A stretch of DNA of 50,164 nucleotides from a virus (lineage: Duplodnaviria; Caudoviricetes): positions 1 to 50,164 of the IMG/VR virus record IMGVR_UViG_3300021197_000796; one strand, given 5' to 3'. Under the pieces are notes generated by a model. It saw nothing but the letters and a program-made list of their open reading frames with translations. It had not been told where the DNA came from and did no database searches. The position numbers and the translations under genes are program-made. This document shows positions 1 through 50,164 of this stretch, piece after piece; within the stretch, counting starts at the first letter, position 1; the number at the start of each line of letters is the position of its first letter.

Positions 1-973
1 GTCGCTGGAGGTGTTATCAACTGACTTGCATCTAAATCATTCGCAATAAAGTTGGCATTTGCCACTCTGAAGTCAAAGTTTTTGTTCAGATTAGTCTGGT
101 TTGCATCTGTATTTGGGAAAGGTCTAATACCTGCACAACCTACATAAACACTTACCCATTCACCTATTGACACCTGTCCAATTAGTTTTTCAGCTGCGTT
201 AGGAGAACCTGCACCCCAAGCAAAGTAAATGTCACCTCCACTATTTACGTACAAGTGAATATCTTGACTTTGACTACCGCCCATACTCCAAATGTATTGG
301 TCAGATGAACCGCCACCCCACTTAAAAGTAACTGTTGATGCCCAAGTCCGTGCCTGACCATTTGAAGATGTATAACCTTCTGTTAAAATTGAATCTGCAT
401 TAATTTGCCTATCAATTGGAAGCATCATCGGTATGCGAGAGAAGTTATCACTTACCGTTTTAAGGTAGTCATTGCTTCCATCAAAATCGACAGCTTTAGT
501 CCAACTTGTTGCATTTGATGTTGGGGGAACAGGAACAGCTATTTCAGAAAGAGCAGTCCAATCAATGTCATCTGCATCTGTCGTACCAGCGTCAACTGAC
601 AGAGGAAGACCTTTTATCATAACATCAAGTTCAGTAATCCCGAAACCTTGATCACCTGATGCTACCTTAGCGGTGGAAGCCCAGTCTGCATAAGTTTCTG
701 TATTTGCATTATGATCGCTTGTTAGTGCATGTCCAACTCTGATGTTGTTGCCAGAAGATGTGACTTCTAGGAAGGCATTGTAGTTAAGGAACTGCGAAGA
801 GTTATAAAGATGAGTGCCGATCACCTTCGTTGTCATGGTACTAGTAGCGATATTGTATCCATACATCTGGAAGTTAGTGGCGCTAATTCTATAAATGGTG
901 AGCATCATGCCACCTTCAAAGCCAGTAGGAACAGCGTTACCTATGGTGTTTGCCCAAGCTCCGTCTTTTAGGC
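1..973. repeat. Imperfect terminal direct repeat, left copy (matches 49183..50164)
   Basis: Position 1 (gtcgctggaggtgttatc) equals 49183. The first ~440 bp are near identical (about 9 substitutions by eye); the rest is divergent but colinear. Confidence 0.9.
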
Positions 974-3900
974 CGATCATAAGCAGGTTTTGATCGCCCA
1001 TTGCATCAGCAAGATCAGCGAGGAATGCGCCTGACAATACCAGTCGTTGCCCTGCTCCAAGTGGCTCGTCGATTGACAACCAACCGTGCTGACCAGCAGC
1101 ATCAAAGATGTTAGTACCTGTCTGGTTAGCCGATGGACCTTCTAGAGTAACCCCAGTAACAGTTTCCGTGTAGCTTGAACCAGCAAGGGTCAACGGTACG
1201 TTAGCGTATGCGGTGCTTGTTGCGCCGTCTGTGAAGGTCAGGAATTTACTTGGTTCTACATCAGAAGGAATAACGTACTGGAAGTATGTTCCAGCATATC
1301 CTGCACCTGAACCACCCAACATAGACAGTCCATCGTTTCCTGTGACTGCATTGCCGTTGGCATCTACAATGTCAAACACATCATTGGTCTGCATTGTCGC
1401 ACCGTCCACATAGAACTTGTAGGTGCTACCTGCATTGAATGTTACCGTGTTAAAGTCCAACACAGTAGCTCCACCGTCTTGAGTGAACTTGATGGCTCCA
1501 GCTTGGTCTACAATAGTAAACTCATTACCTGCTAAGTCAGCCAACACGTTGATAGTGATCGTGCCTTGAACCGAACCAAAAGCGTTAGCCTTTGTGACAT
1601 TGATAACATGCTGGACAGATTGACCATAGCCGTTTGTGATGTCTTCAGCAGTAGCAACAATCGAAGAACCATTGTCAGCGTAGCCAGCAGGAACACCTGT
1701 GAGGTTAAACGTGTCAGTCATACCAGCAGGTTTATACTGGATGTTGATCGCGCTACCTTCTTGCACATTATAAGTAATGTTAGTGAAAGTTGGCAGGTAG
1801 TTAGCGTCATCATCTGTTGGCTGGATGTTCCAGATGACGTTCGAAACAGACTCACCATTAGGCGCAGTGTACAAACCGTTGACAGGTGCAGACGAAGCGT
1901 TCATATGGTTGCTTACGTTTGGCATGTACCAAGTGGTGCCTGTCGTGTCGTCTGCGTAAGTGTGCGTATGGCTTTCACCTGCACCAGTTAGGTCAGTATC
2001 GACTTGGTTAGCTTCTGCTGCTGTCTTGAACAACGGATAGTGGAATACACCATCAGGAGATTCAATGTAGTAGAAAGTTGCATTGTCGTCAGAACCTTCA
2101 ACACCAACTTCTGTCTCAATGAAGTCTTTGTATTGCACGAGGTCCATGTTGAAAGCACCGTTCATGCTGTCGTTCATGGTCGCCAAGTTAGTACCTGCAA
2201 CAACACCGTTGATGTACACGTTGCCCAAAGTAAGACCACGCAACTGAATCTTATCAGAAGCACGTTGAATGATGTCTACCTTAGTTCCAGCCAGTACCGA
2301 CTGTAGCTCATTCATGTTGTAGACGTTGATGACGTTACCGCCGACACCTTCATGCAGAGCAATAGTCTGTTTGAGAGTATCAACAACGATGTCAACTTCA
2401 GGAACAGACATGACGTGGTTAGAGAATGGGAGTTCACTGTAGTTACCCGCGAGAGGTGCCTTAACAGCTTTCTGACCGATAGTCTGGTAGGAGTTGTCAC
2501 CCAGAGATACACGCAGGTTAGTCAGGTCAACCTCAGAGAAGTCAATCGCATAGTCTTGACCGATAAAACCTACGTCATCTACCTTGATGATGTTCTTGTC
2601 GTTATCAGCGATAGCACCAACAGCAGACGTAATCAGGAAGCCGATTCTGTCAGTATTGGAACCGAGACCAGTGTAGTGAACCTGAGTATCCAGAATCTCA
2701 GCGATAAAGCGGAAGTCTGGGTTGTATGTAATCTGTGTGCCCAGCAGGTTATACGCATCGTTGATCTGGATGGACGCCTTAGCATCACCAGTGTTACCGA
2801 TACCGTTGTACGTGCTACGGTTGTTGTCGTACAAGCCACAGTCACGGACTGTAAGGTTAGAAGAACCCCAACCACAGACACCTGCGTTCCAGTTGCCGTT
2901 TACTTCGATCTGAGAGAACTTGTTGTTGATACCACCGATAACCAGCAGACCGTTGTTCGCGTTGTATGCCGAAGAGTTAATAGCTGCGACAACATTGTGA
3001 CAACCACCCAAAGCACCAGCAGCAACGTAGATACCAGACTCGATGTTCTGGTGTGCTTGGTTACGAGTGATGAAGCCAGCGCCGCCAATGCCACAGTCTT
3101 GTACACGGATACCACGAAGGTTCTTCTGTACGAGGTTATTACCGATCATAACCATTGTAGCTTCTTGGATACGCATAGCGCCACCGTTAGAAGCCTCAGA
3201 GCCAGCGTAGAAAGCCTGAAGGTCTACAGCAGCAGAGTCGTAACCCAGTACACCTGTCATAGACGAAGGAAGCACAGTGTTCAGACCGTTACCAGACCAA
3301 CCATTGTTTTCTAGTGTGCTGTCACGAACTTCAGTACGAGCGGTCTTAGAAGTGAAGATACCGTAGCCACCAGCGTACTTAATGGTCAGACCTTCGAAGA
3401 GGAACTTCTGGGTGTTGTCCGTGCCTGTGAAGTGAAACAAGTCACCGTTAGTTGCATCGTAGGAGGCAAAGCGAACAACAGCCTTAGAGTTACCGTAGAA
3501 CTCAAGACTGTGAGGTAGAACAAAAGCATCAGAAGAACTGTTCGGGACAATTACTTCACCTTTGATAAGGATCGAGTCGTTTGCGTTTGAGTTAGCAATA
3601 GCTACTGCGAGATCAGTGTATGGCTGAAGGGAAGAGCCTGTACGCACGGAGCCTGTGAAGGAAGGGTCAACATGGATGTCGTACTGGTCGAGGGCAGAAC
3701 CTTCGATCTCACCAATAGAAACATTAGCGTTACGGATGACTTCCCACTGAGAGGATGTCGCGTTGAACTTAACAATATCGTTTACGTTGAGGTCATAGTC
3801 TACACTATCGAAGGTGACAGTAGCAGCTACACCAACGTAGAACCAATCGCCATTGCTATAAGAGGACGTATCTGTTGTGATGTCAGTGACAGTATCCCAG

Positions 3901-4205
3901 ATACCACTGTAGTTAGCGTTGAGGCTGTTAGCGCCTGCTGCGTTAGCTGCTGTATTGATATAAGACAAGCAAGCGTCTACGTCAGCGAAAGCATCACCGT
4001 TAGCGTCTACGAAGCTAGTGAAGGGTTCGTTGAAGAACTCAAAAGCCTCCGCACCGTCACTCTTGATGTTGTTTCTGATGTTGATGTTGTCAGGGTTTGT
4101 GTCGTGAGCAAAAGCCGTAAGACAAGAGTTCCAGTAAACAGGAGTGTCTGCACCTTGGAAGTTAACACAGTTACCAGCTTCGTTACGAATAATTCTAATA
4201 GTCAT
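1..4205 (-). CDS. Giant virion fibre/adhesin-like protein (right-handed beta-helix region plus C-terminal LamG/lectin-like region); runs off the left edge
   Basis: Absent from the ORF track because it has no stop in the window. Read by eye from ATG at 4205 (MTIRIIRNEAGNCVNFQG...) to ...SQLITPPA with no stop seen (about 1401 codons). Beta-helix-like repeats (KNLRGIRVQDCGIGGAGFITRNQAHQNIESGIYV, NNGLLVIGGINNKFSQIEVNGNWNAG). Joins in frame to 49182..48744, giving about 1547 aa. Confidence 0.8.
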   Translation of the reverse strand, partial: MTIRIIRNEAGNCVNFQGADTPVYWNSCLTAFAHDTNPDNINIRNNIKSDGAEAFEFFNEPFTSFVDANGDAFADVDACLSYINTAANAAGANSLNANYSGIWDTVTDITTDTSSYSNGDWFYVGVAATVTFDSVDYDLNVNDIVKFNATSSQWEVIRNANVSIGEIEGSALDQYDIHVDPSFTGSVRTGSSLQPYTDLAVAIANSNANDSILIKGEVIVPNSSSDAFVLPHSLEFYGNSKAVVRFASYDATNGDLFHFTGTDNTQKFLFEGLTIKYAGGYGIFTSKTARTEVRDSTLENNGWSGNGLNTVLPSSMTGVLGYDSAAVDLQAFYAGSEASNGGAMRIQEATMVMIGNNLVQKNLRGIRVQDCGIGGAGFITRNQAHQNIESGIYVAAGALGGCHNVVAAINSSAYNANNGLLVIGGINNKFSQIEVNGNWNAGVCGWGSSNLTVRDCGLYDNNRSTYNGIGNTGDAKASIQINDAYNLLGTQITYNPDFRFIAEILDTQVHYTGLGSNTDRIGFLITSAVGAIADNDKNIIKVDDVGFIGQDYAIDFSEVDLTNLRVSLGDNSYQTIGQKAVKAPLAGNYSELPFSNHVMSVPEVDIVVDTLKQTIALHEGVGGNVINVYNMNELQSVLAGTKVDIIQRASDKIQLRGLTLGNVYINGVVAGTNLATMNDSMNGAFNMDLVQYKDFIETEVGVEGSDDNATFYYIESPDGVFHYPLFKTAAEANQVDTDLTGAGESHTHTYADDTTGTTWYMPNVSNHMNASSAPVNGLYTAPNGESVSNVIWNIQPTDDDANYLPTFTNITYNVQEGSAINIQYKPAGMTDTFNLTGVPAGYADNGSSIVATAEDITNGYGQSVQHVINVTKANAFGSVQGTITINVLADLAGNEFTIVDQAGAIKFTQDGGATVLDFNTVTFNAGSTYKFYVDGATMQTNDVFDIVDANGNAVTGNDGLSMLGGSGAGYAGTYFQYVIPSDVEPSKFLTFTDGATSTAYANVPLTLAGSSYTETVTGVTLEGPSANQTGTNIFDAAGQHGWLSIDEPLGAGQRLVLSGAFLADLADAMGDQNLLMIGLKDGAWANTIGNAVPTGFEGGMMLTIYRISATNFQMYGYNIATSTMTTKVIGTHLYNSSQFLNYNAFLEVTSSGNNIRVGHALTSDHNANTETYADWASTAKVASGDQGFGITELDVMIKGLPLSVDAGTTDADDIDWTALSEIAVPVPPTSNATSWTKAVDFDGSNDYLKTVSDNFSRIPMMLPIDRQINADSILTEGYTSSNGQARTWASTVTFKWGGGSSDQYIWSMGGSQSQDIHLYVNSGGDIYFAWGAGSPNAAEKLIGQVSIGEWVSVYVGCAGIRPFPNTDANQTNLNKNFDFRVANANFIANDLDASQLITPPA

Positions 4206-4777
4206 CAGTTGGAACCCTTGTTGTAAACTTTAATTGCCATACCCGCGTTAACCACAGAGCCACCCGAAGACAGTTTGACCTGTGGGTAGATAGGGTTATT
4301 TCTGGTGTTTGTATCACCAAGGTAGATATAGTCCGTAAGAAGTGACTGGCGGTAAGGTAGACCTGCACCCTCGTCCAGACGACCTACAGCACGTTCCAAG
4401 AAGTAAGTCCCCGCACCTGAACCTAGTTGGTAACGGAAGCTCAAGGCTGCGTTGTTCACGTTTGGTGTTACAGTGTAGTCTAAGCGAATAAGAAGGTCTG
4501 AGTGCAAAGGTAGAGCAGAGCAGTTGATAGCACCACTAGCATCTAGGATAGTAGAGCTGCCGTTAGGCAGTTGGTTCTGAGAGAAGGAACCTAGACCGTC
4601 GTTAGGCAGGTTAGTCCAAGTCTCAGCAACTAAGGCTACAGGGGATGCAGCGGAACTCGTATCGTTGTAGTCTGCGTAACCTAAGTGGTTATCTAGAACC
4701 TCTGAAGTAGGTGCAAAAGGAAGCAGCAGTCTTGCGCTGTCCCCGAACTTAGCTCTTAGAATGTTAATAGATGACAT
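4205..4777 (-). CDS. Hypothetical virion-associated protein, coupled to the giant fibre gene
   Basis: 190 aa ORF; its stop overlaps the fibre start (TGATG); lies in the head module. Confidence 0.7.
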   Translation of the reverse strand: MSSINILRAKFGDSARLLLPFAPTSEVLDNHLGYADYNDTSSAASPVALVAETWTNLPNDGLGSFSQNQLPNGSSTILDASGAINCSALPLHSDLLIRLDYTVTPNVNNAALSFRYQLGSGAGTYFLERAVGRLDEGAGLPYRQSLLTDYIYLGDTNTRNNPIYPQVKLSSGGSVVNAGMAIKVYNKGSN

Positions 4778-4781
4778 CTAG

Positions 4782-6197
4782 TCACTCCTGATCTTTAGAT
4801 TTATCTTCGTCGGGGTTTTCTTCTTCCTCTGGTTCCTCTTGAACTGGAGCTAAAGCAGCCTGACGAGCCACCTGAAGTGACTCCTCGTACTTCTCGCGAT
4901 CCAGTTCAGGAAGTTCAGCATTATGAAGGAGAGCATCAACGATCTCAGGCTGGTCAGCTAAGTTAATGTTAGCGCCATTGAGATTACGAAGGTACGCACC
5001 TAGCTCTTTTAGGTCATGGGGAGCAACGTCACCAGCGACTAGCTTAGGCATCAGATCGGGGTTAAGATTATTGAGTTCCCACAGAGGTTCTATGAGTTGC
5101 TTATTAAGCGTGTCTACCACCTGAGTGATATAGCTCTCTAGGGCACGTAGGAATAAGTCTGTCTTGCTCTTAGAGAGCGCGTAGGAGCCATTAGAACCCC
5201 CACCTAGCATAAGGAACTCAGAGAGTACACTACGGGCTATGTCGTGCTGGTAGCGACGGATGATAGGGTCTATGTCGATGTTACGAGTGCCGCTAGATGA
5301 CATAAGCTCTACGTCAACCAAACGCTCTCCTGTAGGCGCACCATCCTTATCTGGGTAGGTATCACTAGGGAGAATGATATAACCTTGGTCATTGAACTTG
5401 ACATCACGTAGGATAGACTGCAATTCATTACGGAAGGCAATTTGACCTTCAGTAGCATCAGGGGAGAGGTACTCAGCAGGAACACGAGCAACTGGGATAC
5501 CAGCCAACTCACGCTCAACACCTACAGCCTCAATAGACTGCATATTGTTAAGGTACTGATAGCTCGTGTAGGCGTTGCGTAGGATAGACCTACCTGAAGG
5601 ATCACCGTTGATAGTAGTTGTTCTGTAGTAAACAGACTTACGGCTAGGAATGTAGTTCTTACCTGCGCCATAACCTGTGCTTTGGTAGATACCAAGGATG
5701 TCCCCAGTTTTATGCTCTACGTCAAAGCGATCTATAGTCCAAGGAGAACGACAAGCTAACTTACGGACACCCATGCGTCCATCAGAGTGCTTAGACTTCT
5801 TCTTAGGGTTCTGACCGAGACCCTCACGACGCTTATACACCACTTCAAACCAAGAGAACCCATACGACAGAAAGCTAAGTGCCTCTGCGATGTGGTCATC
5901 AAGAGTGTGTTCCATGTCCTCTAGGATGCTCTCTACGAACTCCTGCTCTTTCTTAGCAGCTTCACTGTCATCAGCAGGCTTGACGTTGATCTCTACGTCC
6001 CGAAGCATCTGCTCAACTGCATAAATCACTGCGCCGATTGTGCTATCATTCTCACGCATCTCTCGGAACTTCTTAATAGCCTCGCGGCCTTTGAGTTCAC
6101 GTAAGAACTCATCAGAGCGAAAGTTGCCATTATGGACATTCTGCCCAGCCACACCTAAGATTTGAGTCGATTCTGTTTTACTTAGGCTCTTAGCCAT
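4782..6197 (-). CDS. Portal protein (Mu gp29/DUF935-like)
   Basis: 471 aa directly after TerL/HNH; motifs ALSFLSYGFSWFEVVY, GDPSGRSILRNAY, GSYALSKSKTDLF. Confidence 0.85.
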   Translation of the reverse strand: MAKSLSKTESTQILGVAGQNVHNGNFRSDEFLRELKGREAIKKFREMRENDSTIGAVIYAVEQMLRDVEINVKPADDSEAAKKEQEFVESILEDMEHTLDDHIAEALSFLSYGFSWFEVVYKRREGLGQNPKKKSKHSDGRMGVRKLACRSPWTIDRFDVEHKTGDILGIYQSTGYGAGKNYIPSRKSVYYRTTTINGDPSGRSILRNAYTSYQYLNNMQSIEAVGVERELAGIPVARVPAEYLSPDATEGQIAFRNELQSILRDVKFNDQGYIILPSDTYPDKDGAPTGERLVDVELMSSSGTRNIDIDPIIRRYQHDIARSVLSEFLMLGGGSNGSYALSKSKTDLFLRALESYITQVVDTLNKQLIEPLWELNNLNPDLMPKLVAGDVAPHDLKELGAYLRNLNGANINLADQPEIVDALLHNAELPELDREKYEESLQVARQAALAPVQEEPEEEENPDEDKSKDQE

Positions 6198-6208
6198 GAT
6201 TCAGGTTC

Positions 6209-6682
6209 CTAGAATTTGTTGGATTTAGATAGGTTCATTGAAGCAGGGATAATAGCTAAGTTCCAAGGTACGTGAAGACCACAAATGTTTTCACCCTGCA
6301 AAGGTACAATGTGATCTACGTGGTGAGGCTTACCTGTGCGTTCAGTTACGTTTGTACAAGTTGTGTATATACGTTTGACTTGCGTTTGGTCTTTTTCGGA
6401 CAACCAAGAAGGTGTAGCTTGGAGTTTAGAGGCTCGGCGTTTGGCTGTGATAGAGTTTCTAACTCCTGAATTATCTTTAGCCCAAACCTTAGCTTTTTTT
6501 AACTCTTTGCTTTTGTTCTTAAGGTAGTATTCAGACCTATAGTTGGGATTGCTTGCTTTCCAAGACTTACTTTTAGATTGAGTGCAGGACTTGCAGGAGG
6601 AGTACAAACCATCAGACTTTCTTTTGTCTTTGTAGAAATCCGACTTCTGTTTCTCAGTCTGACAAGCTGCACAAATCTTCAT
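6209..6682 (-). CDS. HNH endonuclease with N-terminal Zn-finger
   Basis: CAAC...CKSC; [23 protein letters not shown]...N HNH signature. Confidence 0.9.
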
Positions 6683-8043
6683 CGTAGTCCCTTGCTGTTA
6701 CTGTAAACCAACTGGAGTTGAGGCTTCTGATACCCGTTAAGCATAAGTTCAGTTAATGCCCATACAAGGGCGTCAAGTCTGTCAGGAGAACCTATAGAAC
6801 CTAGCGGCTCCCAAGTGGTAAGTTGAACTTGAAGTTCGTTCAGGCTTGCTTCAGGGTCATCAGTGTCACTTACGTGGTGTACCAGACCTCTTTCGTATAG
6901 TGCAGAGACAGGTTCAGCCCTTGCGTACTTACCTCTGGAAGCTCTGACCATCTTGAGTGGGACCGTTTCGTCCTCGCCATGAATAGTATGCTTAACGAGA
7001 TCACCACCCTGATTGACTTCCGCAACAATCCTGTCAGCTTCAAACTTGTGGTAGAGTTCAATAGCTTTAGACGCCCAACCTTGAGGTGTTAGCTTGTCCG
7101 TGTAGTCACCTAAAATATAACCTTTGCCGTTCACATCAACACCAGCCACCACAATACCCGTCATGTCAGACTCAGCGTTAGAGGTAACAGCAGGGTCAAC
7201 CGACACAACGACACGTGTGAGGTCTGGTAAGTCCTTGCGATCTATCTGGCAAGCATCTAAAACTTCAAGGGTCCACAAAGCACCCTCGTTTTCCTCAAGA
7301 ACCTCTGCGTAAAGCTCTTGTCGCCCTAGACGAGTACCTTCGTACTGCTCTTTAACCGCAGTTAGGTATGTGTCAGCTAAGTTCGCGGCGTTATCAAAAG
7401 TGGAACCCACAGTAACGCAAGTTTTAGGGTCTTTTAGTAGTTTTCGTACCAATTTAGTAGATTTTGGGGTAGTAGTGACACAAACCTTCGGGTGTTTACC
7501 TAATCGTAGGCAGAACTGAAGCATATCCCACGTTGAGATGTCTTTATTCCAAGCAGCAAGCTCATCACACCATGCAGCGGAGAACTGTGGGCCACGGAGA
7601 CGCTCAGGTTCTTCTGCTGAGTAGAACTCTACCTTAGCGCCATTAGCCCACGTCAAGGTACGCTTAGTAGGGGACCACTCAGGGAAACCCATCTCTTTGT
7701 TCTTGTAGGTCTTGTCGTACTTAGAGCATAAAGCCAAGAAACCACTCTCGCCTTTAACCATAACTCGTTCGATGTCAGAGTTCGTAGAGGCTACACAAGC
7801 AATTCGCTTATGGCCTTCCTTTACCTTCTCTCGTACCCACTGTGCGCCAGTCCAAGTCTTACCGAAGCCACGACCACAGTTCAGGAACCACACATTATGC
7901 TCACCCTCTGGCTCTATCTGCTCAGGTCTAGCCCAGAAGGTGTACTCTTTCTGTAGAGCCTCTAGCTGGTTCTTAGACATCTTAGCGAGAGCTTCTTGGA
8001 CCTCTAGGTCAGGCATCTCTCGTAGCGATTGAGCAGTTAGCAT
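6679..8043 (-). CDS. terL: Terminase large subunit (Terminase_6 type)
   Basis: Walker A CGRGFGKT, Walker [15 protein letters not shown], nuclease VSVDPA and [11 protein letters not shown]. Confidence 0.95.
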
Positions 8044-8173
8044 ATCGGGTTCCTTTTAAGTTTGACTGCCGCTGCCAGTCTCTCACTACTTGACCTTTAC
8101 GATCTGGCCGTGACGCGCTACGCGGGATACTTCTGATCTTTAAAGAGCGGGGTATCTCAATCACACTCTACGC

Positions 8174-8551
8174 TTACTCCTCGTCAGTACCCTTACCCAG
8201 AGCAGCCATCAAGGCACTCACTGCACCTTCGTTCTCTTCGTCATCAGTACCAACCTCTTGCTCCTGTACGTGGGAACTAGGGGACCAACCAGCACGAGAA
8301 CGCAGGTATAGCTCTTGAGACTTGAAGTCACCTTCTAATGCTTGGTCAATAACAGTCTTGCCTACCTTAGCATCAAGAGTGAACTTAACCTCATCCATAT
8401 CCTCTCTGTACAACTTATAGAAAGTCGTGTAGGACTGAGGTGCATCCTTCATGTGCAACACAGAAGCAAAGATCTGTCTGACAGTAACACCACCACTGAT
8501 ACCTTCTCGTACCTTACGTGCGATGTTAGGGTTCTTAGGGAGTTTAGCCAT
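8174..8551 (-). CDS. terS: Probable terminase small subunit
   Basis: Start refined to ATG 8551 (MAKLPKNP); directly upstream of TerL; GDFKSQELYLRSRAGW motif typical of TerS. Confidence 0.7.
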   Translation of the reverse strand: MAKLPKNPNIARKVREGISGGVTVRQIFASVLHMKDAPQSYTTFYKLYREDMDEVKFTLDAKVGKTVIDQALEGDFKSQELYLRSRAGWSPSSHVQEQEVGTDDEENEGAVSALMAALGKGTDEE

Positions 8552-8783
8552 CAGTAGGCTCCGTTTGTGTAAGGCGCTTGTACTGCGCCGGATAGTTAAG
8601 GTGCGTCCACTCTGTAGCACCGCGATTGAAAGCGACCTCGACGGCACTCTCAAGGTCGGACTCAAGGTCTTCGATCCAAGCTGCCGCAGCAACGGCCACA
8701 GAAGCATCGGCTGCACTGGACGATTTGCGCTTACTTATGAAGTCCAAAGAATTTAGTAGCTGCTCCGTATTGCCTCTAAACAT
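8544..8783 (-). CDS. Hypothetical protein, first gene of the late operon
   Basis: 79 aa, AAGGAG RBS upstream, overlaps the TerS start. Confidence 0.6.
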   Translation of the reverse strand: MFRGNTEQLLNSLDFISKRKSSSAADASVAVAAAAWIEDLESDLESAVEVAFNRGATEWTHLNYPAQYKRLTQTEPTDG

Positions 8784-8861
8784 CTGTTTTTTGCTCCTTA
8801 CTATTAGTTGCGTCCCGCTCCTTTGTTACTCAGTAACGTATGTTGTGTTGTGGGGTTGTCT

Positions 8862-8892
8862 GGAGCCTTTCCACAAAATTGTGGATTGCCAC
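8862..8892 (-). promoter_or_regulatory. 31-bp element with palindromic core TCCACAA-NN-TTGTGGA; second copy at 15836..15866
   Basis: Reverse complement gtggcaatccacaattttgtggaaaggctcc vs gtggcaatccacaaaattgtggaaaggctct inside the ParB-like gene. Confidence 0.65.
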
Positions 8893-9156
8893 CTGTCTCT
8901 ACCACAACGCTATAGTTACCCCGTCACTCACAGCTTAATTGCTGGTGGAAACAGGGTTCCCTCTTGGGGAGGAAATTCTTATGGGGGAATATTATAATAC
9001 CACCCCTAATAAGTAATTCTTAGGGGTCGCTAGGAATCTGCCCTAGGACTGCACCATGAATCACATTGGTGTAACTTAAGTATAGCTTAAGTATAACTTA
9101 CTTTACGTAAGAACTTATATCTTAATGATTAATAATTATAGATTATAATACTGTTG

Positions 9157-9221
9157 TGATTCTTATGTATAACTTAAGTACCTCTTACTTATATGTAGTT
9201 ATGGATTTCAGATCACACAAG
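9157..9221 (-). promoter_or_regulatory. 65-bp element, copy B (candidate phage-factor-dependent late promoter)
   Basis: 57/65 ungapped identity to 15335..15399, opposite orientation, pointing into the terminase/late operon; followed by an AT-rich tract with CTTAAG palindromes. Confidence 0.65.
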
Positions 9222-9879
9222 CAGTTTCTTCTCTAGTGCGTCATTTTGTAGCAATATTATACTATACTGTGACATAAATAACACTACTATAGGTATTTTC
9301 CTTTTGTTTTTATTTCTAGGGGTCGCTTCATATGTGATTCTTGGGGTGGTACATATGAGATTCATGTAGGGTGTGGTATCTAAAGAACACATAGGGGCTT
9401 CAGCGCCGGAATGACGTAGCGTCACCCTGAAGTATTTTCTTTCTTTTGGATTCCGACTGGTGTACCCCACACCCCTAGCGAATCACCTGAGAATCCAGAG
9501 GGACCCTAATGTCAAGACCCAATGCACACCCCGCGCCATTATCTTTAGATGTGTTGCATCTGTGCACTAGTGTAGCCCCAATGCAACTAACATAAGGATT
9601 CCAATGGTTTACGCTTGACAACCAAAGAAATTCATGGGCCGAGGATAGGCGAATCGCAGCACCACAGTTAATTGTAACACGTTCCAACATTAGCCTACCC
9701 AATGCGTGCACCTGCGCACATTACCAATGCAACCCAATGATAACGTGCGCAAATGTCCAATGCCTCTCACAAGCGATATAAGCGCCAATGAAGGCCATGT
9801 AACTTGTCAGGCTAGGGCTATAGCCAAAGTGCCCCGTATAGCATCACAAATAGGCTTATAGCGGCTATGCTATCGCGGA

Positions 9880-10116
9880 TCATACTAATTCAACCCGCCA
9901 GTAACCCCGACGTTGCATGCCCTTAAACGTACTATAATCTTTCCCTTTGATAGCTGTATCAATCTTGCGGCGCATATCCATAGATTGACCAAACGAAACA
10001 CCTTGCCAATCCCACGTTTTAGACCAGCGCTGATTGACTATCACTTGCGCAATGGCCTCTTTTTCACATGTGATTGATTGATTCTTATCCATCGGCTTTA
10101 CGTTAATGTGACTCAT
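9880..10116 (-). CDS. Hypothetical early protein
   Basis: 78 aa; GGAG RBS (ggagtcttgatATG). Confidence 0.65.
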   Translation of the reverse strand: MSHINVKPMDKNQSITCEKEAIAQVIVNQRWSKTWDWQGVSFGQSMDMRRKIDTAIKGKDYSTFKGMQRRGYWRVELV

Positions 10117-10117
10117 A

Positions 10118-10285
10118 TCAAGACTCCTTCATCATACGGCAATATGACTCATGGCATTCACAGCCTAGTCGGATAAGTGTTGAGGCTTGCTTAAGTGTTA
10201 GCCCATTGTGATCCGCATAGGCTCGCATAGTCAGATAATTGTTGACATATTCCAGATAGGCTTCGCGTAGTTTATCGAATTGCAT
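10118..10285 (-). CDS. Hypothetical early protein (55 aa, MQFDKLREAYLEYVNNYLT...)
   Basis: Below the ORF-track cutoff; AAGGA RBS; fills the gap in the leftward operon. Confidence 0.6.
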   Translation of the reverse strand: MQFDKLREAYLEYVNNYLTMRAYADHNGLTLKQASTLIRLGCECHESYCRMMKES

Positions 10286-10326
10286 TGCATTAATCCTTAT
10301 TTAAACCGAAGTTTTCTGATTCCCTT

Positions 10327-10584
10327 TTATCCGTAAGGGCAATATTCCATTTTAGGGCCAGCGGGTTCTAGTCGAGTAACCGCGATACCGTCCAAACCTT
10401 TGGATACTTTGCGCTTAGGGTTAGCGCAAATGTTTACGCAAGCGTGCAATCTGGCCTCTCGTTCAAGCGTGGTGGACTCGTTCCAGAGTCTACCCCTTGT
10501 TACCCCGTTGACGTAAACCTTTTTACCGCTTGGGGTGTAGTATTCTGCGGAGAAGTAAAACAGTTGTGTTTGCCTTTTAATCAT
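10327..10584 (-). CDS. Hypothetical early protein
   Basis: 85 aa; same ggagtcttgatATG leader as 10116. Confidence 0.6.
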   Translation of the reverse strand: MIKRQTQLFYFSAEYYTPSGKKVYVNGVTRGRLWNESTTLEREARLHACVNICANPKRKVSKGLDGIAVTRLEPAGPKMEYCPYG

Positions 10585-10585
10585 A

Positions 10586-10882
10586 TCAAGACTCCATCTT
10601 GCGTTTCATCTGCTCGCCTGCGTCAATCCAAGCGTTGATAACGTCGTATGTTTCCCTAGCGGTTCCACGTGGTGACAAGTCGCGCTCACCTGTACCACCA
10701 CTAAAACAAACCATTTGGGACAAGCGGTGCCCGCCATAGGCCGAGTTAAGGACGAACGTGCCGTGATTGCCTTTGACATTGCCTTGCGAGTCGCGTGTGT
10801 AAGGTTCAAGGTCATATCCGAAAACATCGTTCAGAATATCCAAGCGCTTTTGCAGAATTGCCATAGTTATACGTTGTGTCAT
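10586..10882 (-). CDS. Hypothetical early protein
   Basis: 98 aa, AAGGA RBS. Confidence 0.65.
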   Translation of the reverse strand: MTQRITMAILQKRLDILNDVFGYDLEPYTRDSQGNVKGNHGTFVLNSAYGGHRLSQMVCFSGGTGERDLSPRGTARETYDVINAWIDAGEQMKRKMES

Positions 10883-10904
10883 GATGTAGATTCCTTTGAT
10901 TAGA

Positions 10905-11075
10905 TTAAATAGATTGCGTGTTGACGATAGCTAGCTGAAAAAACTCGCCTTTGCGTGTTGCCAGTTCTAACGCCTTTTCAGCTTGCGCGCGGCTCATTAA
11001 GGGCAAGCCATCAATCGGCATGAATTGCTCTTTGATATTGTTGCGGGCTGCTAGGGTATAAGTTGCGTTAGACAT
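10905..11075 (-). CDS. Hypothetical early protein (likely start MSNATYTL)
   Basis: AAGGAG RBS upstream of the internal ATG of the tracked ORF. Confidence 0.55.
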   Translation of the reverse strand: MSNATYTLAARNNIKEQFMPIDGLPLMSRAQAEKALELATRKGEFFQLAIVNTQSI

Positions 11076-11590
11076 TATTTCGTCTCCTTGTTTGTTAGGT
11101 ACGTTCCGCCATCCGCATTGCTTTTCATAACAAAGCGCGCGGGCATTTTCTTGCGACCCTTTTGGATAAGGCGGAAGCGGTGCTGTTGGTCCCATAGGCC
11201 CATAATATAGTCCGTTAGGTCTTGTTCGATGTTGCGTGCTTGCATGTTATAATTTCCTAATTGATTGACTCGCGTTATTGCAAGCCAATGAAAAGGGAAA
11301 GTATTAATCCGGCCCCGTGAATCAACCGTGGGCGCTAGACAGGCCCGTCAGACCCGTTCCCCCGTTCCCTATATGGGCGGCGGCATAAGGGAACACTAGC
11401 GGCAAGATTCGGGGGCCGCAAGCCCTAAAATGGTAAAATGTGAAAAACACGAAAAAAGATTCTAGGGGGCGAGTCCGGGACTCTTTCCGATTAGGCATAA
11501 GAAGGATATAGAATCGCGGGCGCGCGTTATCTCAGAACGCCATGAGTCGTCAATAGTTATTCGGTGACGCAACGTTAACTAGATGCCCTA

Positions 11591-11620
11591 TTGACAAAAC
11601 ATGATTCGCCCTGCTATGTT
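11591..11620 (+). promoter_or_regulatory. sigma70-type promoter P0 with GANTC in spacer
   Basis: TTGACA-aaaca-TGATTCG-ccctgc-TATGTT (18-bp spacer). Confidence 0.6.
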
Positions 11621-11775
11621 AGAGGTTCTGCGACTCATGTGAAATACGAATCGTTGGCGTGCAATAATAAACAGGTGAATCTGATATGGCAACCCGTTGT
11701 AACATACATCACAAAACTGTTACCTATTGTAACAATCTGAAACAAACAGCGAGTCAGGCACAGGAATCACCCGAC

Positions 11776-11863
11776 ACCCCACCGAGGGAATTAGAGACCC
11801 CCACAGGGGAATTAGAGACCCCACCGAGGGAATTAGAGCTGCACCCCCACAGGGGAATTAGAG
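11776..11863. repeat. Four 21-bp direct repeats (iteron-like), alternating A/B/A/B
   Basis: accccaccgagggaattagag / acccccacaggggaattagag at 11776, 11797, 11818, 11843. Confidence 0.9.
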
Positions 11864-11908
11864 ATTGTTTGTAGTATAACCTGTTGATAACAAAATAAAA
11901 TAAAACTG

Positions 11909-11937
11909 TTGACATCTAACCCGAATCACGTCATAAG
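11909..11937 (+). promoter_or_regulatory. sigma70-type promoter P1 with GANTC in spacer
   Basis: TTGACA-tctaacc-CGAATCA-cgt-CATAAG, AT-rich UP-like tract upstream; weak -10. Confidence 0.6.
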
Positions 11938-12042
11938 TAATTCATACAAGGAGACAACACTTGACAGACCAAGATGACCCATGCGATGACTGGTCAGACT
12001 ATAAGATCCCAGAGACCGACGACACAAGTAAGGAGAAACCAG

Positions 12043-12201
12043 ATGACTAAGAAAACATGCGACTCCTTTCTCTGCACCAACAAGTGCCCTAAGAAGTACA
12101 GATACTGCTATGACTGCGCAAAGAGAAAAGGTTTGATTGGCGGGGGTAATAACTGGGGTCTTGTTGTCCTCGTGATAATCCTTTTGCTTTGGTTCCTTTA
12201 G
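12043..12201 (+). CDS. Small Cys-rich protein with C-terminal TM helix
   Basis: AAGGAG RBS before ATG 12043; CDSFLC..C..YCYDC, hydrophobic tail. Confidence 0.6.
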   Translation: MTKKTCDSFLCTNKCPKKYRYCYDCAKRKGLIGGGNNWGLVVLVIILLLWFL

Positions 12202-12204
12202 CTC

Positions 12205-12234
12205 TTGACAACCCTGAACGAATCATGCTATAAT
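12205..12234 (+). promoter_or_regulatory. sigma70-type promoter P2 with GANTC in spacer
   Basis: TTGACA-accctgaa-CGAATCA-tgc-TATAAT: perfect consensus hexamers. Confidence 0.85.
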
Positions 12235-12261
12235 GAACGCACACTAACAAGGAGAACACTA

Positions 12262-12501
12262 ATGACTAAAACAGCAACATACTACACCGAAGACGACCTC
12301 ATCTGTGTCACCTTTGAATCAGAAGGTCGCATGAACGACTACGGTGTGTCTCGCAGCCCTGTGTGGTGGGAGCCTACAGATATCACAGTGCATACACTAG
12401 AGATCGCTGGTGAAGAGGAAAACTTCAGTGAGTTGTCTGCTACGGTACAAAAAGCTATCCTTTCTCTCGCTGACGGGTTAAACAACGACGATTGGGAATA
12501 A
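12262..12501 (+). CDS. Hypothetical early protein
   Basis: AAGGAG RBS, ATG 12262 (MTKTATYY). Confidence 0.7.
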   Translation: MTKTATYYTEDDLICVTFESEGRMNDYGVSRSPVWWEPTDITVHTLEIAGEEENFSELSATVQKAILSLADGLNNDDWE

Positions 12502-12504
12502 CAC

Positions 12505-12533
12505 TTTACAATACCTCACGAATCACCTACACT
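12505..12533 (+). promoter_or_regulatory. sigma70-type promoter P3 with GANTC in spacer
   Basis: TTTACA-atacctca-CGAATCA-cc-TACACT (17-bp spacer). Confidence 0.75.
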
Positions 12534-12567
12534 TAAGACATACCAACAAAGAACAGGAGAATAACTA

Positions 12568-12924
12568 ATGACTAACCAAGAAGCTTTTGATAAAATGATG
12601 AACCACCTGCGTAGCCTCAAGGGACGTAGTGTTAACAAAGATGGTTTTTGTGTGTACAACGGCCTTAAGTGTCCTGTTGGTGTTCTTATGACTGACGAAG
12701 AACAAGAACAGTTTGGTGATTTCAAGGGTAGTGTAGACCACCTCCTTGAGGAAATGTGGTCAAACGGACACGAATCCATGCTTCATGGTTTGAACTTTGC
12801 GTTATTAAGCTATACGCAAGCTCTTCATGATGATGGCGGGTACTGGGATGCCCGAGGTTTTGCTGCTGAAGAGTCAGCTAAAAAAATCGCTATTCAGTTT
12901 GGACTGACCTACAATAAGCCTTGA
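12568..12924 (+). CDS. Hypothetical early protein, paralog 1
   Basis: 118 aa, AGGAG RBS; tandem paralog of 12978..13334. Confidence 0.8.
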   Translation: MTNQEAFDKMMNHLRSLKGRSVNKDGFCVYNGLKCPVGVLMTDEEQEQFGDFKGSVDHLLEEMWSNGHESMLHGLNFALLSYTQALHDDGGYWDARGFAAEESAKKIAIQFGLTYNKP

Positions 12925-12949
12925 CACTGACTCACGAATCACCTATACT
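12921..12949 (+). promoter_or_regulatory. sigma70-type promoter P4 with two GANTC in spacer
   Basis: TTGACA-ctGACTCa-CGAATCA-cc-TATACT (17-bp spacer). Confidence 0.8.
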
Positions 12950-12977
12950 TAGGACATATCAACAAGGAGAATAACTA

Positions 12978-13334
12978 ATGACCAACCAAGAAGCTTTTGA
13001 TAAAATGATGAACCACCTACGTAGCCTCAAGGTACGTAGTATGAGCGAAGGTGGTTCTTGTGTGTACAACGGTTCTAAGTGTCCGGTTGGCTTTCTTATG
13101 ACTGACGAGGAACAAGAGAAGTGGGGTACATTCGAAGGTGATGTTCACGAACTTCTTGAGGACATGAGCCGCAAAGGTCACAAGTCTTTGCTTCATGATT
13201 TGGACCCCGATTTCTTAGAAAATGTGCAAATTCTTCACGATCAGCGGTGGCGATGGGATGAGAGAGGGTTTGTCGGTGAAGAGTCAGCTAAAAAAACCGC
13301 TGAACATTTCGGACTGACCTACACTAATCCTTGA
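12978..13334 (+). CDS. Hypothetical early protein, paralog 2
   Basis: 118 aa; same N-terminus MTNQEAFDKMMNHLRSLK as paralog 1. Confidence 0.8.
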   Translation: MTNQEAFDKMMNHLRSLKVRSMSEGGSCVYNGSKCPVGFLMTDEEQEKWGTFEGDVHELLEDMSRKGHKSLLHDLDPDFLENVQILHDQRWRWDERGFVGEESAKKTAEHFGLTYTNP

Positions 13335-13360
13335 CAATACCTCACGAATCGCTGTAGCAA
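13331..13360 (+). promoter_or_regulatory. sigma70-type promoter P5 with GANTC in spacer
   Basis: TTGACA-atacctca-CGAATCG-ctg-TAGCAA; weak -10. Confidence 0.65.
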
Positions 13361-13385
13361 CACTTATATTAACAAGGAGACTAAC

Positions 13386-13661
13386 ATGCTTACTAAAGAA
13401 ACAGTACAACAAGCCCTAGACACAATCAAAGGCACGATGTTCACGATTGACTTCCTAACGGTAGCTGGTGAGCCTCGTACGTACAACGGACGCCTTAACA
13501 CTAAGAAAGGTCTCAAGGACAACGAGCGTAGTGCTGTCGTACGTGCTGCATTCGAAGCTAATGGTGTTGTCCCTATTAAACTAACAGACGGAATTAGCTA
13601 CAAAGCCTTTAAGCTAGACCGTGTTGTGGCTATCCGTGGTGCAGGTCAGGAGTGGACATAA
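13386..13661 (+). CDS. Conserved phage protein, possibly SH3/WYL-like beta-barrel
   Basis: Pattern FTIDFLTVAGEPRTYNG...YKAFKLDRV; fold is a guess. Confidence 0.6.
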   Translation: MLTKETVQQALDTIKGTMFTIDFLTVAGEPRTYNGRLNTKKGLKDNERSAVVRAAFEANGVVPIKLTDGISYKAFKLDRVVAIRGAGQEWT

Positions 13662-13882
13662 TGAACATCACCATACTTAAGAGTAAGGAGATCCAAGACC
13701 CGTTGCCTGACCGTATACATATTCAAAATGCACACCTAGCAGCTACAAAGGAAGATTGGGGTTATACTATTATCAAAGACAGGATTAACGATAAGGTAGG
13801 TGTACATATGACACATCAAGAGTTTTGGACTTATGTGTCGGACTTGGAGAAAGAACGAGTATATAACACGCGATATCAATAG
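13661..13882 (+). CDS. Hypothetical protein
   Basis: TAATG coupling with the upstream gene. Confidence 0.6.
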   Translation: MNITILKSKEIQDPLPDRIHIQNAHLAATKEDWGYTIIKDRINDKVGVHMTHQEFWTYVSDLEKERVYNTRYQ

Positions 13883-13902
13883 AAACTAAGAAGGAATAAC
13901 TT

Positions 13903-14301
13903 ATGACACCCCTGATGTGCATGGCAGTAGCGGTATTCTTTGAAGCCAGAGGAGAACCTATGGTCGGCAAGGAGGCAGTAGCTAACGTAATCATCAACCG
14001 AGTGGAAGACAAACGTTACCCTAACTCAGTTTGTGCAGTGGTGAACGAACATAAAGCCTTCAGCTACACTCACGATGGCCTCTCAGACGACCCTACGCGC
14101 CACACAGGGCATCAGGACAAGATTGCATGGGTAGAGTCTCAAGAGGTAGCTAAGGACGCTCTTAGTGGTGATCTGTTAGGTATCACCAGTACGCACTACC
14201 ACACAACAAATGTCTTGCCTTTCTGGGCTAAGCACTATAGTTTTGACGCAAGGATCGGGGAGAATCACCTGTTCTACACTAACGAAACACCTTATAAATA
14301 G
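13903..14301 (+). CDS. Cell wall hydrolase (SleB/Hydrolase_2 family)
   Basis: CMAVAVFFEARGE...VANVIINRV...YPNSVCAVV...FS, THYH, HLFY motifs. Confidence 0.9.
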   Translation: MTPLMCMAVAVFFEARGEPMVGKEAVANVIINRVEDKRYPNSVCAVVNEHKAFSYTHDGLSDDPTRHTGHQDKIAWVESQEVAKDALSGDLLGITSTHYHTTNVLPFWAKHYSFDARIGENHLFYTNETPYK

Positions 14302-14310
14302 GATACACAC

Positions 14311-14472
14311 ATGACATTCGAACTAGAGCAACAACTCCGAGAACTAGGCATCATGCCAGCAGATACATTCACAGAACTAGCAGCGCCCGTACAGGACTAC
14401 CGTGAGAAGTTCTTAGCTAAAGGTTACTACAACGATCCACGCGACCCCTTGACTGGTGAAGTACCTTTCTAA
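14311..14472 (+). CDS. Hypothetical protein (53 aa, MTFELEQQLRELG...GEVPF)
   Basis: Below the track cutoff; AGGA RBS; acidic-PF C-terminus. Confidence 0.6.
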   Translation: MTFELEQQLRELGIMPADTFTELAAPVQDYREKFLAKGYYNDPRDPLTGEVPF

Positions 14473-14498
14473 TAACATAAGAAACTGGAGAATAACAC

Positions 14499-14735
14499 AT
14501 GAATATCTACTATATGGGTGAGAATATCACAAAGAGCCGTTTCCCTATCAAGGTCTGGAACGAGCAAGTCAAACGTGACGTAGGGGCTACGAAATGTCCA
14601 GCAGAGGAATACCAACCTCACTCAGAGCGTTGGGGTGAGCCAGAGCCTGATGGTGTAGGTCCAGATGCAGGGTTGCGTTGGGTGAACAACACAGACGACA
14701 CACGAGTAGACACATTCCCAAAGGAAGACAAATAA
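14499..14735 (+). CDS. Hypothetical protein
   Basis: 78 aa, GGAG RBS. Confidence 0.6.
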   Translation: MNIYYMGENITKSRFPIKVWNEQVKRDVGATKCPAEEYQPHSERWGEPEPDGVGPDAGLRWVNNTDDTRVDTFPKEDK

Positions 14736-14736
14736 C

Positions 14737-15324
14737 ATGACACCTGAGTTCATCACTACACTATCCAAGAAGAGTGCCTTTAAGTATCGCAACTCAAGCC
14801 ACCACGACGATTTGGTATCCGAAGGGATCATGGCTGCATACGAGGAGCTAACAGAGAACCCTGAGACGACAGAGCAGCGTATGTATCAGGTTATCAACTG
14901 GGCGCAGTGGAAGTTTCTTAATGTAGATCGACTGCCTGTCACGATCCCTTTTCAGCTTGTAAGGGTAGCCAAAGGTTTCGGTGATCCTGATGACAAGCAG
15001 GGTTTCTCAGATGAAACTATTGCTTGGGCAAAGGTTATTTTATCTCAAGGTCAGATGAAATCTGAACACCACGATGTAGATCAAGAGTCAGATCAAGCCC
15101 AAGAGTATTCTGATGCAGACCTTTTGGACAGCATCTGGGAATCTGCTAAAGAGTGTCTTACAGAAGAGGATTACGGTTTGTTTCACTCTCACTTTGAAGT
15201 GGGACTAGATCAAAAGTCTTTAGGGGGTATGCTTGAGGTATCGCAACAGTCTGTCAGTCTCCGACTACTTAAAATAAACGAAAAGGTCCGAAAGCACGTT
15301 GTGAACAAAAAATGGGAGTTGTAA
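14737..15324 (+). CDS. Phage-encoded sigma70-like factor (region 2-like and region 4 HTH)
   Basis: DDLVSEGIMAAYE resembles sigma region 2.2; C-terminal LTEED...LDQKSLGGMLEVSQQSVSLRL resembles the region 4 HTH. Confidence 0.7.
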   Translation: MTPEFITTLSKKSAFKYRNSSHHDDLVSEGIMAAYEELTENPETTEQRMYQVINWAQWKFLNVDRLPVTIPFQLVRVAKGFGDPDDKQGFSDETIAWAKVILSQGQMKSEHHDVDQESDQAQEYSDADLLDSIWESAKECLTEEDYGLFHSHFEVGLDQKSLGGMLEVSQQSVSLRLLKINEKVRKHVVNKKWEL

Positions 15325-15334
15325 CATTACGTGA

Positions 15335-15399
15335 CTTGTGGAATCTGGAACCCATAACTACATATAGGTAAGAGACACTTAAGGTATACATAAGAATCA
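15335..15399 (+). promoter_or_regulatory. 65-bp element, copy A (candidate phage-factor-dependent middle promoter)
   Basis: cttgtggaatctggaacccataactacatataggtaagagacacttaaggtatacataagaatca; 57/65 identical to 9221..9157. Confidence 0.65.
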
Positions 15400-15483
15400 A
15401 CACAAGTTCTTTTAGTACATAATCATCATGGTTATAAATACTAAAGAATAACATAAGTAATACATAAGAAAGGAAGGAAGAGG

Positions 15484-16335
15484 ATGCTTTACGAGTATCA
15501 TGAAATCTGTCTGTGGCTACCACACAAGCCTGAGACGGTAGAAGACATCGCTGCTGACATCAAGGATAATGGTTTCAGACCTGATCGGGCTATTGTAACC
15601 TATGAGGGTAAGATTCTAGATGGTCGTCACCGTTATGAGGCTGCACTAGAAGCAGGTGTTGACCCTGTGTTCACGGAGTTCAGTGGCGATAAGCGAGAGG
15701 CTATCAACTATGTTACCTCTGAGAATGTCGCACGGCGGCACTTGAACAACAAAGAGAAGGAGTATTTCTACATTAAATCTGCCGCGTTTTTTGGTGTACA
15801 GTCACGCGGTGGAGAGAGGGGTAATCAGTACCAAAGTGGCAATCCACAAAATTGTGGAAAGGCTCTACCCCAAGGAGAACATGCAAAGGCTTTAGGAGTC
15901 CACGTAAACACCATAACAAGCTGGGAGAAAGACCGTAAGGAGATCGTGGCTGACGAAGAACTGGCAGAAAAGGCGAAGACCCCTGAAGGTTATCAAGAGG
16001 CTAAGAAGACCGTAAAAGAACGCAGGGTGAGCAAGCAGCAACAAACAAGAGAGGCTATTGCTAATACTGTCGCACCTAACGTGATTGACCTACACGCTAT
16101 CGCTAAGGACAAGAGTTCTGTAGACATTCGTAACATTGCTCCAGCTTTCGTTGGTCAGATGGAGATGCTTTGTACGAAGTTCGATGAGCTAGACATCAAG
16201 ATGGAAATCGCAGCTTTTATGCACCCAGACCCTCTTGGACTAAAGGTAAAAGCCTTACATGAGATGGCAAATATTCTAGACGACCTACGAGCAGACTTTC
16301 CTGTTGAAACGCAGGATCACCAGAAACTAAACTAA
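15484..16335 (+). CDS. ParB/Srx N-terminal domain protein with HTH
   Basis: DIKDNG...GKILDGRHRYEA ParB box, SENVARRHL, HTH HAKALGVHVNTITSW. Confidence 0.8.
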   Translation: MLYEYHEICLWLPHKPETVEDIAADIKDNGFRPDRAIVTYEGKILDGRHRYEAALEAGVDPVFTEFSGDKREAINYVTSENVARRHLNNKEKEYFYIKSAAFFGVQSRGGERGNQYQSGNPQNCGKALPQGEHAKALGVHVNTITSWEKDRKEIVADEELAEKAKTPEGYQEAKKTVKERRVSKQQQTREAIANTVAPNVIDLHAIAKDKSSVDIRNIAPAFVGQMEMLCTKFDELDIKMEIAAFMHPDPLGLKVKALHEMANILDDLRADFPVETQDHQKLN

Positions 16336-16349
16336 TAAGGAACCCGACA

Positions 16350-16781
16350 ATGCAAGATCAACAAACATTCTTTAATTTCGCAGTAGAGAAAATGGACGAA
16401 CATTCTGTTTTCAAGTTCTACGGGGATAAGAAAACACCCCACGATGCTGTAGAGGCAGGTGCTAAGACCCTAAGCAGTATCAAAGCTACTCAACTTCGAG
16501 GACAAGCCTTTTCTAGTAAGGATACACTACAAGAGCTTAACTCCCCAACCTTCTGTAGTGCGGTAGATGGTTACGTACCTTTCTGGTGGGCGGTTAAGAA
16601 CTACCCCAAGGAAACTTTCGAGGCTTGGGAGAAACGCGCTGACATGGCTGCTGCCCTACAAAAGAAGCAGTTTGTGTTTATGACAACCGCTCAGCTTTAT
16701 CTTGGTGGTGTTAGTGACCCAAACCAAGAGAGTCTTCTCCCAGAGGACTACTACACTGAAGAGCTGTCAACTAAAGGTTAA
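16350..16781 (+). CDS. Hypothetical protein
   Basis: 143 aa, AAGGA RBS. Confidence 0.7.
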   Translation: MQDQQTFFNFAVEKMDEHSVFKFYGDKKTPHDAVEAGAKTLSSIKATQLRGQAFSSKDTLQELNSPTFCSAVDGYVPFWWAVKNYPKETFEAWEKRADMAAALQKKQFVFMTTAQLYLGGVSDPNQESLLPEDYYTEELSTKG

Positions 16782-16804
16782 TTAGGCCAAGGAGGGCCAC
16801 AAGT

Positions 16805-18394
16805 ATGAATAGAACTGGTTTACCCTGTCCCTTCTCTGGTTGTGGCTCTTCTGACGCTTTCAGTTGGCACACAGAGAAACAAGTAGGCAAATGCTTCAGT
16901 TGCGACGAGAGTTACCCACATAAGGGTATGGTTTTACAGAGTTGGGCTGCTCAAGAGTACCCGCTTAAGGACAATAAGAATATGACTGTAGACGACATGA
17001 TACCTAACGTACCAAAGACAGTGCATGACAACACGCCTTCTGAGGGTCTGGTGTATAAAGAGTTCAGAGGTATCTCCCCAGCGACTATGGAGTTCTTTGG
17101 TGTTAAGACTAACGACCTCAAGCAAGTCTACCCTTACCCTAACGGGACCAATAAGGTTCGTATGCTACCTAAAGACTTCAGCCGTAACGCTGGGTTCAAA
17201 GCAGACAGCCTATTCGGTAGTAACCTGTTCCCTGTAGGTTGCGCTCGTAAGGTAACTGTATGCGAAGGTGAACTAGATGCCATGAGCGCCCATCAGATGC
17301 TCTCTGGTGGTGGCTACATCAACCCTGTGGTGTCTCTGCCTTCTGCAAGCCCTAACGGTAAGCTCTGGGGCAACGTATCGGCTTATCTGGACAGTTTCGA
17401 TCAGATCATTCTGTCGGTTGACAACGATGACGCTGGACGTGAGGTCGCTGAGGTTCTGTTTGATCTGTTCCCTGAGAAGGTTCACATCATGGACCACGGT
17501 ATCCATAAGGACGCTAACGACTTCTTGTTAGCTAGTGCAGGTCGGGCATACAAGAGTGCTTGGTGGTCAGCTAAGAAGTACAGCCCAGCAGGGTTCACAG
17601 CGGGTGCAGAGGATTGGTTGAAGGCTGTTCATGAGGAGACGCCCTACGAGTACACACCTACGTTCTCTGAGGCTCTTAATGACGTCACACGAGGTTGGGT
17701 CAAGGGTGGCATCACAGTAGTAAAGGCACCGCCGGGAACGGGTAAAACTTCTGTGTTCCGAGCAGCACAGCACGATCTGGTAGTAAAGAAGAACATGCGT
17801 GTAGGCGTCCTGCACATGGAGGAAATGAAGAGTACAACAGCGCGGGGTATGGCAACGTATCACTTAGGTAAGAATGTGAACACACAGGAAGACCAAGAGT
17901 TCTACGATGTGAGTAACGAATCGCTTGACATTGCTATCTCTGAGGTAGTAGAAGATAACAAGTTCGTTGCTTTTGAGGTCAACCCTCAAGACCCTATTGA
18001 AGATACGCTTAAGCAAGCTAAGTATGCAGTAACAGTCTACGGTTGTGACTACCTGTTTATCGACCACTTGCAACGACTAGCGTATTTATCTGGTGTTGAT
18101 GGTGCCACTGCTGCCCTGACGGAATTAGGGGTTCGGTTGGTTGAGTTCTCTAAGCGGCGTAACGTAGGGATCATATGTATCTCACACGTCAACGACGATG
18201 GCAAAACTAAGTATGCCAAGTCAATCGAAGAGGAAGCTATTATGCTAATTGAACTAAAGCGAGACATGAAGGCTGAAGGTGCAGACGCTAACTACACTGA
18301 CGTAGAAGTCACTAAGAACCGTCCGTATTCACGTCTAGGAGAAGCTGGTCGTTTGCACTACAACCCTGAGACTACTATTGTAAAGGGAGTTTAG
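16805..18394 (+). CDS. T7 gp4-like primase-helicase
   Basis: Zn finger CPFSGCGSSDA...CFSC, TOPRIM CEGELDAMS and VDNDDAG, Walker A APPGTGKT, FIDHL, ISHV. Confidence 0.95.
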   Translation: MNRTGLPCPFSGCGSSDAFSWHTEKQVGKCFSCDESYPHKGMVLQSWAAQEYPLKDNKNMTVDDMIPNVPKTVHDNTPSEGLVYKEFRGISPATMEFFGVKTNDLKQVYPYPNGTNKVRMLPKDFSRNAGFKADSLFGSNLFPVGCARKVTVCEGELDAMSAHQMLSGGGYINPVVSLPSASPNGKLWGNVSAYLDSFDQIILSVDNDDAGREVAEVLFDLFPEKVHIMDHGIHKDANDFLLASAGRAYKSAWWSAKKYSPAGFTAGAEDWLKAVHEETPYEYTPTFSEALNDVTRGWVKGGITVVKAPPGTGKTSVFRAAQHDLVVKKNMRVGVLHMEEMKSTTARGMATYHLGKNVNTQEDQEFYDVSNESLDIAISEVVEDNKFVAFEVNPQDPIEDTLKQAKYAVTVYGCDYLFIDHLQRLAYLSGVDGATAALTELGVRLVEFSKRRNVGIICISHVNDDGKTKYAKSIEEEAIMLIELKRDMKAEGADANYTDVEVTKNRPYSRLGEAGRLHYNPETTIVKGV

Positions 18395-18396
18395 TT

Positions 18397-18507
18397 ATGG
18401 AAAAGCTGTTCGGTGTGTGGTTTGTGATTGTGGCAATCCTGAGTGTTAGTTGGGTGTCGTTTCTAATGTGGTGCCTGTATCGGGTTGTAACTTGGTTGAC
18501 AGCGTAA
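18397..18507 (+). CDS. Single-TM micropeptide 1 (36 aa, ends VVTWLTA)
   Basis: GGGAG RBS; MEKLFGVWFVIVAILSVSWVSFLMWCLYRVVTWLTA. Confidence 0.6.
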   Translation: MEKLFGVWFVIVAILSVSWVSFLMWCLYRVVTWLTA

Positions 18508-18518
18508 GGAGTTTAGGT

Positions 18519-18632
18519 ATGACTGATCTATTAGCTGCTGGAATTTATGCCCTCTGCATAATCTTAGGTCTTATCTGGACGTTTTTTCTGGTGTGGTCGA
18601 TTTGCAGTGTCGTGATCTGGTTGACAGCGTAA
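18519..18632 (+). CDS. Single-TM micropeptide 2 (37 aa, ends VVIWLTA)
   Basis: AAGGAG RBS; paralog of the upstream micropeptide. Confidence 0.6.
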   Translation: MTDLLAAGIYALCIILGLIWTFFLVWSICSVVIWLTA

Positions 18633-18643
18633 GGAGTTTAGTT

Positions 18644-18802
18644 ATGACTTTCAAGGAACTTAAGGAAGCCCTAGAAGAGTTTGAACGCTTAGGTGTGGAT
18701 TTAGACACTACTGCTAACATAGCTCTTCAGGAAGGAGTAACTAAGTGCAAGAAGTTGTTTACTAACAGCCAAGGTTATTTGTTTATTGACACCCGCCCTT
18801 AA
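18644..18802 (+). CDS. Hypothetical protein
   Basis: AAGGAG RBS before MTFKELKEAL. Confidence 0.6.
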   Translation: MTFKELKEALEEFERLGVDLDTTANIALQEGVTKCKKLFTNSQGYLFIDTRP

Positions 18803-18817
18803 GAAAGGAGTTCAGGT

Positions 18818-19018
18818 ATGACACCTATGAAAGCTATTAGAGCTAAATGTCTTGACTGCAACGGTACAGCTAACGAGGTTAAACTTTGTCCTTGTACAGA
18901 CTGTCCTCTGTGGCCCTTTCGTTTAGGTAAGAACCCTAACATTAAACCTCGGAACTTGACTGACGAACAACGTAAGGCCGCAGCAGAAAGGCTTAGAAAT
19001 GCTAGAAACAATCTTTGA
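18818..19018 (+). CDS. Small Cys-rich putative Zn-binding protein
   Basis: KAIRAKCLDC...EVKLC...CPLWPFRLGKNP. Confidence 0.7.
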   Translation: MTPMKAIRAKCLDCNGTANEVKLCPCTDCPLWPFRLGKNPNIKPRNLTDEQRKAAAERLRNARNNL

Positions 19019-19460
19019 CATAGAAACCAACGGTCTGCTAGATGTAGTTAACAGGGTTCACGTAGTAAGTTACAAAGATGAAACAACACGTGATCCTGTG
19101 TCTATCTACGACTACAATGACATCAAGGAGTTCTTCAAGCAAGACCGTACCTTCATTGGGCATCACATCATCGGGTATGACTTCCCAGCACTGGCTAAGG
19201 TGCTACAGGTGTCTAAGCCTGAGCGTCTGGTGGATACCTACCCCTTGTCAGTTACTCTGATGCCTAACAGAAAAAGTTATGGTCTCGAAGGGTTTGGGGT
19301 TGACTACGGTGTACCTAAGCCTGTAGTAAAGGATTGGGAGAGCCTGACAAGAGAAGACTACACGTTCCGTTGCGAAAGTGACGTTAAGATCAACTGGCGT
19401 CTCTGGGAAGACCTAAGACGTAAACTAATGGAGTTATACGGTGAAGCAGTTACACGATGA
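18999..19460 (+). CDS. DNA polymerase A 3'-5' exonuclease domain (separate gene)
   Basis: ExoI FDIETNG, ExoII GHHIIGYD, ExoIII RCESDV. Confidence 0.9.
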   Translation: MLETIFDIETNGLLDVVNRVHVVSYKDETTRDPVSIYDYNDIKEFFKQDRTFIGHHIIGYDFPALAKVLQVSKPERLVDTYPLSVTLMPNRKSYGLEGFGVDYGVPKPVVKDWESLTREDYTFRCESDVKINWRLWEDLRRKLMELYGEAVTR

Positions 19461-20856
19461 CGCATGGCGCTACATCCAGTATCTTAACTTCAAGATGCAA
19501 TGCGCTGCCGATCAGGAGAGATTGAAGTGGAAGGTAGATGTACCTAAAGCTGAGGCTCTGTTGGAAACACTAGAAACGATTGAGCAACAGAAGCACAAGG
19601 AACTCGTTAAGTCTATGCCTAAGAAGGTCATCTTCAAGGCAGTCAATCGTCCGAAGGTTATGTACAAAAAGGACGGCACTCTTTCTTCACACGGTCTTAA
19701 GTTCGAGACTGCACGTAAAGAGAACTGCCAGCCAGAGGACGTACAGAGCTTCAACGTGATCGACGGTTACGAGGATGGCAACCCAGCTAGTCACGTACAA
19801 GTTAAGGACTGGTTGTATAGCTTAGGTTGGCAACCGTGTACCTTTGATTATAAACGGGAGCCTAATGGGGACACTAGGACTATCCCACAGGTAAGGGAAG
19901 ACGGAGAGCTAACTGACAGCGTAGTTAGGTTAGCTGACGTAGACCCTGCTGTTTCGGTTCTTGAGGGACTGTCTATCGTGCAGCACCGCAAGAGTGTCGT
20001 GAAGGGCTTCCTAGCGGCTCTAGATGACGAGGGTTATGTGTTCGCTGGAGTGCATGGCTTAACTAACACACTACGCTTTAAGCATGTGAAGCCTCTGGCT
20101 AACATCCCTAGTGTAGACAAGGTATACGGAAAGGAGATAAGAGGACTACTTATTGCACCTGAAGGTTATGTACTTTGCGGGGCTGATATGGACAGCTTGG
20201 AACAAAACACCAAGATGCATTATATGACGCCATATGACCCTGAGTATGTAGCCACACAGCAAACTGAGGACTTCGATGCACACCTAGACCTCGCTAAGTT
20301 CGCTGGGGTAGTAACACAAGACGACATCAACCAGCACAACAAGACTGGTAGTCTAAAGACACTACGGAAGGCATATAAGGTAACGAACTACTCAGCAACG
20401 TATGGAATTAAGCCTTTGGGTCTGTCTCGTAGGGGTGGCTTCTCTGTAGCTGATGCTGAGGAACTGCTGGAATCGTTCTGGCAACGCAACTGGTCCCTTG
20501 AGGCTATCGCTAAGGATACTAAAACTAAGACCACTAGAGATGGTCAACTGTGGTTGTTTAACCCTGTTTCTGGTTTTTGGTATTCCCTGCGACATGACAA
20601 GGATAAGTTCTCTACGCTTAACCAAGGTACAGGGGTTTATTGCTTCGATACGTGGTTAGGGTATTGCATCCAGTTAGGGTTGTCTGCTATAGGTCAATTC
20701 CACGATGAGTCGATCTTCTTGGTTAAGTCTGGAGATGAGCCTAAGACATCAGAAGTTGTCTATGAGGCTATGGATAGAACTAACGAGAAGCTAAAGCTCA
20801 ACGTAACACTTTCAACCGCCCCAGAGTTCGGGCTTAATTATTCGGAGATACACTAA
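19441..20856 (+). CDS. polA: DNA polymerase family A, polymerase domain
   Basis: Motif A GADMDSLE, motif B RKAYKVTNYSATYG (Tyr at the E. coli 762-equivalent), motif C QFHDE; GGAG RBS before GTG. Confidence 0.93.
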   Translation: MKQLHDDAWRYIQYLNFKMQCAADQERLKWKVDVPKAEALLETLETIEQQKHKELVKSMPKKVIFKAVNRPKVMYKKDGTLSSHGLKFETARKENCQPEDVQSFNVIDGYEDGNPASHVQVKDWLYSLGWQPCTFDYKREPNGDTRTIPQVREDGELTDSVVRLADVDPAVSVLEGLSIVQHRKSVVKGFLAALDDEGYVFAGVHGLTNTLRFKHVKPLANIPSVDKVYGKEIRGLLIAPEGYVLCGADMDSLEQNTKMHYMTPYDPEYVATQQTEDFDAHLDLAKFAGVVTQDDINQHNKTGSLKTLRKAYKVTNYSATYGIKPLGLSRRGGFSVADAEELLESFWQRNWSLEAIAKDTKTKTTRDGQLWLFNPVSGFWYSLRHDKDKFSTLNQGTGVYCFDTWLGYCIQLGLSAIGQFHDESIFLVKSGDEPKTSEVVYEAMDRTNEKLKLNVTLSTAPEFGLNYSEIH

Positions 20857-21164
20857 TGAAAAACATCATCACAGCAGCAGCATTCGCAACAGTAACTCTC
20901 ACAGCAACCACAGCTTCAGCCTACACGGCGAAAGACTGCCCTTCCATCGCAGAAGCAGCAGGTGCTATTGCTCAAGGTCGTGACGACGGGCTAAGCCTCA
21001 ACATGTCTAAGGCTATTGTTGGGATGGCAGGCTTCCCCGTTGCTGTCGAATACCTACTACTTGAAATCACAGGCCTTGCTTTTGAAACACCTGAGCTCAC
21101 ACCAGCTATTATGGAGGCCCTCACCCTGCAAACATGCGTTGATCACTTCTCAACCGACACTTAA
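20856..21164 (+). CDS. Hypothetical secreted/periplasmic protein
   Basis: Signal peptide MKNIITAAAFATVTLTATTASA; two Cys. Confidence 0.7.
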   Translation: MKNIITAAAFATVTLTATTASAYTAKDCPSIAEAAGAIAQGRDDGLSLNMSKAIVGMAGFPVAVEYLLLEITGLAFETPELTPAIMEALTLQTCVDHFSTDT

Positions 21165-21176
21165 GAGGATAACAGT

Positions 21177-21542
21177 ATGACTGAACTTAAAACAAATCTA
21201 ACACAATCACAACTGGACCAACTCGTTGAACTGATCACTTTTAGGGAGGATTTGGGCGGACGTCTGGTTATTGAGCACGTCAACGGCGACGTCAACGGCA
21301 ACGTCAACGGCGACGTCAACGGCAACGTCTTGGGTAACGTCAAGGGCGACGTCTGGGGCAACGTCAACGGCGACGTCGAGGGCAACGTCAGGGGCGACGT
21401 AGGAGGCAGTGTCTTGGGCGACATCAAGTATCACGTCTTGGGTAACGTCAAGGGCCACGTCAAGGGCAACGTCGAGTGCAGTGTCTTGGGCAGTGTCTTG
21501 GGCAGTGTCTGGGGCGACGTCAAGGGCATAAGGGACACATAA
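21177..21542 (+). CDS. VxG[DNS] tetrapeptide-repeat protein (probable beta-solenoid)
   Basis: About 20 repeats encoded by GC-rich 12-bp units (gtcaacggcgac and variants). Confidence 0.7.
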   Translation: MTELKTNLTQSQLDQLVELITFREDLGGRLVIEHVNGDVNGNVNGDVNGNVLGNVKGDVWGNVNGDVEGNVRGDVGGSVLGDIKYHVLGNVKGHVKGNVECSVLGSVLGSVWGDVKGIRDT

Positions 21543-21554
21543 TAACTAAACAAT

Positions 21555-21631
21555 CCTCACGTAGCTCAACTGGATAGAGCAAGTGCCTTCTAAGCACTAG
21601 GTTGCAGGTTCGAATCCTGCCGTGAGGACCA
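21555..21631 (+). tRNA. tRNA-Arg (anticodon UCU)
   Basis: Cloverleaf: acceptor CCTCACG/CGTGAGG, D arm GCTC..GAGC, anticodon arm AGTGC-CTTCTAA-GCACT, T arm GCAGG-TTCGAAT-CCTGC, encoded CCA. Confidence 0.97.
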
Positions 21632-21680
21632 TAAATTACTAACTAACTAACTACTCAACGCCAGCATAAAGGATATACAC

Positions 21681-22163
21681 ATGGCTAATGTAGACTTCGT
21701 AGGAACCGCTAAGTTCGCTAAGGTTTTTGAGAGCAACCGTGACATGGGTGAGAACCTACAAGACGGAGATCAAAAGAGTAAGATCGTGTCAGAGCAAGGA
21801 CATTACGTTCTTACTGTTGAGATCACACCAGAAACAAAAGCAAAGATGATTGCTGATGGTGTGCCTGACAAGGGTATGGTGGGTCAACTGTTCAAGCAAG
21901 ACGATCAAGGGAACCTGTCCTATAAGTGCAAACGACCGCACTTCAACCCGCGTATCAATAAGGGTGAAGGGGATGTCATGGGTGCACCTCACGTCATGGA
22001 CGCAACTAATGACCCTTGGGATGAAGGTGTCGTGATCGGCAATGGTTCTCAACTCAAGGTCCGACTTGATGTGTGGGAAGGTAAGATCGTAACGCTTCAC
22101 GCTGTTAAGGTTCTTGAACTCCAAGAGTACACACCTGACACAACTGGCCTCGTAGGATTCTAA
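21681..22163 (+). CDS. ssDNA-binding protein (T7 gp2.5-like)
   Basis: GTAKFAKV, VIGNGSQLKV, LHAVKVLELQEY, terminal Phe; replisome context. Confidence 0.75.
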   Translation: MANVDFVGTAKFAKVFESNRDMGENLQDGDQKSKIVSEQGHYVLTVEITPETKAKMIADGVPDKGMVGQLFKQDDQGNLSYKCKRPHFNPRINKGEGDVMGAPHVMDATNDPWDEGVVIGNGSQLKVRLDVWEGKIVTLHAVKVLELQEYTPDTTGLVGF

Positions 22164-22167
22164 TTAA

Positions 22168-22197
22168 CTAGGGGTCAGCTTAGGTTGGCCCCTACCT
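22168..22197 (+). terminator. Hairpin downstream of SSB
   Basis: taggggtcagc-ttag-gttggccccta; weak U tract. Confidence 0.55.
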
Positions 22198-22217
22198 TAA
22201 CCTAACGGAGATAACAA

Positions 22218-22523
22218 ATGATCGAATACACAGTAAAAGTTCATGCTAATGGCTCTAAGCATTGGTACTTGAATGATAAACGACATCGTGAAGATGGTCC
22301 TGCTGTAGAGCATGCTGATGGTGGCAAGTCTTGGTACTTGGGTGGTAAACTACACCGTGAAGATGGCCCTGCTATGGAGTATGCTGATGGTGACAAGTCT
22401 TGGTACTTGAATGGTAAGTGCATGACAGAAGAAGAGCATAAAGAAGCTATGAACCCTGTAGAAGAAATGACTATGGAAGAGATCTGTAAGGCTCTAGGAA
22501 AGAACGTAAAGGTGAAGAAATGA
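22218..22523 (+). CDS. HREDGPA-repeat protein, copy 1 (2 units)
   Basis: 22-aa MORN-variant-like repeats; shared termini MIEYTVKV / EICKALGKNVKVKK. Confidence 0.8.
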   Translation: MIEYTVKVHANGSKHWYLNDKRHREDGPAVEHADGGKSWYLGGKLHREDGPAMEYADGDKSWYLNGKCMTEEEHKEAMNPVEEMTMEEICKALGKNVKVKK

Positions 22524-22711
22524 CTGAGAAATACACAATGACCTACGAAGGTCCAGAAGGCACTAAGGTAACACGAGAGTTCAACTCTGAAGATCTGTAT
22601 GAAGTAGCTTATCACACACTTGAGTTCATTCGAGGTACAGGCTTTGACTACGTGGATATGCTAGAGTTCAGCACACCTGACGGAAGCATCTATCGTGCGG
22701 AGTCTCTGTGA
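22520..22711 (+). CDS. Hypothetical protein
   Basis: 63 aa, ATGA coupling. Confidence 0.65.
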   Translation: MTEKYTMTYEGPEGTKVTREFNSEDLYEVAYHTLEFIRGTGFDYVDMLEFSTPDGSIYRAESL

Positions 22712-23400
22712 CTAAGGTACTCGTAGACGCAGACATCATCGCTTATCGTGCAGCATTCTCAGCAAAGGATGACACAGAGAAACAAGCACGTAAGACAACT
22801 GACGATATTTGCAGTAGTATCATGTACGACTGTTTCTACCCTTACGATTATGAGTTAAGCAAAGACGCTTTCTTTTATCTAACGGGTAGGACTAACTATC
22901 GTTTTGATATCGCAACTATCAAGCCATACAAAGGAAAGAGAGGTGATAAACCTGTGCACCTCAATGCCACACGAGACCAACTACAGACACGTTGGTTAGC
23001 TGAGGTCATTGAGGGTCAGGAAGCAGATGACGCACTGGGGATTAAGGCTACTGAGTTAAACGGAGACTGCACTATCGTCTCTATCGACAAAGACTTGCTT
23101 ATGATACCTTGTACGCATTATAACTTCGTGAAGAAAGAGTGGACAGAGGTAAGCCAAGAGCAAGGTGACTACTTCTTCTACAAGCAACTTCTAACAGGAG
23201 ATCAAGTGGATAACATTCAAGGAGTAAAAGGCATCGGCCCTAAGAAGGCTGAGAAGGCTTACGAAGGGTGTACTACCGTGCAGGAGATGTACGTTAAGGC
23301 ACTAGAGATGTACAACGGTGACGTAGATGAGCTACTAGAGAACGCTAGGTTGCTGTGGTTGCGTCGTTATGAAGGTGAAATGTGGGAGCCACCAGTATGA
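22708..23400 (+). CDS. 5'-3' exonuclease (T7 gp6/FEN-like)
   Basis: LVDADIIAYRAA, YKGKR, EADDALG, SIDKDL, GDQVDNIQGVKGIGPKKA. Confidence 0.93.
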   Translation: MTKVLVDADIIAYRAAFSAKDDTEKQARKTTDDICSSIMYDCFYPYDYELSKDAFFYLTGRTNYRFDIATIKPYKGKRGDKPVHLNATRDQLQTRWLAEVIEGQEADDALGIKATELNGDCTIVSIDKDLLMIPCTHYNFVKKEWTEVSQEQGDYFFYKQLLTGDQVDNIQGVKGIGPKKAEKAYEGCTTVQEMYVKALEMYNGDVDELLENARLLWLRRYEGEMWEPPV

Positions 23401-23627
23401 TTTATAAAAGTGCGAAAGAACTTTGTGACGCGGGTGCTGAACTTGTAAGCCATAACTGGGGGTCAACATGGAATGATGGCGGGAGGTGGAACATCTGGAT
23501 TTACGAGTTGCCAGACGGTACATTTTGGAAGGTCCATCAGCGTAGCGACTACTCGTCATCAGTAGAGTTGTCAAAAGTCAAAAAAGTTGTAAAGGAGGTA
23601 GTGTCTTTTATTAATGAACAAACGTAA
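23397..23627 (+). CDS. Hypothetical protein
   Basis: ATGA coupling to the exonuclease. Confidence 0.6.
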   Translation: MIYKSAKELCDAGAELVSHNWGSTWNDGGRWNIWIYELPDGTFWKVHQRSDYSSSVELSKVKKVVKEVVSFINEQT

Positions 23628-24045
23628 GGCAGCACAACTAAAGTATGGGGTACGATCAGGACTTGAGGCTGACAACTGTAAGTACCTTGAAGACAAAGGT
23701 ATCCCATACGAATATGAGAAGCATAAGATCAAGTGGGAGGATCACCAGTGGCGTTCCTATACACCTGACTTTGTGCTAGATAGTAACGGTATCATCGTAG
23801 AAACTAAAGGGCGGTTCGTAGCCGCAGATAGACGAAAGCACTTGAAGGTTAAGGAGCAGTATCCTAAGTTAGACATTAGGTTCGTGTTCACTAACTCTAA
23901 GACCAAGATCAACAAAGGGAGTAAGACATCTTACGGTGATTGGTGCGAACGTCATGGGTTCCAGTATTCTGATAAGTTCATTCCTAGTGAATGGCTACTA
24001 GAACCTGAAGTTGAGATGAGAATTGAAAGGACTAAGGATGACTAA
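23614..24045 (+). CDS. T7 endonuclease I-like Holliday junction resolvase
   Basis: RSGLE, YTPDF, IIVETKGRF, LDIRFVF, SYGDWCERHGF. Confidence 0.93.
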   Translation: MNKRKAAQLKYGVRSGLEADNCKYLEDKGIPYEYEKHKIKWEDHQWRSYTPDFVLDSNGIIVETKGRFVAADRRKHLKVKEQYPKLDIRFVFTNSKTKINKGSKTSYGDWCERHGFQYSDKFIPSEWLLEPEVEMRIERTKDD

Positions 24046-24138
24046 GAAGATCGTAGACCTACTCAAAACAAACGGTATCAACCCAGAGGACGCTTTGTTC
24101 TATCTCGGTGCGTACATTCAAGATCAAGAGGAAACAGT

Positions 24139-24306
24139 ATGACTAAGTTTAAGATAGGCCGCAGTTTTGGTTACGTAGGAACTGAAGATTATGACATAAT
24201 TAGCGCTGAGACATTAGAGGAAGCTGAACAACAGGCTTGGGAATGGGCTCTGGATATGGTAGAGAGTTGGGCTGAGGTTGTGGAAGAGGGGTCTGAAAAT
24301 GACTAA
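24139..24306 (+). CDS. Hypothetical acidic protein (55 aa)
   Basis: GAGG RBS; overlaps the start of the next gene. Confidence 0.55.
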   Translation: MTKFKIGRSFGYVGTEDYDIISAETLEEAEQQAWEWALDMVESWAEVVEEGSEND

Positions 24307-25078
24307 AGATATCCTAGTATTCAGTTGTGCCCATACGGCACCTGAAGTAAGCAACGAGCGTTTCGATTGGCTCGGACAGTACATCGCTGACGCTAAACCT
24401 GATATGGTTATCGACTTAGGTGACGGCGCTGACATGTGCAGTCTGAATAGCTTTGACACTCGTTATCCGCAGGCTGTAGTAATGCAGAACTACGGTGACG
24501 ACATCAACCACTACAACGAGGCTCAGGATCGTCTACGGTCTCCATACAAGAAACTAAAGCGTAAGAAATTGCACTGGGTAGGATTTGAGGGCAACCATGA
24601 AAATCGGATCAAGAAGGCTATTGCGGAGAGTCCCCGAACGGAAGACAGAACGGGACAAGGCTACGGGGTTTCCTTTGGGCATCTTCAAACGGACCACTGG
24701 TTCGATGACTACCACGAATACTACAATAGCGCCCCCTCAATCGCTGGCTACTCTGGTGTTGACTTTGCTCACTTCTTTAGTTCTGGTAACTTTGGGACAG
24801 CTACTTCTGGTATTCACCATGCTTATGCCGTCATCAACAACCGTCACAATTCTTCTGTGTGTGGTCACACCCATAAACGTAGTGTTCACTTCAAGGATGA
24901 CGCTAATAGTATTGGGATGGTGGTCGGCTGCTACAAAGGACATGAGGAAAGCTGGGCGGGCCAAGCGAACTTGAGCTGGTGGAACGGCGTAGTTATGATG
25001 CGAGAGACTGAAAACGGTATGTTTGAGCCACAGTTCATCTCTATGGATATGCTTGAGAAGGAGTACAGCAATGGATGA
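24299..25078 (+). CDS. Calcineurin-like metallophosphoesterase
   Basis: DLGDGADM, EGNHE, CGHTH; first motif appears as SCAH instead of the usual DxH. Confidence 0.85.
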   Translation: MTKDILVFSCAHTAPEVSNERFDWLGQYIADAKPDMVIDLGDGADMCSLNSFDTRYPQAVVMQNYGDDINHYNEAQDRLRSPYKKLKRKKLHWVGFEGNHENRIKKAIAESPRTEDRTGQGYGVSFGHLQTDHWFDDYHEYYNSAPSIAGYSGVDFAHFFSSGNFGTATSGIHHAYAVINNRHNSSVCGHTHKRSVHFKDDANSIGMVVGCYKGHEESWAGQANLSWWNGVVMMRETENGMFEPQFISMDMLEKEYSNG

Positions 25079-25730
25079 TAAACCTACTATGACAGTTGAT
25101 TCTGATGGCGATAAGTCTTGGTGGTTGTATGGTAAACTACATCGTGAAGATGGTCCTGCTGTAGAGCATGCTGATGGCTATAAGGGTTGGCGTTTGAATG
25201 GTAAACGACATCGTGAAGATGGTCCTGCTGTAGAGCATGCTGATGGCACTAAGTGTTGGCACTTGAACGATAAACTACACCGTGAAGACGGACCTGCTGT
25301 AAAGTATGCTGATGGCGATGAGTGTTGGTACTTAAATGATAAACGACACCGTGAAGATGGTCCTGCTGTAGAGTGTGCTGATGGTGGCAAGTCTTGGTAC
25401 TTGGGTGGTAAACTACACCGTGAAGATGGCCCTGCTGTAGAGTATGTTAATGGCGGTAAGTCTTGGTTCTTGAATGGTGAAAAGGTAACTGAAGAAGAGG
25501 TTATGAGTAACGATACTAAAGACAACGTGAACAACCCTAGTCACTACAATCAAGCTGGTGTCGAGTGCATTGATGCTATCAAGGCTTCTCTCGGTGACGA
25601 GTACCCTGCCTATTGCAAGGGTAATGTGATGAAGTATCTCTGGCGATACAAGTACAAGAACGGCATTGAGGACTTAAAGAAGGCTCAGTGGTATTTGAAC
25701 TCAATGGTAGAAAGCGTAGAAAATGGTTGA
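25071..25730 (+). CDS. HREDGPA-repeat domain (5 units) fused to DUF3310 (T7 gp1.7-like) domain
   Basis: No stop between the repeats and DNVNNPSHYNQAGVECIDAI...GNVMKYLWRYKYKNGIEDLKKAQWYL. Confidence 0.8.
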   Translation: MDDKPTMTVDSDGDKSWWLYGKLHREDGPAVEHADGYKGWRLNGKRHREDGPAVEHADGTKCWHLNDKLHREDGPAVKYADGDECWYLNDKRHREDGPAVECADGGKSWYLGGKLHREDGPAVEYVNGGKSWFLNGEKVTEEEVMSNDTKDNVNNPSHYNQAGVECIDAIKASLGDEYPAYCKGNVMKYLWRYKYKNGIEDLKKAQWYLNSMVESVENG

Positions 25731-25908
25731 AACAGTCTTTATGTCCTTGACACTAGTGTTACTAGTGTATATTGCTTATGTACAGCATAAATCTTATATG
25801 TACACACAGTACATTCTGGTAGCAACAGCGAATCTTCTGATTACATTTCAGGAAGCAGCGGAGCTTAACAAAGGAGAGAACTATGGGGAAACGCAGCAAT
25901 TTCACTAG
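25723..25908 (+). CDS. Small membrane protein
   Basis: 61 aa, hydrophobic N-terminus. Confidence 0.55.
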   Translation: MVETVFMSLTLVLLVYIAYVQHKSYMYTQYILVATANLLITFQEAAELNKGENYGETQQFH

Positions 25909-26419
25909 GAACGAACGGGACTTCTACCCGACACCTATTAAAGCTGTAGAACCTCTTATCGACCATCTCCCGTATGAGGACTTTACTTATGTAGAGCCTT
26001 GTGCTGGCGATGGTCGCCTCGTGAACCACCTCTCAGAGCTTACAGCAGGCTCTGGGTTGTGTGTTCATAAGAGCGACATAGAACCTCAAGCACCTGATGT
26101 CCTTCGTCTGGATGCAATGGGTTTACTGGCGATAGAGGACGTAGACTTCTGCATTACTAATCCACCTTGGGATACGGACTTTCTGCACCCTTTCCTTGAG
26201 TGGTATGCCACACAGATGCCCACTTGGGTGCTGAATAAGGCAGATTGGATGCACACTAAGAAGTCAGCGGAGTATATGCAGTATTGCAAGAAGGTTGTGT
26301 CTATCGGTAGGGTCAAGTGGATCGAAGACAGCAAAAGCACAGGTATGGACAATAGTTGTTGGTATCTCTTTGATTATCACCACGAAGGGCCAACAGAATT
26401 TTATGGGAGACTAATATGA
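25883..26419 (+). CDS. Orphan DNA methyltransferase (amino-MTase, probably N6-adenine)
   Basis: DFYPTP, SAM motif EPCAGDG, catalytic TNPPW. Confidence 0.85.
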   Translation: MGKRSNFTRNERDFYPTPIKAVEPLIDHLPYEDFTYVEPCAGDGRLVNHLSELTAGSGLCVHKSDIEPQAPDVLRLDAMGLLAIEDVDFCITNPPWDTDFLHPFLEWYATQMPTWVLNKADWMHTKKSAEYMQYCKKVVSIGRVKWIEDSKSTGMDNSCWYLFDYHHEGPTEFYGRLI

Positions 26420-26721
26420 AAGATTACGCAGATTTCGTGGAGTCGATGATTTTAACTGAAGGTGCTGACCGTCTAGTTGAGAATACACTAGGTCTTGTAG
26501 GTGAGGCTGGTGAGGTAGCTGAGAAGATCAAGAAGAAAGTACGCGACGGAAATATTGATATTCAGGGGTTGCAAGGGGAACTCGGAGATGTTATCTTCTA
26601 TTGGTACGCACTTCACGGTGCACTAGGTTTAGACCCAGAGGAGACTATCAAGATGAACAAAGAGAAACTAACCTCACGTAAGGAACGTGGGACTTTGCAA
26701 GGAAGTGGAGATAACCGATGA
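26416..26721 (+). CDS. mazG: MazG-like nucleotide pyrophosphohydrolase
   Basis: LGLVGEAGEVAEKIKK..RDG, ELGDV, GSGDNR. Confidence 0.9.
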   Translation: MKDYADFVESMILTEGADRLVENTLGLVGEAGEVAEKIKKKVRDGNIDIQGLQGELGDVIFYWYALHGALGLDPEETIKMNKEKLTSRKERGTLQGSGDNR

Positions 26722-27161
26722 TTGAGTATACAGTAAAAGTTCATGCTAATGGTAGCAAGCATTGGTACTTGGAGGGTAAACTACATCGTGAAGATGGACC
26801 TGCTGTAGAGTATGCTGATGGCTATAAGTCTTGGTTCTTGAACGATAAACTACACCGTGAAGAGGGTCCTGCTTTAGAGCATGCTGATGGTAGCAAGTGT
26901 TGGTACTTGAATGATAAACGACACCGTGAAGATGGACCTGCTATAGAGTATGCTAATGGCTATAAGTCTTGGTTCTTGAATGGTAAACGACACCGTGAAG
27001 ATGGTCCTGCTATAGAGTATGCTGATGGCGATAAGGTTTGGTACTTGAATGGTGCTCGGATGACAGAAGAAGGGCATAAAGAAGCTATGAATCCTTCTGT
27101 AGAAATGACTATGGAAGAGATCTGTAAGGCTCTAGGTAAGAACGTAAAGGTGAAGAAATGA
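26718..27161 (+). CDS. HREDGPA-repeat protein, copy 3 (4 units)
   Basis: Same termini as 22218 and 32053. Confidence 0.8.
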   Translation: MIEYTVKVHANGSKHWYLEGKLHREDGPAVEYADGYKSWFLNDKLHREEGPALEHADGSKCWYLNDKRHREDGPAIEYANGYKSWFLNGKRHREDGPAIEYADGDKVWYLNGARMTEEGHKEAMNPSVEMTMEEICKALGKNVKVKK

Positions 27162-27361
27162 TAGAAGACAAAGATGTAAACATTCAGGTGTACTCGTGTG
27201 GAGAGGGTCACACCATCCAAGTTCTAAAGGCAGAGGGAGATCAAATCCTTTTTATTAAACACTGGCAGCCAAGAGAGGACTACCTAGATTTTGGCGAGGG
27301 CAACTTCGTAAAACTTCTTGAGTTCCTTGGCTACAGGGTATACCACGAGGAGATGGAATAA
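27158..27361 (+). CDS. Hypothetical protein
   Basis: 67 aa, ATGA coupling. Confidence 0.6.
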   Translation: MIEDKDVNIQVYSCGEGHTIQVLKAEGDQILFIKHWQPREDYLDFGEGNFVKLLEFLGYRVYHEEME

Positions 27362-27537
27362 TGAGCATGTTCTGGAGATACGTTAACTTCTTGGCGACTT
27401 GGCGAGAACATCGTAAAACTATCAAGCAGTTGAACCAACTGACAGACCGTGAGCTACGGGACATCGGTATCAGCCGAGCAGACATAGACCGTTTGGTGTG
27501 GCTAGAGGAAGACAAGACAATGCGAGGACGTGGGTAA
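27361..27537 (+). CDS. DUF1127 (YjiS/CcaF1-like) small protein
   Basis: 58 aa, missed by the track: WREHRKTIKQLNQLTDRELRDIGISRADI is the DUF1127 signature. Confidence 0.85.
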   Translation: MSMFWRYVNFLATWREHRKTIKQLNQLTDRELRDIGISRADIDRLVWLEEDKTMRGRG

Positions 27538-27713
27538 TGACTAAGTTAGAAGAACTAAGGCTTGCTTGGATTGCGGCCTCCGATGAGGAAGATCTCGCTA
27601 CAATTGTCAAAGAGAGAGCTGAGGTTGCCTTGGAAGCTGCTCAAGACGCCGAGTTTTATGCTAGGTTAGCGTATGGTGCTGAACTAGAGAGACAGGAGGA
27701 CTCTAATGACTAA
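27537..27713 (+). CDS. Small helical protein, paralog 1 (MTKLEELRLAW)
   Basis: TAATG coupling. Confidence 0.6.
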   Translation: MTKLEELRLAWIAASDEEDLATIVKERAEVALEAAQDAEFYARLAYGAELERQEDSND

Positions 27714-27873
27714 GTTACAAGAATTAAAGGCTGCTTGGTTAGATGCGGAAATTAAAGCAACCGCTGCTCATCGTGAAGCAACCGACTGCTGGATAGGCTG
27801 GAGGGCTGAACTAAAGAAACAAGAAACAGCACCACGGGAGCCTGTAGAAGACGAAGGCAACCCGCTAGTATAG
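27706..27873 (+). CDS. Small helical protein, paralog 2 (MTKLQELKAAW)
   Basis: 55 aa, GGAGG RBS; similar to the upstream gene. Confidence 0.6.
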   Translation: MTKLQELKAAWLDAEIKATAAHREATDCWIGWRAELKKQETAPREPVEDEGNPLV

Positions 27874-27888
27874 CAAAAGGAATAACTA

Positions 27889-29802
27889 ATGACAAACAAC
27901 GTACTACCAACTGACTACCAAACATTCATCGCGCTATCTCGTTATGCTAAGTGGCTAGACGACGAAGGACGCCGTGAGACATTCTCTGAGACTGTACAGA
28001 GGTATATCACTAATGTGGTTGACTCCGTAATCTACGAGGATAAGAAACTTGTAGCTAACGAACTATGGGATGCCATCATGAGCCTTGAGGTTATGCCTTC
28101 CATGCGTTCTCTCATGACAGCAGGGGCAGCAGCTAACCGTGACAACACTTGTATGTACAACTGCTCGTACTTGCCAGTAGATGACCCTAAGTCCTTCGAT
28201 GAGGCTATGTTCATCCTGTTGTGTGGTACAGGTGTAGGGTTCTCAGTAGAGCGTCAGTTCATCTCTAAGCTACCTGATGTACCTGATCAACTATTCGTGA
28301 GTGACACCACAATCGTAGTTAAGGATAGCAAAGAGGGTTGGGCTAAGGCTTACCGTCAACTACTGTCTCTGCTGTGGGCTGGTGAAGTGCCTAAGTGGGA
28401 TGTGTCTAAGGTTCGCCCTGCTGGTGCTAAACTCAAGACATTCGGTGGTCGTGCCTCTGGTCCTGCCCCTCTGGTTGATCTCTTTCGCTTCACTATTGAG
28501 AAGTTCAAGGGTGCCACAGGTCGTAAGCTCTCTTCTATTGAGTGCCATGACATCATGTGTAAGATCGGTGAGGTAGTAGTCGTAGGTGGTGTTCGTCGTT
28601 CTGCTATGATCAGCTTGAGCAACCTAAGTGATGACCGCATGCGTCACGCTAAGTCAGGTCAGTGGTGGGAGAACCAAGGGCAACGCGCCCTAGCTAATAA
28701 CTCCGTGTGCTACACTGAGAAGCCAGACATGGAGACCTACATGCGTGAGTGGCTTGCGCTAGTCGAGAGTAAGTCGGGTGAGCGTGGTGTATTCAACCGT
28801 AAGGCAAGTAAGGTACAGGCAGCTAAGAATGGTCGTCGTGACCCTAACTTTGAGTTCGGTACTAACCCTTGCTCAGAGATTATCTTGCGTCCTTATCAGT
28901 TCTGTAACTTGACAGAGGTAGTTGTACGTGCCACAGATACTATTGAGGACTTGGAGCGTAAGGTTCGCCTTGCAACTATTCTAGGGACGATCCAGTCAAC
29001 CTATACGCACTTCCCATACTTGCGTAAGATCTGGCAGAAGAACACAGAAGAAGAACGTTTGTTGGGTGTTAGCTTGACAGGTATCATGGACAACCCGCTG
29101 ATGACTTCAGCTAACAAAGGGCTGGAGGAAACTCTTGAGCATCTTAAAAGTGTCGCTGTTGATACTAATGCTGAGTGGGCAGAGCGTCTTGGTGTACCAG
29201 TGTCTGCTGCAATTACTTGCGTTAAGCCTTCTGGGACCGTCTCTCAGCTTGTTGATTCTGCTTCTGGTATTCACACTCGTCATAGCCCTTACTACATCCG
29301 TACAGTACGAGGTGATAACAAAGACCCACTGACGCAGTTCATGAAGGATCAAGGTATCCCTAGCGAGCCTTGTGTTATGAAGCCAGATCAAACTACAGTC
29401 TTCAGCTTCCCTGTGAAGTCCCCAGAAGGTGCTGTAGTACGTGATGACGTATCAGCTATGGAACAGCTAGAGACTTGGCTGCTATATCAGCGTTATTGGT
29501 GTGAGCATAAGCCTTCGGTCACTGTGTCCGTAAAGGACAACGAGTGGATGGAAGTAGGTGCTTTTGTTTATGAGCACTTCGATGAGATGTCTGGTGTATC
29601 CTTTCTACCGTATGACGGTGGTACATACCAACAGGCACCTTATCAAGAGTGTGGTAAGTCAGACTATGAGACACTGAAAGATTTAATGCCTTCGTCTATT
29701 GACTGGTCTAAACTTTCGGAGTATGAACAAGAGGACAACACATCTGGTAGTCAGACTATGGCATGTTCTGGTGACAGTTGTGAGATTGTTGACTTGACAT
29801 AA
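27889..29802 (+). CDS. nrdJ: Class II (cobalamin-dependent) ribonucleotide reductase
   Basis: MPSMR, YNCSY, GGVRRSA, TNPCSEI, CVKPSGT, C-terminal CSGDSC; no beta-subunit gene. Confidence 0.93.
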   Translation: MTNNVLPTDYQTFIALSRYAKWLDDEGRRETFSETVQRYITNVVDSVIYEDKKLVANELWDAIMSLEVMPSMRSLMTAGAAANRDNTCMYNCSYLPVDDPKSFDEAMFILLCGTGVGFSVERQFISKLPDVPDQLFVSDTTIVVKDSKEGWAKAYRQLLSLLWAGEVPKWDVSKVRPAGAKLKTFGGRASGPAPLVDLFRFTIEKFKGATGRKLSSIECHDIMCKIGEVVVVGGVRRSAMISLSNLSDDRMRHAKSGQWWENQGQRALANNSVCYTEKPDMETYMREWLALVESKSGERGVFNRKASKVQAAKNGRRDPNFEFGTNPCSEIILRPYQFCNLTEVVVRATDTIEDLERKVRLATILGTIQSTYTHFPYLRKIWQKNTEEERLLGVSLTGIMDNPLMTSANKGLEETLEHLKSVAVDTNAEWAERLGVPVSAAITCVKPSGTVSQLVDSASGIHTRHSPYYIRTVRGDNKDPLTQFMKDQGIPSEPCVMKPDQTTVFSFPVKSPEGAVVRDDVSAMEQLETWLLYQRYWCEHKPSVTVSVKDNEWMEVGAFVYEHFDEMSGVSFLPYDGGTYQQAPYQECGKSDYETLKDLMPSSIDWSKLSEYEQEDNTSGSQTMACSGDSCEIVDLT

Positions 29803-29803
29803 C

Positions 29804-29855
29804 TTACGCTATGGCGTAAAGATCATAAAGTTACGCTATGACGTAAAGATCATAA
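29804..29855. repeat. Tandem 27-bp repeat, each with palindrome TTACGC-N4-(G/A)CGTAA
   Basis: ttacgctatggcgtaaagatcataa-ag-ttacgctatgacgtaaagatcataa. Confidence 0.8.
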
Positions 29856-29908
29856 GTGACCCTGTGACAAGCATGGGGTCACTACTAACTCAGATAAGGA
29901 TTAAAGAT

Positions 29909-30292
29909 ATGGAAATCGACGAAATCTTTAAAGCAAAAGAGGTTCTAAATGTCGCCCTGTTTGGGAGTAGGTTGGTAGGGTGCGCTAAGGAAGATAGTGA
30001 CTATGACTACCTTGTTCTTGTAAGGGAACGTCCCTGTACTAACTCCTGTTGGTTTGAGCTGGGGTTTACACCTGACACTGATGACCCCTTGTACGGCGTA
30101 GACTTCTCTTCTTGGCGCAAAGGGAATATGAACCTTGTGTTCACGGACAACCATGATTACTTCAAGGTGACACTAGAAGCCTCTGAATTCTGCCGTAAGT
30201 ATGAGGTATTTGATAAGGCAGACCGTTGCAAGGTTCACGAGTCTTTTAGAGATCAGCAGAAGTTTCTAACTACAGATCAGTGGCTGTTCTAA
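29909..30292 (+). CDS. Minimal pol-beta-type nucleotidyltransferase
   Basis: LFGSR...DSDYDYLV (GS..DxD); start refined by AAGGA RBS. Confidence 0.8.
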   Translation: MEIDEIFKAKEVLNVALFGSRLVGCAKEDSDYDYLVLVRERPCTNSCWFELGFTPDTDDPLYGVDFSSWRKGNMNLVFTDNHDYFKVTLEASEFCRKYEVFDKADRCKVHESFRDQQKFLTTDQWLF

Positions 30293-30326
30293 TAGATATT
30301 AGGCTGACAGGAAAAGGATTAAAGAT

Positions 30327-30518
30327 ATGATGTGCTACAAAGATATGACGTTTTGCAATGCCGAGTGTGACAACAAAGAGTGCTTCAGGCAGTTCACCAA
30401 AGAAGTAGAGGAGGGTGCCCGTAAGTGGTGGGATCACGACCCTGATAATGCCCCTGTAGCCTTCAGTGACTTCTCTGAGACTTGCCCTGCGTATGTAACC
30501 CCTAAGAATTGGAATTGA
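30327..30518 (+). CDS. Small Cys-rich protein
   Basis: 63 aa, AAGGA RBS. Confidence 0.65.
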   Translation: MMCYKDMTFCNAECDNKECFRQFTKEVEEGARKWWDHDPDNAPVAFSDFSETCPAYVTPKNWN

Positions 30519-30519
30519 T

Positions 30520-30831
30520 ATGTCTAAGAAATGTTCAGAATGCGATTACGCGATTTGCGCAGAGTACGGGTACTCAAACTATACCGTTGAGGGAACCACT
30601 GTGTATTGTTCTTTAAAATTAAATCCGCACGGTGAATTTGACCGATGGTACGGCGAAGATTTACGCGATAAATACGCCGAAAGCTGTGACGAATATTCGA
30701 ACACAGGAGGCCCTTCCTACGTGGATTGTGACTGTGAGGATGTTCGCGGTGATAGTAAAGACCCTAATTCTTGGGTCGAGTATGCAACCGCAAAAGTTCC
30801 GGCTGAAAAGTTGGTTGAGATTTTAACATAA
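30520..30831 (+). CDS. Cys-rich hypothetical protein
   Basis: 103 aa, CSEC...C...C. Confidence 0.65.
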   Translation: MSKKCSECDYAICAEYGYSNYTVEGTTVYCSLKLNPHGEFDRWYGEDLRDKYAESCDEYSNTGGPSYVDCDCEDVRGDSKDPNSWVEYATAKVPAEKLVEILT

Positions 30832-30842
30832 GGAGATCACCT

Positions 30843-31646
30843 ATGAAAGCAACATACATAGATTCGATGGGGACTGACTTGTCTGTAGTTAATGCAGCTA
30901 AGGTATCCTTTGGTAAACGTAGTGAGTGGGAGGTTTTAGAGTGGGATTTCTGGGACAACGAGGAGGGTGAAACTTCTCACTACAAGGAACTACAGCTTTC
31001 CAAGCAAGACCAAGGGCTAATCCAGTTCCTTGCTCGTGGTTGTACGTCTGGTGATTGGGAGATTTTGAAAGGGGATTTGGCCCAGATTGTATCTTTTAAA
31101 GATGACGTAGACTGGCAAAAGATTGAAGAGCTACTGAATCACATCCGTAAGATGCCTAGGCATTGGTCGCCCTTCGCCCACACAGCAGTCACGTTGCACC
31201 TCAAGATGCCTATCTTCGTAGCACGTCAGATCATGAAGCATACTACAGGTATTGAGTACAACGAGGTCAGTCGTCGTTATGTCGATAGCCGGCCTGAGTT
31301 CTATGTACCTGATGTATGGCGTAAGAAGGCTGATGATGTTAAGCAAGGGAGTTCAGAGGAAGGTATAAACCCTGAGTACAATCCTGCACACCTCTACAAC
31401 AAAATACTTCACACTTACTTAGAGGCAACGAGGGACTACGGAGTAGCACCAGAGCAAGCACGTATGATCCTACCACAGTCTATGTACACTGAGGTAATTG
31501 CTACTGGTAATCTCTACGCTTGGGCTAACCTGTATATCCAACGTACTGACAGCCATGCACAGAAGGAGACACAAGACTTAGCGGAACAGATCGGTAAGAT
31601 CATACAACCGTTGTATCCTGTATCATGGAAGGAACTAACTAAATGA
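30843..31646 (+). CDS. thyX: Flavin-dependent thymidylate synthase
   Basis: HWSPFAH, PIFVARQIMKH, YNEVSRRY, APEQARMILPQS, HAQKE. Confidence 0.95.
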   Translation: MKATYIDSMGTDLSVVNAAKVSFGKRSEWEVLEWDFWDNEEGETSHYKELQLSKQDQGLIQFLARGCTSGDWEILKGDLAQIVSFKDDVDWQKIEELLNHIRKMPRHWSPFAHTAVTLHLKMPIFVARQIMKHTTGIEYNEVSRRYVDSRPEFYVPDVWRKKADDVKQGSSEEGINPEYNPAHLYNKILHTYLEATRDYGVAPEQARMILPQSMYTEVIATGNLYAWANLYIQRTDSHAQKETQDLAEQIGKIIQPLYPVSWKELTK

Positions 31647-31849
31647 ACAACAAACTTATTATAATGTTTCTGGGGAGCCTGATAGTCTTCCCTGTAGTGC
31701 TTATTTGTCTTGTCTTGGCGGTAATGGCGGTACTATCCTTTCTTGCTTGGGACTGGTATTTCTTCTTAAACCTCACCGATTACTTGACAATGTTCAGGTT
31801 TTGCTGTATTATAGGGTGGGCGGCTTCAATAATTAATTTGTCGGAGTAG
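31643..31849 (+). CDS. Small membrane protein
   Basis: 68 aa, two hydrophobic stretches. Confidence 0.55.
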   Translation: MNNKLIIMFLGSLIVFPVVLICLVLAVMAVLSFLAWDWYFFLNLTDYLTMFRFCCIIGWAASIINLSE

Positions 31850-32052
31850 ACATGTATAGAGGAATCAAATAAATGAGCGTCTATACAGCAGAAGAGACTG
31901 ACAGTGGGGTTTGGTCAGTCATTGACGAGAGCATGGGTGGGACAGGCTCACGTGTGTTAGATTTACAAAGCAAAGAAGCCGCAGATTTCTACACAGAGAT
32001 GATGAACCTCGTGTACGACAGAGTTATGACGGATATAAAGGAGGGTTACTAA

Positions 32053-32358
32053 ATGATAGAGTATACAGTAAAAGTCTATTACAATGGCGATAAGGCTTGG
32101 TTCTTGAATGGTAAACTACATCGTGAAGATGGACCTGCTATAGAGGGTACTAATGGTTATAAGGCTTGGTATTTGAATAATAAACGACACCGTGAAGACG
32201 GTCCTGCTTTAGAGTATTCTAGAGGCAAAAAGTATTGGTACTTGAATGGTACTGAGATGACAGAAGAAGAGCATAAAGAAGCTATGAATCCTGTTGAAGA
32301 AATGACTATGGAAGAGATCTGTAAGGCTCTAGGCAAGAACGTAAAGGTGAAGAAATGA
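32053..32358 (+). CDS. HREDGPA-repeat protein, copy 4 (2 units)
   Basis: Same termini as copies 1 and 3. Confidence 0.8.
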   Translation: MIEYTVKVYYNGDKAWFLNGKLHREDGPAIEGTNGYKAWYLNNKRHREDGPALEYSRGKKYWYLNGTEMTEEEHKEAMNPVEEMTMEEICKALGKNVKVKK

Positions 32359-32612
32359 GAGTAGTAGTATATGGAGCTGTGTGGTGTGAGCCCTGCCGTA
32401 AGGTAAAACAAGAGCTAGAGGCTGCTGATGTACCCTACATCTACAGGGATATCAATAGTAGCCTAGTGGCTAAACAACACGCGCTGTCAGTACAAGACAC
32501 TATCCCCTTAGTGGAAATAGAGGCTAACAGTGGAAACAGGGTTGTCATCGGTGGTTACGAGGACACTAAAGACACCTTAGACATCTTGCAGTTCATTATG
32601 CAGGAAGTATAA
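32355..32612 (+). CDS. Glutaredoxin/NrdH-like protein
   Basis: WCEPC, TIP, IGGY. Confidence 0.85.
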   Translation: MRVVVYGAVWCEPCRKVKQELEAADVPYIYRDINSSLVAKQHALSVQDTIPLVEIEANSGNRVVIGGYEDTKDTLDILQFIMQEV

Positions 32613-32615
32613 ACG

Positions 32616-32668
32616 AAAAAAGCCCCCCTTCAGGTTTCCACTTAAGGATTCCCGAAGGGGGGCTTTTG
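32616..32668. terminator. Bidirectional intrinsic terminator between convergent halves
   Basis: aaaaaagcccccctt...aaggggggctttt inverted repeat. Confidence 0.85.
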
Positions 32669-32673
32669 TGATT

Positions 32674-33021
32674 CTAACGTCCTCTCAGACGCTTTATGTA
32701 AGTAGCTGGTGTATCCGTTACCCAACCTATGACAAGTAGCAACAGACCTGCGATCCATACCCAATAAGGTAGCTCATTGTTGGTAACAGTCTTCACGCTC
32801 TGGTCTACAGTGTCTACCCTAGCGTTAGGTCTTACGCTAACCGTAGGGCTTATGTTATTAGTCTGCCCTATAGTCTGGGTGTTAGTCTTACCTACCTGAG
32901 TATTAGCGGCTACATTAGGTCCGCCTCCAGTTAGGAACGAGGGGATCTTACCGCAACTGCTTAACGGCAGACATACCAAAAGCACCAGCAGCAAACCCGA
33001 TAATCGGCCAGACCACAACAT
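32674..33021 (-). CDS. Unimolecular spanin candidate
   Basis: Lipobox LSSC, short periplasmic segment, C-terminal TM helix with basic tail; last gene of the lysis cassette. Confidence 0.75.
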   Translation of the reverse strand: MLWSGRLSGLLLVLLVCLPLSSCGKIPSFLTGGGPNVAANTQVGKTNTQTIGQTNNISPTVSVRPNARVDTVDQSVKTVTNNELPYWVWIAGLLLLVIGWVTDTPATYIKRLRGR

Positions 33022-33112
33022 TCACCATCTCCAAATTGTTAGTAAATACCAGATAGCCTAACCCTAGCAATAGAGCCGCAGCTACCTCACGTTTATATGT
33101 CTTCTCTTTCAT
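32948..33112 (-). CDS. Holin candidate (2 TM)
   Basis: MKEKTYKREVAAALLLGLGYLV...WPIIGFAAGAFG; lysis context. Confidence 0.65.
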   Translation of the reverse strand: MKEKTYKREVAAALLLGLGYLVFTNNLEMVNVVVWPIIGFAAGAFGMSAVKQLR

Positions 33113-33345
33113 AGTCCTAAACCTCCTCTGATAATCCAAGCTCCAAATGCGGAGACTGCAACACTCACAACAAACAGCATAACTCTGTCGTAGAATGTCT
33201 GTCGTTTCTCTTCCCGTTTAGCCATAGCCTCTACTGTTTGATTAAGTAAAGCGATGGTTGTATTCAGGCTGCTCAGGCTGTCCTCAATGCTCTCGTTAGA
33301 TTCCTCTAACCTAGACAGACGCCTATCAAAATCTATGTCACTCAC
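33109..33345 (-). CDS. Coiled-coil plus C-terminal TM lysis-cassette protein (holin/antiholin-like)
   Basis: GTG start overlapping the endolysin stop. Confidence 0.6.
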   Translation of the reverse strand: MSDIDFDRRLSRLEESNESIEDSLSSLNTTIALLNQTVEAMAKREEKRQTFYDRVMLFVVSVAVSAFGAWIIRGGLGL

Positions 33346-33749
33346 GGGTACACCTTTCTTGAGAGTTGCCAGTGCGGCCCATCCTTGAAGGATTTCCAAT
33401 CGCCGCCCCACTCAAGATCAACCCCTAGCTCATCTGCTGCTAGTTTCATGGCCTCTTCGATGGGGTAGTATTGATCCCAATCTTCAATATTAACTACACC
33501 GTCTTCATCAACGTCTCCATTGAACGGGTAGGGTGAGATGTCTACTGCGTGGCCTGTTAGGTGTCTTGAGTTCATTGTAGTAGATCTGCCTAACTTAAAC
33601 AGTTTCCTCTGACGATTGATATTACGGATGCCTTCGATCACCGTGAAGTCTTGGTCAGTGATTTCGATTGCACGCTTAACTACAGCCACCAAGTCAGGAT
33701 GAACACCCGATAAGTTCTGTAGACTTCTAGTTCCTAGTTTATATGCCAT
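33342..33749 (-). CDS. Endolysin, M15 family L-Ala-D-Glu peptidase
   Basis: GVHPDL, EGIR...RQ, SRHLTGHAVD, WGGDW..FKDGPHWQ. Confidence 0.92.
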   Translation of the reverse strand: MAYKLGTRSLQNLSGVHPDLVAVVKRAIEITDQDFTVIEGIRNINRQRKLFKLGRSTTMNSRHLTGHAVDISPYPFNGDVDEDGVVNIEDWDQYYPIEEAMKLAADELGVDLEWGGDWKSFKDGPHWQLSRKVYP

Positions 33750-33770
33750 TCGTTTCTCCTTGAGTCTTCA

Positions 33771-34553
33771 TTAAGTCTTCATGATGTAAGCAAGAGCATA
33801 GTACGGAGGTCTGTTTTCGTGGGATTCGGTGTCTCCCGTTGAACCTGTACTACCTCCAGTTAGGGAAACGTTATGGCTGTGACTACCTGCGGAGCCTGTA
33901 TTGTAACCACTTTGTACATCGCCTTTACCAGCACCGTAGTCATTACTGCTCCCCGCGAAAAAGTCACTGCGGCCCGAACCGACCCCCCCAACCATTCCGT
34001 GAATGTGATCACCTGTCGTGTTCGTTACGCCACTAAGGGTTCCACTAGAGTGCGAGTGGGATGGCATTTGTGCTTGCGTAAGCGTAACAGTAGAGGTGCC
34101 ACCTGTATCTCCAACATCATAAGCGCTACCTGCACCCACAACAAATCGGTCACGGAGGTCAGGTGTACTGTCTGTTCCGTCACATAATGTCCAACCTGTA
34201 GGTATATTAAGTACAGACCCAGACCACATGATGATACCACCTATGGGTACATAATGTGTAGCGGCTGTATTGATTTGGGCAGCGGAAACCTCGACGCCTT
34301 GGATCCCAGAGGGTGGTATAGTGTACTCACCTGTGCTGCTGTTAAGGGTTATAAAGTCTATCCAAGCAGTATTATCAGGGTTGCGTATCTTGAGAATACC
34401 GTTAGTTTCGTCGTACCACCATTGGTTTGAGTACGTTGTGCTTGGGGCGCTAGTGCCACTACTATTAGTGGCTAAAGCTTGATAAGCAGAGTTCATATCT
34501 GCCCTCATAGATGGAAAACCTTGGTTCCCTAAGTTAAAGTCGTTCTGGCTCAT
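33771..34553 (-). CDS. Short tail fibre with collar domain
   Basis: VPIGGIIMWSG...GWTLCDG...PDLRDRFVVGAG, HxH motifs, ENRPPYYALAYIMK. Confidence 0.85.
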   Translation of the reverse strand: MSQNDFNLGNQGFPSMRADMNSAYQALATNSSGTSAPSTTYSNQWWYDETNGILKIRNPDNTAWIDFITLNSSTGEYTIPPSGIQGVEVSAAQINTAATHYVPIGGIIMWSGSVLNIPTGWTLCDGTDSTPDLRDRFVVGAGSAYDVGDTGGTSTVTLTQAQMPSHSHSSGTLSGVTNTTGDHIHGMVGGVGSGRSDFFAGSSNDYGAGKGDVQSGYNTGSAGSHSHNVSLTGGSTGSTGDTESHENRPPYYALAYIMKT

Positions 34554-37313
34554 TTAAACTACCTTTCTACCGTAGCCTTTAGCCACGTAATCAAACAGTG
34601 CAGAGTTAGTGCTGACACTAGTTCCTGTGTAAGTGGTGATAGTGAAACCTGAACTGGTTTTATTCGAGATTTCATATCTGTCTCCGTTAGCGAGTGTCGC
34701 AGCGATACCTAATGCTGGCGCTTCTTTGAACTCTACAGGGAACGTAACTGTCTCTGAACCTGTGTAAGTGATGTCGTTAGCAGAAGCTACTCTGTCTGGC
34801 ATATCTACTGTTGCAGACAAAGAGGTAACAGCGGGTGCCATACCTTCGGACTGAGTTTCAAGTAAAACCCTGAACCTAAAGGCTCTAGTTGTGATGTCAC
34901 TGACCGTTAAGTCCTGCCAGTCTGACCAAGTAGGTGTACCACTAGGATCGTCATCTGTGTAAGAAACTTGACTCCTTACGTCAATCAGGTCAAACTTACT
35001 TGGGTCTCCATCGAAATCTCCCTCTCTTACGTCAAAGTTTCCAGTTGCATCATCAAAAGTGTCGATGTAGTCGAGTAAAACTACGTCCATATCTATCTGA
35101 ACACGGCTTGTGAACTTAGCACCTAAGTCTACCTCATCTTCAAAGTAGTAGATACCTAAGAGTGCAGCCCTGTCTGTTAACGTAAGTCCGTCAACCAAGG
35201 CCCCACCAACAACCTCTACGTTATCTTTAATACCAAGGAAATTCGGATCTTCTTCTAAAAGCTCAACTGCATTCAAAGATTCCACCCCAGCCACGTCAGT
35301 AGACACAACAAAGCTAGCATCTGCCTCGCTGAGCTTCCCAAGTTTATCTACAGCTTTAATGAAGTAAGTTCCAGACCTTGCAGGTACAGTGACGCTAACA
35401 GCAGGTCTAGAGACCTTCTCAACTAAGCTGACAGAGTTTTGATACAAGGCACCTGAAGTCTTCTTAGAGTACCTGATTTTGTAGTGAGATAAGTCTAAGT
35501 CTCCTACCGCCTTCCAATTCAAGTGCAACAAGCTTCCAACAACATTACCTGTGAAGTTCTGTACATCCTCGGGAGGATCAGAGAATGCGGAGGAATACCA
35601 GTTCTCTACTGTGTTGTAAGAGCTTTTTACATTAAAGATGTTTACGGTTCTAGTTCGAACGTCATAGTAGCCGTCTTGAATGAGGTTCACCCTGAACTCT
35701 CTACTAGAAGACTGACCTACAAAAATCCAATTGGCGCTACCTGAAGGTTTGTACTCCACCTCGTAGGTATTACTGAAGCCTCCTACAGAGCCAGTGAGAT
35801 CAATAACAAGAACCCCAACAACCTCTTCGTTAACAATAGAGAGTTCACTACTCAAGGAAATACCAGAAGCCACAGAAAGAAGTGGATCTGGCAGGTTAGC
35901 GTTATCCCTTTCGTAAACAGCACCGTCGTCTACTTCATCGAAGATAGATTCAGAGGTCTCTTTAAGCGTCAGGTTCACTTGTAGGTCAAGGCCCTCAACA
36001 AGACCGAAGGTCCAAGAGATAACTTCGAACTCTTTGTCTTGCCAACCAAACCTAGAGTTAGTTAAAGTGACATTATCGCCAACCTGAACCTCTAGCGCTC
36101 TTAGGCCAAAAGCTGCGGTAACGACAAGCTGCTGCCTGTTGCTCTCAAGGGTAATCCGAGCTAAACGTCTAGCTTCAACAAAGGTGCTTGTGAAAGGTAG
36201 GTCTACGTCAACTACAGATTCCTGCCCGTTGTCCGCTACGAGAAAAGCGTTGTTAGTTACCTGTGGGTAGTCTGTGACCTCCCAGTTAGACTCCTGACCT
36301 CGAAAGGTTCCCTTTACAACATTAAAGTTGTCTCTACGAGAGTGTCTTGTGGAAACACTTACACTAGATCTCAGGTCGTCTTCATTGAAATTAAGCACGG
36401 GTGCTGTCCAGTAAGCAGGCTTCATGCGCCACTTACCCTGAGAGTACCACAAACTTCCACCCATAGAACTCAGAACATCCTCCATGATGTCTGAAGGGAT
36501 CTCAGCGGTTGTGAACACGCCATTACAACTGAACTTGTCTTTACCATTGATGTGAGCGTCGCATACGTTTTTAGCGGCTATCACTAAGTCATCGTCGATG
36601 TTAGCGTCGGCTTCCCCTAATCCATAAGCAGTGTTAGTTAGGTAGTCCCGTAGGCACAGTGCAGGGTTGTCTGACCAAGCTACGGCTCCCGTGCTAGGGT
36701 CTTCTACCTTCTTACCTTTTACAAGTGCAGTTACTGTAGGTACGCCGTTAGGGAAGGAGTCTGAGTCATATGTGAACTTCACGTAGATATAAGCGATCCC
36801 ACGGAGCCTGTGGTTATTTGTCCACAAATTGTTAGAGGAGGCTACAAGGGAAGATTGAGCTGTTTGATTGTCTGTACCAGACTTCGTGCGAATGACGACC
36901 TTATCTGCGTACTTAGCAGGAGATGTAACTATCCCGCTACTGTCAATCGTGACCTCTTCTCCATTCAGATAGAACTCGCTGAACTCTTCGACCTCATGCC
37001 CAGCAACAGCAATAACCCTGTGCAGGTATTGGTTGTTGTCGCCTGTAGCTTCGTCATAAACTATCGCACCACCAGTACGAACCTCTCCGTAGATTATTTG
37101 GTGGTCGAGCGCAGCTCCTCTGGTGTTTACTTGATAGCCCCTATTGGCAACACTTGTTGCTCTAGGTTTAGGCATCAAAGCCCTCATAGCAGCACCAAGG
37201 ACTAAGTGTGTAGCAGCGCCAACAGCAGCCAAGACGCCTAAGTATGAAGTGCTAAGACCTACAGCGGCTAAAACCGAACCTCCTAGACCTATAAGGGAGC
37301 TTATGATAACCAT
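34554..37313 (-). CDS. Central tail tip protein (lambda J-like, FN3 domains)
   Basis: IIYGEVRTGG, LRGIAYIY, VKGKKV, WSDNPALCLRDYL; 919 aa. Confidence 0.85.
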   Translation of the reverse strand: MVIISSLIGLGGSVLAAVGLSTSYLGVLAAVGAATHLVLGAAMRALMPKPRATSVANRGYQVNTRGAALDHQIIYGEVRTGGAIVYDEATGDNNQYLHRVIAVAGHEVEEFSEFYLNGEEVTIDSSGIVTSPAKYADKVVIRTKSGTDNQTAQSSLVASSNNLWTNNHRLRGIAYIYVKFTYDSDSFPNGVPTVTALVKGKKVEDPSTGAVAWSDNPALCLRDYLTNTAYGLGEADANIDDDLVIAAKNVCDAHINGKDKFSCNGVFTTAEIPSDIMEDVLSSMGGSLWYSQGKWRMKPAYWTAPVLNFNEDDLRSSVSVSTRHSRRDNFNVVKGTFRGQESNWEVTDYPQVTNNAFLVADNGQESVVDVDLPFTSTFVEARRLARITLESNRQQLVVTAAFGLRALEVQVGDNVTLTNSRFGWQDKEFEVISWTFGLVEGLDLQVNLTLKETSESIFDEVDDGAVYERDNANLPDPLLSVASGISLSSELSIVNEEVVGVLVIDLTGSVGGFSNTYEVEYKPSGSANWIFVGQSSSREFRVNLIQDGYYDVRTRTVNIFNVKSSYNTVENWYSSAFSDPPEDVQNFTGNVVGSLLHLNWKAVGDLDLSHYKIRYSKKTSGALYQNSVSLVEKVSRPAVSVTVPARSGTYFIKAVDKLGKLSEADASFVVSTDVAGVESLNAVELLEEDPNFLGIKDNVEVVGGALVDGLTLTDRAALLGIYYFEDEVDLGAKFTSRVQIDMDVVLLDYIDTFDDATGNFDVREGDFDGDPSKFDLIDVRSQVSYTDDDPSGTPTWSDWQDLTVSDITTRAFRFRVLLETQSEGMAPAVTSLSATVDMPDRVASANDITYTGSETVTFPVEFKEAPALGIAATLANGDRYEISNKTSSGFTITTYTGTSVSTNSALFDYVAKGYGRKVV

Positions 37314-37314
37314 G

Positions 37315-37764
37315 TTATAACACCTTTTCGTACTTAGTTTCTATCTCGTTGTACCCGAGGCGATTAAGAAATGCACCAATAGGGTTCTTCTTAGAGGAAG
37401 ACGCGACAACCCTGTAGATGCCATCCTCTTTAATGCAAGCCTCTACGAAACTAAACAGCCGTCTAGCTACCATAGACTTCCTGTAGTCCTTATGTACATA
37501 CACAGCGTCATAAGATGCTACAAGCTGCCCTTTTGTTGTGAAAGGTTGAGACACTAGGACCACGAAGTACCCCACTAGGACACCTTCTTTTCTTGCAGTG
37601 AAGAACTTCAGGATTCCTGCCTCTTCTAAACCGAAGTAGCTATCCCAGTCAATAACCAAAGCCTCTGTAGGATGCCCTGACTCTTCCCACTCAAGCTCTG
37701 CTAGGGGTCTAACTTCGTCCTCGCAATGACACAAGAACTCTTGTTGATAAGTAGTAGAACTCAT
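37315..37764 (-). CDS. GNAT-family acetyltransferase-like protein
   Basis: LVGYF, AVYVHKDYRKS, FLNRLGY. Confidence 0.8.
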   Translation of the reverse strand: MSSTTYQQEFLCHCEDEVRPLAELEWEESGHPTEALVIDWDSYFGLEEAGILKFFTARKEGVLVGYFVVLVSQPFTTKGQLVASYDAVYVHKDYRKSMVARRLFSFVEACIKEDGIYRVVASSSKKNPIGAFLNRLGYNEIETKYEKVL

Positions 37765-38387
37765 TCTTTACGCCCCCAAGGCACTGTCTTGTCCTGCATG
37801 GACTCCACGAAATCTAAACCTAGGTCTCCCGCGAACTTAGACTTCTGGTATCCAGAGGTGAATCTTGCAACCCTTGCTCGTTCTAGGTTAATCAGCTTAT
37901 TCTCTACCGTGAGTTCAATAGTAGAAGTTTGTGGACCCTCTTCTATGTTCATCTGATCCATGTAACCTGAGAACATCTGGTTGAACCCTGTCTTGTTAGA
38001 CTCTAGACCAACCTTAGATCCGTCTTCGTACAAGATGAAAGCCCCGCCCTCCTGAAGCAACCTGCCCCGTAGGAAGTTACCGAAGTAAATATTGCACACA
38101 CGACCCTGATAAGGCTCACTGAGTGCTAAGGAGAGAAGTTCACTAGGGATGCCAGACATAGTTACGGTAGCACCCTTAGCGGCCATCTCTTGTGTCTCTT
38201 CGACAGAGGATATCTCAATGAGTTCCCCTGCCCCATACCACTCTGTACCGTCTTCAAGCGTAAGTAGACCTACACCTGTCCAAGTACGGACTGTGTTGTC
38301 GTCAAACAAAAGTTCTACTGCAAAGAAGGGATAAAAGACTTCTTCACCTAGAGCGTCTAGGGTGTTGAGAGATAGGTCGCGAGACAT
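37761..38387 (-). CDS. Tail tip/hub protein
   Basis: Position; FSGYMDQM, GDLGLDFV...VPWG. Confidence 0.7.
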   Translation of the reverse strand: MSRDLSLNTLDALGEEVFYPFFAVELLFDDNTVRTWTGVGLLTLEDGTEWYGAGELIEISSVEETQEMAAKGATVTMSGIPSELLSLALSEPYQGRVCNIYFGNFLRGRLLQEGGAFILYEDGSKVGLESNKTGFNQMFSGYMDQMNIEEGPQTSTIELTVENKLINLERARVARFTSGYQKSKFAGDLGLDFVESMQDKTVPWGRKE

Positions 38388-38524
38388 TAGTTACTCCTCA
38401 TTCGGGTTAGGGTGTGTGTTGAACTTATTATGACGGGCGCTCATCAACAGGTATGTACGGTGTCCACCACTCTAAGTTTTCTTAAATATGACCTTCATCA
38501 TATGTATTCAGTACCGTCTTAATC

Positions 38525-39589
38525 TCACTTGACACCTTCTACTACCGCGAGTCTTGTTTCAAGGTCTTCAACCTTTATAAGTGCTTCTTTCAAGGCGGCA
38601 GTTAGGATCGGAGTCAGCTTAGAGTAATCTACGCTTTGGTATTGGGGGGTGCTACGGATACCCATTACCGCCCCCTCTGTTTCCGTAGCTGGTGTGATTT
38701 CGTACTCTTCGTCACGCATGGCATCTTTCTCACCAGATACAGCGCGGGGGTGTAGATCCTGTAGTTCATGAGCTAAGAAACCGTCGTGCCACTCTGCACT
38801 GTCACTTTTAAAGGTGTAAGTACACGGATTCATTGCTTTAACGATATCAGAAGCACCCTGAATAGGGGTGACATTATCCTTGAGGCGGTAATCTGACGTA
38901 GTGTTGTATGTTGTCGAGGATCCTGACGTGTTAATGTTTCCTATAGTGCCGTTCGGGTTAACAAAACCTACCGCATTCGTGGATGTCGTTGCTGTAGAAA
39001 TAACTGCAATGCCTGCGAAAGAACCTGTATCGGCGTTTACTTGGAAAACAGGGTTTCCGATAGTACCATCAGAATATGGTGTGGCTCTGTTTACCAGAAC
39101 TTTACTATCGCTGTCGATACGCATGGCTTCCACAAGAGCAGCATCGTTAGCAGCAGTATTGAATATCAAAGCTGTGTCGGAATTGCTGTCAGTGTCGCTA
39201 GTTTTAACCGCAAAAATAGCTGCGCCTTCATGGGAGCTGTAAACCGCCTCGGGAATATAGAAAGACATCTTAACGCCGTCACCTACAACAAGGTTAGGGT
39301 TTGGCAAGGCTTCTTTTACCTCTAACCTCAGAACCTCAACAGGCTCCCCCGAGGGGGTTGTATCATTGTGAGGTTCACTAATGTGCATAGGTGCTTGTGG
39401 GGCATCTGTACCAATACCTAAGCTCTCAGCAGTGACAGTACCTGTGACGTCTACATCAGTGAATAGTTCATTAACTGTGATCTTCTTAGTAGCTGACTCA
39501 CTCGTGTCTACAACAGGGAGGACGTCATTGGCTTTATCTAATGCAGCATTAGTAATACTAGGTAGTTCAGAGATTTTCTTATCTGCCAT
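38525..39589 (-). CDS. Tail fibre with C-terminal intramolecular chaperone (peptidase S74) domain
   Basis: MADKKISEL N-terminus; TSDYRLKDN, GFLAHEL, VDYSKLTPILTAALKE. Confidence 0.88.
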   Translation of the reverse strand: MADKKISELPSITNAALDKANDVLPVVDTSESATKKITVNELFTDVDVTGTVTAESLGIGTDAPQAPMHISEPHNDTTPSGEPVEVLRLEVKEALPNPNLVVGDGVKMSFYIPEAVYSSHEGAAIFAVKTSDTDSNSDTALIFNTAANDAALVEAMRIDSDSKVLVNRATPYSDGTIGNPVFQVNADTGSFAGIAVISTATTSTNAVGFVNPNGTIGNINTSGSSTTYNTTSDYRLKDNVTPIQGASDIVKAMNPCTYTFKSDSAEWHDGFLAHELQDLHPRAVSGEKDAMRDEEYEITPATETEGAVMGIRSTPQYQSVDYSKLTPILTAALKEALIKVEDLETRLAVVEGVK

Positions 39590-39600
39590 GTTCTTATCCT

Positions 39601-40188
39601 TTAAGTAACAGATTCTACGGCTTCAAAAGATATACCGTAGGAACTTGCGTTGTTTATTGACCATGCTGTGATACTTTCGTTTAATCGAAAAACACCTTTT
39701 GCTTCGTTAAAGATCACTACTTCTGATGTGTAGTCGGACCTAAGCGGCGGCCAGATCTCTAATGACCCATCGCCATCTTGATCTAGAAGAACCTGATGCA
39801 GCTTAGCTGTTGCCCCTGCCCCTAGCTGAATGTAATCTCCAGCCTTAAAAGTGCCTGTCATGACCACATCAACAGACTCTTCACCAGCAACCCCCGTTAG
39901 GGTACAGGAACTCACAGTACCTTGTGGTGTAGCGTAGTCAGGGTCTCCTAGTAGGAATGTTCCAGTTTGACCCTTAAGACCCACCAGCATAGCCTTCCAC
40001 TCAGCAGCCTTGTCTCTACGAACAGAAGGTATGCTCACAGAGGCTTCCCACTTCTGGCCTCCATGAGAAATAACCTGCTGTTTGAAGGTAAAGGGAGACT
40101 GAGAGACAGCTACAGAATTAACTGCTCTTAGCTCAATATTCTCAATACCTATTGATGTTGGGGTACTCAGTGGATAACTCAATGCCAT
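39601..40188 (-). CDS. Distal tail protein candidate
   Basis: Directly after tape measure; SQSPFT, LEIWPPLR. Confidence 0.7.
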   Translation of the reverse strand: MALSYPLSTPTSIGIENIELRAVNSVAVSQSPFTFKQQVISHGGQKWEASVSIPSVRRDKAAEWKAMLVGLKGQTGTFLLGDPDYATPQGTVSSCTLTGVAGEESVDVVMTGTFKAGDYIQLGAGATAKLHQVLLDQDGDGSLEIWPPLRSDYTSEVVIFNEAKGVFRLNESITAWSINNASSYGISFEAVESVT

Positions 40189-40202
40189 GTTCTTTTGTCC
40201 TC

Positions 40203-42170
40203 TTACCCGAAGGCTGCTTTCATAGAGCCACCACGTCTGCGGCTGTCCATGATTTGTTTCTGTGTCACGTTAGCGATCTGTGGGATAGCTTGTGCGATAA
40301 TCTTCTTAACACTATCGTCACCATTAGCTTGGAAGGTGAATGACTGATGTATCACAACATTACCCTGAGAAGACCCTTCAGCTTGAACGCCCAGCTTACC
40401 ATTAGCACCACGCTTCAGTGGCATAATAGCTTCAGGTCCAGCTTCTCCCATGAGGCCAGTTTTACCGCCAGCCATAGGGAAGAACGTAGGACCACCAACG
40501 ACACCTCCGTCAGCATAGGCTTGGATTTGAGAACCGCCTGAGAAGGCACCACCATCAGCGAAACCGAAGAACGAGGTTACACTAGAAACAAGTTTCTTGA
40601 CGACTAGGACCCTATAGAGTTCCTTAATGATGTCACGAGCCATATCCCTGAAGGCATCTTTGACTGACTTAGTACCATCAATCATAGACATGAAACCATC
40701 TTCTAAGGTAGACTCCATGAAGCCTACGAGTTGCTTGCGTTGTTGTTCAGCTTCCTCAAAGACACGCTGGCGTTCCTTGTCTGCTGCAATCAAAGCTAGT
40801 GTACCCCTTAGCTCCGCTTCCTGTGCTGGACCGAATGCCTCCTTGTACTTCTGTTGTGCTTTGATTACTGCCTCTTGGACCTCACGTTTTGAACCAGAAA
40901 GGCCCACGAGCTTACCCTCTAGAGTAGCCTGTTGTTTAAGGCCTGCTAGGTACTCTCCGAGCGCTTCAGCGTCAGACTTTTTGGAACCGCCTCCACCTTT
41001 GCTGGGCTTCTTGGTTTTATGCTCAACAGGTGTTTTTGGTGCTGCTGCCCTACTTTGTCCATACTCTTGGTACATCAACGCTTGCATAGCCTCTGGCGTA
41101 CTCGAACCAGAGAAAGCTATTTTAGCCCTTCTTGCATCTGCATCTGCCGCAGAATTAAGAGCGTTTGCTAGATCTACAGCCAAAGATTTCTGTTTTAACA
41201 AACCTTGGATAAGGTCTGGGTGCAACTTTAGTTGCTTAAGTTCTGCCTGGTAGATATCAATAGCTTGTGCCTTCTTCAGTCGTCGCACCTCCAGAGATTT
41301 TTCGCCGTGTTTGCCAATCAGAGTAAGTAGGCTTATTTCACGCCTTAAAGTTGTTTTTTCTTGATGGGCGTGTTCGTTACGGAGGTCTATTAGGGAACTT
41401 TGGTAGTCTCCAATCTTCTTGTGAATCGCTTCACGCTTACTTACGGCCCTGTTAACAGCATCCTCGGAATCTACAAGTAGCGCCTGCGCATTTAGACCCA
41501 TTCGGGTTTGTGCTAGCCCTTTTTCTACAAAGTCGTTATACAAACGCTTTTTCTTGATCTGCTCGTCTTGTAGTTTCAGAATCTCTATGTGTAGGTCCCC
41601 CTCTTTTTTAAGGAGTTCGTCTACGTTCGCTGAAACAGTGGGAGTATTTTGCAGTTCCGCCAGTTCCGCCTTAAGACTTTTGATCTCTTCAGTTAGCCCT
41701 TTAGCTGCCTTTTTTCCCTTCATCAAGGGTGCAATTAAGGCAGTACCAATGGCTAGGGCAGCACCAGCTAAAGCGCCTCCTGCACCAAAGATGCCTAACA
41801 ACTGAGCACCCTGTTGTCCGAGGGCAACCATGACGTTAGTGCCACCTTGCACCTGAACAGCAAAGTCGCCAACCTGATAACCAACCTGTTGTAAGTTAGC
41901 ACCCATTCGGTTAATTCTTTTACCCGCAAGAGCTTGTGCAGCAGCGTGCTGTTTTGTTGAAGCAGTAAGTTGGTTGGTGGTTTTAGTTAAAGATTTGTAC
42001 TTTGCGTCTAGCTGTGCAACACCTTTGGAATACTGTTGGGCTGTCATCTTGCCTTTATTAAAAGTCTTGTCTAGCCTCTTGTACTCTCGCTCCATGCGTT
42101 CAGCAAGACTAATGGCTTTCACCATATCCTGCTGTCCGACCACTTCCATAATTACCTGTATATCAGCCAT
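40203..42170 (-). CDS. Tape measure protein
   Basis: QQVGYQVGDFAVQVQGG, helical core, FADGG/GLMGEAGPEAIMPL C-terminus. Confidence 0.92.
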   Translation of the reverse strand: MADIQVIMEVVGQQDMVKAISLAERMEREYKRLDKTFNKGKMTAQQYSKGVAQLDAKYKSLTKTTNQLTASTKQHAAAQALAGKRINRMGANLQQVGYQVGDFAVQVQGGTNVMVALGQQGAQLLGIFGAGGALAGAALAIGTALIAPLMKGKKAAKGLTEEIKSLKAELAELQNTPTVSANVDELLKKEGDLHIEILKLQDEQIKKKRLYNDFVEKGLAQTRMGLNAQALLVDSEDAVNRAVSKREAIHKKIGDYQSSLIDLRNEHAHQEKTTLRREISLLTLIGKHGEKSLEVRRLKKAQAIDIYQAELKQLKLHPDLIQGLLKQKSLAVDLANALNSAADADARRAKIAFSGSSTPEAMQALMYQEYGQSRAAAPKTPVEHKTKKPSKGGGGSKKSDAEALGEYLAGLKQQATLEGKLVGLSGSKREVQEAVIKAQQKYKEAFGPAQEAELRGTLALIAADKERQRVFEEAEQQRKQLVGFMESTLEDGFMSMIDGTKSVKDAFRDMARDIIKELYRVLVVKKLVSSVTSFFGFADGGAFSGGSQIQAYADGGVVGGPTFFPMAGGKTGLMGEAGPEAIMPLKRGANGKLGVQAEGSSQGNVVIHQSFTFQANGDDSVKKIIAQAIPQIANVTQKQIMDSRRRGGSMKAAFG

Positions 42171-42515
42171 TGGCTACCCCCATATAAACTGTATCAAGAC
42201 GTATAATCGCTTCCACTTCCCAAGTAGCGACAGGTGTCTCAGTCAGTTCCTTCCATGCTTTAATTTGTTCGTATGTTATCGGGTTAGGGCCAGAAAACCC
42301 AGCGGTTCTACTGTTGTTCAAAACGCAAAAGGCAGACCAGACATGAGACAAAAGCTGAGGAAATACTGTCGGGGATTCCAGTGCTTCAAGTCTACGTCCG
42401 ATCTGCCCTTCTACTTGTTCAAGATGTTGTCGTTCCGTAATGCCGTCCTTGTCAGGCTTGTTGAGTTTGAACTGGTGTTCAGACCACTCGCACAACTGAG
42501 AAGTTAGGCTTTCGT
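42163..42515 (-). CDS. Tail assembly chaperone T part (reached by -1 frameshift)
   Basis: No good independent start; -1 frame open from the G_GAT_TTT site; NPITYEQIKAW. Confidence 0.7.
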
Positions 42516-42902
42516 AAAATCCAGAGAGTTAGCTAAAGCCTCCTCAATTTGGTCCTTAATCCAGAACACTTCTTCGTACAACTCTTTGGCTTTAGCAACT
42601 GTGAGCTTAGGGTTATTACCACCGTAAGTGATGTTCCACTCTGACGTAACCTCTGATAGTAACGTAAGGGATGCATCTTCAAGATCTTGAGCTGTAACCT
42701 CTTGCTTCTTGCCAGACTGCATAGCCTTAATACGCTTGTTTGTCTGTTTGTGTAGCGCAGATTTATACTCCTTAGCATGGCTTGCGTGTACTGTAATAGT
42801 CATGTCAGACTTGTCGTCATTCTTAAGGACGTCGCCAGTGTTAGGGTGCACTAATGTAACTTCTAAAGTGTCACTAGAAGGTTTAAGGTTCATCAAATCC
42901 AT
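42504..42902 (-). CDS. Tail assembly chaperone G
   Basis: Between major tail and tape measure genes; start MDLMNLK with AAGGA RBS. Confidence 0.8.
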   Translation of the reverse strand: MDLMNLKPSSDTLEVTLVHPNTGDVLKNDDKSDMTITVHASHAKEYKSALHKQTNKRIKAMQSGKKQEVTAQDLEDASLTLLSEVTSEWNITYGGNNPKLTVAKAKELYEEVFWIKDQIEEALANSLDFTKA

Positions 42903-42992
42903 TGTCGGGTTCCTTTGGTTTATAAAGTCGGGTATGAGATAATTGGGGCCAGCACCACCCGACACAGCGCCAGCCCCTCCCTTGCGGGATTC

Positions 42993-43913
42993 TTATGAAC
43001 GAGTAATCTCTAAGTTAGTATTCTCAGTTTCGTCATACAGAGCAACAAAAGACATATTGATGATACGGCTGTTAGGGCCATCTACACCAACGTCAGCAGA
43101 GTTGATCTTGACACGTGGGAACAAGAACGTATAAGAGTTACTACCTGTAGGGTCATCTACAGATACAGAAATAGCTGTCTCAGTTTCATCAAGGAAACGG
43201 TTGATAAGTGCAGCATCCTCGAAGTACGCAGTAAGAGTACCTTCGATCTCCGCACGACCAACTTCTAAACAAGGAGCACTGTCGTCACCGATAACAAAGG
43301 TAGGTGCGAAAGAGTTGTTCAGAGTGAAGTCGATACCAGTAACGATAGCTGAGGTAGTAGGAGAACCTACGTTACCGATAGCCAAGTCGCCTGAGTAAGC
43401 ATCGAACGGGGAGTTACCAGAGGGAGCATCTTGCGTCTTCTCTGTAGTACCCATGCTCATGTCTTTACCTACCATACTGAAGGTAGTAGCTACCATCTGG
43501 TTAGGTGCGATAGAAATAGCCATGCTAGACACTGTGCAACCAGTGAATACACGAGCTTGGTCGATATCCGCAGCGTAGTCTTCAATAGAGAAGTATTTAG
43601 GGGTAGTACCTACCTTTATAATTAGGGGGTTACCTAAATCCCAGTCGTTAAGCATGGCAGAGGCTATTAACGTATCGTAGTCACCTTTACGGAGGTCAGC
43701 AACGATATCACCACCTGCCTGACGGTTGCCATGACGGTCAACTCGTGTCATACGGTCAGCTTGGATGTCGTTACCTGCCACTCGTTCTTTAGTAAGGTTC
43801 AGTGAGTGCGTACTGAATGGTAGGTTCGTGAAGTTACCAGCAGGTGTAGTACCGAAAGTAGATTCGACAATATACGAAAGGCTGGAACGGGAACCCTGTG
43901 CGAAACAAGTCAT
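42993..43913 (-). CDS. Major tail tube protein
   Basis: 306 aa; ESTFGTTP, GRAEIEGTLTAYFED, FLFPRVK; position. Confidence 0.88.
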   Translation of the reverse strand: MTCFAQGSRSSLSYIVESTFGTTPAGNFTNLPFSTHSLNLTKERVAGNDIQADRMTRVDRHGNRQAGGDIVADLRKGDYDTLIASAMLNDWDLGNPLIIKVGTTPKYFSIEDYAADIDQARVFTGCTVSSMAISIAPNQMVATTFSMVGKDMSMGTTEKTQDAPSGNSPFDAYSGDLAIGNVGSPTTSAIVTGIDFTLNNSFAPTFVIGDDSAPCLEVGRAEIEGTLTAYFEDAALINRFLDETETAISVSVDDPTGSNSYTFLFPRVKINSADVGVDGPNSRIINMSFVALYDETENTNLEITRS

Positions 43914-43922
43914 CTAAGTCTC

Positions 43923-44342
43923 CTAATTGTAGATGAACCAGCCGATGTTGACTGGGATTAAATACCAAGGAGCATCAGTTATTCCAATGCTTCTCTCAGC
44001 GTAGTCTATGCAAACAGTGTAGTCGTCACTGCCGTCATTGTAGGTTATATCAGTAGTGGCCTCGAAGCCTCCTAGTAGTTTCTCTACAATATCTTCACAT
44101 ACAGCAGGGCCAGAGCCTTCAGGTGCATACACGTTTAATGCAAGAAGTCCTCTGTATTCCTGTTGTGGATTAAGTCCTCTTACAGCGGGTCTACGCACTG
44201 TAGGCATATAAGCTACACGAATGAAGCTCTGGCCAGTTGTAGGCTCGTAAGGGACGTTCTCGTAGGCAATGTCGGGTAGTCCTGAGATAGTCGATAGGTG
44301 CGTCTCTAGCGCAGCCCTAATCTTTTTGTTGATGTCACTCAT
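43923..44342 (-). CDS. Tail terminator protein
   Basis: IAYENVPYEP, YAPEGSG; directly before the tail tube gene. Confidence 0.75.
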   Translation of the reverse strand: MSDINKKIRAALETHLSTISGLPDIAYENVPYEPTTGQSFIRVAYMPTVRRPAVRGLNPQQEYRGLLALNVYAPEGSGPAVCEDIVEKLLGGFEATTDITYNDGSDDYTVCIDYAERSIGITDAPWYLIPVNIGWFIYN

Positions 44343-44809
44343 GTCTTATCCGTAGCTCCTGCCTTTAATCTTCCAAAGATACGGTATCCGTTCTTAGGGG
44401 TGTGGTTTCCTTTAGGGCCAGTTGGCCCGTCAATACCATCCTCCACGAACCTAGCGTGATTAGAGTCATTCCTTAGAGTATAAAACTTTACTGAAAGAGG
44501 GTCGTTGTTAGCAAAAACTGCATTGATGTCACTCATGAGTAGTGCATGGCCCTCAGCTCTATCTGCCTCCGAACCTGTCTTCTTAGGAAACCTCCAGTTA
44601 GCGCCATCAACCCTGCGTCCTCTACTGCTAAAGTTACCCGCTTTAAAAGAGAAAGACTTAACGTAAGCACCAGACCAAACAGGAGACTCCCTGATGGCGA
44701 AGTTAGCCATACCTGTGAAGTGTTCCTTTAGTTCTGCGTTGACAATCTTAGTTGATCTATTTTTAATTTTATCAGATATACTAAGACCTTTAACTGTTAC
44801 TTGAGCCAT
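44339..44809 (-). CDS. Neck/tail completion protein (HK97 gp10-like)
   Basis: SPVWSGAY, HARFVE; position. Confidence 0.7.
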   Translation of the reverse strand: MAQVTVKGLSISDKIKNRSTKIVNAELKEHFTGMANFAIRESPVWSGAYVKSFSFKAGNFSSRGRRVDGANWRFPKKTGSEADRAEGHALLMSDINAVFANNDPLSVKFYTLRNDSNHARFVEDGIDGPTGPKGNHTPKNGYRIFGRLKAGATDKT

Positions 44810-44810
44810 A

Positions 44811-45167
44811 TCACTCCCTCACTTGACATATGTAGCAGACAACACTAGCACTGCTGTAGATAGTCTGAGTAGAAACAACCCTCACAGTGTCTCCTGCGCC
44901 CACTAGGAGGTCTCCTTCGTCTGGGGTAGGGATAGGTACACCAGAGGTATCAAAGGCTGACAGGAGAGCTTTTCTGTCGCCCCTGACTATGTTGTCTAGT
45001 GTTAGCTCTGTGAGCGTGTATTGTGCCATGTAAGATTTAACAGGGTGGTCTACTGAAGTGCTACCTGCGGAACCTGTAGCGGGATCATAAGAACCCGTCT
45101 CGACCTTACGGAGCGTTACGTCCTGACCGAACTGGTTAATCAGGGAGTACATATCTTTACTTAGCAT
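44811..45167 (-). CDS. Head closure protein
   Basis: FGQDVTLR, YDPATG, GDRK; position. Confidence 0.7.
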   Translation of the reverse strand: MLSKDMYSLINQFGQDVTLRKVETGSYDPATGSAGSTSVDHPVKSYMAQYTLTELTLDNIVRGDRKALLSAFDTSGVPIPTPDEGDLLVGAGDTVRVVSTQTIYSSASVVCYICQVRE

Positions 45168-45176
45168 GTGGACCTC

Positions 45177-45626
45177 TTAGCTGTAGCTATCAGAGTCGGG
45201 AGGGTTAGTAAATCTGTCTCTGCGGAACGCAGGCTTAACTCTAGTCGTGTCTTCTCTGACAACACCAACTCTTACCTTACTGATACCACCAGCCAAGACA
45301 CCTAACTGAGAACCAGCCTTCTTAGCTTGATAGTCTAGCTTGTCCGCCAGAGCTTTGTAGTTCTTGTAGAGGTCGCTGTAGTGAGCTGTTAGCTGACCGT
45401 CGAGTTCAATAGTAACCTTGCTGGCGTACTTAGAAGCTAAGGTCCGTGCTATGTAAGATGCAGCGGAATTAGTGTCGTCATTAGTTTGGGACAAAGAGAA
45501 AACGATCTCCTCATCTTGAACCTTCTGGTCAATAGTGTCTGTGTCACCAACCAGAAACCTCACAGTGTTAAGGCGACCTGAAGCAGTCGTCGTGTTTAGA
45601 TCAGTAGGGTCGTAGGACCAACTCAT
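45177..45626 (-). CDS. Head-tail adaptor
   Basis: VRFLVGDTD...DEEI; position. Confidence 0.7.
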   Translation of the reverse strand: MSWSYDPTDLNTTTASGRLNTVRFLVGDTDTIDQKVQDEEIVFSLSQTNDDTNSAASYIARTLASKYASKVTIELDGQLTAHYSDLYKNYKALADKLDYQAKKAGSQLGVLAGGISKVRVGVVREDTTRVKPAFRRDRFTNPPDSDSYS

Positions 45627-45644
45627 ATCAGGTCTCCTTGTTAT

Positions 45645-46070
45645 TTACTCCCCGAGAATGTTGTCTCGGAACTTATAGAAGTCCTCGGTAATCCAAGGGT
45701 TCTTTCGTAGGAAGGATCTAAGTATCCCTCGCTGTTTATTATCAATCTTAGACTGACGACACCTTTTGTCCTTAAGCTCTTCCGCAGAGGTAGTACGTTT
45801 CTTTACCTCACCGTTCAGAAGACCTACAAGAGCATAAAGCTGATCTGTGTTCATCTCACTAAGACGATCACCAACCTTATTGTCTTTCTCTAAATCTTGA
45901 TTGTGGTACAGATAACCAGAGGCGTACAAGGTATAGATCTTATAAGGGTCCATCCGACGCTCTTGCCAGTTAAAATGTTGACCTCTTGTCCAAGACGTAT
46001 TAGCTGCTTGAAAAGAGTTCTTAACGAATACAGGCCAATCAACCTGAAAGCCTAACCATGTAGGGTGCAT
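45645..46070 (-). CDS. Hypothetical protein after MCP
   Basis: 141 aa, AGGA RBS. Confidence 0.65.
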   Translation of the reverse strand: MHPTWLGFQVDWPVFVKNSFQAANTSWTRGQHFNWQERRMDPYKIYTLYASGYLYHNQDLEKDNKVGDRLSEMNTDQLYALVGLLNGEVKKRTTSAEELKDKRCRQSKIDNKQRGILRSFLRKNPWITEDFYKFRDNILGE

Positions 46071-46109
46071 ATCATATTCCTATTATATTGTTACGGTATT
46101 TTATCATTG

Positions 46110-46143
46110 GGTTAGACCCCAAGCCGAAGCTCAGGGTCTACCT
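46110..46143 (-). terminator. Hairpin with cUUCGg loop downstream of MCP
   Basis: Minus strand: tagaccctgagc-ttcg-gcttggggtcta. Confidence 0.7.
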
Positions 46144-46155
46144 TTAGTAAATAGC

Positions 46156-47133
46156 TTACGCTACAACGCTTTCGAAGAAGTAGCCCAAGTCCGCACCGAT
46201 GACCTTCATATCATCTGAGCACTTAACTTGGATCATCTCAGCAACCTGCTGGCGCTTCAGAGCGTCGTCCGAGAAGGATTCAACTGTGATACCGAGGCCA
46301 CCAACACCAGGAATTGCATCCCATGTGAAGATAGCGCCAGAAGCAGGTGTCTTGAGGCCCATTGAAGAAGGCTTATACGCCAACATAGCGTGCTTGCCAC
46401 CGATGAAGTCGATGTTATCTGCAAGACCTTCTTTAGCGGTGTTGTGGACAGCTTCCATGACCAAGAACTGCTCGACCTCAAAGATCTCAGCCAACTTAGC
46501 GTCGGTGATCAAAGCGGTGTTATCAACAGTAGCGCCACCGTTCAAACGAGCAAGGATGTCTGGGTGGTTCACGAGGGTATCGCGTACCGCTTTCCCAACA
46601 ACCATACAGTTCGGCTTGTAACCACCAGACTTAAGCTGCATCTCACGACGAGCGTTAGTCACGTCAACGATTGGTGTAGAGTTCGTGTAGTCAGACCACA
46701 GGTTAGCAGGAGTAGTGTTTGAACCCCAGACGCCAGCCTTGAAGAATGTGTCAGCCCAACGGACTTCACGGTCAATGAGGATCTTTTCGATCAGGACGTT
46801 AGCACCCTGCGAACGGAACTCAAGCATTGTGTCTTCGTTAGCAAGCTCTTGCTCGTCAAAGTCCATGCCGATGCCGCGTACTTCAGCGAAGTAGTTGTCA
46901 TTCGAGAGGGACATACCAACGCGGTTCACTTCAGTACGTGGCGCGAGCAACTTAACGTCGCCATGACGAAGACCTTCACGGTCGTACTTGTAGAACTTGT
47001 TAGACTGCTTGTCAACAGAGATAGTGCCGAACACTTTGTCTGCTACGAAGTTAGATGTTTCCTGAGCGTAAGCAACGGTCAGGTTAGTCAGAGGTACATC
47101 AAGGTGTACCTGAGATGGTGTCAACATAGGCAT
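46156..47133 (-). CDS. Major capsid protein
   Basis: 325 aa after scaffold/decoration genes; DVPLTNLTVAY, WSDYTNSTPIVDV, LVNHPDI. Confidence 0.88.
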   Translation of the reverse strand: MPMLTPSQVHLDVPLTNLTVAYAQETSNFVADKVFGTISVDKQSNKFYKYDREGLRHGDVKLLAPRTEVNRVGMSLSNDNYFAEVRGIGMDFDEQELANEDTMLEFRSQGANVLIEKILIDREVRWADTFFKAGVWGSNTTPANLWSDYTNSTPIVDVTNARREMQLKSGGYKPNCMVVGKAVRDTLVNHPDILARLNGGATVDNTALITDAKLAEIFEVEQFLVMEAVHNTAKEGLADNIDFIGGKHAMLAYKPSSMGLKTPASGAIFTWDAIPGVGGLGITVESFSDDALKRQQVAEMIQVKCSDDMKVIGADLGYFFESVVA

Positions 47134-47156
47134 AGTTTAGTTTCCTTTCAAACAGC

Positions 47157-47528
47157 TTACGCTTCTGCGTTGCCGCCTTGGATGAGTTCGATTTCGATAA
47201 CTTGGTTTACAACACCAGCTTCACGAGCGTAGCCCATGATGATGTCACCTGTAGTTGCGTCTACAGCACGACCAGTTGCGTCAGTAGCGACAGCGCCACC
47301 AGCAGTAACTGTACCGCCAGCTTCTACCATAACAGAGCCAGTCATTACGACTGTTACTGCACGAGCAGCAGCGCCTTCAACCAGAAGAACGCCTACGCAG
47401 TTCTCACCAGCAGAGTCCGCTAGATCAACTTGACCATCAGCTTCCAGAGTTACGAATTTGAATTGTGCAGCGGAAAGATCTTCACCTGCAACGAAAGTGC
47501 GTGTGTCACGCGATTGCATAGTAGCCAT
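47157..47528 (-). CDS. Capsid decoration/cement protein (DUF2190-like)
   Basis: AGEDLSAAQFKFV, VEAGG, TDATGRAV; position. Confidence 0.75.
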   Translation of the reverse strand: MATMQSRDTRTFVAGEDLSAAQFKFVTLEADGQVDLADSAGENCVGVLLVEGAAARAVTVVMTGSVMVEAGGTVTAGGAVATDATGRAVDATTGDIIMGYAREAGVVNQVIEIELIQGGNAEA

Positions 47529-47531
47529 GAG

Positions 47532-48347
47532 TTATTCTCCTTTGTAGGCTTTAGCGATAAGGGACTTGCCTTCTTCAGTCTTAGCGACAGCCGCGTAAGC
47601 CTTGGCGTAATCCTTTTTGGTAAGTCCATGCTCTTCCATGTGAGACTTAACCATATGTTCAACTTTATCAGATGCAGAGGAGAACTCTCCGTCTACGTCT
47701 GCTTTACCGAACTCTTCCATTTTGTCTGCAAACGCTTTGTCCGCAGCAGCAAGAGCTTCCATCAGCATATCTACTTCGTCCATCTTAGACACAGCAGACA
47801 GCAGACCTTTTGCAGCCTCAACAGAGAAATGCGGAAGGGTGTCTTCAGCTTTCTTAGTTAGGGCCATATCAGCTTTCTCAATCTCAGCCGCTTCCAATGC
47901 CTTCAAGATAGGCGCTGGGATATCAGCCTTGTTGATCTGCTCACCTTCGTACTCAACGAACTCCTCTGGAGCTTTCTTTTCGATGGATTCAGCAGCGATA
48001 ATGTAACCTTCTTCGATCAGACCCTTACGGAGACGCTCGTTCTCAAGAGTGAGCTTCTCAGCGTCAGCCTTAAGAGTTTCGATCTCAGCAGTGAGGTCTT
48101 CCGCAGGGGCAGCTTCTTCAGCCTTCTCTACGTCATAACCAAGTGCCTTCATGGCCTCACCTTTACCACATGAGTGCTTTTCCATGTAAGCCTTCACCTT
48201 GGCATCTTTTTCATCAGACATCTTATTGACTTCCTTTGTCTCTGGGGTATCGTCCCGTTTGAAAAGAGTAACCATCGCTTCTGCATTGGCTGGACGATCA
48301 ACCAAAGATAGCTCCTCTAGTTGTAGTTCGAGCAACTCAGTCGCCAT
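47532..48347 (-). CDS. Scaffold protein
   Basis: Start MATELLEL; ELSLVDRPAN then an acidic coiled-coil. Confidence 0.75.
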   Translation of the reverse strand: MATELLELQLEELSLVDRPANAEAMVTLFKRDDTPETKEVNKMSDEKDAKVKAYMEKHSCGKGEAMKALGYDVEKAEEAAPAEDLTAEIETLKADAEKLTLENERLRKGLIEEGYIIAAESIEKKAPEEFVEYEGEQINKADIPAPILKALEAAEIEKADMALTKKAEDTLPHFSVEAAKGLLSAVSKMDEVDMLMEALAAADKAFADKMEEFGKADVDGEFSSASDKVEHMVKSHMEEHGLTKKDYAKAYAAVAKTEEGKSLIAKAYKGE

Positions 48348-48744
48348 TGTACTCTCCTTTGACTGCACGACCCCCAATACTGAAGGCTGCGAGTTCTCCA
48401 CTTTTAACCTTAGCCCAGACCTCATCGTCATAGACCTTAAAAGCAACTAGCCAACCTTCACGGTCAGCCTCTAGCCCAACGGATTTATTGATCTCATTAG
48501 TGCAGGGCCACGAGTGAACCACTACACCTACTTGATCTCCGTCATGCATTTGTTTACCCACACGCACATGCTCCATGAAGTTATTCACGGCCTTCACGAG
48601 CGTATCAGGTTTAATTACGTCACCCTGACGATCCACTACCGGTTCGCCTTTCTCGGTGATAACAGAGGCCCATCCGTAGACTAGCCTCTGCTCTTCATCA
48701 GACTTAAGGATTTGACCCTCAATACCTTTTGTTATGTTTTCCAT
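48337..48744 (-). CDS. Prohead protease (XkdF-like)
   Basis: EQRLVYGWA, DRQGD, QMH, VKSGELAAFSIGG. Confidence 0.85.
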   Translation of the reverse strand: MENITKGIEGQILKSDEEQRLVYGWASVITEKGEPVVDRQGDVIKPDTLVKAVNNFMEHVRVGKQMHDGDQVGVVVHSWPCTNEINKSVGLEADREGWLVAFKVYDDEVWAKVKSGELAAFSIGGRAVKGEYNGD

Positions 48745-50164
48745 TATGACAGTCCTGAGATGCTTACGTTCTGGATGTCGTTCGACTGCATGTTGTTGAA
48801 AGTCAACTTAGTCCAGTTCTGTTCTGTAGGTTCTACTTGGTTCCTGATGCCATTACCGTAACCATCATTAGTACCATCACCCATCAACCACACCTGTGTA
48901 GCTGTGTAAGCTGAGTTATCATTCAGTTGGAAGTTAGAGTACAGGTTCGACGAATGAGGTCGTCTGTAAGAGTTACCAATTTTGTAATCATTCAACCAAC
49001 CCATAGGGTCTAACATCATCATCTTGATTTCAGCATCTTGAGGCATTTGGTCATTTATCTTCAATGTAGTTGTAACCAAACTAGCTATTGTTCCCTTGAA
49101 CCTATCACCACTGTGGCTAGATCCAACAGTAAACTGACCATCAAGCTCTGCATACATAATAGGATTACCTGTACCTGCCCATGTCGCTGGAGGTGTTATC
49201 AACTGACTTGCATCTAAATCATTCGCAATAAAGTTGGCATTTGCCACTCTGAAGTCAAAGTTTTTGTTCAGATTAGTCTGGTTTGCATCTGTATTTGGGA
49301 AAGGTCTAAGACCTGCACAGCCTACATAAACACTTACCCATTCACCTATTGACACCTGTCCAATTAGTTTTTCAGCTGCGTTAGGAGAACCTGCACCCCA
49401 AGCAAAGTAAATGTCACCTCCACTATTTACGAACAAGTGAATATCTTGACTTTGACTACCACCCATACTCCAAATGTATTGGTCAGATGAACCACCACCC
49501 CACTTAAAAGTAACTGTTGATGCCCAAGTTCGTGCCTGACCATTTGAAGACGTATAACCTTCTGTTAAAATTGTATCTGCATTAATTTGTCTATCAATTG
49601 GAAGCATCATCGGTATGCGAGAGAAAGATTCTGTAGGTCCTTGTTTAAGGTAATCATTGCTACCATCAAAGTCTACTGCTTTAGTCCAACTTGTTGCATT
49701 TGCTGTCGAAGCAACTGGAATAGCTATTTCAGAAAGAGCTGTCCAATCAATGTCATCTGCATCTGTAGTATCATCGACAAACCTACCTGCGATTGGCCAA
49801 CCTAGAACCATAACATCAAGTTCAGTAATCCCGAATCCTTGATCACCTGTTTCTAACTTGCGGATTGAATTCCAGTCATCGTAAGTTTCTGTAGTTGCAT
49901 CATGAGTACTTGTCAAATCATACCCCATTCTAATGTTATTACCATCGCTTGTTACTTCTATAAATGCATTGTAGGGAGCGAACTGCAAAGGGCTAGTAAA
50001 ACTACCCAGTATCTGTGTATTCGTTCCTGCAACTTGATTGGCAATGTACATTGCATAAGCAGTAGTGTTGGACCTATATATGACAATTCTAATATCACCT
50101 TCAAATCCAGTAGGATTTTCATTAGCACTAGCGATAGTGTTTACCCACGCTCCATCTTTTAGAC
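48744..50164 (-). CDS. C-terminal part of the giant fibre protein (second version); runs off the right edge
   Basis: Frame is open from the edge (LKDGAWVNTIASANENPTGFEG...) to TAA at 48744, coupled (TAATG) to the protease gene. Confidence 0.85.
   Translation of the reverse strand, partial: LKDGAWVNTIASANENPTGFEGDIRIVIYRSNTTAYAMYIANQVAGTNTQILGSFTSPLQFAPYNAFIEVTSDGNNIRMGYDLTSTHDATTETYDDWNSIRKLETGDQGFGITELDVMVLGWPIAGRFVDDTTDADDIDWTALSEIAIPVASTANATSWTKAVDFDGSNDYLKQGPTESFSRIPMMLPIDRQINADTILTEGYTSSNGQARTWASTVTFKWGGGSSDQYIWSMGGSQSQDIHLFVNSGGDIYFAWGAGSPNAAEKLIGQVSIGEWVSVYVGCAGLRPFPNTDANQTNLNKNFDFRVANANFIANDLDASQLITPPATWAGTGNPIMYAELDGQFTVGSSHSGDRFKGTIASLVTTTLKINDQMPQDAEIKMMMLDPMGWLNDYKIGNSYRRPHSSNLYSNFQLNDNSAYTATQVWLMGDGTNDGYGNGIRNQVEPTEQNWTKLTFNNMQSNDIQNVSISGLS
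49183..50164. repeat. Imperfect terminal direct repeat, right copy (matches 1..973)
   Basis: See left copy. Confidence 0.9.

Follow-up and report, generated by a model that had tools for sequence, protein, structure and literature searches.

Does the early region of this phage carry promoters that read the adenine methylation of its host? [quoted passage not shown] GcrA and CcrM form an epigenetic module of the alphaproteobacterial cell cycle, and their mechanism is described as conserved in Alphaproteobacteria. The window analyzed here, 50,164 nt in length, is the whole genome of a lytic CRP-6-like phage. Because its closest cultured phage is Roseobacter phage CRP-6 (69% identity of the capsid in protein comparison), which infects an RCA Roseobacter and hence an alphaproteobacterium, an alphaproteobacterial host is plausible for the window phage. 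According to the literature, CcrM is kept across most Alphaproteobacteria, and marine Alphaproteobacteria are reported to show GANTC methylation consistently.

The early region gave no DNA-level match to cultured phages, and related phage loci were collected through protein searches. Searches of bacterial genomes with the capsid protein recovered no prophage-like relatives, and those with the cell-wall hydrolase returned a single match, to an irrelevant archaeal MAG.

Six promoters with GANTC in the spacer

All six promoters are present where they had been placed (starting at 11591, 11909, 12205, 12505, 12921 and 13331), with sigma70-type hexamers separated by 16–19 nt, and the motif in the spacer is indeed CGAATC(A/G) in five of them and TGATTCG in the sixth. 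All lie on the plus strand. P1 (11591..11620), a class B promoter, consists of TTGACA (11591–11596), 5 nt, TGATTCG on the top strand (11602–11608) and TATGTT (11615–11620); GANTC occurs again 3′ of it at 11632 and 11648, and the same architecture is found in relatives L006, L008, L009, L086, L117 and L063. The other five belong to class A. P2 (11909..11937) has TTGACA (11909–11914), 7 nt, CGAATCA (11922–11928) and CATAAG (11932–11937), and P3 (12205..12234) has TTGACA (12205–12210), 8 nt, CGAATCA (12219–12225) and TATAAT (12229–12234), its hexamers being identical to the consensus at 12 of 12 positions. P4 (12505..12533) combines TTTACA, 8 nt, CGAATCA (12519–12525) and TACACT (12528–12533); P5 (12921..12949) combines TTGACA, 8 nt, CGAATCA (12935–12941) and TATACT (12944–12949), with a second GANTC, GACTC at 12929, in its spacer. 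P6 (13331..13360) carries TTGACA, 8 nt, CGAATCG (13345–13351) and a weak −10, TAGCAA (13355–13360). P3 is predicted to drive the ORF at 12262–12501, P4 the ORF at 12568–12924, P5 its paralogue at 12978–13334, and P6 a conserved gene at 13386–13661. CRP-6 has an orthologue of P6 in front of gp05, its GAATC being at position 932. A consensus scanner alone picked up P1, P3, P4 and P5 and missed P2 and P6, which have weaker −10 hexamers.

Two leftward promoters are predicted on the minus strand. PL1 (11664..11692; TTGCCA, 17 nt, TATTAT) faces P1 and contains GATTC (11677–11681) in its spacer, and its counterpart in L009 has GAATC at the equal spacer position. PL2 (11616..11643; TTCACA, 16 nt, TAACAT) has GAGTC directly after the −35, overlaps the −10 of P1 and is conserved in L009. 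Promoter start sites were taken from the positions of the −10 hexamers; no RNA run is listed among those containing positions 9000–14500, of which nine DNA or unclassified runs contain small shares.

Conservation of the box in related phages

P4, P5 and P6 are tandem duplicates, along with the paralogous genes 12568–12924 and 12978–13334 (repeat families D1 and D2), so that the window holds about four independent promoters rather than six. The motif could thus be a by-product of promoter duplication, of spacers rich in A and C, or of chance. Counting supports this only in part. When both strands of the whole window were scanned with up to three mismatches, GANTC was found inside a promoter-like spacer at seven sites, namely P1–P6 and the leftward promoter at 11692–11664, all of them within 11.59–13.36 kb. 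Dinucleotide-preserving shuffles of the 4.4-kb early region (n = 1000) averaged 0.14 such sites with a maximum of 2, so that none of the 1000 reached even three. Shuffles of the whole window (n = 200) gave a mean of 1.6 and reached the observed seven, their maximum, once; the count by itself is therefore only moderately unusual. The outstanding features of the promoter set are its clustering and its fixed geometry rather than the number of sites.

The related phages are more informative on this point. From 17 of their contigs we obtained 29 de-duplicated class A promoters, all of which keep an architecture of the type TTGACA-N8/9-(A/C)GAATC(A/G)-N3/4-TA. Median pairwise identity outside GAATC is only 0.32 in this set; the hexamers and the box are all that the promoters have in common, and sharing of the box without shared flanking sequence indicates that they are independent. 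The position table of the 29 promoters displays TTGAC(A/T/G) upstream and TA-A in the −10. The central base of the pentamer is always A, the base 5′ of GAATC is A or C in 29/29, which is less surprising given that the spacers are A/C-rich, and the base 3′ of it is A or G in 28/29 and nearly always A. At 965 de-duplicated TTGAC(A/T/G) sites, the distance to GANTC peaks at offsets 8 (18 sites), 9 (17) and 6 (12), other offsets having around 5; at the first two of these distances, 29 of the 35 sites have GAATC as their form of GANTC. On the opposite strand of the loci tested the strict class A pattern is absent throughout, being confined to the early-transcribed strand, and it is likewise absent from phages CRP-4, ICBM2, S-B28 and RsoP1EGY. 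An origin of the motif in duplication, composition or chance is already disfavoured by these data and we regard it as very improbable; the suspicion that the motif is a mere relic of recent promoter duplication does not hold, and the low identity of the related contigs also speaks against one recently shared promoter cassette.

The distribution of the strict pattern is uneven. CRP-6 itself has one strict class A promoter only, and 8 of the 17 loci that were anchored on the terminase and extend at least 4 kb upstream have none, though most of these eight may end before the rightward arm. None was found in the 10-kb upstream stretch of L105 or in the primase-anchored locus L020.

Correspondence with the GcrA box

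The available sections of the structural and genomic studies of GcrA, all of them on Caulobacter, give the consensus as TGATTCG, which is also the crystallised site, and more broadly as YGAKTCK (Haakonsen 2015, PMC4647560; Wu 2018, PMC5887438; Wu 2023, PMC9976885). The assignment of the spacer motif to the methylation motif preferred by GcrA agrees with this published consensus, which is that of Caulobacter and may not be that of the host. Measured against the Caulobacter consensus, YGAKTCK is present on one strand in all six window promoters and in 28 of the 29 promoters of the relatives.

Orientation agrees as well, and position would do so approximately on the assumed numbering. GcrA boxes of activated Caulobacter promoters are centred narrowly near −20, or at +2 to +30, in the accessible text of PMC4647560, and the other position we encountered in the consulted part of the Caulobacter GcrA literature is −20 ± 1. 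The scaffold of the GcrA–RNA polymerase–promoter complex solved by cryo-EM reads TTGACA-7 nt-GAATC-5 nt-TATAAT, as described in the portion of the report at hand (Wu 2023, PMC9976885). The phage box has the orientation of this scaffold and lies 1 bp, sometimes 2 bp, nearer to the −10. The −10 starts with its TA 4 nt past GAATC in most promoters of class A, which would place the centre of the box at about −19. If the −10 hexamer is taken to occupy −12 to −7, most class A boxes are centred at −19 and some at −18, and those of class B at about −22. Given that P3 matches the consensus at every hexamer position and that several other promoters come near it, these promoters might also work without an activator.

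The site might alternatively belong to another protein. GAATCA would then be an operator, either for the ParB/HTH-like phage product encoded at 15484–16335, which would silence the early promoters, or for a different host factor. The spacer between −35 and −10 is a classical position for repressors, the ParB-like protein with its HTH-like stretch is encoded just outside the early region, and GAATC followed by A is a narrower sequence than either CcrM or YGAKTCK requires. A 7-bp asymmetric site is nevertheless short for a dimeric repressor, and this one is the top-ranked GcrA site, found in the orientation of a GcrA box and at about its position; moreover, it persists among relatives even though their early genes differ. 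We consider an operator of this kind unlikely, also in view of the GANTC pattern described below.

A GANTC island in a depleted genome

GANTC sites are concentrated well beyond the promoters that carry the putative GcrA boxes. An island at 9000..13400 holds 45 of the window's 126 sites in 4.4 kb, and extends over non-coding sequence, the small early genes that run leftward, the divergent intergenic region and the promoter cassettes that run rightward. Density amounts to about 10 sites per kb in the early region versus 1.8 per kb elsewhere, and CRP-6 and relatives have this island too. Ranked by Markov z-score, GAGTC/GACTC and GAATC/GATTC stand at 1019–1024 of 1024 pentamers in the early region of both the window and CRP-6, and all four GANTC variants are depleted outside it in both genomes. 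Judging from these ranks, GANTC itself is the unit under selection, and an operator with the sequence GAATCA leaves unexplained why all four variants are enriched early and depleted elsewhere. The island over the whole early region, set against depletion across the genome, is a pattern that goes beyond the earlier note.

Relative to expectation from base composition, the window has 126 GANTC sites for 193 expected, CRP-6 69 for 174, CRP-4 63 for 156 and ICBM2 60 for 159; the corresponding values are 159 for 168 in a Synechococcus phage and 144 for 150 in a Ralstonia phage. In this small panel of phages, depletion tracks the host. CcrM-bearing Alphaproteobacteria have GANTC depleted at least 2-fold overall and over-represented between genes, a usage that the phage pattern mirrors. 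We rejected the idea that the island is a general trait of Roseobacter phages, since CRP-4 and ICBM2 are depleted of GANTC without having an island, and also the idea that it is foreign DNA under other constraints, since CCWGG is avoided both inside and outside it. GcrA-type flanks were likewise rejected as an explanation for the whole island. Outside the six promoters, YGAKTCK is found at 10 of its 39 GANTC sites, close to the quarter expected by chance, and GcrA boxes therefore do not account for the island.

This last observation also bears on the possibility that the island serves mainly replication or packaging, as an origin-like region in which methylation would time replication and of which the promoter boxes would be a part. 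Chromosomal origins in four orders of Alphaproteobacteria are surrounded by a strong rise in GANTC, the island includes direct repeats resembling iterons and non-coding sequence rich in A and T, and phages with T7-type replication genes often begin replication at promoters. The minimum of the cumulative GC skew falls at the island too, but skew also follows gene orientation and so does not provide independent evidence. What such a feature leaves unexplained is why position, strand and flanks of the box are fixed in 29 promoters, and we hold it to be quite improbable as the main explanation. Roles of the island in replication and in transcription are compatible and not exclusive.

Phage-encoded factors and other elements of the early region

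Which of the proteins required could the phage supply? The reported lack of a phage gcrA stands: profile PF07750, for which Caulobacter served as positive control, matches nothing at E ≤ 1 in six frames of the window and of five relatives. A CcrM-type beta-class methyltransferase (PF01555, N6_N4_Mtase) likewise gave no match at E ≤ 1 in the window and five related records. Host factors would therefore be required.

The phage does probably encode an N6-adenine DNA methyltransferase of another type, as suggested by motifs, PHROG and Atlas labels and predicted fold. This predicted minimal enzyme of 178 aa (25883..26419, plus strand) has the gamma-class order of motifs, the SAM-binding motif I (EPxxGxG) being followed by the catalytic motif IV (NPPW), and 32 homologues all share FYPTP, EPCAGDG and TNPPW without change. 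It bears the label "DNA methyltransferase" of phrog_799 in addition to the Atlas label. The predicted structure (pLDDT 85.4) adopts a Rossmann methyltransferase fold, with best fold matches to M.TaqI, CamA, M.BseCI and type I M subunits (TM-score on the query 0.52–0.63, E 2e-6 to 1e-4). Searches with the single protein and with a profile against Pfam, NCBIfam and PDB sequences returned nothing useful, a bromodomain identity was dismissed on account of weak matches (E ~0.1), and no separate target-recognition domain is evident within the 178 aa. The enzyme could itself write marks on the promoter boxes. Both this methyltransferase and the sigma factor described next add to what had been recognised in the earlier note.

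The last gene within the early region (14737..15324, plus strand) codes for a probable phage sigma factor of 195 aa, predicted to be ECF-like and of the sigma70 family. Residues 12–187 match TIGR02937 with an E value of 2.2e-8 and 33.9 bits, below the curated cut-off of 42.9; there is a weak match to phrog_351, none to Pfam at E ≤ 0.001, and the protein is conserved in relatives. A search of viral contigs with it returned two loci only, both on contigs of known relatives. Inverted repeats bracket the region (pair I1, 70 nt, 86% complementary) and are conserved in L009 and L008. The left arm (9152..9221, minus strand) contains a promoter-like element that faces outward, to the terminase and structural genes, and the right arm (15335..15404, plus strand), which begins 11 nt past the sigma-factor gene, faces outward to the ParB-like, primase and replication genes. 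Between P1 and P2 lie four direct repeats of about 21–25 nt each (11773..11863, plus strand; repeat family D4), with CRP-6 and L009 having comparable repeats at the corresponding site, and the ORF at 11686–11874 is probably not a gene. An Rfam scan of positions 8500–16000 gave no match at E ≤ 0.1.

A model for early transcription

On balance, P1–P6 are probably host-sigma70 early promoters with a built-in GcrA box, a GANTC site of the high-affinity type TGATTC(G/T), centred about 19–20 bp before the start and read through its methylation. From the observed architecture, conservation, strand specificity and GANTC pattern, we infer methylation, GcrA binding, activation and a temporal cascade in the following manner. 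The box would be adenine-methylated by host CcrM, or possibly by the small adenine methyltransferase of the phage. Host GcrA carried on sigma70 RNA polymerase would dock its DNA-binding domain on the methylated box, stabilising polymerase and open-complex formation at the phage early promoters. Expression would begin with the small early genes and the sigma factor of the phage, and the latter would then take over transcription at promoters in the arms of the inverted repeats and beyond. The start of infection may thus depend on the methylation and cell-cycle state of the host; that the virion inherits its methylation from the previous host is speculation.

A bolder proposal, unlikely when all its parts are taken jointly, is that a group of lytic marine phages abundant worldwide uses adenine methylation as a built-in timer and sensor, with a memory across phage generations. 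Only a methylated genome would be read by the GcrA-loaded sigma70 polymerase of the host, and the marks on island and boxes would stem from the narrow cell-cycle window of CcrM, or from the phage enzyme in the previous host. Infection would start immediately in replicating cells and stall in others. As new copies would be un- or half-methylated, early transcription would silence itself and the phage sigma factor would take over, in an epigenetic switch from early to late.

If the model is true, this would be the first viral early transcription dependent on a host methylation reader, and a concrete way for a lytic marine phage to sense whether its slow-growing host replicates. The GcrA/CcrM module has so far been a matter of host promoters, with phiCbK-type phages that carry gcrA as the only case on the phage side. 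CRP-6-type phages are ubiquitous and abundant in the ocean, according to the available part of their description (PMC6918029), and such an effect would therefore bear on the infection dynamics of RCA Roseobacter. The idea is directly testable, CRP-6 and its host being in culture and CRP-6 carrying an orthologous promoter. Further handles are offered by the island, by GANTC depletion across the genome and by the small adenine methyltransferase of the phage, and the promoter set constitutes a natural series of GcrA-box variants for studies of GcrA.

Comparison with known systems

A search of titles and abstracts in the open literature found no phage promoters with GcrA boxes, and the words "promoter" and "sigma" are absent from the available text of the CRP-6 paper (PMC6918029). 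Lytic phages that tie early transcription to a host regulator are documented elsewhere: the early promoters of Bacillus phages phi29 and Nf bear sites for host Spo0A, as reported in the sections at hand of PMC2731898. The window phage would resemble them in wiring its early promoters to a host regulator and so reading the state of the host. As far as that partial source goes, the host factor of phi29 and Nf represses and acts without DNA methylation, whereas here it would be an activating, methylation-reading sigma70 cofactor.

Control by Dam methylation at GATC is known in phages and mobile elements of enterobacteria, for phage Mu mom, the P1 pac site and the IS10 transposase promoter. Methylation acts there mostly by keeping a repressor off or by changing the −10. 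As in these systems, an orphan adenine methyltransferase of the host would set the activity of mobile-element promoters; unlike in them, the methyltransferase and the reader would be different ones, and a dedicated reader would switch on an entire series of early promoters. Dam/OxyR and Dam/Lrp control are mentioned in the accessible part of PMC4647560.

Nearer to the present case, phiCbK-like Caulobacter phages encode their own GcrA homologue (Gill 2012, PMC3556154, in the portion consulted). They would share with the window phage the engagement of the host cell-cycle GcrA module by an alphaproteobacterial phage, on the evidence of that same portion. The phiCbK-like phages carry the trans factor, whereas the window phage carries the cis element and is devoid of gcrA; the available text of PMC3556154 describes no GANTC-bearing phage promoters and does not contain the string "GANTC".

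The closest parallel is offered by the −20 class of GcrA promoters in Caulobacter crescentus, such as PcsM, which, in the parts of the literature available, combine a sigma70 −35/−10 with a GANTC in the spacer that conforms to TGATTCG/YGAKTCK and is centred near −20. In the phage, too, it is the template strand that bears the consensus-like reading, in agreement with the accessible description of the Caulobacter cryo-EM scaffold (PMC9976885). The window promoters differ from those of C. crescentus in being phage-borne, in being arrayed as a series of small early-gene cassettes and in having near-consensus −35 and −10 elements. They differ further in that the box lies 1 bp (in some 2 bp) nearer to the −10, and in a Roseobacter-type host, in which GcrA would be the putative factor that reads the box.

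Six sigma70-type promoters in the early region

Six sigma70-type promoters on the plus strand (P1 to P6, starting at 11591, 11909, 12205, 12505, 12921 and 13331) were found exactly where the earlier note had placed them, each with GANTC in the -35/-10 spacer. P2 to P6 form class A (TTGACA, 8-9 nt, GAATC, 3-4 nt, -10), and P1 represents class B (TTGACA, 6 nt, GATTC, 7 nt, -10). The best promoter-like sites with a spacer GANTC on both strands of the whole window numbered seven, namely P1 to P6 and one leftward promoter facing P1, compared with a maximum of two in 1000 shuffles of the early region and a mean of 1.6 (maximum 7) in 200 shuffles of the whole window. Because P4, P5 and P6 are tandem copies, duplicated along with two paralogous 118-aa early genes of unassigned function (phrog_17693; duplicated stretches 12555-12854 and 12965-13264, 76% identical), the window alone offers about four independent cases.

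The rightward P1 overlaps two predicted leftward promoters face to face over ~100 bp (11591-11692), each with a spacer GANTC; this layout, also present in the related contig L009, could act as a switch between the two early arms. Four copies of a direct repeat of ~21-25 nt lie between P1 and P2 (11773-11863), and Roseobacter phage CRP-6 (locus L002, 44770-44870) and L009 have repeats of other sequence at the equivalent place. CRP-6 contains about ten copies of a 16-nt unit (TTGCAA-AATGTCAC type) alternating with CGAATC or GATTCG sites. Both sets of repeats are possible iterons or regulator sites.

Conservation of the promoter motif

Relatives were collected using a primase anchor (33 loci) and a terminase anchor (209 matching stretches, 80 kept). 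The window and 91 family loci contained 1637 TTGAC[A/T/G] sites, of which 965 were left after removal of near-copies at 80% identity over 45 nt. Among these, the commonest offsets between the hexamer and the start of GANTC are 8 (18 sites), 9 (17) and 6 (12), other offsets having about 5. Offsets 8 and 9 together hold 35 sites, 29 of which, from 17 contigs, read GAATC; this set of 29 was chosen by GAATC itself, so the invariance of GAATC within it is a selection criterion. The base 5' of GAATC is A or C in all 29 promoters and the 3' base is A in 22 cases, G in six and C in one, a flank preference weaker than it looks because the spacers are A/C-rich. Recognition of GAATCA by a protein other than GcrA is an unlikely alternative. 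In most of the 29 promoters the TA of the -10 lies 4 nt past GAATC, and the remaining spacer positions are variable, with a median pairwise identity of 0.32 outside GAATC. The earlier note had named, as one outcome that would refute its reading, a motif merely left over from promoter duplication; given a box kept in 29 de-duplicated promoters with little else in common, this comparison indicates that it is not such a relic, and chance or duplication, the latter evident at P4 to P6, is scarcely credible as an explanation.

A strict class A pattern (-35 with at most one mismatch, N8/9, MGAATCR, TA after 3-5 nt) was present in eight of the nine primase-anchored loci that reach at least 4 kb upstream, the exception (L020) being a more distant phage. 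Of 17 terminase-anchored loci with the same minimum reach, nine have it and several others may stop before the rightward arm; it was not found in L105, a terminase-anchored locus with 10 kb upstream. CRP-6 carries it once, 5' of gp05, which is homologous to the gene that follows P6. The pattern had zero matches on the opposite strand of all loci scanned, and zero in phages CRP-4, Lentibacter phage ICBM2, Synechococcus phage S-B28 and Ralstonia phage RsoP1EGY. Class B was found in the window and six other contigs. The promoter motif is real, and the comparative evidence makes the case much stronger.

Genome organization and likely host

The record (50,164 bp, estimated complete) encodes a Mu-type portal, large terminase, tail tube and tape measure, a T7-type replication module (primase-helicase, split family A polymerase, exonuclease, endonuclease I), and a class II ribonucleotide reductase, ThyX and MazG. 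A tRNA-Arg (anticodon TCT; 21555-21631, +) and a DUF1127 small protein (27361-27537, +; E 1e-13) lie within the replication module. A leftward gene block spans 1 to ~11.2 kb, a rightward block ~11.6 to 32.6 kb, and a second leftward block 32.7 kb to the record end. ORFs leave both record ends on the same strand (3-4205 and 48744-50162, both -); the record probably represents a permuted or circular assembly whose cut lies within or beside a very large structural gene. The host is likely an alphaproteobacterium because the nearest cultured relative, CRP-6, which has the same gene order (69% identity in capsid, 38% in primase), infects an RCA-lineage Rhodobacteraceae strain.

Two pairs of inverted repeats bracket the early region, one of 70 nt (9152-9221 and 15335-15404; 86% complementarity) and one at 8863-8892 and 15836-15865. 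In each repeat arm an outward promoter-like element precedes a conserved leader containing ACTTAAGTTATACATAAGAATC, both kept in the related contigs L009 and L008; these elements are candidate middle or late promoters, perhaps serving the phage sigma factor. The last gene inside the bracket (14737-15324, +) probably codes for an ECF-like sigma factor (TIGR02937 match at E 2e-8, under the curated threshold) and is conserved in relatives, CRP-6 gp14 being weakly similar. The outward promoter-like elements of the arms and the position of the sigma gene, a matter of layout alone, suggest a cascade in which host sigma70 would first transcribe the bracketed region, and the phage sigma factor would then drive outward transcription, to the right through the replication genes and to the left through those for packaging and structure. 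Beside the small leftward genes, a 0.9-kb non-coding stretch (8960-9880) with an AT-rich core, 11-nt tandem units (9058-9193), several GCATTGG-containing repeats spotted by eye and no Rfam match could be a packaging or origin region.

A GANTC island in a depleted genome

The window contains 126 GANTC sites, against 200 +/- 15 in shuffles, and 43 of them fall within 9001-13000. Under a third-order Markov expectation for all 1024 pentamers, the early region (9000-13400) and the rest of the genome show opposite trends: GAGTC/GACTC is the top over-represented pair in the former (GAATC/GATTC at ranks 1019-1020) and has a ratio of 0.51 in the latter (ranks 5-6 from the bottom; GAATC/GATTC 0.77). Similarly, GAGTC/GACTC tops the last 2.9 kb of CRP-6 (ranks 1023-1024; GAATC/GATTC 1017-1018) and has a ratio of 0.20 elsewhere in that genome (GAATC/GATTC 0.61). 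Twenty-two terminase-anchored loci extend at least 3.2 kb upstream; in every one GANTC is denser there than over the terminase and the genes downstream of it, and 19 contain one or more 500-bp bins with at least 6 sites.

Within a small panel, depletion follows the host: GANTC is depleted in the four Rhodobacteraceae phages and not in the Synechococcus and Ralstonia phages, and the island occurs only in CRP-6-like phages. The whole genomes of the Cobavirus-type Roseobacter phages CRP-4 and ICBM2 are ~2.5-fold depleted and have neither an island nor class A promoters. CCWGG, the most depleted pentamer, is near-absent from the window (2 sites, 41246 and 46307, versus ~72 expected under the Markov model) and from relatives (one site in CRP-6, none in L006, L009 and L010), which suggests strong avoidance of a host EcoRII/Dcm-type restriction system. 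Since CCWGG is almost absent from the island also, we rejected the idea that the island is simply foreign DNA.

The leftward early genes place GANTC in the ribosome-binding site (GGAGTC or GGAATC, 5-6 nt, ATG; window 9880-10900 (-), CRP-6 42800-44340 (-)), and the rightward early genes use AAGGAGA. In the window three genes have the GGAGTC-type context, as do at least four starts in CRP-6; the control strand and the rightward arm show no instance. This context accounts for part of the GAGTC excess. Non-promoter island sites do not have GcrA-type flanks more often than chance (10 of 39); this and the sites in ribosome-binding regions limit how far GcrA reading can extend, and the island as a whole is only partly explained. 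A role of the island related to replication, compatible with GcrA reading, is rather improbable. The phage pattern mirrors that of CcrM-bearing Alphaproteobacteria, where the motif is depleted at least 2-fold overall, enriched in intergenic DNA (Gonzalez 2014, PMC3973325) and concentrated near origins (PMC9836097).

A candidate source of the methyl mark

Six-frame searches of the window and five related records revealed neither a GcrA homologue, bearing out the earlier note, nor a CcrM-type enzyme (PF01555). A 178-aa product (25883-26419, +) is probably a minimal N6-adenine DNA methyltransferase-like protein, as judged by its FYPTP, EPCAGDG and TNPPW motifs and predicted fold. Its family is very large in marine metagenomes (4773 homologues found); the motifs are invariant among 32 homologues compared, and of the 120 matches listed not one bears a functional name. 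The model (pLDDT 85) is nearest to the N6-adenine DNA methyltransferases M.TaqI, CamA, M.BseCI and type I M subunits. In this small sample the gene co-occurs with the island, being present in CRP-6, L010 and L013 and not found in CRP-4, ICBM2 and two outgroup phages. A GANTC specificity would mean that the phage itself primes its early promoters. The earlier note had overlooked this gene.

Comparison with known GcrA-dependent promoters

Binding of the promoter motif by GcrA is the best-supported explanation and a somewhat probable one, in which we infer every functional step from sequence. It would mean that a virus exploits the epigenetic control of promoters by the host's GcrA and CcrM, an idea open to test in a cultured phage-host pair (CRP-6). 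Our literature searches on GcrA, CcrM or GANTC and phages returned no description of phage promoters with GcrA boxes; phiCbK-like phages have GcrA homologues (Gill 2012, PMC3556154).

The published GcrA consensus is TGATTCG, more broadly YGAKTCK, and the promoter response is set by box location and flanking nucleotides (Haakonsen 2015, PMC4647560); the DNA-binding domain was crystallised on methylated TGATTCG (Wu 2018, PMC5887438); and upstream boxes lie mostly at -20 +/- 1 and -30 +/- 2 (Wu 2023, PMC9976885). Given its flanks, the class A template strand reads TGATTC(G/T). The non-template strand of the cryo-EM scaffold (TTGACA, 7 nt, GAATC at -22 to -18, 5 nt, TATAAT; Wu 2023, PMC9976885) has the same orientation as class A, whose box is 1 bp nearer the -10. 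In P1, TGATTCG is on the top strand and sits ~3 bp upstream of the class A position; extra GANTC sites follow ~10 to 25 bp beyond the assumed start. With start positions assumed from the hexamers, the phage promoters appear to be textbook GcrA-box promoters.
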